This document shows, in pieces, positions 1 through 32,000 of a stretch of 32,000 bases of DNA. A program made the translations under genes and the position numbers. The stretch is from assembly GCF_000196355.1 (NCBI RefSeq), contig NC_007614.1, positions 270,001-302,000 of the forward strand, given 5' to 3'. Within the stretch, counting starts at the first letter, position 1. Each line of letters opens with the position of its first letter. The notes under the pieces were generated by a model. That model saw only the letters and a program-made list of their open reading frames with translations, was not told where the DNA came from and searched no databases. The DNA is from Nitrosospira multiformis ATCC 25196 (GTDB taxonomy: Bacteria; Pseudomonadota; Gammaproteobacteria; Burkholderiales; Nitrosomonadaceae).

Positions 1-1420
1 GCTAAAAGCCATCGCAGCGCGAGGCCAAGCAATCTATGACGACCTTCTGGGCGGGCAAAGGCGCTTCGAGTTGGCACGCTACGATTCGCACGGATGGACA
101 AATCTGGGGTATCTCGCCGATCTTTCCGCGCTAATGGTTGGGACCCTACCGGTGGCTGATAACTGGTTTAATGATTCCTTCCGTTTTTATATTCATACCG
201 TGAGCCCATGGGGGGGCGAGGAAGGAGGGTGGGCGAACAGTTCGGCTTACGCCATATGGTCGCTTAACTTGGGTATCATTCCGCGCTGGGACTCGATTCG
301 GGCCGCGACGGGAATCAATATCTATAAGAAACCCTGGTCTCAGGGACTTCTCAAGTACTTTGTATATTTCGAGCCTCCCTCTTCACCCATCCAGCTTTTT
401 GGGGATGGCGCAGAGATGCCTCCCGACTTCAGCCAGATTAAGGGCTACGCTTCGCGGCAGGATAGTCCGCTGGCCGCGTGGTACTTTCTCAATATTGATA
501 AAAGAGAATATCCCCTACAGGTCTTGGAAGCCCCGATTCCTCTTCCGGTGGAAGGAATCAAACCTGAGCCACCTCGAGCAAATTCAATCGCTTTTCACGA
601 TATAGGATGGGTGGCGATGCATAGCGCAATAGTCGATCCATTGAGAACATCCGTTTATTTCCGGTCAAGCCCATACGCGGCGTTTGGCCACAGCCACGCC
701 GATAACAATTCTTTTGTCCTCGTATCCAGAGATGAGCCATTGCTGATCGCTAGCGGATACTACGACTGGGAAGGTTCTCCTCACTGGAAACAATGGTATT
801 GGCAAACCAAGGCTCACAATGCCATCACTTTTGATGGAGGAAAAGGTCAAGCAGAGAAAACAGGTTCGGGAAAGATGACTGCAAAGGGACAATTGACGGA
901 ATTCCAGAGTAACGGGAAAGTGGATTTCACGGAAGGAGATGCAACCCCGGCCTATGAGGGTGCCTTGCAACAGGCTAGAAGGCGTCTGTGGTACTTGCGG
1001 AATAAAAATGTGCTCATCATCCATGATTCCTTGCGCTCTGCCACTCCACGTCAGTTCGAGTGGAATATACATGCTCTCAACCCATTCGAGATCAAGGAAC
1101 CGGGATCAATCGAGGTCAAGCAGAAGGCCGCGCGCGCCTGTATCAACATGCTGCAGCCGCACGCCATTGAATTCGCGCAGAACAACAGATTTGACGCTCC
1201 TCCTCAAATACCTCCCTCGCGAAATGAAAATGACCAAGGTGGTGCACGCACGACCAATGATCAGTGGCATGGACGTTTCCAGACGAAAGAGCGAATGGCT
1301 GCCGTAGAGTTTCTGGCCGTAGTGGATATAGACTGTAAGAATATTCCGATAGAGATGGGAAATTTTGAAAGTAATCGGAAGATCAAGGTGGGGGACGAGA
1401 GCATTCATGTTGCCCGATAA
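1..1420 (+). CDS. Heparinase II/III-like polysaccharide lyase family protein; 5' end lies outside the window
   Basis: Frame 2 is open from nt 2 up to the TTG listed at 71 (LKAIAARGQAIYDDLLGGQRRFE...), so the gene enters from the left edge. The pattern FHDIGWVAMHS...AAFGHSHADNNSFVLV...ASGYYDW...TKAHNAITFDGGKGQ matches the heparinase II/III C-terminal signature (GHxHxD..SF ... HN..dG) as I recall it. Confidence 0.8.
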   Translation, partial: LKAIAARGQAIYDDLLGGQRRFELARYDSHGWTNLGYLADLSALMVGTLPVADNWFNDSFRFYIHTVSPWGGEEGGWANSSAYAIWSLNLGIIPRWDSIRAATGINIYKKPWSQGLLKYFVYFEPPSSPIQLFGDGAEMPPDFSQIKGYASRQDSPLAAWYFLNIDKREYPLQVLEAPIPLPVEGIKPEPPRANSIAFHDIGWVAMHSAIVDPLRTSVYFRSSPYAAFGHSHADNNSFVLVSRDEPLLIASGYYDWEGSPHWKQWYWQTKAHNAITFDGGKGQAEKTGSGKMTAKGQLTEFQSNGKVDFTEGDATPAYEGALQQARRRLWYLRNKNVLIIHDSLRSATPRQFEWNIHALNPFEIKEPGSIEVKQKAARACINMLQPHAIEFAQNNRFDAPPQIPPSRNENDQGGARTTNDQWHGRFQTKERMAAVEFLAVVDIDCKNIPIEMGNFESNRKIKVGDESIHVAR

Positions 1421-1672
1421 AGCAAGCAGTGTGAGCTACTGTTTTATCCCTGAGATAGATATCAAGCCTGTAGAAATGAAATTGCGGCAAACAGTACTGA
1501 CCTTTCTCCATGTATACATGCCCTATATCCTATCGGGGCTACCTTACTGTTGCAAATACACGAGACTTTGGGTAACGGAAAACCTCCTTAAATAGAGAAC
1601 TGGTAAGATTTATGCTTGAGAAATAGTGCTCTAATCAAGAGGCAGCATTGAGCAATCCAAAATGGAGGCAAA

Positions 1673-2494
1673 ATGCAGAATCCCCGTAGAATTTGCGTGG
1701 CTGATCCTAATCATCGCTTAAGTCAAAAAAGATTTACCAGAAATTCCAGAGACATATTTATTTGTCCTGATTGTGGCTGCATCATGGCTGATGTTGACTT
1801 CGATCATGATCAATATGAGTCTGGAGATTACTATACCATGCAGCATAAAACAGTACAAAGTATCGAGGAAGTATGGGGATTCAGATGGCGCTATATTCTA
1901 GATCAGATTTTGAAAATTAATGGGCGTTCATCCTTGCTCGATGTGGGTGCGGGCAATGGATATTTTGTGGCTTTAGCTTCGAGAGAATTTTCTTTTGATG
2001 CGAGCGGATTAGAAATATCGCAAGAAGAAGTCCAATTTGCTGCGGACGTCTTAAACATCGGGCTTATTAGAGAAGATCTTACTCAACATAATCTCGACTA
2101 TGACGTAGTTACTTGTCTGAATGTATTGGAACACGTAGTAGATCCTCAACTGTTTTTATCCCATCTGGTAAACCGGGTTAAGCCTGGTGGGCTTCTGGTT
2201 ATTACTACACCTAATCCCGCTTGTATTCATCGAAAGGTAAAGGGATTAAAAAACTGGAATATGATAGCGCCTCCCCATCATATTAATCTTTTTACAAAAG
2301 AATCCCTGTACATTCTCTTGATGCGCTACGGCCTAATACAACTCGATTACCAAACGATAAGTACTTATGTGAACTTTGTAAGAGGATTTGACACCGAGAA
2401 TCTCCTTCTCAGACGATTATTTTTCAATTTGCTAAAGATATTCGATCTCGGCGCTGATCATTTTTTCATTGTTAAAAAGCCATCTCAATGTTAG
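1673..2494 (+). CDS. Class I SAM-dependent methyltransferase
   Basis: SAM-binding motif I LLDVGAGNGYF, followed by VVTCLNVLEHV and GGLLVITTPN. N-terminal CPDCGC element. GGAGG Shine-Dalgarno 6 nt upstream of the ATG. The gene is markedly AT-rich compared with its neighbours. Confidence 0.8.
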   Translation: MQNPRRICVADPNHRLSQKRFTRNSRDIFICPDCGCIMADVDFDHDQYESGDYYTMQHKTVQSIEEVWGFRWRYILDQILKINGRSSLLDVGAGNGYFVALASREFSFDASGLEISQEEVQFAADVLNIGLIREDLTQHNLDYDVVTCLNVLEHVVDPQLFLSHLVNRVKPGGLLVITTPNPACIHRKVKGLKNWNMIAPPHHINLFTKESLYILLMRYGLIQLDYQTISTYVNFVRGFDTENLLLRRLFFNLLKIFDLGADHFFIVKKPSQC

Positions 2495-3009
2495 CGGAAA
2501 GTTAAATTCTATTTGTAAGAATTCTTCTAAGTAGAGGAAGGTATTAATAATTCTAAAAAGAAGCAAATGCGATTGAATCAGATTCGATTGGCCCTCCGCT
2601 ACAGGATATGTACGTTGTATCGTGATTTCTGGTTATGCCACTTTCGTGCTGAAAACCGCTGAGGCACGAAACAGAAAATGCGCTCATCAGGTGTCCCTCA
2701 AAAGGCTCGCCGTCCTCTTCTTCGTGGAGATCATGTGATTTCCCGTAGCGTGATTGCCCACCTTTCTGGTTCTCCAACTTCGCAAACTGTCAGTTTACGG
2801 TTGTTCAGACGCTATCTTAACCCGGGATTTTACTATATAGGTGGAATGGAACGATTTGCGTAAGGAGTAATAGAAGTAATCGGGGTGGCATCCCCACTTA
2901 TTCGCCGATTTCGGAAATTGTTGTACCCAAACTATTCAAAATGTGAATTGGAATAGTTTGACCCCTTGGTGAATCAAAACTTAAGTCTTAAATAAAGAAG
3001 ATCTCTTAA

Positions 3010-4110
3010 ATGAATAAAGGAAAGATATCTCTTATGCTCGGAACGGACTCAACTGGCAGGGGAGGTATAGCATCTGTCGTTACCTTACTGCAGGAAGAGG
3101 GCTTTCTCGATCAGCAAAATGTCAAATACATTACTTCACACCGGGAGGGAACACACTTTAAAAAGTTAGCAATCATGTTTTCCGCTACTGGCAAAGTGCT
3201 GTGGTATTGCATGTTTGCCAAACCAGCCATCGTTCACGTCCACTCGGCCTCAGGTGCAAGTTTTATCAGAAAATCGATTTTTCTTGCTGTCGCCAGATTG
3301 TTCCGCTGCCAGACAGTTTTTCATTTGCACGGAGGTCGGTTTCCTCATTTTGCTTCAGAGGAATCGGGAGTACTGCTGAAATGGTGGATTCGGCGGACTC
3401 TTGAGAGGAGTTCCACAGTTATTGCATTATCAGAAAGCTGGGCAGCTTTTCTCTCAACCTGCGCCCCTGCGGCCGCTATCCAGATTGTTCCCAATTCTGT
3501 CAGGCTTGCTAAGATATCTTCAAAACAGAGGGGGGAGGCCGGGCGGATACTGTTCTTGGGGCACGTGGGAAAGGGGAAAGGAATATTCGAACTGTTAAAG
3601 GCTTTATCCCTACTGAAGGATTCACTGCCGTATATCAGGTTAGTTGTTTGCGGAGATGGATGCCTTGATTCTGTGCAAAAGATGGCAGATGAACTGGGCA
3701 TTGCCTCCAATGTGGAGTTTCGTGGCTGGGTGGATGCAAGTCAAAAAGCGGAAGAACTCGCTCGTGCATCGGTTTTCGTGCTTCCCTCTCATGATGAAGG
3801 TCTGCCAATGGCTATGCTTGAAGCAATGGCGGCTGAACGGGCGATTATTGTAACTCCCGTGGGGGGGATACCAGAAGTGATCAGGGATAGAGAAAATGGC
3901 TTACTCGTTCCGCCCCGAGATGCCGATGCTCTGGCACAGGCTTTAAAGGAGGTACTGGAAAACCCTCTTCTCCGCCAGATGCTGGCAGAAAATGCGCTTA
4001 GAACGATTGAAAGCCGGTTTAGCACTCCTGTTATCCTGGGTCAACTTTCTCTACTTTATGAGCGGTTACGAGGAGGCAGCAGGGGGGAAGTAGTTGCATT
4101 CATAAAATGA
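3010..4110 (+). CDS. Glycosyltransferase family 4 (GT-B, retaining type)
   Basis: C-terminal EX7E-type motif SHDEGLPMAMLEAMAAERAIIVTPVGGIPEVI and N-terminal GGIASVV, both typical of the GT4/Glycos_transf_1 family. An alternative start at ATG 3034 is possible. Confidence 0.85.
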   Translation: MNKGKISLMLGTDSTGRGGIASVVTLLQEEGFLDQQNVKYITSHREGTHFKKLAIMFSATGKVLWYCMFAKPAIVHVHSASGASFIRKSIFLAVARLFRCQTVFHLHGGRFPHFASEESGVLLKWWIRRTLERSSTVIALSESWAAFLSTCAPAAAIQIVPNSVRLAKISSKQRGEAGRILFLGHVGKGKGIFELLKALSLLKDSLPYIRLVVCGDGCLDSVQKMADELGIASNVEFRGWVDASQKAEELARASVFVLPSHDEGLPMAMLEAMAAERAIIVTPVGGIPEVIRDRENGLLVPPRDADALAQALKEVLENPLLRQMLAENALRTIESRFSTPVILGQLSLLYERLRGGSRGEVVAFIK

Positions 4111-4496
4111 CATCGAGTCTTGGCTTGCCAGAGCGTAGCAGAGGATGTCCTTAGTAAATAAATTCGGTAAGAACAATTCCCGGCGTCTAGCAATGAATCG
4201 ATTTCAATAGCGGGCTCGTTAACTGCAACCGATCAGGGGAGCGCCGTTTGAATGCTAATCGGCTAGCTTTTGTGAGCATCCAAGGGCTGGCTATCCAAGA
4301 GTCTTTTTACATCCATCATGGATTTCAAAATATGGGAGTTTACGCGCAGCCGCTAGAATTTACATGATATGCTTGAAGCATATTGTTTCAAAATAGTTTT
4401 ATCGATCAAACCGAGAATATACAGAAAGTCTTACTAAAACCTTCTCAATGAAGAACCGAAGTTAATTTGGAAGCTAGCAGATAGAGGTGATCCAAC

Positions 4497-5330
4497 ATGA
4501 ACAAAGTCTTTGCACCGTTGAAGCGAATTTCAGTATCCGTGGGGAAGAGGCTTGCCCCAGATGCTTACGCTCTATTCAAGTTCAAATCCCTGGGTCGTGA
4601 TTTTCACGAACCTGAACTTCGATTGCTGCCGTATCTTTGTGATTCTCGGAAGACATCGCTCGATATCGGAGCATCTGAAGGCTTATACATGGCGCACCTG
4701 CTCAAGCTTTCCGCATACTGTATTGCCTTTGAGGCGCGGCCTGGGCAGGCGGCTCGCTTAAAGTCCATACTTACGCGCGTAACGCATCGTGCATCTGTTG
4801 AATCCGTAGCGCTTTCTGATTCGACGGGCGAGACCAAACTCAGGACTCTTGTGGAAGACCCGGGCCGTAGCACGATCGAGATAAGTAATCTCCTTGAAGA
4901 TGAAGACGGTAGCAATTTGACCGAAGTGACTGTTCCAGTTCGCAGACTGGATGATTATGCGCTCGACAATGTCGGCTTCGCAAAAATTGATGTGGAAGGG
5001 CACGAGCTTGCGGTATTGAAGGGGGGTGAGGATACAGTGCGCAGGCATCGTCCCTCACTTCTTATTGAGATTGAGGATCGCCACAGAAAAAACGCGATTA
5101 GAGACGTAACCGATTTTCTTGCGGATCTCGATTATTCTGGTTTTTTCATTTTGAATGATCTGGTGCGCCCGTTAAACGAATTTGACAGGGAACTGCATCA
5201 AGACAGTAGAAACATCGGCGGCTGGAAGAGTCATTGGGAAAGAAAAGGGGTTTATATTAACAATTTCATTTTCGTGCCTTCAGAAAAGCGACAAGAGTTC
5301 ACTCGGTTTGTTCTGCGTGAAAAATGGTAA
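4497..5330 (+). CDS. FkbM-family methyltransferase
   Basis: SLDIGASEGLY (SAM-binding loop) and FAKIDVEGHELAVLKG are characteristic of the FkbM family. GAGGTGAT Shine-Dalgarno upstream. Confidence 0.75.
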   Translation: MNKVFAPLKRISVSVGKRLAPDAYALFKFKSLGRDFHEPELRLLPYLCDSRKTSLDIGASEGLYMAHLLKLSAYCIAFEARPGQAARLKSILTRVTHRASVESVALSDSTGETKLRTLVEDPGRSTIEISNLLEDEDGSNLTEVTVPVRRLDDYALDNVGFAKIDVEGHELAVLKGGEDTVRRHRPSLLIEIEDRHRKNAIRDVTDFLADLDYSGFFILNDLVRPLNEFDRELHQDSRNIGGWKSHWERKGVYINNFIFVPSEKRQEFTRFVLREKW

Positions 5331-5474
5331 GGAAATGATGAGCGAAGTTTCCTGTCAAGCTCAATTTGCCCCACAGTCCGAAGCTTATGATGGGTGAATC
5401 AGCTGTTGAAGTTGAAACTAGTTTGTCCGAGCCTGAAGGCGATGACTCCAAATGAATAAAACATGGTTTAGGAT

Positions 5475-6497
5475 ATGCGAATCTGGTTCGAACTCACGAA
5501 TTCACCTCATGTGAACATGTTCGCGGCAATGATCCGCGACCTTGAACAAGATCATGAAATAATCATCACTTCGCGGCCGCTGGCAAACACGATTGATTTG
5601 CTGGACCTTCATGGATTCAAGCATGAAGTGGTGGGACTTCATTACGGTGGCAGATTGACCGCCAAACTGCTGGGCTTCCCAGTGCGGGTGATGCAACTGC
5701 GGCAATTTCTGGCCAAACGGCAGATAGACGTTGCTATCTCTCAGAGTTCGTTCCATTCCCCGGGTGTTTCCCGTTTGCTGGGTGTGCCTTCTATTTATAT
5801 GAATGATAATGAGCATGCGCTGGGAAATATTCCAGCCTTTATCTGCGCAAGCAAGATCATGGTGCCCGAATTCCTGAGCTTAGGGAAATTGAAGAAGCAG
5901 GGAGCCAATCCTCGGAAAGTGATCCATTATCCTGGCGTAAAAGAGGGCATCTATCTATGGGAACTGGATGCGCGCTTGTCAAAGGAGGGAGGTTGGCAAA
6001 GAAAGGCTAAATCGCGCAAAGTCGTCTATGTCCGCCCCGAGCCCTGGACTGCCCAATATTACAAGGGAAAACGAAATTTTCTCGACGATCTTCTGCTGGG
6101 TATGCAGGATCATGTGGACGTTGTGTTGCTGCCACGGGGTAAGGAACAGAGCATTCACTACCAGAAACCTCAGTTCTCGCGCATACGTGTGGTAGCCACC
6201 GCGCTTGATATCGCGGATATTGCTCCTGATTGCGACCTTTTCATAGGAGCAGGCGGGACGATGACCCGTGAAATGGCAGTACTTGGCATTCCAACCATTT
6301 CTGTCTACCAGGATGAGTTACTGGATGTAGATCGCTATTTGCTGAAGGTGGGAGCATTTGCACACAAACCCGAACTGATGGTTGAGGACGCCTTGCGCTA
6401 CCTGGAACTGACTGAAAGCCGTCCGCCGAATCGCGAACTGCTTGAAAAAGGGAAAACGGCTTACGATATGATCAAAAATGAAGTTCTGAACAGTTAA
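5475..6497 (+). CDS. DUF354-family protein (GT-B / 2-epimerase-like fold, function unknown)
   Basis: N-terminus MRIWFELTNSPHVNMF...IIITSRP...DLLDLHG...GVPSIYMNDNEH follows the DUF354 pattern (MKIWIDITN.PHV.FF ... NDNEH) as I recall it. No search was run. Confidence 0.65.
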   Translation: MRIWFELTNSPHVNMFAAMIRDLEQDHEIIITSRPLANTIDLLDLHGFKHEVVGLHYGGRLTAKLLGFPVRVMQLRQFLAKRQIDVAISQSSFHSPGVSRLLGVPSIYMNDNEHALGNIPAFICASKIMVPEFLSLGKLKKQGANPRKVIHYPGVKEGIYLWELDARLSKEGGWQRKAKSRKVVYVRPEPWTAQYYKGKRNFLDDLLLGMQDHVDVVLLPRGKEQSIHYQKPQFSRIRVVATALDIADIAPDCDLFIGAGGTMTREMAVLGIPTISVYQDELLDVDRYLLKVGAFAHKPELMVEDALRYLELTESRPPNRELLEKGKTAYDMIKNEVLNS

Positions 6498-6519
6498 TTT
6501 TTGCTTGGGAGTAATTACT

Positions 6520-7626
6520 ATGGTGCGTCTCGCAGTGGTAGGTTTGGGCAAAATGGGTTTATCGCATTACGCCATGATCAACGCCCATCCGGATGTGAAA
6601 GTCGAAGCGGTATGCGACTCGACCGGTTACGTTCTGGATGTTCTCAACAAATACACCGGCGTTCGCACTTATACGGATTTCGATGTCATGTTGCGCGATA
6701 TCGAGTTGGATGCGGTAATCATCGCTACCCCTTCCCGTTCGCACGGGCAGATGGTCGAGGTGGCGCTCAATGAAAATCTCCACGTTTTTTGCGAGAAGCC
6801 CTTTTGCCTCGATATAACAGAAGGTGAGAGACTTGCCCGCATCGCAGCCGAGAGGGGCCTGGTCAATCAGGTGGGTTACCACAACCGCTTTGTAGGGGCC
6901 TTTCAGGAAGTGAAGCGCTTGCTCGATGCAGGGGCAATCGGTGCTGTCACGCATGTGCTGGCCGAGGCGTATGGCCCGGTTGTGCTCAAACCCAAGGGTT
7001 CCACCTGGCGCACCCAGCGCACCGAGGGGGGCGGATGCCTGTACGATTACGCGGCCCATCCGATCAACCTCGTAAATTGGTACCTCGGCGCGCCTCAAAG
7101 CGTGGGGGGGTCGGTATTGAATAAAATTTTCTCCAAAGACACGGAAGATGAGGTATTCAGTACGTTGTATTACGAGGAGGGAAAGAGTGTCCAGATCTCG
7201 GTGAACTGGAGCGATGAATCCTACCGCAAGATGACTACAAAAGTGACTATCTGGGGAACTCAGGGGCGCATATACGCTGATCGCCAGGAATGCCAGGTGT
7301 ATATCCGCGATGGCGTGAATATTCCTGCTGGGTATCAGCGAGGATGGAACGTGCGTTATACGACAGATTTGACTGAAGCGGTATGGTTTTATCTGCGCGG
7401 CGAGGAATACTCGGCGCAGCTGGATTACTTTGTGCGCTGTATCGAAGAGAAGGAGGGGGGTGGCAATATCAATTCCTTCGAAGAAGCCGTGATAACGGAT
7501 CGGGTGATGTCAATGATGGTTGCCGATGCAGAAAAGCGCCCTCCCGTTACATCTGGCATCGCGCCCCGGCAGGCGCCGGGAAAGAAGTTCGGCCTGCTAT
7601 TTGGCGGTCGCAAGGCAGTGAGCTAA
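6520..7626 (+). CDS. Gfo/Idh/MocA-family NAD(P)-dependent oxidoreductase (sugar or nucleotide-sugar dehydrogenase type)
   Basis: Rossmann N-terminus MVRLAVVGLGKMGLSH and the EKP motif VFCEKPF. I prefer the ATG at 6520 to the TTG at 6505 given in the ORF track. Confidence 0.8.
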   Translation: MVRLAVVGLGKMGLSHYAMINAHPDVKVEAVCDSTGYVLDVLNKYTGVRTYTDFDVMLRDIELDAVIIATPSRSHGQMVEVALNENLHVFCEKPFCLDITEGERLARIAAERGLVNQVGYHNRFVGAFQEVKRLLDAGAIGAVTHVLAEAYGPVVLKPKGSTWRTQRTEGGGCLYDYAAHPINLVNWYLGAPQSVGGSVLNKIFSKDTEDEVFSTLYYEEGKSVQISVNWSDESYRKMTTKVTIWGTQGRIYADRQECQVYIRDGVNIPAGYQRGWNVRYTTDLTEAVWFYLRGEEYSAQLDYFVRCIEEKEGGGNINSFEEAVITDRVMSMMVADAEKRPPVTSGIAPRQAPGKKFGLLFGGRKAVS

Positions 7627-7656
7627 CGCAGCCACTCATTTCAGGGAAGAGATAAT

Positions 7657-8523
7657 ATGGACCGTTTGTTGTTTGGCGACAATCAGTTTTTTGGGGTCAA
7701 CCATATGTCGGAAGAGAAGGCGCGCGCGCAGATGATGCGCTTTCAGGATCTGACGGCAGTCATCGATGTACTGGATAACGCATATGATGAAGGCGTCACT
7801 TCTTTCATGTGTACTACCCATGATCGCATCGCGATGGTCTGTGATCACATGCGATCGAATCCGCAGCGTTACAAGGACTTCCAGTTTTTGCCGTGCATGC
7901 CCTACGCCCACAAATATGCGAATGCAGTCACCGAGGATGGGATGATAGGCGCACTGAAGCGCTTCCTTCCGGAAGAAGGCATCGTCAATGCTGCGCTACG
8001 CGGGGGAATGTCTCTGGCAAGAAAGGATATCGAAGGGATTACCACTTTATTGGTGGATGCAGAAATGAAAATGTTTGCGGGTTTGAATACCCCCGTGATC
8101 TTCCTCCAGAACGTTGTAGTCGATCTGCTGCTGGGTCTCGACTTCAAAGCAGCTTTTCGTATTTTTGCCGATCATATCAAGTCTCGCTATAACGCCGAAC
8201 CCGGCTTCATTACAATGAACATGCCGAAGTTGCTGGATGCGCTCGAGGAGGTGGGTATCGAGAATCCGATCGTGTGTGCCAACATCAACAAGATCGGGTT
8301 TCGCATGTGCGGCGGTTTCGAGGCTTATGAGCGGGCGCTGGATGAGAAGAAGTTCCGGGCCATTGCAATGTCGGTATTCGCGTCTGGCGCGGTTCCACCC
8401 AGGGAGGCAATCGAGTGGGTGTGTCAGCAGCCAAACATACAGGCGATCGTTTTCGGGGCTTCGAGCAAGACAAATATCCGGAATACAAAATCCTTGGTAG
8501 AGGAATTCTGGCGTATCAATTAG
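7657..8523 (+). CDS. Conserved-looking hypothetical protein (288 aa), family not recognised
   Basis: Clean ORF with a GGGAAGAG Shine-Dalgarno, 30 nt after the upstream stop and 18 nt before the next gene. Its composition looks like a soluble enzyme. The N-terminus (FGDNQFFGVNHMSEEKA...VLDNAYDEGVTSFMCTTHDR) loosely recalls aldo-keto-reductase-type TIM barrels, but that is only an impression. Confidence 0.6.
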   Translation: MDRLLFGDNQFFGVNHMSEEKARAQMMRFQDLTAVIDVLDNAYDEGVTSFMCTTHDRIAMVCDHMRSNPQRYKDFQFLPCMPYAHKYANAVTEDGMIGALKRFLPEEGIVNAALRGGMSLARKDIEGITTLLVDAEMKMFAGLNTPVIFLQNVVVDLLLGLDFKAAFRIFADHIKSRYNAEPGFITMNMPKLLDALEEVGIENPIVCANINKIGFRMCGGFEAYERALDEKKFRAIAMSVFASGAVPPREAIEWVCQQPNIQAIVFGASSKTNIRNTKSLVEEFWRIN

Positions 8524-8541
8524 TTTTTTTTTGGAGCAGGG

Positions 8542-9675
8542 ATGGTCAGGGTTACAACGCTTGTTTTATGTTTTGCTTTAACGTTTCCTTTTAGTTTCGC
8601 CTATGCTGATATAGTTTTCGATGGAAGATTAAGTAAAGGGGATTTTTCCGGTTATCGGGCGCTCGAAGCCAATGGAACGCGTTTCGGTGGTGCCTTGGCT
8701 TCTAACGGTATTCCATCCCGGCTGGACCGTGTCCGTGATCCAGCGGGTTCCGGTCAGTTGGTAATGCGGGCAACTCATATTGACGGCGATCTGCCTATAT
8801 ATGGAGGTTATCGCTCAGAATTGAGCACCTTCCATGATCCCATTGGTTCCGAACGGTGGTACTCCTGGGGCTACTATCTTCCGGAAACGTTTGCCACAGC
8901 GAAAAATAATGTCGTTATAGCGCAGATCCATAATACCCCTGATATTATGGAGACTAATAGTCGGAATCCTACTCTTGCAGTGCTGGTTCAGGGTGAGAGG
9001 ATAAAGCTCATAAATGTATTCGATTACGACAAGATTACCGCGCCAGCAGGTACTCGCCCAACCGTCGGGGTTGATTATGAACGCCGGGAATTGGCCTCTT
9101 GGGATCTTCATCCTGGACGTTGGACGTTTTTAGACTTGCACGTAAAGTGGGCTGGGAACGATACGGGTTTTCTCGAATTCTGGAAAGACGGGACACTGCT
9201 TTTCCAGGAGAAAAATCACATCAACACTTTCAATGACGAACGGGGCGTATGGTTCAAGAGCGGGCTATACGATTGGTCACCGAGTCCCGACCCTGTTTCC
9301 ACCTATTTCTCTGGAGTGATCATCAGGGACGAAAAAGAAATGTTTCAGTCCATGTTAATGTCCCGCATGCTTGAATCAAACATTTCTCTGAATCCACTTC
9401 TGCGCTGGAGCGTGGAACAGGACTTAAGAGACATGATAGGGGATGCCATTGCGCGCCGGATGCTCCGGCCAGCGGAGAACCTGATCTACAAGCATAATGA
9501 AACGCTTCATGATGCCGTCACCGGAGACGGAAAGGAAATGTTCCAGTCTATGTCAGTGTCCCTCGTGCCTGAGCCCGACATTTATTTGATGATGCTGGTC
9601 GGCGGGGCAGCCATCGGTTTCTTCACGTATAAGCGTCGAACGACCTTGCTAACAGAGAATCCTGTGCCAGCATGA
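8542..9675 (+). CDS. Secreted polysaccharide-lyase-fold (heparin lyase I / PL20-like, concanavalin-type) protein with a C-terminal PEP-CTERM sorting signal
   Basis: Signal peptide MVRVTTLVLCFALTFPFSFAYA. The central YGGYRSELS...WYSWGYYLPETF...VIAQIHNTPD...PTLAVLVQG pattern resembles the Polysacc_lyase (PF14099-type) family. The C-terminus VPEPDIYLMMLVGGAAIGFFTYKRR has the PEP motif, a TM helix and a basic tail. Confidence 0.7.
   Translation: MVRVTTLVLCFALTFPFSFAYADIVFDGRLSKGDFSGYRALEANGTRFGGALASNGIPSRLDRVRDPAGSGQLVMRATHIDGDLPIYGGYRSELSTFHDPIGSERWYSWGYYLPETFATAKNNVVIAQIHNTPDIMETNSRNPTLAVLVQGERIKLINVFDYDKITAPAGTRPTVGVDYERRELASWDLHPGRWTFLDLHVKWAGNDTGFLEFWKDGTLLFQEKNHINTFNDERGVWFKSGLYDWSPSPDPVSTYFSGVIIRDEKEMFQSMLMSRMLESNISLNPLLRWSVEQDLRDMIGDAIARRMLRPAENLIYKHNETLHDAVTGDGKEMFQSMSVSLVPEPDIYLMMLVGGAAIGFFTYKRRTTLLTENPVPA
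9331..9561 (+). repeat. Imperfect 33-bp direct repeat (27/33 identical), codon-aligned, copies 198 bp apart, inside the lyase-like PEP-CTERM gene
   Basis: Copy 1 at 9331-9363 is gaaaaagaaatgtttcagtccatgttaatgtcc. Copy 2 at 9529-9561 is ggaaaggaaatgttccagtctatgtcagtgtcc. They encode EKEMFQSMLMS and GKEMFQSMSVS. Confidence 0.85.
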
Positions 9676-10787
9676 AAAAAATTTATCTTGTTGCCGGAGC
9701 TCGTCCCAATTTCATGAAAATTGCGCCGGTCGTGCGCGCTTTGCAGACTCGCAAGTGTCTGGAATTTAAGATTATTCATACTGGCCAGCATTACGACAGG
9801 GAGATGAATGACGTTTTCTTTGAAGAACTCGGCATCCCCCAGCCGGATGTTTTCATGGCTGCGGGTGGCGGAACTCATGCGCAACAGACCGCAAGGATCA
9901 TGATGGCATTCGAAGAGTTTTGTGAGGCTGATCCCCCGGATGCTGTGCTGGTGGTAGGGGATGTGAACTCGACACTGGCCTGTTCCATTGTAGCCAAAAA
10001 GTTGCATATACCCGTGGCTCACGTGGAGGCAGGTTTAAGGAGCGGCGATATCACGATGCCGGAGGAAGTCAACCGTATCGTTACCGATAGCATTTCCGAC
10101 TGGTTTTTCGTGACTGAGCCCAGTGGAATAGATCATTTGAAGCGGGAAGGAAAGCCGGATTCCGCCATTCATTACGTTGGCCACGTGATGATCGATAATT
10201 TACTGTACCAGCTCGAAAAGCTGGAGGACCATGATATTTCAAGTCTTGAAACAAGCCCCTTCAAGGCGAAGCTTGCGATCAACGGAAGTCGTTATGGAGT
10301 CGTGACTCTCCACCGGCCGAGCAATGTGGATAACGTCGAGATGATAACCCGGCTGTGTGGTGCGCTGCGGGAGATTGCCGTGGAATTGCCCCTGATTTTT
10401 CCGGTTCATCCCCGGACGCGGGGGAATCTGGAAAAGTTTGGCATTGAGCTGGGGCCGAACATCACGCTGCTGGGACCGCAGGCATACATGCCTTTTCTTA
10501 ATTTATGGAAAGACGCCGCCGTGGTGCTGACCGACAGTGGAGGATTACAGGAAGAAACCACTGCTCTCGGGGTGCCTTGCGTTACTCTTCGCGATAATAC
10601 CGAACGTCCCATCACTGTGGAAGAGGGGTCCAACGTTTTGGCTGGTACCGATCCGGTCCGCATCATTGGCGAAGTACGAAAGATATTGCATGGAGAAGGC
10701 AAGCGCAGCCAACGGCCCCATCTATGGGATGGAAAAGCGGCTGAACGGATAGTGGATGTGCTGGTGAGGGAAGTAAGTCAGGCGTAA
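9672..10787 (+). CDS. wecB: UDP-N-acetylglucosamine 2-epimerase (non-hydrolysing)
   Basis: GARPNFMKIAPV, HTGQHYD, VVGDVNSTLA, HVEAGLRS and TDSGGLQEET are hallmark WecB/MnaA motifs. The ATG overlaps the upstream stop (ATGA). Confidence 0.9.
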   Translation: MKKIYLVAGARPNFMKIAPVVRALQTRKCLEFKIIHTGQHYDREMNDVFFEELGIPQPDVFMAAGGGTHAQQTARIMMAFEEFCEADPPDAVLVVGDVNSTLACSIVAKKLHIPVAHVEAGLRSGDITMPEEVNRIVTDSISDWFFVTEPSGIDHLKREGKPDSAIHYVGHVMIDNLLYQLEKLEDHDISSLETSPFKAKLAINGSRYGVVTLHRPSNVDNVEMITRLCGALREIAVELPLIFPVHPRTRGNLEKFGIELGPNITLLGPQAYMPFLNLWKDAAVVLTDSGGLQEETTALGVPCVTLRDNTERPITVEEGSNVLAGTDPVRIIGEVRKILHGEGKRSQRPHLWDGKAAERIVDVLVREVSQA

Positions 10788-11090
10788 ACACCACGCTGTG
10801 GCTCAGCACGGCTAATAACGGTTACTGGCGGTGTCATCAGCCCAGAGTAAATCTGGAGGAACGTTCGCGATAAGATGTGGCAATTGATCTCTTCCTTTGA
10901 TTGTTTCGAATGGAATTGCTTGAGACGTGGGGTATCGTATCCCTCAAGTATTATTGAAAGGAATCGAGAGAGGAAGAAATCGCGGAAAAGCTGATGACGA
11001 TAAATCGTTTATGCTCTCTCGTCGATGCGTGATTATTGCGAAGGCGCCGAGCCATTATAATTTCTCTTTTTGAAATGAAGCAGGACACTT

Positions 11091-12152
11091 ATGATCCTTG
11101 TTACCGGCGGCGCAGGCTATATAGGTTCCCACACCTGCCTGGAATTACTGAACGCAGGTCTTGATGTCACTGTATTCGACAATTTTTGTAATAGCCATCC
11201 TGAAGCATTAAGACGGGTTGAGCGCATCACCGGAAAGAAGCTGCGCGTTGTGCAAGGCGACTGCCGTGACCGCTCCTCCGTGACCAAAGCCCTCCATGAG
11301 AGTCAGGCGACCGCGGTTATCCACTTCGCCGGTCTTAAAGCGGTGGGAGAGTCGGTGAAGCAGCCCCTGGCTTACTACGATAATAATGTTGTTGGTACGC
11401 TCCGCTTGCTGGAGGCGATGAATGAGTGTGGAGTGAAAACTCTGGTATTCAGTTCCTCTGCTACTGTTTACGGTGAGCCAAGGCGGCTACCGTTAACCGA
11501 AGATCATCCCCTCTCTGCCACGAATCCCTACGGACGGAGCAAACTGATGATCGAAGAAATTCTGCGCGATGTATATCGCAGTGATTCTTCCTGGCGCTGC
11601 GCCATCCTCAGGTATTTCAATCCTGTTGGAGCACATCCCAGCGGTCTGATCGGTGAAGATCCCAGAGGAACTCCTGATAATCTCATGCCCTTTGTGGCCC
11701 AGGTTGCCATTGGCCGTCGGGAGTATCTGAACGTGTGGGGCAATGACTATCCGACGCCGGATGGAACGGGCGTACGCGATTACATTCATGTCGTGGACTT
11801 GGCGTTAGGTCATCTCAAAGCCCTCGAAGCTCTGGAGAATCCGGAAGTGCGCAATGCAGAGGCCGTTGACAGGCAAGGAGGATGCCTGACGGTAAACCTC
11901 GGGACCGGGACGGGCTATAGTGTGCTGGAAATGATAAGGGCTTTTGAAAAGGCGAGTGGGCAAAAGGTATCATACAGAATTGCTTCCCGCCGCCCGGGGG
12001 ATATTGCCTCATGCTATGCTGAGCCCGGACTCGCATCCGATCTCCTCGGCTGGCGGGCAAAGCGAGGGCTGGAAGAAATGTGCGTTGACACCTGGCACTG
12101 GCAGAACCAGAATCCCGAGGGATATGGAAGCGAGAGTTCACATTTGGACTAG
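11091..12152 (+). CDS. galE: UDP-glucose 4-epimerase
   Basis: [31 protein letters not shown] (YxxxK) and LRYFNPVGAH are typical of GalE. Confidence 0.9.
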   Translation: MILVTGGAGYIGSHTCLELLNAGLDVTVFDNFCNSHPEALRRVERITGKKLRVVQGDCRDRSSVTKALHESQATAVIHFAGLKAVGESVKQPLAYYDNNVVGTLRLLEAMNECGVKTLVFSSSATVYGEPRRLPLTEDHPLSATNPYGRSKLMIEEILRDVYRSDSSWRCAILRYFNPVGAHPSGLIGEDPRGTPDNLMPFVAQVAIGRREYLNVWGNDYPTPDGTGVRDYIHVVDLALGHLKALEALENPEVRNAEAVDRQGGCLTVNLGTGTGYSVLEMIRAFEKASGQKVSYRIASRRPGDIASCYAEPGLASDLLGWRAKRGLEEMCVDTWHWQNQNPEGYGSESSHLD

Positions 12153-12253
12153 AGTGAGTGGGTTCTGATTTCTTTGTCGCTATCACCGCTTTCCTGCCAG
12201 GGTTCCCGGTAAATCCGCTCGAGTAGCAACGATTCGTTCTTCGTAAAAACTTT

Positions 12254-13699
12254 ATGCAATCATTGGTTCCCATTGTCCTCTCCGGCGGGTCCGGAACCCG
12301 CCTGTGGCCTCTTTCACGCCAGAAATATCCGAAACAGCTCCTGTCTTTTATCGGTGAAGACTCGCTGTTGCAAGCAACCCTCCGCCGCATGGAAGGACTC
12401 ACCGATGTCGAGCTTGGAGCGCCTCTCGTCATTTGCAACGAGGAGTACCGCTTTGTCATCGCCGAGCAACTGCGGCTCATGGGAACAAAAGGGAATATTC
12501 TGCTCGAACCAGTGGGACGTAATACTGCCCCCGCACTTACACTGGCTGCACTTGCGGCAATGCGGGATGGAGGCGATCCGGTTCTGCTGGTGATGCCGGC
12601 AGATCATGTGATCGTTGATGTGCCCTGTTTTCAAATGGCCATTCGCGCAGGTATGGGGCTGGCGGCGGGGGGTGCAGTGGTAACATTTGGAATCACGCCG
12701 GATTCGCCGGAAACAGGCTATGGCTATATTGAAGCCGGTGAGGCATTGGGAAAGGGTGGAGCAAGCCGGATAGCGCGCTTTGTTGAAAAACCCGATCGTG
12801 CCACCGCACAAACATATCTCGAGACTGGCTCCTATTTCTGGAACAGCGGCCTATTCATGATGACGGCTTCGGTATGGCTTGCTGTCATAGACGCCTGTCG
12901 TCCCGATATTTCAACCGCTTGTCGTGCAGCCTGGGAGAAGGGGGTGGTCGATGGCGATTTTTTACGTGTCAACAAGGAAGAGTTTCTGCGTTGTCCGAGC
13001 GATTCGATTGATTATGCCGTAATGGAGCGCCTCGCCCACGATGACTCTTTGCCGGCCGGCGTATTCATTCCGCTCTCCGCGGGATGGTCCGATGTGGGGT
13101 CCTGGGACTCCTTATGGCAGGTTCTGCCCAAGGATCATCAAGGCAACGTGTCTCAAGGCGATGTGCTGTTGAATGATTGCCGCAACGTATTGGCCTTGTC
13201 GGAGCATCGGCTCGTGGCCTGCGTGGGGATCGAAGACATGGTGGTGATTGAAACCCCAGATGCCATCCTCGTGGCTCACATGAACAAAACCCAGCATGTA
13301 AAGAAAATCGTGGACGACCTCAAACGCAAAGGCCGGCCGGAGAGCGAACTGCACCGAAAGGTATTCCGTCCCTGGGGGTGGTATGACGGAGTCGATTCGG
13401 GTGAGCGTTTCCAGGTAAAGCGGATCGTTGTCAAGCCAGGCGCTTCGTTGTCGCTTCAGATGCACCATCATCGTGCCGAGCATTGGATCGTCGTACATGG
13501 AACTGCACAGGTAACGCGTGGCGATACGACTTATCTTGTGTCGGAAAATGAATCTACTTTCATACCATTGGGCACGCGGCATCGTTTGCAGAATCCTGGT
13601 TGCGTTCCATTGGAGATGATAGAGGTTCAGTCGGGTTCATATTTGGGAGAAGACGACATCGTGCGATTCGAGGATGTTTACGGAAGAAAGGAAAGCTGA
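12254..13699 (+). CDS. manC: Bifunctional mannose-1-phosphate guanylyltransferase / mannose-6-phosphate isomerase (type II PMI-GMP)
   Basis: N-terminal IVLSGGSGTRLWPLSR and FWNSGLFM. C-terminal cupin HRAEHWIVVHGTA...NESTFIPLGTRHRLQNPG. A length of 481 aa is typical of CpsB/ManC/XanB. Confidence 0.9.
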   Translation: MQSLVPIVLSGGSGTRLWPLSRQKYPKQLLSFIGEDSLLQATLRRMEGLTDVELGAPLVICNEEYRFVIAEQLRLMGTKGNILLEPVGRNTAPALTLAALAAMRDGGDPVLLVMPADHVIVDVPCFQMAIRAGMGLAAGGAVVTFGITPDSPETGYGYIEAGEALGKGGASRIARFVEKPDRATAQTYLETGSYFWNSGLFMMTASVWLAVIDACRPDISTACRAAWEKGVVDGDFLRVNKEEFLRCPSDSIDYAVMERLAHDDSLPAGVFIPLSAGWSDVGSWDSLWQVLPKDHQGNVSQGDVLLNDCRNVLALSEHRLVACVGIEDMVVIETPDAILVAHMNKTQHVKKIVDDLKRKGRPESELHRKVFRPWGWYDGVDSGERFQVKRIVVKPGASLSLQMHHHRAEHWIVVHGTAQVTRGDTTYLVSENESTFIPLGTRHRLQNPGCVPLEMIEVQSGSYLGEDDIVRFEDVYGRKES

Positions 13700-13911
13700 A
13701 GGCTCGATCAATTTTCCTAGCTAGTCCTATCGGTCTATTGATCATTTTTCCATGGAGTGTAATCTTCCATTATCGAGGCCCGCGAATTTCTTTCGCACCT
13801 CGGTACAATAGGTATCACCAACAAAAAAATTGTCAACCACTCTTCCATATATGAAGAGTTATGCAGGACCGGTTGGCTACTTCCATGTACATGACGATTA
13901 GGAGGTATAAG

Positions 13912-14481
13912 ATGACTAAATTTCCAGTGAAACACGCTATTGCAGTTGCGGTTCTCGCGGGGGCGAGTATGGGTGCCCAAGCGGATACGATGACGGATCT
14001 CGGCACGCTATCCACGTCTACTCCCACGACTTTCTCGGGGATCGTAGGGCCCACTCATGCGGGTTTTAGCGATATCTTCACGTTTACACCGCAGGAGCCC
14101 AATTTTGGTGCTGGAGCAACGGTAGTAAACCTTCCGCTCAGCTTTGGCGGATTTAGCTTTGATACAGCCCTTGCCACCATGTCGCTTGTTTCAGCGGGCG
14201 CCGATGGGATAGCTGGTAATAGCGACGATAGCGTTCTACAGTCCGTTGTGCTTCCCTCACCCGGCAACAGTCAAGATAGCCTGACCCTGCATTGGGACAC
14301 TCCCATGTCAGGTTTGCACTATCTTAATATTACCGGTGTGGCAGTTGGCAGCGAGGGTGGTATATATAGTGGCGCAATTGCTGCAGCGATACCTGAACCC
14401 GAAACATATGCGATGCTTCTGGCTGGTTTGGGGCTCATGGGCGCCGTCGTTCGTCGCCGGGGAATGCGCAAAACTTCATAA
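13912..14481 (+). CDS. FxDxF-family PEP-CTERM protein
   Basis: GGAGG Shine-Dalgarno 6 nt before ATG 13912; the ORF-track start at 13861 adds an unlikely leader. Signal peptide MTKFPVKHAIAVAVLAGASMGAQA. FSDIF motif. C-terminus IPEPETYAMLLAGLGLMGAVVRRRGMRK. Confidence 0.8.
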   Translation: MTKFPVKHAIAVAVLAGASMGAQADTMTDLGTLSTSTPTTFSGIVGPTHAGFSDIFTFTPQEPNFGAGATVVNLPLSFGGFSFDTALATMSLVSAGADGIAGNSDDSVLQSVVLPSPGNSQDSLTLHWDTPMSGLHYLNITGVAVGSEGGIYSGAIAAAIPEPETYAMLLAGLGLMGAVVRRRGMRKTS

Positions 14482-14512
14482 GCGAAGATTCGCAGTCCTT
14501 TGCTCTTTTGAC

Positions 14513-14532
14513 GCGGCCCCTTCGGGGGCCGT
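14513..14532 (+). terminator. GC-rich stem-loop 32 nt after the PEP-CTERM gene stop (candidate intrinsic terminator)
   Basis: GCGGCCCC-TTCG-GGGGCCGT gives an 8-bp stem (including one G-U pair) with a TTCG tetraloop, followed by TCTCATTT. The T-tract is weak. Confidence 0.45.
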
Positions 14533-14690
14533 TCTCATTTCCTGGCTGGAATGTTCTTTTCATTCCGGCGGATTTTTGAGTTTTTGGTTTACCTGCCTCC
14601 CCTTTTTGAGTAAGGGGTCTTTCATCCCCTCAAAGGAATGCTTTGAACGCTTTCCTGATCCGGGGTGTTTTGCTCGTAACCCGCGTGTAA

Positions 14691-15067
14691 TCGAAACTTC
14701 TTTCGATGCTTCACGAGCGCTGGGTTTTTCCAAAGGCCGGAAAACCTGTTCATCAAACCAGCAGTAGGGCATTCAGATCGGCGGTGGGAAGGGCAGGCTG
14801 ACTGATTGATTGATTTTTGTTGGCATGACCTGTCCATGCCCGGGCAAGGTGGCATATGCAAAACGGCACTCCTTTGCACATCCTCCAGGAGCTCGGGGGT
14901 GGGCATTTATAAAGATGGTGCGGTGGTATGCCCATCTCTCAAGCGAACATCTGCGAGCCTGGGTGGAGAAACCGACGCTGGAACTGATAGTGAACAATGT
15001 GCCTCGCACCGGGACGGAAGGCTGTTCCCTCACAGTTTTGACACAGTCACTTCAAGGAAGGGAATAA
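14691..15067 (+). pseudogene. Tyrosine recombinase / phage-type integrase, C-terminal fragment only, with multiple frameshifts and an in-frame stop
   Basis: Four frame segments must be spliced.
- Frame 3, 14691-14798: ...LHERWVFPKAGKPVHQTSSRAFRSAVGRAG, followed by TGA at 14799.
- Frame 1, 14806-14832: LIDFCWHDL.
- Frame 3, 14832-14909: VHARARWHMQNGTPLHILQELGG.
- Frame 2, 14900-15064: WAFIKMVRWYAHLSSEHLRAWVEK...
Together these reproduce the integrase box II/Tyr region (F.WHDLRHT.ASW..q.GtPl..LQElGGW.s..MV.RYAHL..ehl). The shift points fall at a (TGAT)3 tract (14803-14814) and a G5 run (14895-14899). The N-terminal ~250 codons are absent. Confidence 0.65.
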
Positions 15068-15112
15068 CGCAGTATTGCTACTGAGACAAGTTACCGAAAA
15101 GCAACTTTAAAC

Positions 15113-15189
15113 TGGTAGGCGCGATTGGACTCGAACCAACGACCCCCACCATGTCAAGGTGGTGCTCTAACCAGCTGAGCTACGCGCCT
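15113..15189 (-). tRNA. tRNA-Val (anticodon GAC), 77 nt with encoded CCA
   Basis: The reverse complement folds as AGGCGCG-TA-GCTC-AGCTGGTTA-GAGC-A-CCACC-TTGACAT-GGTGG-GGGTC-GTTGG-TTCGAGT-CCAAT-CGCGCCT-A-CCA. It has a perfect 7-bp acceptor stem, canonical D, anticodon and T arms, and GAC in the anticodon loop. Confidence 0.95.
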
Positions 15190-15199
15190 GCAAGGCGCA

Positions 15200-15228
15200 A
15201 TTTTAGCTGAAACGGTGCGGACGTTCAA
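15200..15228 (-). promoter_or_regulatory. Candidate sigma-70 promoter for tRNA-Val
   Basis: On the minus strand: TTGAAC (15228-15223), a 17-nt spacer, then TAAAAT (15205-15200). The -10 element ends 10 nt before the mature tRNA 5' end. Confidence 0.4.
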
Positions 15229-15236
15229 ACTATAAT
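15207..15236 (+). promoter_or_regulatory. Candidate sigma-70 promoter for the pseudouridine synthase gene, back-to-back with the tRNA promoter
   Basis: Perfect TATAAT at 15231-15236, 65 nt upstream of ATG 15301. The -35 is weak (CTGAAA, 18-nt spacer). Confidence 0.25.
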
Positions 15237-15300
15237 GTGCAATTCTTGAACGATGTGTCGTTATGTTTCGTGAATCTTTTTCGTTCAGCCGCAGGAAGCA

Positions 15301-16032
15301 ATGGAAAAAATCCGGTTATCCAAGCTTATGTCCCAGAAGGGGTTGTGTTCGCGCCGGGAAGCGGATGATTATATCGAACGCGGCTGGGTATTTGTGGATG
15401 GTGAGCGCATCAGTCAATTAGGTATCAAGGTTTTTCCTACGCAGGAAATAAAGCTTGCGCGCATGGCGCAAGCGCAGCAGTGTGATCAAATTACCGTACT
15501 GTTGCATAAGCCCGTCGGGTATGTTTCAGGACAACCCGAGCGAGGATACAAGCCCGCGATCAGCCTCATCAATAGAGAATCGGAGTTTCAGGATAGCAAG
15601 GCATCATCCAGTTTTAGCCCACTGAATTTGAAAGGCATGGCGCCGGCGGGCCGGTTGGATATCGATTCAAGCGGATTGCTCGTGTTTACCCAGGACGGTC
15701 GCATCGCAAGGAAATTGATCGGTGCCGAATCCGAGATTGAAAAGGAGTATCTTGTACGTGCGGAAGGAGAGGTGTCCCAGCGTACCCTGAATCTGTTAAG
15801 TCACGGCTTGAGTCTGGATGGGCAGGCACTGAAACGTGCCGTGGTGGTCCAGCAAAATAAGGACCAGTTGAGGTTCATTTTAAAGGAAGGTAGGAAGCGG
15901 CAGATTCGTAGAATGTGCGAACTAGTTGGTTTGAAGGTCACAGGACTGAAACGCGTTCGCATCGGCAAGGTAAGGCTGGGCGAGCTTCCCTTGGGAAAGT
16001 GGCGTTATTTGCGGCCAGGCGAAGAGTTTTAA
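15301..16032 (+). CDS. rluF: RsuA/RluF-family rRNA pseudouridine synthase with an N-terminal S4 domain
   Basis: S4-like [20 protein letters not shown], catalytic [30 protein letters not shown] and LPLGKWRYL all parallel E. coli RluF as recalled. The assignment to RluF specifically is less certain than the family assignment. Confidence 0.8.
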
Positions 16033-16145
16033 CCCCGTATTCTGCGTTTTTTCCATTTTGCTATCATCAGGATTTATCGGGAGGACCAGGCGGTAAGGGT
16101 GATTAAACAACATAACGATAACTTAATAAGTTCAAGGAAGAGCAA

Positions 16146-17207
16146 ATGATTCTGGTAACAGGAGGCGCCGGATTTATCGGGGCAAATTTCGTATTGGATT
16201 GGTTGGAGCGATCTGACGAGGCGATCATCAACCTCGATGTGCTCACCTATGCTGGCAACCTGGAGAACCTGAAAACGCTGGAGGGTGACAAGCGGCATGT
16301 TTTTGTACAAGGCGATATTGGTAATTCCGACCTCCTGATTCATCTGCTAAAGGACTATCGGCCGCGGGCCATCCTTAATTTTGCCGCGGAGAGTCATGTC
16401 GATCGTTCCATACATGGTCCGGAGGACTTCATACAGACCAACATCGTGGGTACCTTCCGTCTTCTGGAAGCATCTCGCGATTACTGGAGCAGATTGAAGG
16501 AAAATGAAAAACAGCAGTTTCGTTTTCTGCACGTCTCAACCGATGAGGTTTATGGCTCGCTGGCAAAAGACGAAATGCCTTTTACCGAGACCCATCGTTA
16601 CGAACCCAACAGCCCTTACTCGGCAAGCAAGGCAGCAAGCGATCATTTGGTGCGCGCCTATCACCACACCTACGGGTTGCCTGTTCTCACCACAAACTGC
16701 TCCAACAATTACGGGCCATATCAATTTCCCGAAAAGCTCATCCCGCTTATGATCGTCAATGCACTGGCGGGAAAGTCATTGCCGGTCTACGGCGATGGCC
16801 AGCAAATCCGTGACTGGCTCTACGTAAAAGATCATTGCAGCGCCATTCGCCGTGTGCTGGAGGATGGCATTCCGGGACAGATTTATAATATCGGCGGCTG
16901 GAATGAAAAACCCAACATCGAAATTGTGGAAACAATCTGTAGCCTGCTCGACACGTTCCGTCCCCGGGAGGGCCACTCCTATCGCAATCTGATTAAATAT
17001 GTGGCGGATCGTCCAGGCCATGACCGGCGCTATGCGATCGATGCGAGCAAAATCGAGCGTGAGCTGGGTTGGAGACCTGCTGAAACTTTTGAAACGGGAA
17101 TCAGCAAAACCGTGCAATGGTATCTCGACAACGCGGCTTGGGTCACCCATGTTCAATCCGGCGCTTACCGGCACTGGGTGGAGAAGAACTACAAAGAGCG
17201 CGCTTGA
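16146..17207 (+). CDS. rfbB: dTDP-glucose 4,6-dehydratase
   Basis: [23 protein letters not shown] and [21 protein letters not shown] Shine-Dalgarno upstream. First gene of an rfbBDAC block. Confidence 0.93.
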
Positions 17208-18109
17208 TGAAAATTCTGCTGTTCGGAAAAGACGGCCAGGTTGGGTGGGAACTGCAGCGCAGCCTTGCCCCCCTGGGGGAGATAGTGGCTCTGGATTTTG
17301 GCAGCCAGGAATACTGCGGTGACTTTACGCGCTGCGATGGAATCGCGGATACCGTTCGGACAGTTGTGCCGGACGTGATCGTGAATGCCGCCGCCTATAC
17401 AGCGGTGGACAAGGCTGAAAGCGAGCCGGAGCGTGTCCGTATCATCAACGCCCTCGCTCCCGCTATACTCGCCCGCGAGGCCGGCAAGCTGGGTGCCTGG
17501 CTGGTACATTATTCCACCGATTATGTATTTGACGGGGGTGGAAGCGCGCCTCGGGTAGAAACCGACCCCCCCGCCCCTTTAAATATGTACGGCATAACCA
17601 AGCTGGAAGGCGAGCAAGCGATTCTGACCGCGGATTGCAATCATCTCATCTTTCGCACGAGTTGGGTTTTTGCAGCGCGTGGCAGTAATTTCGCAAAAAC
17701 CATGCTGCGCCTGGCGCAGCAACGCGATAGTCTCAATGTTATCGATGACCAGGTCGGTGCTCCTACCGGCGCGGAGCTTCTAGCCGACATCACTGCTCAC
17801 GTCATACGGATAAGCAGGCAGCGCCAGAATATCTCGGGGCTTTATCATCTGGCTGCCGCGGGTGAAACATCGTGGTACGGGTATGCGAATTTTGTATTGA
17901 ACTTTGCGCGGCAGAGGGGAGTCAAGCTCACGGCCGCGCCGGAAAATGTTTTCCCGATAGCAAGCAACGAATTTCCATCCGCCGCCCGGCGGCCAAAAAA
18001 CTCGCGCCTCGATACCGCAAAACTGCAAAGCACATTCGATTTAAGCTTGCCGTCATGGGAGACAGGGGTTGCGCGCATGCTCACCGAAATTCTCGAGAAA
18101 CCACTATGA
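17207..18109 (+). CDS. rfbD: dTDP-4-dehydrorhamnose reductase
   Basis: The ATG at 17207 overlaps the rfbB TGA by 1 nt; the ORF-track start at 17117 lies inside rfb[27 protein letters not shown] and STDYVFDG are typical of RmlD. Confidence 0.9.
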
Positions 18110-18993
18110 TTCAGCGTAAAGGCATCATTCTTGCCGGCGGCTCCGGCACACGGCTCTATCCGGTGACAAAAGCAGTCTCCAAACAACTGCTGCCTATTTA
18201 CGACAAGCCCATGATCTACTATCCGCTCAGCACATTGATGCTCGCGGGTATTCGCGACATTCTCATTATTTCCACTCCCCAGGATACCTCGCGTTTCGAG
18301 CAGCTTCTGGGCGATGGGGGCGGTTGGGGCTTGAATCTGCAATATGCGGTGCAAAACAGTCCGGATGGGCTCGCTCATGCTTTTATCATTGGCAGGGATT
18401 TCATTGGAAGGGATTCAAGCGCGCTTGTGTTGGGTGATAACATTTTCTATGGTCACGATCTGCATCTGCAATTACAGCGTGCCATGGAAAGACAGGAAGG
18501 CGCGACGGTCTTTGCCTATCATGTCCAGGATCCGCAGCGCTACGGAGTCGTCGCCTTTGATGCAAATCACCGCGTTTCTTCGCTGGAAGAAAAACCCGCC
18601 CAACCCAAAAGCAACTATGCGGTGACCGGCCTGTATTTCTACGATAATCAGGTAGTGGATATTGCCAGTGACCTCAAGCCTTCCGCACGCGGCGAGCTGG
18701 AAATCACCGATGTCAATCGCACTTATCTCAAACACAATCAACTCAATGTGGAAATCATGGGGCGCGGCTATGCCTGGCTGGATACCGGCACGCACGAAAG
18801 CCTGATAGAAGCGAGCAACTTCATTGAAACCATTGAGCATCGTCAGGGGCTCAAAGTGGCCTGTCCGGAAGAGATCGCCTTTCGCCAGGGTTTCATCAGT
18901 AGTGAGCAACTTGAGAAGCTCGCGCAACCTCTGGCCAAGAATGGTTACGGCCAATACTTGAAACGCTTGCTAGAGGAACAGGTGGTTACATGA
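18106..18993 (+). CDS. rfbA: Glucose-1-phosphate thymidylyltransferase
   Basis: The ATG at 18106 forms an ATGA overlap with the rfbD stop. [24 protein letters not shown] and [12 protein letters not shown] are typical of RmlA. Confidence 0.93.
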
Positions 18994-19541
18994 AGGTTAT
19001 CGCCACCTCTATCCCGGAGGTCATGATAATCGAGCCTAAAGTATTCGGAGATAGTCGCGGATTTTTCTTCGAAAGCTTCAATCAGGAAAATTTCCGGCAG
19101 GCGACCGGACTTGACGTGCGGTTTGTACAGGATAATCATAGCCGCTCTGTCAAGGGTGTACTGCGTGGCCTGCACTATCAGGTTCGTCGGCCGCAGGGAA
19201 AGCTGGTACGTGTCGTGCGGGGAGCAGTATTCGACGTAGCAGTGGATATTCGCAGATCATCCCCTACTTTTGGCCATTGGGTCGGGGTCGAATTGACTGA
19301 AGACAATTACCGCCAGTTGTGGTTGCCGCCCGGATTCGCGCATGGATTCTATGTCCTCAGTGACATTGCAGATTTCTTATATAAAACCACCGAGTACTAT
19401 TTTTCTGATTTTGATCGCAGTATTCTGTGGAACGACCCGGGAATTGCCATCGGATGGCCCATCGAGGCAGGTGTAAGCCCTGTCGTTTCCAGCAAAGATG
19501 AAAAGGCGGCGAGACTGGTTCATGCCGAGGTGTTCGAATGA
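18990..19541 (+). CDS. rfbC: dTDP-4-dehydrorhamnose 3,5-epimerase
   Basis: ATGA overlap with rfb[19 protein letters not shown] and [12 protein letters not shown] are typical of RmlC. Confidence 0.93.
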
Positions 19542-19648
19542 AGTCGCGCGGTGTTCCAGGTTCGTGAAATAATGGCCGGATGTGGAAAGGAAGCAGATGG
19601 CGCGTCAGATCGAGTCGATACCAGACAAAGAACAGTGAGTATCCGGAA

Positions 19649-20752
19649 ATGATGCAGATACAGCCAGGACAGGAATTTCCATTGCGGGAGGCGCACAACC
19701 TGGTCCGCGATCTCATGACGCCCAATCCCTGGATCTACTGGTTGGATTTTCTCTTCCATATCTCGCTTGGCTGGACAGCCTTCCTGATCATCCTGTCCAT
19801 GCCGCTCTTTTCATTCTGGCAGTTGTTGGCCATGCTCGTTGCCACGTTTGCCTTTTATCGCGCCGCTATCTTTGTACATGAGCTGGCCCACCTCCGAAAG
19901 GGGACCTTCGGGTTTTTTCGCATTATCTGGAATGTGACGTGTGGGATACCTTTGCTGGTTCCTTCCTTTACCTATGACGGGGTGCACAACGATCACCACA
20001 GGAGGGATGTGTACGGCACTGCCGGAGATGGCGAATATATCCCTTTTGCCACCTTGAAACCGATGGTCATGGTGGGGTATGTACTGCTGTCCTTCATCCT
20101 GCCGCTTTTCTTCATCGTTCGTTTCCTGCTTCTCACACCGTTGTCGTATTTCATTCCGCCGCTGCGCCGGATTCTATGGGAGCGCGCCTCCTCGCTCACC
20201 ATAGACATGAACTATAAGCGCGCACCGAATGCGATCCGCAACGACAGGCATTGGAGAATCCAGGAGTTTGGCGCTTTTTTATTCATCACCGCGGTGGTTA
20301 CCTGTATTGCACTGGGTATTCTGACCCCTTGGTTCCTGGTCTTCTGGTACGTCATCGCGATGTTCATCTTTTTTATAAACTCCTTGCGTACATTGAGCGC
20401 ACACGCGTACCGGAATCCCGGAGACGGTCCGATGGGATTTGCCGAACAATATCTCGATTCCATCAATGTGCCAGGGAACTTCCTCACTGGCCTGTGGGCC
20501 CCGGTGGGTTTGCGCTATCACGCAACACACCATCTCTTCATGAGCATGCCCTATCATAATCTGGCTGAAGCTCAGCGGCGTCTCGTAAACGGGTTGAGCG
20601 ATAATACTCTTTATCTGACCACCGTTCGGGCAGGCATGTGGGATGCATTACGGCGGATATGGGAGGAAGCCGTCGCGAATACGCGGCGGAACGCGGCGTC
20701 GGCAACCGTGGTTGAGCTGGACGATAGTGTAGGACGGCATAGAAACGCTTAA
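19649..20752 (+). CDS. Membrane fatty-acid desaturase / hydroxylase-superfamily protein (di-iron, three His boxes)
   Basis: His boxes HELAH, HNDHHR and HATHH, with several hydrophobic helices between them. The start is uncertain: ATG 19649/19652 is preferred, and the ORF track offers 19580. Confidence 0.75.
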   Translation: MMQIQPGQEFPLREAHNLVRDLMTPNPWIYWLDFLFHISLGWTAFLIILSMPLFSFWQLLAMLVATFAFYRAAIFVHELAHLRKGTFGFFRIIWNVTCGIPLLVPSFTYDGVHNDHHRRDVYGTAGDGEYIPFATLKPMVMVGYVLLSFILPLFFIVRFLLLTPLSYFIPPLRRILWERASSLTIDMNYKRAPNAIRNDRHWRIQEFGAFLFITAVVTCIALGILTPWFLVFWYVIAMFIFFINSLRTLSAHAYRNPGDGPMGFAEQYLDSINVPGNFLTGLWAPVGLRYHATHHLFMSMPYHNLAEAQRRLVNGLSDNTLYLTTVRAGMWDALRRIWEEAVANTRRNAASATVVELDDSVGRHRNA

Positions 20753-20757
20753 AAACA

Positions 20758-21105
20758 TCATTTGTTGCAAGCGCCGCTTATCCGGTTCATCAAGCACTCT
20801 TTTTGGTTGCGAATCTCCACGGCCTCCAGGTTGGGTGCGGAAACGTGTTCCAAAGCAGTCCGGTGCAGTGAACTTTGCTCCTGATTGAGCCGAGGCAGGT
20901 CGGGCTGAGGGCATCCGCCTCGCCCGGCTTCCATATATGTGAGCAAGGGTGTGATCGTTTCTTTGGCTTGCGTGATTCTGTAAGCATCAAGAGGTTCAAG
21001 AGGTTTCGCGCTGTAAGCCGGGTAGAGGGGCAGGGCAGGTTGAAAGCGTGTTGGGGCAAGCACAAATCCTGTTTGCAGCCAGCCTTTTCCTTTTTCCTTT
21101 GTCAT
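20758..21105 (-). CDS. Hypothetical protein (115 aa), unrecognised; may not be a real gene
   Basis: Only an open frame with plausible composition. Weak Shine-Dalgarno. Converges on the desaturase stop with a 5-nt gap. An alternative 91-codon frame overlaps it on the same strand. Confidence 0.3.
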   Translation of the reverse strand: MTKEKGKGWLQTGFVLAPTRFQPALPLYPAYSAKPLEPLDAYRITQAKETITPLLTYMEAGRGGCPQPDLPRLNQEQSSLHRTALEHVSAPNLEAVEIRNQKECLMNRISGACNK

Positions 21106-21253
21106 TTCTCGCTATGATATGCTGCCGTGAACAGTCCGGGAACTGACCTTCAGTACAATGGTATTCGAGGTGGTATGGCTGGATGATATTGGATGGAAAC
21201 GATCTGGTTTTGTGCCGTTATAACGTCTATAAGTATAAAGCGGGAGGTGACTG

Positions 21254-22534
21254 ATGAGTGTGGTGGCAGTGGTTGGGCTAGGCTATGTGGGATTACCTTT
21301 GGCGGTGGAGTTCGGAAAAAAAAGGAAAACCATCGGCTACGATCTTTCGAGCAGCAAGATAGCAAGTTACAAGCAATTTATCGATCCGACCGGCGAGGTT
21401 TCCTCCGATGACCTGAAAGCCGCGAAGCAGCTTCATGTCACTACTGACCCGGCTGAGTTGTCACAGGCGGATTATATTGTCGTGGCCGTTCCAACACCCG
21501 TGGACGCAGCCCATCAGCCCGATTTTCGTCCTCTCATAGGTGCGAGCGAAACCGTGGGAAAACATATGAAGCGGGGAGCAATCGTTATTTACGAATCCAC
21601 CGTTTACCCGGGAGCAACCGAGGAAGTCTGTATTCCTGTCCTTGAGAAACATTCCGGCATGAAATGGAAAGACGATTTTCATGTCGGCTTCTCGCCCGAA
21701 CGGATTAACCCCGGCGACAAGCAGCATACGCTCACAAAGATTCTGAAGGTTGTCTCTGGAGACGATGAGGATACGCTGGAAAAAATTGCAGCACTTTATG
21801 AGAGCATAATTACCGCCGGCGTGCACCGTGCGTCCAGCATCAAGGTAGCGGAAGCAGCCAAAGTAATCGAAAATACTCAGCGAGACCTGAATATCGCGTT
21901 GATGAATGAACTGGCGATTATTTTCGACAAACTGGACATTGACACGCTGGAAGTGCTGCAGGCGGCTGGCACCAAATGGAATTTTTTACCCTTTCGCCCG
22001 GGCCTGGTCGGAGGCCATTGTATCGGCGTCGATCCCTACTATCTTACTCACAAGGCGGAAATGGTCGGTTATATTCCCCAGGTTATCCTCGCGGGACGCC
22101 GTATCAATGACAGTATGGCCAAATTCGTGGCGGAACAAACGATCAAACATATCATCAAGGCCGATATCAACGTTCGGAGTGCGCGTGTAAATGTTCTCGG
22201 CCTGGCCTTCAAGGAAAACTGTCCTGATCTCAGGAATTCCAAGGTTGCCGATCTGATCAGTGAACTTAAAAGCTATGGGATAGAGATTCACGTCCACGAT
22301 CCTGTAGCCAGTATTGAAGAAGCCCGCCACGAATACGGTGTGGAACTTGAATCATGGGAGGACCTTCCACGCGCGGATGCAATGATTGTTGCCGTTGCCC
22401 ACCGCCAGTTCACTGAAATGCCCTTGACCCAGTTTCAGACCAAAATCACGGACAAAGGGTGTTTCATCGATGTGAAATCCCAGTTCGATCCTGCCGCGCT
22501 GCGAGAGGCTGGCTTAAACGTGTGGAGACTGTGA
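21254..22534 (+). CDS. tviB: UDP-N-acetylhexosamine 6-dehydrogenase, TviB/WbpO family
   Basis: Long colinear matches to S. Typhi TviB as recalled: [67 protein letters not shown] and [35 protein letters not shown] Shine-Dalgarno upstream. Confidence 0.9.
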
Positions 22535-22551
22535 AGGATAGTACGCCTGGT

Positions 22552-23604
22552 ATGGCTGCTTACCCAAAATGGCTGCGGCATTTGCAGGACCATTCCTACT
22601 GCTGGCTGGTCACGGGGGTTGCGGGCTTCATCGGATCCAATCTGCTGGAGGCCTTGCTCAAGCATAATCAGAAAGTAGTCGGATTGGATAATTTTTCCAC
22701 CGGCTATTTGCGAAACCTCGAGCAGATACGGGACTTGGTCGGGGAGAAGGCTTGGGGTAATTTCAGCTTTATAGAGGGTGATATCTGTCAACTGGAAACT
22801 TGCACGAACGCATGCCAAGGTGTGGATTTCGTTTTGCACCAGGCCGCGCTGGGTTCCGTGCCGCGTTCCATTCAAGATCCCATCCGAACCAACGAAGCCA
22901 ATATTTCCGGATTTCTCAACATGCTGGTGGCGTCAAGGGATGCGCAAGTGAGGCGCTTCATCTACGCTGCCTCCAGTTCCACCTACGGCGACCACCCGGA
23001 TTTGCCAAAAGTGGAAGCGGTAATTGGACGTCCTCTTTCGCCCTATGCTGTCACCAAATATGTGAACGAACTCTACGCCGAAGTGTTCGCGCGTTGCTAT
23101 GGACTGGACTCCATTGGGCTGCGCTATTTCAACGTATTCGGTCCAAGGCAGGATCCCAATGGTGCTTATGCCGCAGTTATTCCCCAATGGGTTTCGGCAC
23201 TGATCAGAAACCAGACGCTGTATATCAATGGGGATGGGGAAACCAGCCGGGATTTCTGTTATATCGACAACGTAGTGCAAGCCAATCTTCTCGCGGCTCT
23301 CAGTGATAACACCGGAGCAGTGAACCAGATTTACAATGTGGCAGTAAATGAACGCACCAGTCTGAATCAACTGTATGGCATGATGCGCGAGCTGTTACTG
23401 GAGAAGTTTCCGGAGCTGGAGAATCATCGGCCCACGTACGTCGATTTTCGCAAGGGCGATGTGCGGCATTCACAGGCGGATATTACGAAAGCCACCCAAT
23501 TACTTGGTTTTGAACCCTCCCACCGCATCGGGGAAGGACTGAGGCAGGCAATGGGCTGGTACATCGCGCATTTGGGGGCTATGCAGGAGGCGGCTGGCGT
23601 CTAA
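22552..23604 (+). CDS. tviC: NAD-dependent UDP-N-acetylhexosamine(uronate) 4-epimerase, TviC/WbpP family
   Basis: ATG 22552 is preferred because the N-terminus [33 protein letters not shown] parallels the WbpP/TviC N-termini. Also [24 protein letters not shown] and [13 protein letters not shown]. The ORF-track start at 22459 lies inside the upstream gene. Confidence 0.85.
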
Positions 23605-23648
23605 ACGTTCGTCGGAACTTCGATTCGCGCTAATCCCCGCTTTCCGCG

Positions 23649-24263
23649 CTATTCATCCCATTTTCCCGCTTGTTTCAATTGATTCTTCAAGCCCGGTAAC
23701 GGAAATCCGAGTTCATACGCTTTCTTCGCATATGTTTTCGCCTGCTCGTAATTTTTCTGTTTCAAGTAGAGCAGGCCAAGATTGTAATTGATAGTAGGAT
23801 TTTCCGGTTCAAGGTCAATGGCTATTCCCAGTTCCTCAGTCGCCTTGTCAGTTTGTCCAGCTTTCAGCAGATAATCGCCGTATACCATTCTTACTACCGC
23901 ATCGTTTGGTTTGAATCGAATGGCGCGATCAAAAAAACATCCAACGGAATATTTTGCGCCAGCTGGTTTTAGAGTCTTGTCTCTCAATGAGAGCTTACTG
24001 AATGCGGCGAGAGCGCGATGATGGTTGGGGAACAACATAAGGGTATAACTTAAGTCCCCTCCGAGAGTTCCGGTATTTCCATGGCGCAAGCTTTCTATGT
24101 TTGAAGTAAAGTGATGTTGCTCAACAGTTCCCAAGAGTTGCTTATCCCCGCCTATATAGTCATGGACATTTATCAATTCTCCACAATAGGCAGAAGAGGT
24201 TGCATGAAGATCTGGCGCGATCAATGAAATAACCAATATCGCAATTCCGGGTATGACTTTCAT
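23649..24263 (-). CDS. Exported small TPR-repeat protein
   Basis: AAGGA Shine-Dalgarno before the second ATG (24263). Signal peptide MKVIPGIAILVISLIAPDLHA. C-terminal TPR-like repeats (YGDYLLKAGQTDKATEELGIAIDLEPENPTINYNLGLLYLKQKNYEQAKTYAKKAYELG). Confidence 0.7.
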   Translation of the reverse strand: MKVIPGIAILVISLIAPDLHATSSAYCGELINVHDYIGGDKQLLGTVEQHHFTSNIESLRHGNTGTLGGDLSYTLMLFPNHHRALAAFSKLSLRDKTLKPAGAKYSVGCFFDRAIRFKPNDAVVRMVYGDYLLKAGQTDKATEELGIAIDLEPENPTINYNLGLLYLKQKNYEQAKTYAKKAYELGFPLPGLKNQLKQAGKWDE

Positions 24264-24504
24264 TAGCGTTCCTTGCAATCAAGCTTACCTTGCTCTGTCG
24301 ACTCTCTACCTCTGTCCAGCCTGTCTTGAGGGAAGGGAGATTCCCTTAATCCCCGGTTCGATTCGAACTTGAGGCCTCTTAAAACGATTTTAAATATTCT
24401 CGAGATAGAAGGAAGTGGTTGTCAAGTTCAACCAAGACACGAGGATTTTTTGAAAGTGGTTTTCTCCGAAATCGGTTGGCCGAAATGCCAATTCAAAGCG
24501 GTTT

Positions 24505-25383
24505 TTACCAGGAGTAAAGCCATTCTTTTGTCCAGCGCGCGATCTGATCGCGCCACTCCCGCCGGGAAAAGGTATGGTTGGCTTCTGGCAGGCTGAAGCG
24601 CGAAAAGTGTGGAGAAGCCAGCAGTTTTTTCCATTTTTGTGAACCTTTGACCAGCTCGGAAAACTCCTGAGCAGTCAGGTCATTGCCGCAGAGTATCAGG
24701 AGCACTCTTCCCTGGAAACGCTCAAGCCCTTGAAACATCCGTTCCGGCAAGGGAGCCGCTTCGCAACCGCTTTTGCAGTTATTCTTTGCAGCGGGAGGTG
24801 CAATTTCCCCTCTTTCGGCTACGACTGTACCAATAGTGCCGAAAAGTGATCTTGCAGACGCGGCATAGTTGAAATTTCCGCTCCATATTTTGCCCCAGAG
24901 TTCACGATCAAAAATGCGCGAAATGTAATAGTGCTTCAAATACGCTCTGGCAGAGCCTTCCTCCGTTCTTACCCATGGATTCAGCAGGACCAGTCCGGTC
25001 ACGCGCGGGTCCTGATAAGCATAAAACAATGCAGCCGATGCTGCATCGCATAGTCCCAGAATAACCAGTTCGTTCAGGGAAGGGATTTCTGCGAAGAGAC
25101 GATCTATTCCAGAGCGGACATCATCTTTCACGTTTTCAAAAGTCCTCGCGTCTCCCTCACTATCACCCATGCCGCGGAAATCAAAACGGAAGACCGGTAT
25201 GCCATTCGCCGCCAAGTGGCGGGCAAGGAGGGTAAACTGGCGATGGCTTCCTGCGCGATATTGAGGTCCTCCAACGAGAATAAGAATACCCCTTGAAGCA
25301 GCCTGTTCAGGCAAGGTTAAAATACCGTAAAGGCAATCGCTCCCACAGCAAAAAACGATGGGACGCTCCTCATAATTCATCAT
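24505..25383 (-). CDS. Alpha/beta hydrolase, exosortase A system-associated 'hydrolase 1' family
   Basis: The start MMNYEERPIVF at 25383 forms an ATGA overlap with the upstream stop; the ORF-track start at 25509 lies inside the upstream gene. Alpha/beta-fold landmarks: ILILVGGPQYRAGSHR, FRFDFRGMGDSEG, the elbow VILGLCDAASAAL, then LCGNDLT and EANHTF. The family call is from my memory of TIGR03100. Confidence 0.8.
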   Translation of the reverse strand: MMNYEERPIVFCCGSDCLYGILTLPEQAASRGILILVGGPQYRAGSHRQFTLLARHLAANGIPVFRFDFRGMGDSEGDARTFENVKDDVRSGIDRLFAEIPSLNELVILGLCDAASAALFYAYQDPRVTGLVLLNPWVRTEEGSARAYLKHYYISRIFDRELWGKIWSGNFNYAASARSLFGTIGTVVAERGEIAPPAAKNNCKSGCEAAPLPERMFQGLERFQGRVLLILCGNDLTAQEFSELVKGSQKWKKLLASPHFSRFSLPEANHTFSRREWRDQIARWTKEWLYSW

Positions 25384-26231
25384 GCGGCCAGTGCAAAAAC
25401 GCTCGTCGTTGCCGATATCAGTTCGGCACATTCCGAGATTTCCTGGGTCGCCCAGAACGGCTGGCACGGTATGAGATGGACGTGGAGGTCGACACCCTTC
25501 TGCTTCCACTTCTCGGTTATCTTTGCCCCGGCAGAAGTCATGGAACGCCCCGGCTCAGGGATGATCTCGAACCAGTGGACGGCGCTTTTTCCAACGGCCA
25601 ATTCAGCCGCCTTCAAGCCATCGATTGCATTTGCGAGTCCGGGTGCAAGCTCGTATCCCGCTATTTCCAGTGTTTCACCCTCTTCCATTTGCTTGCGCAA
25701 CATAGCCGTTCCTGTCGATTTTTCCTCGGAGACGGTGGAGAATAGTTCACCTGCCATTCGCAATCGCAAGAACTGACTCAGGAAGGTTTCTCCGCTGATA
25801 ACGGGTTGCCATAAAATGATGCGGTCAACGGCATTTGCTGCATCTTGTGCGAAGTCCAGGGCCAGCAGCGCGCCCAGGCGTAATCCCCACAAACTTACCG
25901 GAACGGCAAGGCGGCTCTCAAGCCAGAGTCGGGCGCGGGCCAGATCCTGCTTCCAGATGTCCCACCGGGCATCGCGAAACTCGCCACTGCTATCGCCACA
26001 CCCAAAAAGATCCATTTGCAGCACTCCCCATCCAATCGCGGCGAAAGCTCTTGCCTGGACCGCGGCCATCCGCCGCGCTTTGTTCATTTCGTCGCCGAAG
26101 GGGTGTACATACAGAATGGTCCCCTGGCATTTCCTGCCTGGATGCGGCTGATGAAAAAGGCAGAAACGCTGTCCCAACTCGGTTTGCAAAAAGAAAGGCT
26201 CTGCATGAATCGAGCCGGGATCCATTTTCAT
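25380..26231 (-). CDS. Alpha/beta hydrolase-fold protein, exosortase A system-associated 'hydrolase 2' family
   Basis: ILYVHPFGDEMN, LQMDLFGCGDSSG and the elbow VSLWGLRLGALLAL. Sits between the ACP gene and hydrolase 1 and is coupled to both by ATGA overlaps. The family call is from my memory of TIGR03101. Confidence 0.75.
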   Translation of the reverse strand: MKMDPGSIHAEPFFLQTELGQRFCLFHQPHPGRKCQGTILYVHPFGDEMNKARRMAAVQARAFAAIGWGVLQMDLFGCGDSSGEFRDARWDIWKQDLARARLWLESRLAVPVSLWGLRLGALLALDFAQDAANAVDRIILWQPVISGETFLSQFLRLRMAGELFSTVSEEKSTGTAMLRKQMEEGETLEIAGYELAPGLANAIDGLKAAELAVGKSAVHWFEIIPEPGRSMTSAGAKITEKWKQKGVDLHVHLIPCQPFWATQEISECAELISATTSVFALAA

Positions 26232-26479
26232 TCCGCCAGCTTCTGCTCGACGAATTGGGTCAGGCTGCCGACAGTTTCGAAAGTTTTTGCACTGATCTCA
26301 TCATCGTCAACCGTGATGTCGAAGTGGTCCTCGAGAGCGGTGATTACATTGACGACAGCCATTGAATCCAGTTCGGGAATGGCCCCAAGCAAGGGGGAAT
26401 CCGCATTGAGCGAATTTCTTCTTTCCCCGAGGCTCAATACGTCAGATAGGATGTTTCTCACTTCTTCAATATGCTGCAT
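26228..26479 (-). CDS. Acyl carrier protein (phosphopantetheine-binding)
   Basis: 83 aa and acidic. The phosphopantetheine attachment motif PELDSMAVVNVITALE sits at the expected helix-2 position. GCGGAG Shine-Dalgarno upstream. ATGA overlap with hydrolase 2. Confidence 0.85.
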   Translation of the reverse strand: MQHIEEVRNILSDVLSLGERRNSLNADSPLLGAIPELDSMAVVNVITALEDHFDITVDDDEISAKTFETVGSLTQFVEQKLAE

Positions 26480-26882
26480 ATTTACTCCGCGCTGTTTATT
26501 TTTGAGGAGACGTCATTGCTGCAATCCCTGAGTATCAAGATGAAGTTTTCAAAATGAACCGGAGGTGCGAAGGCAAATGAAAATAGGATAAGGGCTGCGA
26601 GACGGCGCACTTCATCTTTCCGAAGATGACAACCCGCGGTGGTAGTGCAAGCGTTTATAAAGCGCTGCTCCTTCAGCATAGGCTGGCTGGACAGCGATAC
26701 AAATTCCCTTCCTGTCACTGTTTTTGCTGCTTCCGCCGGTAATTTTGCCGTCCTGGATAAAAATCCGCTAATGGTACTACAAGTCGCGGGACGTTACTTC
26801 CCGAAGGTAAAAATCACTTTACTTTTCAATGGATTTTCTTGTAACCTTCGAACGTCTTGTCTTTTATCAGGGAAACAATAAC

Positions 26883-28358
26883 ATGAAAAAACTGAAGGAA
26901 TTCAGGAAGCTGAAGTCGGGGGAGGATTCAGCGGGCTCGAGCAATGTTCGCCCGGCTGGTCCGATTCTTCCTGTTTTATTCGTCGCCGCTTCTTTCCCGG
27001 TTTGTATGGGACAAGTAAACGCCGAAACCTCGTTCGAACGGTTATCGTCCTTGCTGGCAGGAACGCCGCAAGGCGGGTGGGTCAAGGCGAGCACCAACTT
27101 ATTTTCCGATGCATGGGCAACGGGAGCAGATGCAGCTCCTGGCCCGACGAGCGCGGTTGTTCGTGCATGGAGTTCATTTGCCTGGGATTCCGCTCGCGGA
27201 GATCTGCTGTTATGGGGCGGCGGCCACGGGAATTACGTGGGCAACGAAATGTATGTGTGGGACGGCGCTACGGGGAGTTGGGGCCGAGGTTCCTTAGCCA
27301 GCAGAATAGATTCGAAGGGTTTTATTGTCGACAATGCTGCGCCTCAATCCGCCCATACCTATGACAATAATGTCTATCTTCCGGCAAATGATATGTTCCT
27401 TACATTCGGGGGGGCTGCAGCGCCAGGCGGCGGCGCGTTCCTCCAAACGGATGGAACTAATGTGAGCGTGGCGGGACCTTTTATGTGGGATCCAAGAAAG
27501 GCTGATCCGAACAAGGTGGGGGGTACTACCGGCTCGGGCTGGAATACGACCCATATAGCGCAAGGGGGCAATATGTGGCTCGACCGACACGTATCGACGG
27601 CGACCCATATTGACGGTACAACGGCTTATCGCATGGAAAACGGTAAAGACGTCGTTTATGTCACAGCGGATATGGCAGCCTCGGGTTTTCCTTCGCTTTA
27701 CCGCTATACGGCGGGGGACGTGAGGAGTGGCGGCCAGGATACCTGGGAAAGAGTTGGCCGCTCATGGAACACGGTGGGGTACCAGGGCGCTGGAACAATT
27801 GATACAGACCACAATCTCTACATCCGAACCGCCAGCCCGCGGCCCAGCTATGCGTCCGATCTGACAATATGGGATCTGGACAATGCCAATCCCGATCACA
27901 ACTGGGATATCGGAATAAACCTGGTAAAGGCGGATGGCAGCGACTTTGTGATGACGCCGTATTTCGGTATCGATTATGATTCTGCCAACAACTCGATCGT
28001 GCTTTGGGATGGCCGCGACGGCGGAGGAACAGTCTGGTCAGCCAATGTCCTTACAGATGCCGATGGCAACATTGGTTCCCATACTACCTGGGTGGTTCAT
28101 GAGATAGAAAGCGCTACCGGGGATCATCCTCTCGGCAATCATGAGACGGGAGTTCTTGGCAAATGGAAATATGATCCCACGCTTGGGGCATTCATAGCGC
28201 TCGATGAGGCCGCAAAAACGGCCGATGGCAAGTGGGATGCCGCTGTGTGGTTATACAAACCGGTTGCGGGGCCCGTTCCTGAACCTCAGGCATACGCACT
28301 CTTACTTGCAGGACTCGGACTTATTGGGTGGGCTGTCCGTGGTCGGCGCGCAGGTTGA
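26883..28358 (+). CDS. PEP-CTERM protein with a Kelch/galactose-oxidase-like beta-propeller domain
   Basis: ATG 26883 with an AGGGAAA Shine-Dalgarno. Signal peptide ...PILPVLFVAASFPVCMGQVNA. Kelch-like blades (DLLLWGGGHGNYVGNEMYVWDGATGSW; NSIVLWDGRDGGGTVWS). C-terminus VPEPQAYALLLAGLGLIGWAVRGRRAG. Confidence 0.8.
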   Translation: MKKLKEFRKLKSGEDSAGSSNVRPAGPILPVLFVAASFPVCMGQVNAETSFERLSSLLAGTPQGGWVKASTNLFSDAWATGADAAPGPTSAVVRAWSSFAWDSARGDLLLWGGGHGNYVGNEMYVWDGATGSWGRGSLASRIDSKGFIVDNAAPQSAHTYDNNVYLPANDMFLTFGGAAAPGGGAFLQTDGTNVSVAGPFMWDPRKADPNKVGGTTGSGWNTTHIAQGGNMWLDRHVSTATHIDGTTAYRMENGKDVVYVTADMAASGFPSLYRYTAGDVRSGGQDTWERVGRSWNTVGYQGAGTIDTDHNLYIRTASPRPSYASDLTIWDLDNANPDHNWDIGINLVKADGSDFVMTPYFGIDYDSANNSIVLWDGRDGGGTVWSANVLTDADGNIGSHTTWVVHEIESATGDHPLGNHETGVLGKWKYDPTLGAFIALDEAAKTADGKWDAAVWLYKPVAGPVPEPQAYALLLAGLGLIGWAVRGRRAG

Positions 28359-28650
28359 CTGCTGGCATGGCGACAAACAACTACGGATAACGAGTTTTCT
28401 CTCCGCACCAGGAACCGCAGTATTTCGAATTCTGGATCCTTCCCCAACTATTCATGGATCATAGGGAAAGAGCATTGGATGGAGCGCTCGCGCCAGCAGT
28501 TCCTGGAAATGATGCCCGTCTTTCATGGGCGACTTCGAGGATTAAAGGGCATGCCATTTTCACTTATCCAGGGAAGAGCAGGAAGCCGGGAAGGCTTACT
28601 GGCAGGGATACTAATAATTAACTGATCTTCGGGCGTTAGCCCCCGAAACG

Positions 28651-28711
28651 AACGAAGGCATTCCCCGGTTATTGCGCGCCCGGGGAACTCCGGCCCAGGA
28701 ACTTCGTTTTT
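28651..28711 (+). terminator. Nested GC-rich stem-loop followed by a T5 run (terminator-like or structured RNA element)
   Basis: An outer stem AACGAAG (28651-57) / CTTCGTT (28702-08) encloses TTCCCCGG (28661-68) / CCGGGGAA (28680-87), followed by TTTTT ending at 28711. A further hairpin TTCGGG/CCCGAA sits at 28628-28647. Confidence 0.3.
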
Positions 28712-28880
28712 ACTGATTGCCTATGGATGATTGTGGATGATCCGCGTTGATAGCACTTGCAATGGAGTTTCCCACACAATCCTGAGAACCTTCAACCAGC
28801 CAAAGCCTCATAACTCCCCGCCCTTTTTGCACCAGAACCGCCCACCCAGTTAAGGAATTGTCTCTTTCCGTGGATACTCT

Positions 28881-30002
28881 ATGGCAACTTTAAAAGTTGT
28901 AGTGATTTTGCCGACCTACAACGAGCGGGATAACATTGGCATCATGATTGATGCGCTAGAGGTTCAGGCTCGGGAGTTTCTTCATGATATGCACCTCCTT
29001 GTGGTGGATGACGATTCGCCCGACGGCACGGCGGAAGTGGTTCGGGCCAAGCAGACGGTATATCCGAATGTGCATTTGCTGAGGGGAAAGAAGGCAGGGT
29101 TGGGCGCCGCCTATATCCGCGGTATGATTCATGCCATGGATGAGCTTCATGCCGATGTCGTATTCGAGATGGATGCTGATTTTTCGCATAAACCCGAAGA
29201 TGTACCTCGGCTTATGGCGGCACTCGATGGAGGCGCGGATTTTGTGATTGGCAGCCGTTATGTGAAGGGCGGCTCCATTCCCCAGGAATGGGGGTTTCTA
29301 CGCCGCATGAATTCCCTGGGCGGTAATATCGTTGCACGCTACGTTGCCGGAATGTACAGAATTCGAGACTGCACAGCCGGTTTCAGGGCGATCAAAACGA
29401 ATCTCCTCAGAAAAATCATTTTTGATGATCTTCGTGTTCAGGGATACGCTTTCCAGGTTGCACTGCTGCACAAGGCCGTATCTCTCGGTGCAGTCATAAA
29501 AGAAGTTCCCGTCGACTTCGTAGATCGTGCCAAGGGTGAGTCGAAGCTCGGAATTTCCGACATCATCGAGTTTATCCTGAACGCCTGGTGGATACGTCTC
29601 CACAGCTCAAAGACTTTTATCAAGTTCGCCATAGTAGGACTGTCCGGCGTTATTGTGAATCTTGGCGTGTTTACACTGCTTCTCCAGGCAAATGTAAATA
29701 AATATCTCGCTTCTCCTATCTCAATCGAAATATCGATTATCACGAACTTTCTGTTGAATAACTACTGGACCTTTCGCTGGCGCACGTCTCAAGATCACAT
29801 CCGTGTCAAGGGTCTGAAGTTCAACATGGTTTCTCTCGTATCTCTGGGGGTGAGTTATTCCACTTTTGTAGTGCTATCCGTTCTGTTTCCTGATGTCTCT
29901 CCGGAGATTCACCAGCTTGTCGGTATTGCACCCGCCATGTTCATAAATTACTTTCTGAATTCTTATTGGACGTTCAAAAATACTCCTGCACCCAAGGATT
30001 GA
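28881..30002 (+). CDS. Polyprenol-phosphate mannosyl/glycosyltransferase (Dpm1/Ppm1-type GT2) fused to a C-terminal GtrA-like membrane domain
   Basis: VVILPTYNERDNI, VVDDDSPDGT, EMDADFSHKPED, GSRYVKGG and DCTAGFR are typical of the DPM1/Ppm1 family. The C-terminal ~130 aa has four hydrophobic helices with NNYWTFR and NSYWTFK (GtrA family). Confidence 0.85.
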   Translation: MATLKVVVILPTYNERDNIGIMIDALEVQAREFLHDMHLLVVDDDSPDGTAEVVRAKQTVYPNVHLLRGKKAGLGAAYIRGMIHAMDELHADVVFEMDADFSHKPEDVPRLMAALDGGADFVIGSRYVKGGSIPQEWGFLRRMNSLGGNIVARYVAGMYRIRDCTAGFRAIKTNLLRKIIFDDLRVQGYAFQVALLHKAVSLGAVIKEVPVDFVDRAKGESKLGISDIIEFILNAWWIRLHSSKTFIKFAIVGLSGVIVNLGVFTLLLQANVNKYLASPISIEISIITNFLLNNYWTFRWRTSQDHIRVKGLKFNMVSLVSLGVSYSTFVVLSVLFPDVSPEIHQLVGIAPAMFINYFLNSYWTFKNTPAPKD

Positions 30003-30167
30003 GTAAACAGGAAGGGGTACCATTTCACCGCCGCTTGCAATTGTTTTCGGCTCTTTACTCAGGAGGACGTCATTAAGCTGAACGCAACCCGACCGGCTTT
30101 GCACCGATTTGTCGACATATCGGGTTTATCCTGGTTAAAAGTAGGCTAATTATCTGAATCTCCCGTT

Positions 30168-31526
30168 TTGAACACACTTCCAGATCCAGAAAGTAACATT
30201 GAGGGCATCCATCGCTTTCGACGCCGCCACAGAATTGCCGCTCCCTTGTTTCAGCTCCTCGATTCGCATGTTTTCCTGCCGGCGTGTTTCATACTTTTCG
30301 TGGCATTGCGCGTAGCCCTGATTTTCTTTGTGCCCGTTGAGATGACTTCCGATGCAAGCTGGTACTTCAACAGAGCGGTTGGCATAGCGAGCGGCGGCGG
30401 CTATTCGGAAGCGGGGTATCCGACAGCCTATTGGCCGGTTGGCTATCCCGGCTTTCTTGGTATCCTTTTCTATCTTTTCGGTCGGGATCAATTGGTAGGG
30501 CAGATAGCTAATTTGGTTATGGCAGCCCTCAGTTTTTTTCTGCAACTGGAGCTGACACGAAGAATTTTCCGGAGCGAAGCCGCTGCCCGCTTGGGCGTCC
30601 TCCTGCTTACCCTATATCCGAATCATGTAGCTTATACGTCTTTTATCTTAACCGAGGTTTACTTTACCTTTTTACTGCTTCTTGGCGTATACCTCTACAT
30701 CACAAGGAGCCGATGGTTATGGATATGGGTTTGCGGCATTGTCTTCGGGCTGGCCGCGCTGACCAAACCGCAAGCAGTGTTCTTGCCTGGTCTGCTGGTG
30801 CTTTTTCACGTATTCAGCGCCGAGAGAAAGGATAGGCTGAGGCAGCACCTCATCAAGGGATTTGCAATCTATCTTGCTATGGCTATGGTGCTGGTCCCCT
30901 GGGCGGTGCGGAACACGATGATTTTCGGGGAGCTCGTCCTGATTTCCACTAACGGAGGGGCAACGCTCCTGACCGGAAATCATCCCACAGCCAGCGGAGG
31001 CTATGAGGAAAACGATCCGCTGGTGGCCCAGCGCAATTTCTCGGTTCAGGATCAGGTGGAATCTGACCGGCGCGCAAAGAAGCTGGCAACCGATTGGATA
31101 AGGGAAAACCCCGTGCGGTTTGTAGAGCTTATCCCTCTGAAGATATGGCATCTGTGGTCCAGAAATGGCGAAGCGGAGTGGGCCTATCAGGCGGGGTACC
31201 GGTACTATGAGCAGTATAGCGGCGCGTTCCGAACCATGAGGTGGATAAATCAGATCTTTTATGCTCTGCTGCTTGTGGGCTCGTTCGCGGCAGCTTTCCT
31301 GTTGATAAGGCATCCCGATAAAGTCGCTTGGCCGTGGGTGCTCGTGGGATACTGCCTGATGATTTACCTGACCTTGATATCGGTGGTCTTTTCCGGGCAA
31401 CCCAGGTTTCATTTTCCGGCCATGCCATGGGCCATCATGTATGCAGCGTGGGCAGCCGTGATGATCACGGTGAATCAGACCCGGGAACGGTATGACGCCT
31501 ACGTCTCCAGAACATCGGATTTCTAG
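30168..31526 (+). CDS. GT-C fold membrane glycosyltransferase (GT39 / ArnT / PMT_2-like)
   Basis: At least 9 predicted hydrophobic helices. The first periplasmic loop SDASWYFNRA carries the acidic motif typical of PMT/ArnT-type enzymes. YPTAYWPVGYPGFLG is also present. Start uncertain: TTG 30168 or TTG 30246, neither with a good Shine-Dalgarno; ATG 30342 would delete TM1. Confidence 0.8.
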   Translation: MNTLPDPESNIEGIHRFRRRHRIAAPLFQLLDSHVFLPACFILFVALRVALIFFVPVEMTSDASWYFNRAVGIASGGGYSEAGYPTAYWPVGYPGFLGILFYLFGRDQLVGQIANLVMAALSFFLQLELTRRIFRSEAAARLGVLLLTLYPNHVAYTSFILTEVYFTFLLLLGVYLYITRSRWLWIWVCGIVFGLAALTKPQAVFLPGLLVLFHVFSAERKDRLRQHLIKGFAIYLAMAMVLVPWAVRNTMIFGELVLISTNGGATLLTGNHPTASGGYEENDPLVAQRNFSVQDQVESDRRAKKLATDWIRENPVRFVELIPLKIWHLWSRNGEAEWAYQAGYRYYEQYSGAFRTMRWINQIFYALLLVGSFAAAFLLIRHPDKVAWPWVLVGYCLMIYLTLISVVFSGQPRFHFPAMPWAIMYAAWAAVMITVNQTRERYDAYVSRTSDF

Positions 31527-31732
31527 AGCTGCAACCGTTTCCAGACGAACAGGCACGTGCTTGACGGATGCGCTCCGTCCGGTAAAGAGGCGGATAATTC
31601 CGATCTTTCCAGGTCTTCCCATTGCAATACGTCTTCACCTGGAAAAGTAAATTAAATCATCTCCACTTGAAGCTGTAATTAAGTAGAATTTGACCCGGGG
31701 CACCAGAAGATGAAGGAATCGGATCTGATCAT

Positions 31733-32000
31733 ATGCCATTGGAAATCAGCATTGTCTCCACCATGTACCGGTCGCGGCCGTTTCTTGACCGGTTCCTTGC
31801 CGAATCCCTGCAAGCCTTGTCTGCGATCAAGTGTGACCATTTTGAGATATTGCTCGTCAATGATGGCTCGCCGGATGAGTCCCTGGCTTACGCGCTCGAA
31901 CGCCGGAGAGACATCCCGCAACTCGTGGTGGTTGATCTTGCGCGGAACTTTGGGCATCACGCTGCTATACAGGCTGGATTACGGCATGCACGGGGAAATC
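31733..32000 (+). CDS. Glycosyltransferase family 2 (polyprenyl-phosphate sugar synthase-like), 3' end outside the window
   Basis: Absent from the ORF track because no stop codon is reached. My own translation from ATG 31733 is MPLEISIVSTMYRSRPFLDRFLAESLQALSAIKCDHFEILLVNDGSPDESLAYALERRRDIPQLVVVDLARNFGHHAAIQAGLRHARGN. It contains the classic GT2 motifs (IVSTMYRS, NDGSPD, RNFGHH). Confidence 0.75.
   Translation, partial: MPLEISIVSTMYRSRPFLDRFLAESLQALSAIKCDHFEILLVNDGSPDESLAYALERRRDIPQLVVVDLARNFGHHAAIQAGLRHARGN

Follow-up and report, generated by a model that had tools for sequence, protein, structure and literature searches.

Exosortase/PEP-CTERM systems are widespread among bacteria of soil, sediment and wastewater, including nitrifiers and floc formers, and the attachment target of exosortase A as well as the roles of the enzymes 'associated' with it have been a puzzle since the system was described in 2006. 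The locus studied here, in Nitrosospira multiformis, raises the question of which chemistry is carried out by three such genes, encoding a small acyl carrier protein (ACP) and two alpha/beta hydrolases, within a 32-kb window (the whole stretch of DNA that was analysed, to which all coordinates refer). The two hydrolases are ordinary members of the families TIGR03100 (hydrolase 1) and TIGR03101 (hydrolase 2), matching the models over nearly their full length and far above the curated cut-offs, and both models are of the 'hypoth_equivalog' type with names derived from context only. In agreement with the original prediction, according to which neither family has a known substrate or product, the searchable literature yielded no characterisation and no account of substrate, product or active site, and neither Haft 2006 nor the Aquincola floc paper mentions these genes. 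Both families have been catalogued and are uncharacterised. The window contains three PEP-CTERM-tagged ORFs and no gene for an exosortase, a TIGR03098 ligase or a TIGR03099 decarboxylase, and the label 'exosortase-A accessory' is suggested by family naming and by context in other genomes.

The minus-strand trio consisting of ACP (26479-26228, an ORF of 83 aa), hydrolase 2 (26231-25380, 283 aa) and hydrolase 1 (25383-24505, 292 aa from the ATG at 25383) was confirmed at every coordinate of the original prediction, as were the two ATGA stop/start overlaps on the same strand that it had described, one joining ACP to hydrolase 2 at 26228-26231 and one joining hydrolase 2 to hydrolase 1 at 25380-25383. 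A GGAG Shine-Dalgarno sequence is located 5 nt upstream of the ACP ATG (26488-26485, minus strand). For hydrolase 1 the mechanically generated ORF list also offered a GTG start at 25509, which was rejected in favour of the ATG at 25383 because the TIGR03100 match sets in at residue 6 when counted from that ATG (292-aa form). All three genes were present in 76 of 80 other loci, which came from different beta- and gamma-proteobacterial species, and nearly all of these complete loci had ACP, hydrolase 2 and hydrolase 1 in this order and in one orientation; the adjacency of the TIGR03100 and TIGR03101 genes, which overlap by 4 nt in the window, was likewise found in 76/80. The junction between ACP and hydrolase 2 was a 4-nt overlap in 28 of 69 loci, and that between the two hydrolases was a 4-nt overlap in 41/75 and an overlap of 1-26 nt in 65/75. 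A scan of positions 23500-27000 for sigma-70 promoters and intrinsic terminators gave nothing above shuffled expectation, and a candidate terminator at 25049-25026 lies within the hydrolase 1 coding sequence and was taken as a chance occurrence. A search with the sigma-54 consensus gave 12 matches where 16.7 were expected, and a weak sigma-54-like site with one mismatch is located at 26713-26728.

The original prediction of a normal phosphopantetheine serine in the ACP, within LDSMAV, held up well. The protein matched PF00550 with 32.3 bits (cut-off 20.8), and Ser39 (codon 26365-26363) in PELDSMAV corresponds to the phosphopantetheine-attachment serine of the D-S-x motif, where helix 2 begins, and was retained in all 72 orthologues examined. 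A solved orthologue is available (PDB 2lki, 78% identity, E 3e-34), for which no publication was found in the searchable literature. The ACP did not reach the cut-off of any NCBIfam ACP equivalog, the fatty-acid-synthesis ACP models included, and it weakly matched the carrier protein VinL (5czd_B, E 4e-4) as well as, below threshold, DltC (24.3 bits). Homology and conservation thus strongly support the assignment of the 83-aa protein as a stand-alone acyl or aminoacyl carrier protein with an invariant phosphopantetheine serine.

The original prediction had placed a Cys at the nucleophile elbow of hydrolase 1, with Asp and His partners downstream, and an Arg at the elbow of hydrolase 2. For both proteins the best sequence-profile and fold matches were S33/Hydrolase_4 esterases, namely TTL lipase (7q4h/9h0z), PET46 (8b4u), MHETase (9pjb) and feruloyl esterases, at 15-20% identity, and a fold search with both AF2 models returned alpha/beta hydrolases, with TTL lipase and PET46 the closest among the matches listed. 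Common features are the strand-elbow-helix core together with the loops R-G-x-G-D-S and D/N-H-T-F (His loop), whereas the elbow Ser of these esterases (GLSMG) is replaced by Cys in hydrolase 1 and by Arg, without the His and the acid, in hydrolase 2. Alignment both within the families and to solved hydrolases put the Cys and Arg columns at the elbow, conserved and with no conserved Ser there.

Hydrolase 1 scored 338.4 bits against TIGR03100 (cut-off 168.45), with residues 6-290 covering model positions 2-273 of 274. In profile alignments to 9pjb and 8b4u, GLCDA of hydrolase 1 corresponds to GLSMG and ANHTFS to GDHTFS, so that Cys112 (ILGLCDAAS, codon 25050-25048, minus strand) aligns with the catalytic Ser and His270 (EANHTF, 24576-24574, minus strand) with the catalytic His. 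In the AF2 model, which is moderately confident (pLDDT 74.4) with a poorly predicted lid at residues of about 141-222, the elbow lies between strand 105-111 and helix 113-122, the triad acid Asp235 (LCGNDLT, 24681-24679, minus strand) comes after strand 226-232, and His270 after strand 260-265. Each of the three residues was present in 87/87 diverse relatives. Given the profile alignment, the model geometry and this conservation, Cys112, His270 and Asp235 can be read as a catalytic triad at the canonical positions with Cys instead of Ser as the nucleophile, and alignment and model together strongly support an alpha/beta-hydrolase-fold enzyme that would use Cys112 backed by His270 and Asp235. 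Cys-His-Asp triads on an alpha/beta fold are also used by PhaC, which makes a covalent thioester from a thioester substrate, and by dienelactone hydrolase. No specific relationship to either was detected, none being present among the best 50 fold matches listed, and the sole trace was a single dienelactone hydrolase chain matching hydrolase 2 with E 0.0064.

Hydrolase 2 scored 323.6 bits against TIGR03101 (cut-off 202.75; residues 12-279, model positions 2-265 of 266). Its GLRLG aligns with GLSMG of 7q4h and 9h0z, which puts Arg118 (LWGLRLGALL, codon 25880-25878, minus strand) in the column of the catalytic Ser, and in the AF2 model (pLDDT 93.1) Arg118 sits on the elbow between strand 112-117 and helix 119-129. 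The fold is retained, with TM-scores of 0.69-0.72 (query-normalised) and 0.76-0.79 (target) against 7q4h/7q4j/9h0z. The elbow Arg is a family signature, being found in 120/120 close relatives and in 148 of 151 TIGR03101 family representatives, and the family has no conserved Ser, Cys or His at any triad position. The His position is occupied by Phe259-Trp260 (25457-25452, minus strand) and the acid loop is variable. Since the elbow carries Arg, the His position Phe-Trp and no acid is conserved, the whole triad appears to be gone, and hydrolase 2 is, as far as alignment and model can tell, probably non-catalytic, having lost nucleophile, acid and base alike, which bears out the earlier suggestion of a non-catalytic partner. 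A family-wide replacement of the elbow Ser by Arg would be a clear-cut new case of a pseudoenzyme partner in bacteria.

Comparison of the two hydrolases with hhalign placed Arg118 opposite Cys112 with a probability of 97.6%, strong sequence support for hydrolase 2 being a paralogue of hydrolase 1. The original prediction had also raised the idea of a heterodimer between the Cys enzyme and its Arg paralogue, and independent support for this came from recurrent natural fusions. Single-ORF fusions of hydrolase 2 to hydrolase 1 are the representatives heading eight clusters formed at 50% identity. They include WP_090724448.1, which comes from an isolate genome, and P0511, present on 18 contigs, and Neptunomonas is among the carriers. 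Because the gene order is fixed, the genes overlap and the proteins are fused in some lineages, the two hydrolases most likely act as one complex. Two 'long hydrolase 2' proteins of 647 and 678 aa (P0252 and P0524) were considered as a further type of fusion and rejected: their Arg/Pro/Gly-rich N-terminal extension has no Pfam domains and matches unclustered, probably non-coding ORFs upstream of ACP in other loci, and it was therefore read as wrong-frame read-through.

The nature of the group carried by the ACP was addressed through the genes that accompany the trio elsewhere. A TIGR03098 ligase gene was located within 10 kb in 31 of the 80 related loci and a TIGR03099 decarboxylase gene in 28. 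On a contig carrying P0448, a ligase protein listed at NCBI under the name Nitrosospira lacus, ligase and decarboxylase are found at a second locus in the order EpsB_2-PrsK-PrsR-ligase-decarboxylase-AsnB-like gene, with TIGR03013 as well as PrsK and PrsR beside them and with a 4-nt overlap between the ligase and decarboxylase genes. Judging from such co-location in other genomes, both enzymes may use this ACP.

The best solved relative of the TIGR03099 decarboxylase was BtrK (266 bits), with the best diaminopimelate decarboxylase at 164 bits. BtrK is an L-glutamyl-[BtrI ACP] decarboxylase (roles of BtrK and VinO from PMC7756342 and PMC11350588). Over its whole length the TIGR03098 ligase had NRPS adenylation domains as best solved relatives, and its specificity region had VinN as the sole PDB match. 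Asp230, Ser299 and Arg331 of VinN are substrate-recognition residues, the Ser and Arg binding the alpha-carboxylate (PMC7756342). In the alignment these correspond to Asp217, Ser283 and Arg315 of the ligase, with the VinN numbering converted on the assumption that a 16-residue tag shifts the PDB chain, an offset that was self-consistent at all three residues. They were retained in 33/33, 27/33 and 30/33 locus copies, respectively, and the motifs containing them were found in 120/120 database homologues. The ligase also retains the A4 Asp and A10 Lys of NRPS adenylation domains. It is annotated as an acyl-CoA ligase, and fatty-acid-CoA ligase families match it at 300-320 bits.

On these grounds we propose that a small thiotemplated pathway belonging to the XrtA/PEP-CTERM exopolysaccharide system has its carrier and off-loading half encoded in this operon and ends in a transfer by Cys112, a reading to which we give about an even chance. 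Homology of the partner genes suggests that the VinN-like ligase would adenylate an Asp- or Glu-type acid and load it onto the ACP through its side-chain carboxylate, after which the BtrK/VinO-like PLP enzyme would strip the alpha-carboxyl group from the tethered substrate, leaving a beta-alanyl- or 4-aminobutyryl-type thioester on the ACP. Cys112 would then take over the omega-aminoacyl group as a thioester and transfer it to a nucleophile in the cytoplasm, most likely to an amino or hydroxyl group on either a nucleotide-sugar or a lipid-linked exopolysaccharide repeat unit; the original prediction had suggested a PEP-CTERM protein or the polysaccharide as acceptor. Hydrolase 2 may dock the ACP arm or the acceptor, or offer it an anion-binding site in Arg118. 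Neither hydrolase has a recognisable signal peptide (N-termini read by eye), and both are therefore taken as cytoplasmic. Of the acyl or aminoacyl cargo allowed by the original prediction, the aminoacyl alternative was favoured by the BtrK and VinN homologies: a side-chain-tethered acidic amino acid, decarboxylated on the carrier to a beta-alanyl- or GABA-type group, appears more likely than a generic acyl group.

The proposed pathway resembles known systems in part. As in the butirosin system (BtrI/BtrJ/BtrK/BtrH), a lone carrier would be loaded in an ATP-dependent step with an acidic amino acid, attached through its side chain, and decarboxylation would take place on that carrier (PMC11350588). 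The closeness of the TIGR03099 partner to BtrK among solved structures fits this likeness, while the context here is exopolysaccharide and PEP-CTERM proteins instead of an antibiotic. BtrJ is an ATP-grasp enzyme, whereas the partner ligase here is an adenylating enzyme of the ANL family, and off-loading would be carried out by a Cys alpha/beta hydrolase with a dead paralogue instead of by BtrH. With the vicenistatin system (VinN/VinL/VinO; also FlvN/L/O, CtaD/E/F and BolO/C/N) the proposed pathway shares a partner ligase that keeps the equivalents of Asp230, Ser299 and Arg331, an ACP with a weak match to VinL and a decarboxylase of the VinO/BtrK type. It differs in that no second adenylating enzyme, VinK-type acyltransferase, PKS or NRPS was found nearby in the window and related loci, and in that the downstream enzymes are the hydrolase pair. 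In D-alanylation (DltA/DltC/DltB/DltD) an adenylating enzyme and a small carrier put an aminoacyl group on a cell-surface polymer, a combination that would recur here, and the ACP gave the sub-threshold match to DltC mentioned above; unlike the Dlt system, the present one has no MBOAT or DltD homologue, would include a decarboxylase and has hydrolases taken as cytoplasmic. The accessory genes of exosortase A could be interpreted as a pathway of the butirosin/vicenistatin type, with decarboxylation of a carrier-bound amino acid and, as its last step, the proposed Cys-nucleophile transferase paired with a dead paralogue, which amounts to a concrete and cheaply testable chemical hypothesis concerning the carrier protein and the polysaccharide.

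Several other explanations were weighed. Hydrolase 1 might be a dedicated thioesterase, acting in type-II-like editing or product release to free a small acid or amine, with hydrolase 2 serving as a scaffold only. Cys-triad alpha/beta hydrolases can simply hydrolyse their substrates, as dienelactone hydrolase does, and the triad geometry of hydrolase 1 is intact; esterases and lipases are the closest folds, and the myristoyl-ACP thioesterase LuxD (1tht) as well as the thioesterases DcsB and CurM-TE were among the matches. However, cleaving a beta-alanyl- or GABA-type thioester would waste the ATP-dependent carrier route, given that free decarboxylases give those compounds directly, and the bolagladin system proceeds without a free beta-alanine intermediate (PMC7756342). 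The strict conservation of Cys (87/87) would moreover preserve the thioester energy, which argues for transfer, and we therefore consider plain hydrolysis unlikely and predict that hydrolase 1 acts on the loaded ACP as an acyltransferase that forms a thioester.

That the ACP carries a fatty acyl chain would agree with the annotation of the ligase and its fatty-acid-CoA ligase matches, with the reported genetic linkage of N-acyl amino acid synthases to PEP-CTERM/exosortase (Craig et al. 2011, as cited in PMC4897644) and with a fatty-acid desaturase-like ORF in the window at 19580-20752. The NRPS-type A4 Asp and A10 Lys, and the VinN-type Ser and Arg that bind an alpha-carboxylate, are nevertheless present in the same ligase, a 4-nt overlap joins its gene to the one for a BtrK-like decarboxylase, an enzyme that needs an amino-acid substrate, and the ACP falls below every fatty-acid-synthesis ACP equivalog cut-off, all of which makes a fatty acyl cargo very unlikely. 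We see a similarly slim chance that hydrolase 2 catalyses a reaction of its own by a non-canonical mechanism, for example with Arg118 plus a Glu or Asp, or with the invariant Asp80-Ser81. Its invariant polar residues (Glu48, Asn50, Arg53, Arg54, Asp74, Asp80, Ser81, Arg118, Arg156, Glu189 and Tyr193) form a denser set than a pure scaffold would need, yet an elbow Arg is a poor nucleophile, the triad positions hold no Ser, Cys or His, and the invariant G-D-S was rejected as an alternative active site given that this G-x-G-D-S loop is common to hydrolase 1 and active esterases, where it is structural. Least probable is a PhaC-like polymerase or oligomerase, in which Cys112 would hold a growing chain and condense omega-aminoacyl thioesters into a matrix oligo-amide: the triad is the solution used by PHA synthases, the proposed substrate would have both a thioester and a free amine, and closthioamide biosynthesis includes thiotemplated oligo-beta-alanine assembly (PMC11350588), but PHA synthases were absent from the best 60 sequence and best 50 fold matches listed, PhaC is twice as large as hydrolase 1 and such a polymer is without evidence.

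If Cys112 does hand an omega-aminoacyl group to an exopolysaccharide precursor, a further step can be imagined that would link the five-gene set to exosortase A itself. The set, made up of ligase, BtrK-like decarboxylase, ACP, Cys hydrolase and Arg pseudo-hydrolase, would equip the exopolysaccharide repeat unit or its lipid carrier with a free primary amine in a beta-alanyl- or 4-aminobutyryl-type group, and this amine would be the long-sought nucleophile that resolves the exosortase A acyl-enzyme, resulting in covalent attachment of PEP-CTERM proteins to the matrix. On this reading the hydrolase pair would also be an obligate heterodimer, the first to be described in which a Cys-triad alpha/beta hydrolase is joined by an Arg-elbow dead paralogue; we regard this extension as a long shot.

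Two neighbours of the trio recur among the 80 loci. A secreted TPR-repeat protein of 209 aa (23649-24278, minus strand; Pfam TPR families) is encoded after a 226-nt gap downstream of hydrolase 1, and in 36 of the 80 loci homologues of it come after hydrolase 1 in the same orientation. Directly upstream of ACP, a GNAT/Acetyltransf_6 gene was present in 21 loci, and in those the encoded enzyme could be the real transferase.

The three minus-strand open reading frames named in the original prediction were found in the sequence at the coordinates claimed for them and encode an 83-aa ACP (26479..26228, with GGAG 5 nt upstream of its start), the 283-aa hydrolase 2 (26231..25380) and hydrolase 1 (25383..24505, 292 aa counted from the ATG at 25383). 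Both of the expected ATGA stop/start overlaps could be read (minus strand, 26228-26231 and 25380-25383), and the codons for Cys112 of hydrolase 1 (25050-25048, minus strand) and Arg118 of hydrolase 2 (25880-25878, minus strand) were where they had been placed. Hydrolase 1 matched TIGR03100 with 338.4 bits (cut-off 168.45), hydrolase 2 matched TIGR03101 with 323.6 bits (cut-off 202.75) and the ACP passed PF00550, with none of the NCBIfam ACP equivalog cut-offs reached by the ACP of the window. Given these family-profile scores the three genes are real as judged from sequence, and when membership was tested both hydrolases scored as ordinary members of catalogued families. The nearest genomic match was N. 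multiformis Nl7, whose versions of the three products are 92-95% identical at the amino-acid level.

The sequence comparisons identify the 83-aa product as a predicted carrier protein. Its Ser39 was conserved in 72/72 sequences, it showed a weak likeness to VinL of the vicenistatin pathway (E 4e-4) and a 78% identical orthologue has a solved structure, PDB 2lki, which we take to be a Nitrosomonas europaea structural-genomics NMR entry. The entry is unpublished, carries the label "putative uncharacterized protein" and no paper on it was found in the searchable literature.

The homologue profile of hydrolase 1 was aligned to the solved S33/Hydrolase_4 esterases 9pjb, 8b4u and 9h0z, and in this alignment G-L-C-D-A was paired with the esterase G-L-S-M-G and A-N-H-T-F-S with the esterase G-D-H-T-F-S. 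In the AlphaFold model (pLDDT 74.4; core well predicted, lid poorly) the nucleophile elbow is formed by strand 105-111, Cys112 and helix 113-122, and Asp235 (after strand 226-232) and His270 (after strand 260-265) occupy the canonical acid and base loops. Cys112, Asp235 and His270 were each present in 87/87 sequences of a comparison set with identities down to about 42%, made up of 79 ORFs from 80 beta- and gamma-proteobacterial loci of different species, the C-terminal halves of seven fusion proteins and the window protein, and the Cys was kept in 120/120 closer database homologues. Alignment, model geometry and conservation thus agree with the proposal of a Cys nucleophile at the elbow with Asp (LCGNDLT) and His (EANHTF) partners, and show a predicted Cys-His-Asp active site of the alpha/beta-hydrolase type.

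The same profile alignment paired G-L-R-L-G of hydrolase 2 with G-L-S-M-G of the esterases, and its model was confident (pLDDT 93.1), with strand 112-117, Arg118 and helix 119-129. When the two family profiles were compared with hhalign, Arg118 was aligned with Cys112 of hydrolase 1 (probability 97.6%), so the two hydrolases are paralogues; the nearest folds to both models were alpha/beta hydrolases, namely TTL lipase, PET46 and feruloyl esterases. Arg118 was found in 120/120 close homologues and in 148/151 sequences across the family (the window protein and the best 150 representatives of 50%-identity clusters, at 37-54% identity). The His position is occupied by a conserved Phe259-Trp260 (141/151 and 143/151), the acid loop is variable and no Ser, Cys or His is conserved in the family. 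Given the Arg, the Phe-Trp pair and the variable acid loop, nucleophile, acid and base are all missing, and alignments and model together show hydrolase 2 as a triad-less paralogue whose elbow carries an invariant Arg. The original reading of an Arg in this position with no obvious Ser or Cys substitute therefore held, and in the alignment to solved alpha/beta hydrolases the nucleophile column falls on Cys112 and Arg118, each conserved throughout its family.

The triad was found in 76/80 loci, almost invariably on a single strand with the ACP first, hydrolase 2 second and hydrolase 1 third, and the overlap between the hydrolase 2 stop and the hydrolase 1 start was 4 nt in 41/75 loci and 1-26 nt in 65/75. 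Among the best 150 cluster representatives of hydrolase 2, eight were single-chain fusions of 581-619 aa in which an N-terminal hydrolase 2 is followed by a C-terminal hydrolase 1. These are not assembly accidents: one (WP_090724448.1) belongs to the isolate Neptunomonas qingdaonensis, 18 contigs carry another, and in JGI annotation the fusions are called hydrolase 1/hydrolase 2. Fusion in gene order is classical evidence of a physical complex. The comparisons show an obligately linked pair, fused in some lineages, and the heterodimer suggested earlier is favoured at the level of genes and sequences by the fusions, the gene order and the tight overlaps. Two longer forms of hydrolase 2, P0252 (647 aa) and P0524 (678 aa), were rejected as real fusions and are probably wrong-frame read-through gene calls; their N-terminal extension is rich in Arg, Pro and Gly and has no Pfam domain, and the ORFs that it matches, located ahead of the ACP in other loci, are unclustered and probably non-coding.

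Genes for an exosortase, a ligase and a decarboxylase are absent from the 32-kb window. Of the 80 loci, 31 have the TIGR03098 ligase and 28 the TIGR03099 PLP-dependent decarboxylase no more than 10 kb from the triad. Nitrosospira genomes encode the ligase on contigs other than those with the hydrolase genes, and on L081, a contig with the ligase protein listed by NCBI under Nitrosospira lacus (P0448), positions 10001-14810 contain a TIGR03013 glycosyltransferase, PrsK, PrsR, the ligase, the decarboxylase (with a 4-nt overlap at the ligase-decarboxylase junction) and an AsnB-like amidotransferase. In this lineage the system occupies two separate loci. The amidotransferase reached only 295 bits against TIGR03108 (cut-off 817) and is therefore regarded as a distinct, unnamed paralogue.

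The best solved relative of the decarboxylase was BtrK of the butirosin pathway (266 bits, E 6e-78), deposited as "L-glutamyl-[BtrI acyl-carrier protein] decarboxylase"; the highest-scoring diaminopimelate decarboxylase reached 164 bits. Over its whole length the ligase was closest to NRPS adenylation domains among solved structures, and its specificity region (A4-A6) gave a single match in the PDB at E <= 1e-8, the vicenistatin enzyme VinN. Asp217, Ser283 and Arg315 of the ligase align with Asp230, Ser299 and Arg331 of VinN if a 16-residue tag offset is assumed in the VinN chain, which fits all three positions; they were found in 33/33, 27/33 and 30/33 locus copies, and the three recognition motifs in 120/120 database homologues.

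In a known paradigm the side-chain carboxyl of Glu or Asp is joined to a free-standing ACP, and subsequent alpha-decarboxylation on the carrier by BtrK, VinO, CtaF or FlvO gives a GABA- or beta-alanine-type thioester (PMC11350588). From the homology of the partners, an acidic amino acid would be loaded on the ACP via its side chain and decarboxylated there. Cys112 might then attack the ACP thioester, carry the omega-aminoacyl group in a second thioester and deliver it to a cytoplasmic acceptor bearing an amine or hydroxyl; both hydrolases are taken to be cytoplasmic since no signal peptide was recognisable by eye at either N-terminus. A thiol nucleophile suits transfer given that the acyl group stays activated. 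In this scheme hydrolase 2 may supply docking for the ACP or the acceptor, and Arg118 would be a likely site for binding an anion, phosphate or carboxylate. Less probable readings, all compatible with the sequence, are that hydrolase 1 is a plain thioesterase releasing the product or a PhaC-like oligomerisation enzyme, that the ACP cargo is a fatty acyl group used for lipidation, and that hydrolase 2 has an unconventional catalytic role.

The off-loading enzymes of the comparable butirosin and closthioamide routes are likewise Cys enzymes, though their fold is different. The five "exosortase A-associated" genes may be read as a pathway of the Btr/Vin type that differs in its off-loading module. 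No function, substrate or active-site description of TIGR03100 or TIGR03101 was found in the searchable literature, in line with the earlier statement that neither substrate nor product is known for them, and as far as we found this reading is new, as are two further points: the Cys triad across the hydrolase 1 family and, along with the fusions, the loss of the triad in hydrolase 2 (Arg at the elbow, Phe-Trp at the His position, no conserved acid). A long-standing problem of "unknown accessory genes" becomes a set of simple experiments.

The window contains sugar-nucleotide genes, glycosyltransferases and three plus-strand PEP-CTERM-tagged ORFs (8542-9675, 13861-14481 and 26829-28358), one with a polysaccharide-lyase domain (PF14099) and one of the FxDxF family; the third (509 aa) is divergent from the ACP operon. 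Genes for a TviB-like UDP-GlcNAc 6-dehydrogenase and a TviC-like 4-epimerase (UDP-GalNAcA synthesis; 21254-23604, plus strand) converge on the operon and recur in about 30/80 loci, which suggests that the associated polymer contains a uronic-acid sugar. In 21-23 loci the ACP is preceded by genes for a DegT-type aminotransferase and a GNAT enzyme (PF13480 Acetyltransf_6, BspF-like), both absent from the window. In Oxalobacteraceae they lie directly upstream (L056 7508-8836, L054 7558-8805 and 20-odd other loci), with ligase and decarboxylase divergent from them. These recurrent TviB/TviC, DegT and GNAT neighbours are suggested as hints to candidate acceptors, which might include UDP-GalNAcA and UDP-amino sugars made by the TviB/TviC and DegT-type enzymes.

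A secreted TPR-repeat protein (23649-24278, minus strand) follows hydrolase 1 on the same strand, as in 36/80 loci; a GT4-like 430-aa gene lies between the two in many loci and is absent in the window, where the gap is 226 nt. An ORF of the fatty-acid-desaturase family (PF00487; 19580-20752, plus strand) has the rml genes on one side and tviB on the other; the rest of this region is concerned with sugar nucleotides. The only match in the window with one mismatch to the sigma-54 -24/-12 consensus, TGTCAC-N5-TTGCT (26713-26728, plus strand), is located between the ACP operon and the divergent 509-aa PEP-CTERM gene (26829..28358), about 100 nt ahead of the latter. Given that the GG of the -24 box is missing and that the overall count of consensus matches in the window is below chance, this is a weak putative site; PEP-CTERM genes of Aquincola are RpoN-dependent (PMC9850573).

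Follow-up and report, generated by a model that had tools for sequence, protein, structure and literature searches.

A DPMS-type synthase and a GT-C transferase form a conserved gene pair in the exosortase-A polysaccharide locus of Nitrosospira multiformis

Three-component periplasmic glycosylation has been described for GtrA/GtrB/Gtr(type) O-antigen glucosylation, CsbB/GtcA/YfhO and GacI/GacL, as well as for the pentofuranose system of Citrobacter youngae (PMC11127046, PMC8035078). The stretch of DNA analyzed here (32,000 nucleotides from Nitrosospira multiformis ATCC 25196, referred to as the window; all positions are counted within it) resembles these systems in that a surface-polysaccharide locus combines the genes for a GT2 synthase, a GtrA- or ArnE/F-type element and a GT-C transferase, and in that a single sugar would be added outside the cytoplasm. 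It differs from them as synthase and GtrA-like element form one fused protein, as its GT-C belongs to a large subfamily without any characterized or solved member, and as the host locus is an exosortase-A (XrtA) exopolysaccharide (EPS) locus and not an O-antigen or teichoic acid locus. A first-pass annotation had recognized here a synthase for a lipid-phosphate sugar that works together with a GtrA-like element and a GT-C, and this logic holds by homology and fold. All four genes it described, including that of an upstream PEP-CTERM protein, are present at the given positions, and the glycosylation genes make up an ordinary module for sugar decoration via a lipid carrier, which probably serves the polysaccharide of the locus and not the PEP-CTERM protein.

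The gene at 28881-30002 (+ strand) encodes a DPMS-type polyprenyl-phosphate hexose synthase, consisting of a GT2 domain (Pfam Glycos_transf_2, amino acids 8-179) and a GtrA-like four-helix membrane domain (GtrA_DPMS_TM, amino acids 248-365). The protein is collinear over its full length with the type-III DPMS of P. furiosus (PfDPMS, 5mlz; E 2.5e-52; PMC5526996, PMC12992685), with which it shares both the GT2 domain with its conserved DAD motif and the four-helix GtrA-like domain. The "Ppm1-GtrA fusion" of the first-pass annotation hence exists, but it is the standard, known DPMS architecture and not a new combination. Unlike PfDPMS, the window protein comes from a bacterium and presumably uses undecaprenyl phosphate as its lipid, and its Met353 aligns with the gating Phe338 of PfDPMS. 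By the strict motif definition of the PfDPMS authors, type III DPMS is confined to archaea. Polar-pocket Asn residues are kept in the window protein, where Asn260 and Asn356 align with Asn248 and Arg341 of PfDPMS. As this pocket was shown to bind flipped Dol-P-Man (PMC12992685), the membrane domain of the synthase may flip its own product. The synthase is 70% identical to its orthologues in Zoogloea and Azoarcus. In Azoarcus, the next gene encodes a different membrane protein of the PMT family.

The gene at 30168-31526 (+ strand) encodes the periplasmic partner of the synthase, a glycosyltransferase with a GT-C fold (PMT_2/GT39-like). Its annotation as a PMT/ArnT-like GT-C is borne out by Pfam, with PMT_2 (43.5 bits) and PMT (32.1 bits) both passing the threshold, and by a Foldseek search with the AF2 model (pLDDT 84.7), in which ranks 1-30 and 32 were all GT-C transferases, including ArnT, AglB/STT3, Pmt, Emb, ALG9, PimE and AftB. 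The best global match was ArnT (5f15, E 2.9e-5; TM-score 0.39), and the best local structural fits were Pmt1-Pmt2 and Pmt4 (rmsd 4.3-5.5 Å over 262-276 columns). Within the first periplasmic loop, S61, D62 and W65 are invariant in 16 homologues. According to Pfam, the C-terminus does not contain a PMT_4TMC domain. A search against NCBIfam gave no ArnT match at E <= 0.01 and the PDB sequence search gave no match at all, even when the family profile was used. The identification of this GT-C as an ArnT orthologue was therefore rejected, and the clustering with ArnT that the first-pass annotation had considered was not seen in these searches.

Across the 80 related loci that were compared, it is the two genes for synthase and GT-C that are conserved as a functional unit. 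A DPMS-type GT2 is paired with the GT-C in nine of eleven Nitrosospira-type loci, the exceptions being L009, which has no DPMS gene, and L008, which is cut at a contig end. The DPMS-type gene is directly followed by the GT-C gene in Nitrosospira, Zoogloea and one Burkholderiaceae genome, and in locus L090 start and stop codons of the pair genes overlap. Among the loci examined from Betaproteobacteria, the GT-C usually adjoins some GT2. Where this neighbor is of the GtrB type, a GtrA-like (L026, L067, L083) or ArnE/F-like (L022, L028, L033) small ORF lies alongside, so that the three-component pattern recurs across the family in these six loci. All this argues against a meaningless adjacency, in which the DPMS-type enzyme would supply its lipid-linked sugar to enzymes encoded at other sites and the GT-C would draw on a different donor. 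The intergenic gaps of the transferase genes (165 and 206 bp), the lack of conservation in the upstream regions and the genus Novosphingobium, where ~40%-identical GT-Cs lie beside thrS in many genomes and none adjoins a GT2, would fit with such an arrangement, but in view of the recurrent pairing it appears very improbable. The same gaps and the non-conserved upstream region also limit how far the genes can be read as an operon.

The pairs of Zoogloea and the Burkholderiaceae genome are solitary, surrounded by housekeeping genes and not by an EPS or XrtA locus, and have no PEP-CTERM or XrtA gene nearby. These two cases and the common thrS-adjacent GT-Cs of Novosphingobium show that an association with exosortases is not general, and the acceptor may thus be a conserved envelope component that has nothing to do with XrtA. 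In Chromatiaceae, 50%-identical relatives of the GT-C have DprE2-like and GtrA genes as partners, which indicates that donor specificity varies within the GT-C family. The solitary pairs, the thrS-adjacent GT-Cs and the Chromatiaceae pairing all count against the EPS acceptor proposed below.

The pair of the window is located within an exosortase-A polysaccharide locus, bracketed by the XrtA markers hydr1/hydr2 upstream and stp3 downstream. The upstream exosortase-A accessory operon (23649-26479, - strand) encodes an ACP (26228-26479; PP-binding), hydr2_PEP (25380-26231), hydr1_PEP (24505-25509) and a TPR protein (23649-24278). With 324 bits for TIGR03101 (cut-off 203) and 338 bits for TIGR03100 (cut-off 168), its presence 2.4 kb from the set, as annotated before, is confirmed, and it is syntenic with the pair in all ten Nitrosospira-type loci whose sequence covers the upstream flank. 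The downstream gene stp3 (TIGR04063, XrtA-system glycosyltransferase) scores 662 bits (cut-off 442). XrtA itself lies outside the window, which also counts against the EPS acceptor. Relatives of the GT-C occur in at least five further betaproteobacterial XrtA loci; XrtA markers lie less than 10 kb from the GT-C in L020, L023, L026, L028, L067 and the Nitrosospira loci. In Sulfuricella (L023) the GT2 and GT-C pair is even part of the XrtA operon itself, in the order stp1, XrtA, stp2, amidotransferase, one unannotated ORF, stp3, GT2 and GT-C, with Wzx and PEP_O_lig_1 further downstream, all genes on one strand and the named marker genes exceeding their NCBIfam cut-offs.

As the pair lies inside the exosortase-A polysaccharide locus, EPS is the most likely acceptor. 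With a probability of about 0.5, the conserved pair decorates the EPS of the XrtA locus with a periplasmic sugar, and the second GT2 of the window belongs to a separate cassette system. Gene identities, folds and synteny are established here, whereas we infer which sugars are used, how they are flipped and what accepts them, as follows. The DPMS-type enzyme would, at the cytoplasmic face, load undecaprenyl phosphate with a hexose taken from a nucleotide sugar. GDP-mannose is a plausible donor, with ManC (GDP-mannose pyrophosphorylase/PMI; 12254-13699, + strand; TIGR01479, 678 bits) as its possible supplier in the window. The GtrA-like four-helix domain would keep hold of the lipid and may also act as flippase for the product, and the GT-C would then move the single sugar onto the periplasmic acceptor, the EPS, as a side-branch added after export.

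The third transferase gene, starting at 31733 (+ strand), is present in the window only with its 5′ part (31733-32000), in which Pfam identifies the N-terminus of a GT2. The full GtrB/ArnC-type polyprenyl-phosphate glycosyltransferase (316 aa) was read from contig L002 (3155-4105), whose sequence matches the final 601 bases of the window without a difference. The entire protein aligns with Synechocystis GtrB (5ekp, E 6.6e-50) and with ArnC (E 1e-31), in agreement with the polyprenyl-phosphate-sugar-synthase traits noted earlier. This gene is the first of a separate, strain-variable amino-sugar cassette which reaches past the window. The cassette is missing in four Nitrosospira loci (L006, L007, L014, L027), which have stp3 as the next gene after the GT-C, and in two others (L010, L011) it ends with its own PMT_2 protein of 562-586 aa, only a distant relative of the window GT-C. 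The initial grouping of the three transferase genes into one set does therefore not hold. Besides the GT2, the cassette contains a WecE-type transaminase (623 bits), FkbH, an ACP, a VioB-type acyltransferase, WbqC and an ArnE/F-like protein, and in this strain no GT-C of its own. RmlA and RmlB, encoded in the window by rmlB-rmlD-rmlA-rmlC (16146-19541, + strand; NCBIfam equivalog matches), probably supply dTDP-4-keto-6-deoxyglucose, which the transaminase would convert to a dTDP-4-amino-4,6-dideoxyhexose. After tailoring by FkbH, ACP, the VioB-type acyltransferase and WbqC, the GtrB/ArnC-type enzyme would load the sugar onto undecaprenyl phosphate and the ArnE/F-like protein would flip it; for the final transfer the cassette may share the GT-C encoded at 30168. 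With its ArnC-like GT2, ArnE/F-like protein, sugar aminotransferase and a GT-C as final enzyme, this arrangement resembles the ArnC/ArnE-F/ArnT pathway for lipid A aminoarabinose. Unlike in that pathway, however, the aminotransferase is of the WecE type, acting on dTDP-4-keto-6-deoxyhexose, ArnA and ArnD are absent from the annotated genes, acylation by FkbH, ACP and the VioB-type enzyme takes the place of formylation, and the GT-C is not an ArnT orthologue.

Comparable modules modify LPS, as exemplified by ArnC/ArnT, Francisella FlmF/FlmK and Gtr-type O-antigen glucosylation. The module of the window might likewise act on lipid A, core or O-antigen, its adjacency to XrtA genes reflecting a merged surface-polysaccharide superlocus. 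The global Foldseek match to ArnT, the ArnC-like, ArnE/F-like and ArnB-related (WecE-type) genes of the cassette, the rml, tviB/tviC, wecB and galE genes of the window, which are typical of O-antigen loci, and the stand-alone pairs at housekeeping loci of other Betaproteobacteria, suggesting a conserved envelope acceptor, are consistent with this idea. We nevertheless consider it rather unlikely, as the TM-score to ArnT is low, the NCBIfam and PDB sequence searches returned no ArnT, and the annotated genes of the window and its continuation include no ArnA or ArnD homologue. Moreover, the Sulfuricella pair lies within the XrtA operon, and the GT-C family is abundant in Novosphingobium, which carries glycosphingolipids in place of LPS.

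The gene upstream of the pair (26883-28358, + strand) encodes, as annotated, a Kelch-like beta-propeller protein of the PEP-CTERM type. Although the mechanically called ORF begins at 26829, homologues of 491-495 aa favor the start at 26883. Pfam detects PEP-CTERM (PF07589) at amino acids 482-507 (31.7 bits, cut-off 20.7), and the Kelch propellers KLHDC10 and LZTR1 (target-normalized TM 0.66 for LZTR1) are the top Foldseek PDB matches of the AF2 model (pLDDT 70). The gene was found in L005, L007, L011 and L014, but is missing in four Nitrosospira loci which retain the pair (L006, L010, L016, L027), and its homologues in L085 and Zoogloea are far from any DPMS or GT-C gene. The propeller gene is thus a neighbor of the glycosylation module and not a conserved part of it, and the link to the transferases drawn by the first-pass annotation is not conserved.

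Glycosylation of PEP-CTERM proteins has been proposed repeatedly, with the machinery left undefined (PMC12188702, PMC9850573), and protein O-glycosylation through a GtrB and GT-C pair is established in streptococci (PMC12041528). The pair could accordingly O-glycosylate secreted periplasmic proteins, with PEP-CTERM cargo such as the propeller being modified before or during exosortase processing. Like Ppm1/Pmt of actinobacteria and GtrB/PgtC2 and Pgf of streptococci (PMC12041528), the window combines a lipid-phosphate-hexose synthase with a PMT-like GT-C that matches Pfam PMT and PMT_2; the local fits to Pmt1-Pmt2 and Pmt4 and the presence of the pair in XrtA loci of several lineages point in the same direction. 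In contrast to these systems, the organism is Gram-negative, PMT_4TMC is lacking and the propeller has no Ser/Thr-rich linker that could serve as acceptor region (Ser and Thr make up 14% of its residues, with six in the richest 20-residue stretch). Together with the patchy occurrence of the propeller gene and the pairs outside any PEP-CTERM or XrtA context, this makes protein O-glycosylation doubtful, and for this very task NCBIfam already lists another candidate from such loci (TIGR03097, [quoted passage not shown]). Of the two acceptors envisaged in the first-pass annotation, EPS is hence the likeliest, whereas PEP-CTERM cargo is an unsupported and less likely candidate, the neighboring PEP-CTERM protein included.

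The 522-bp spacer between the propeller gene and the pair (28359-28880) is conserved among Nitrosospira only in the closest strains and gave no match to Rfam. The terminator-like hairpins described for it are the weak point of the first-pass annotation: a pattern scan found no + strand terminator, and the compound hairpin with a trailing U5 that the sequence could form at ~28628-28712 has a fold energy of -31.8 kcal/mol, no different from that of shuffled sequences (z = -0.67).

Judged from sequence, the DPMS-type gene at 28881-30002 (+) and the GT-C gene at 30168-31526 (+) appear to form a pair that belongs to a known kind of three-component periplasmic glycosylation system, placed in an exosortase A (XrtA) EPS locus beside a swappable amino-sugar module. 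The components of a Gtr-type system, a GT2 synthase, a GtrA-type element and a GT-C fold, are found together, and their pairing is conserved across taxa. By homology this class of mechanism is secure, and we put its probability at about 0.85: synthesis of a lipid-phosphate monosaccharide takes place in the cytoplasm, and once this has been flipped the GT-C enzyme transfers it on the periplasmic side. A system of this kind would pass a single sugar from its Und-P-linked form to a glycan located outside the cytoplasm. All four genes on which the first-pass annotation had built its proposal are real according to Pfam, AF2/Foldseek and alignments. Its logic of a lipid-linked sugar used by a GT-C enzyme and its placement in an XrtA locus stood, while the idea of a single trio of transferase genes and the link to the PEP-CTERM gene were not supported.

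The sequence of the window is identical to that of contig FNVK01000010.1 (assembly GCA_900108135.1), and by Pfam and NCBIfam gene annotation the whole of it is a single long surface-polysaccharide region. At its left edge lies a gene for a heparinase II/III-like protein (71-1420; Pfam Hepar_II_III_C, 144 bits), whose product is possibly an EPS lyase. The window further holds a GT4, methyltransferases, wecB, galE, manC, an FxDxF PEP-CTERM gene, rmlBDAC and tviB/tviC, as well as an operon of ACP, hydr2_PEP, hydr1_PEP and TPR genes on the minus strand (23649-26479), in which NCBIfam finds two exosortase-A markers, TIGR03101 at 324 bits and TIGR03100 at 338 bits. As a mechanical ORF, hydr1 (24505-25509) begins with GTG at 25509 and has a 130-nt overlap with hydr2; in databases the gene is called with shorter starts (292-308 aa). 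For the comparison with other genomes, a scan with one genome per species yielded 404 relatives of the GT-C enzyme, with strains of Nitrosospira multiformis as the nearest named ones, and 80 loci with 10-kb flanks were compared by tblastn, clustering and family scans. Their ORFs were taken from a crude ORF picker, which missed some genes that are small or overlap others.

The product of 28881-30002 combines a GT2 domain with Pfam GtrA_DPMS_TM (PF04138, aa 248-365, 95 bits). The DAD motif is conserved in its end-to-end alignment with PfDPMS (PDB 5mlz; E 2.5e-52), and ArnC is matched at E 1e-12 to 1e-13. Its layout is that of PfDPMS, namely a monomeric GT2 with a GtrA-like four-helix membrane domain and a DxD motif. 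As shown by this full-length alignment, the "Ppm1-GtrA fusion" of the first-pass annotation is a known DPMS architecture and not a new combination. The polar pocket of PfDPMS is the site where flipped Dol-P-Man was seen, and the authors of that work proposed possible flipping of the product by the enzyme itself (PMC12992685). The pocket residues Asn248 and Arg341 align with Asn260 and Asn356 of the Nitrosospira multiformis protein, and Phe338 of PfDPMS aligns with Met353. As type-III DPMS, defined by a strict motif set, have been found only in archaea with no bacterial members reported (PMC12992685), the protein is called DPMS-type here and not a type-III member. With regard to specificity for GDP-mannose as the donor, its NCBIfam equivalog matches (AglJ, ArnC, PpgS and others) were all far under their cut-offs.

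A DPMS-type orthologue with 70% identity is found in Azoarcus olearius (L091, 8001-10638), where it overlaps a different 515-aa PMT-family membrane protein which carries a WVDEGFS loop motif. By hhalign this partner is not a relative of the GT-C enzyme of the window but a different PMT-family protein. One conserved synthase thus appears to serve different GT-C families across genera.

The GT-C enzyme itself passed Pfam PMT_2 and PMT (PF02366, 32.1 bits vs a cut-off of 22.7). Foldseek searches with its AF2 model (pLDDT 84.7) returned GT-C enzymes at ranks 1-30 and 32, with ArnT as the best global match (E 2.9e-5, TM 0.39) and Pmt proteins as the tightest local fits (rmsd 4.3-5.5 A over 262-276 columns). 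In the first periplasmic loop, S61, the acidic D62 and W65 are invariant among 16 homologues. PDB sequences yielded no true match, neither with the single sequence nor with a 16-sequence family profile, and no ArnT model of NCBIfam was matched at E <= 0.01. A grouping with ArnT, which the first-pass annotation had named as speaking against its proposal, was hence not seen at the level of NCBIfam or PDB sequence matches. Membership in the ArnT family (GT83) fails on these grounds and also because the Arn operon context is missing: its only counterparts are an ArnC-like and an ArnE/F-like gene, which score under the cut-offs, with no ArnA or ArnD, and the transaminase of the downstream cassette is, in contrast to the Arn operon, of the WecE type. 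Concerning the Pmt proteins (GT39), the PMT N-terminal domain is present and the C-terminal PMT_4TMC domain, for which Pfam gave no match, is absent. The GT-C subfamily, of which no member is characterised, is large: its cluster representatives number 2,542 at E <= 1e-30 and rise to 20,741 at E <= 1e-10. An antisense ORF of 301 aa (30717-31622) within the GT-C gene is probably spurious.

Ten Nitrosospira-type loci include an upstream flank. In each of them, TPR, hydr1, hydr2 and ACP genes on the minus strand are followed by the GT-C gene, and in nine of these the DPMS-type gene lies directly before it. The same pair occurs in Zoogloea (synthase 70% identical) and in one Burkholderiaceae genome. 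There it is surrounded by uvrD, secDF, glnD and ligA, and no polysaccharide, XrtA or PEP-CTERM gene was found within 10 kb. These housekeeping surroundings, as well as the O-antigen-like genes in the window, make LPS a plausible acceptor, although the GT-C enzyme is not an ArnT orthologue and its family is common in Novosphingobium, a genus which is not known to make LPS.

Elsewhere, the family retains the three-component pattern but with other donors, and relatives of the GT-C enzyme are accompanied by separate GtrA-like or ArnE/F-like small ORFs beside GtrB-type GT2s. In two Chromatiaceae loci (L025 and L029, 8736-11300), the gene of a DprE2-like reductase and a GtrA-family ORF that stands apart precede that of a GT-C 50% identical to the one of the window. 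This arrangement recalls the pentofuranose systems of PMC11127046 and points to the use of a polyprenyl-phospho-pentofuranose donor by this close relative. The Novosphingobium loci (L045 and about 20 others, 8100-14300) start with genes for a luciferase-like monooxygenase, a TPR protein and an alpha/beta-hydrolase on the minus strand, which are followed by the GT-C gene, a small ORF, thrS and a spermidine-synthase-like gene, without an adjacent GT2. Their TPR and hydrolase genes do not represent the hydr1/hydr2/TPR set, as the pairwise BLASTP likeness is at a generic superfamily level and NCBIfam hydr2_PEP reached 35 bits vs a cut-off of 203. In a Nitrosomonadaceae MAG (L012), two ORFs of 231 and 288 aa occur on either side of the region that encodes a GT-C 57% identical to that of the window. 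The two copies, at 810-2567 and 11587-13344, are inverted relative to each other, an arrangement like that of a composite transposon.

In the window the pair lies among markers of the XrtA system, with TIGR03100 and TIGR03101 upstream and TIGR04063 downstream. In Sulfuricella (L023) it is located inside the XrtA operon: a single strand carries stp1, XrtA (TIGR03109, 352 vs 208), stp2, the XrtA amidotransferase (1112 vs 817), one unannotated ORF, stp3, GT2 and GT-C, with Wzx and TIGR03097 (535 vs 188) further downstream. The addition of side-branch sugars is the normal role of paired GT2 and GT-C enzymes in loci of the Wzx/Wzy type. As the pair has XrtA-system genes on both sides in the window and forms part of the XrtA operon in Sulfuricella, and given this usual role of such pairs, decoration of the EPS is the most parsimonious reading of the acceptor. 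If it holds, exosortase-A loci of nitrifiers and related Betaproteobacteria would carry a built-in module for post-export polysaccharide decoration, adjoined by a second, swappable amino-sugar module, and both would probably contribute to the differences in cell surface between strains of biofilm- and floc-forming bacteria.

XrtA markers near the GT-C gene were also found in L020, L026, L028 and L067. Altogether they lie within 10 kb of it in 13-15 of the 80 loci, all from Betaproteobacteria; within this distance none was found in Zoogloea, Burkholderiaceae (L090), Novosphingobium, Acetobacteraceae or Chromatiaceae. Across the 80 loci, co-occurrence of the GT-C family with XrtA markers is not consistent. 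A neighbour-joining tree (without support values) places the XrtA-linked GT-Cs in one half dominated by Betaproteobacteria, with unlinked members among them, and those of Zoogloea and Novosphingobium in the other. For N. multiformis, 39 PEP-CTERM genes are listed by Haft et al. (PMC1569441) together with a pair of EpsH genes, Nmul_A0246 and Nmul_A2521; neither of these exosortase genes lies within the window.

The second GT2 gene, which starts at 31733 (+), is cut by the window end and was completed from a contig matching the last 601 window bases exactly. Over its full length, the product (316 aa) is homologous to GtrB of Synechocystis (E 6.6e-50) and to ArnC (E 1e-31). On the identical contig L002, which extends past window position 32000, the amino-sugar cassette spans 3155-11222 between GT-C and stp3. 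After the GtrB-type GT2 it encodes a methyltransferase, a glyoxalase-fold protein, an FkbH-domain protein (281 bits), an ACP, a NeuD/PglB/VioB-type N-acyltransferase (197 bits), WbqC (258 bits), a 121-aa ArnE/F-like membrane protein, a second methyltransferase and a WecE-type dTDP-4-amino-4,6-dideoxyhexose transaminase (623 bits vs a cut-off of 375). It is followed by the GT4 gene stp3 (TIGR04063, PEP-CTERM/XrtA-system glycosyltransferase; 662 bits vs a cut-off of 442). From this gene content we infer that the cassette, together with rmlA/rmlB of the window, would provide a pathway to an N-acylated 4-amino-4,6-dideoxyhexose. Undecaprenyl phosphate would be the carrier onto which this amino sugar is loaded before it is flipped, in a logic that resembles the Arn pathway. 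The presence of FkbH and ACP suggests an unusual, glycerate-derived N-acyl group.

The GtrB-type GT2 and the cassette are absent from four Nitrosospira loci (L006, L007, L014 and L027), in which stp3 directly follows GT-C; the three transferase genes are therefore not one set. The cassettes of L010 and L011 carry at their end a PMT_2 protein of their own (562-586 aa), which is only distantly related to the GT-C enzyme of the window. The window strain has no such second GT-C, the gap between transaminase and stp3 being just 130 bp. In some other Nitrosospira the tailoring genes differ and encode ATP-grasp/HAD proteins or hexapeptide transferases. A betaproteobacterial MAG (L026, 7150-12419) has its own GT2 and GtrA upstream of a GT-C 45% identical to that of the window, and a GtrB-type GT2 84% identical downstream. 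These identities suggest that the cassette moves between lineages and lands beside a resident GT-C.

The PEP-CTERM gene upstream of the pair (26883-28358, +) encodes a protein with its sorting domain at aa 482-507 and belongs to a family well conserved in Nitrosospira, Azonexus, Zoogloea and others. Its AF2 model (pLDDT 70) is a beta-propeller with Kelch domains as best PDB matches. The propeller, over which no Pfam domain was found, is also like those of GH93 enzymes and sialidases, and the family alignment contains many invariant polar residues and motifs such as GGGHxNYxGNE and APQSxHTYDNN. The protein may be an enzyme or lectin acting on EPS and not a passive structural protein. The gene is present in L005, L007, L011 and L014 and absent from L006, L010, L016 and L027, and its homologues in L085 and Zoogloea are located away from the pair. 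It is dispensable to the pair arrangement: as four Nitrosospira loci keep the pair without it, the earlier proposed link between the pair and a PEP-CTERM cargo gene is not conserved.

Protein O-glycosylation by GtrB and a GT-C is established in streptococci (PMC12041528), and PEP-CTERM glycosylation is in the literature still a hypothesis with no enzyme assigned (PMC12188702, PMC9850573). That the GT-C clade with its DPMS-type synthase/flippase O-glycosylates PEP-CTERM proteins in the periplasm of exosortase-A bacteria, or attaches a sugar required by the exosortase pathway for coupling cargo to EPS, would explain the repeated recruitment of the pair into XrtA loci of Nitrosospira, Sulfuricella and other Betaproteobacteria. 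If true, it would provide a concrete, testable candidate for a modification proposed since 2006 without a known enzyme. Nevertheless, this is improbable and glycosylation of PEP-CTERM cargo by the pair is not supported, as gene linkage does not favour it and the propeller sequence has no Ser/Thr-rich region.

The hairpin in the spacer (28359-28880), previously described as terminator-like, is no better than shuffled sequence, and an Rfam scan of 26200-32000 gave no match. Following Haft 2006, a shared sigma-54/PrsR motif was sought in front of both the PEP-CTERM gene and the DPMS-type gene. The number of sigma-54 consensus matches in the window was not above chance, a search with the broad GG-N10-GC pattern was uninformative, and alignment of the regions upstream of the DPMS-type gene fails among Nitrosospira. 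The PEP-CTERM gene is preceded at 26713-26728 by TGTCAC-N5-TTGCT, which differs from the sigma-54 consensus by one mismatch; this mismatch breaks the -24 GG. About 55-70 nt further upstream lies the near-palindrome AGCGTTTATAAAGCGCT, and the spacing of the two matches the PrsR/sigma-54 layout of Haft 2006.
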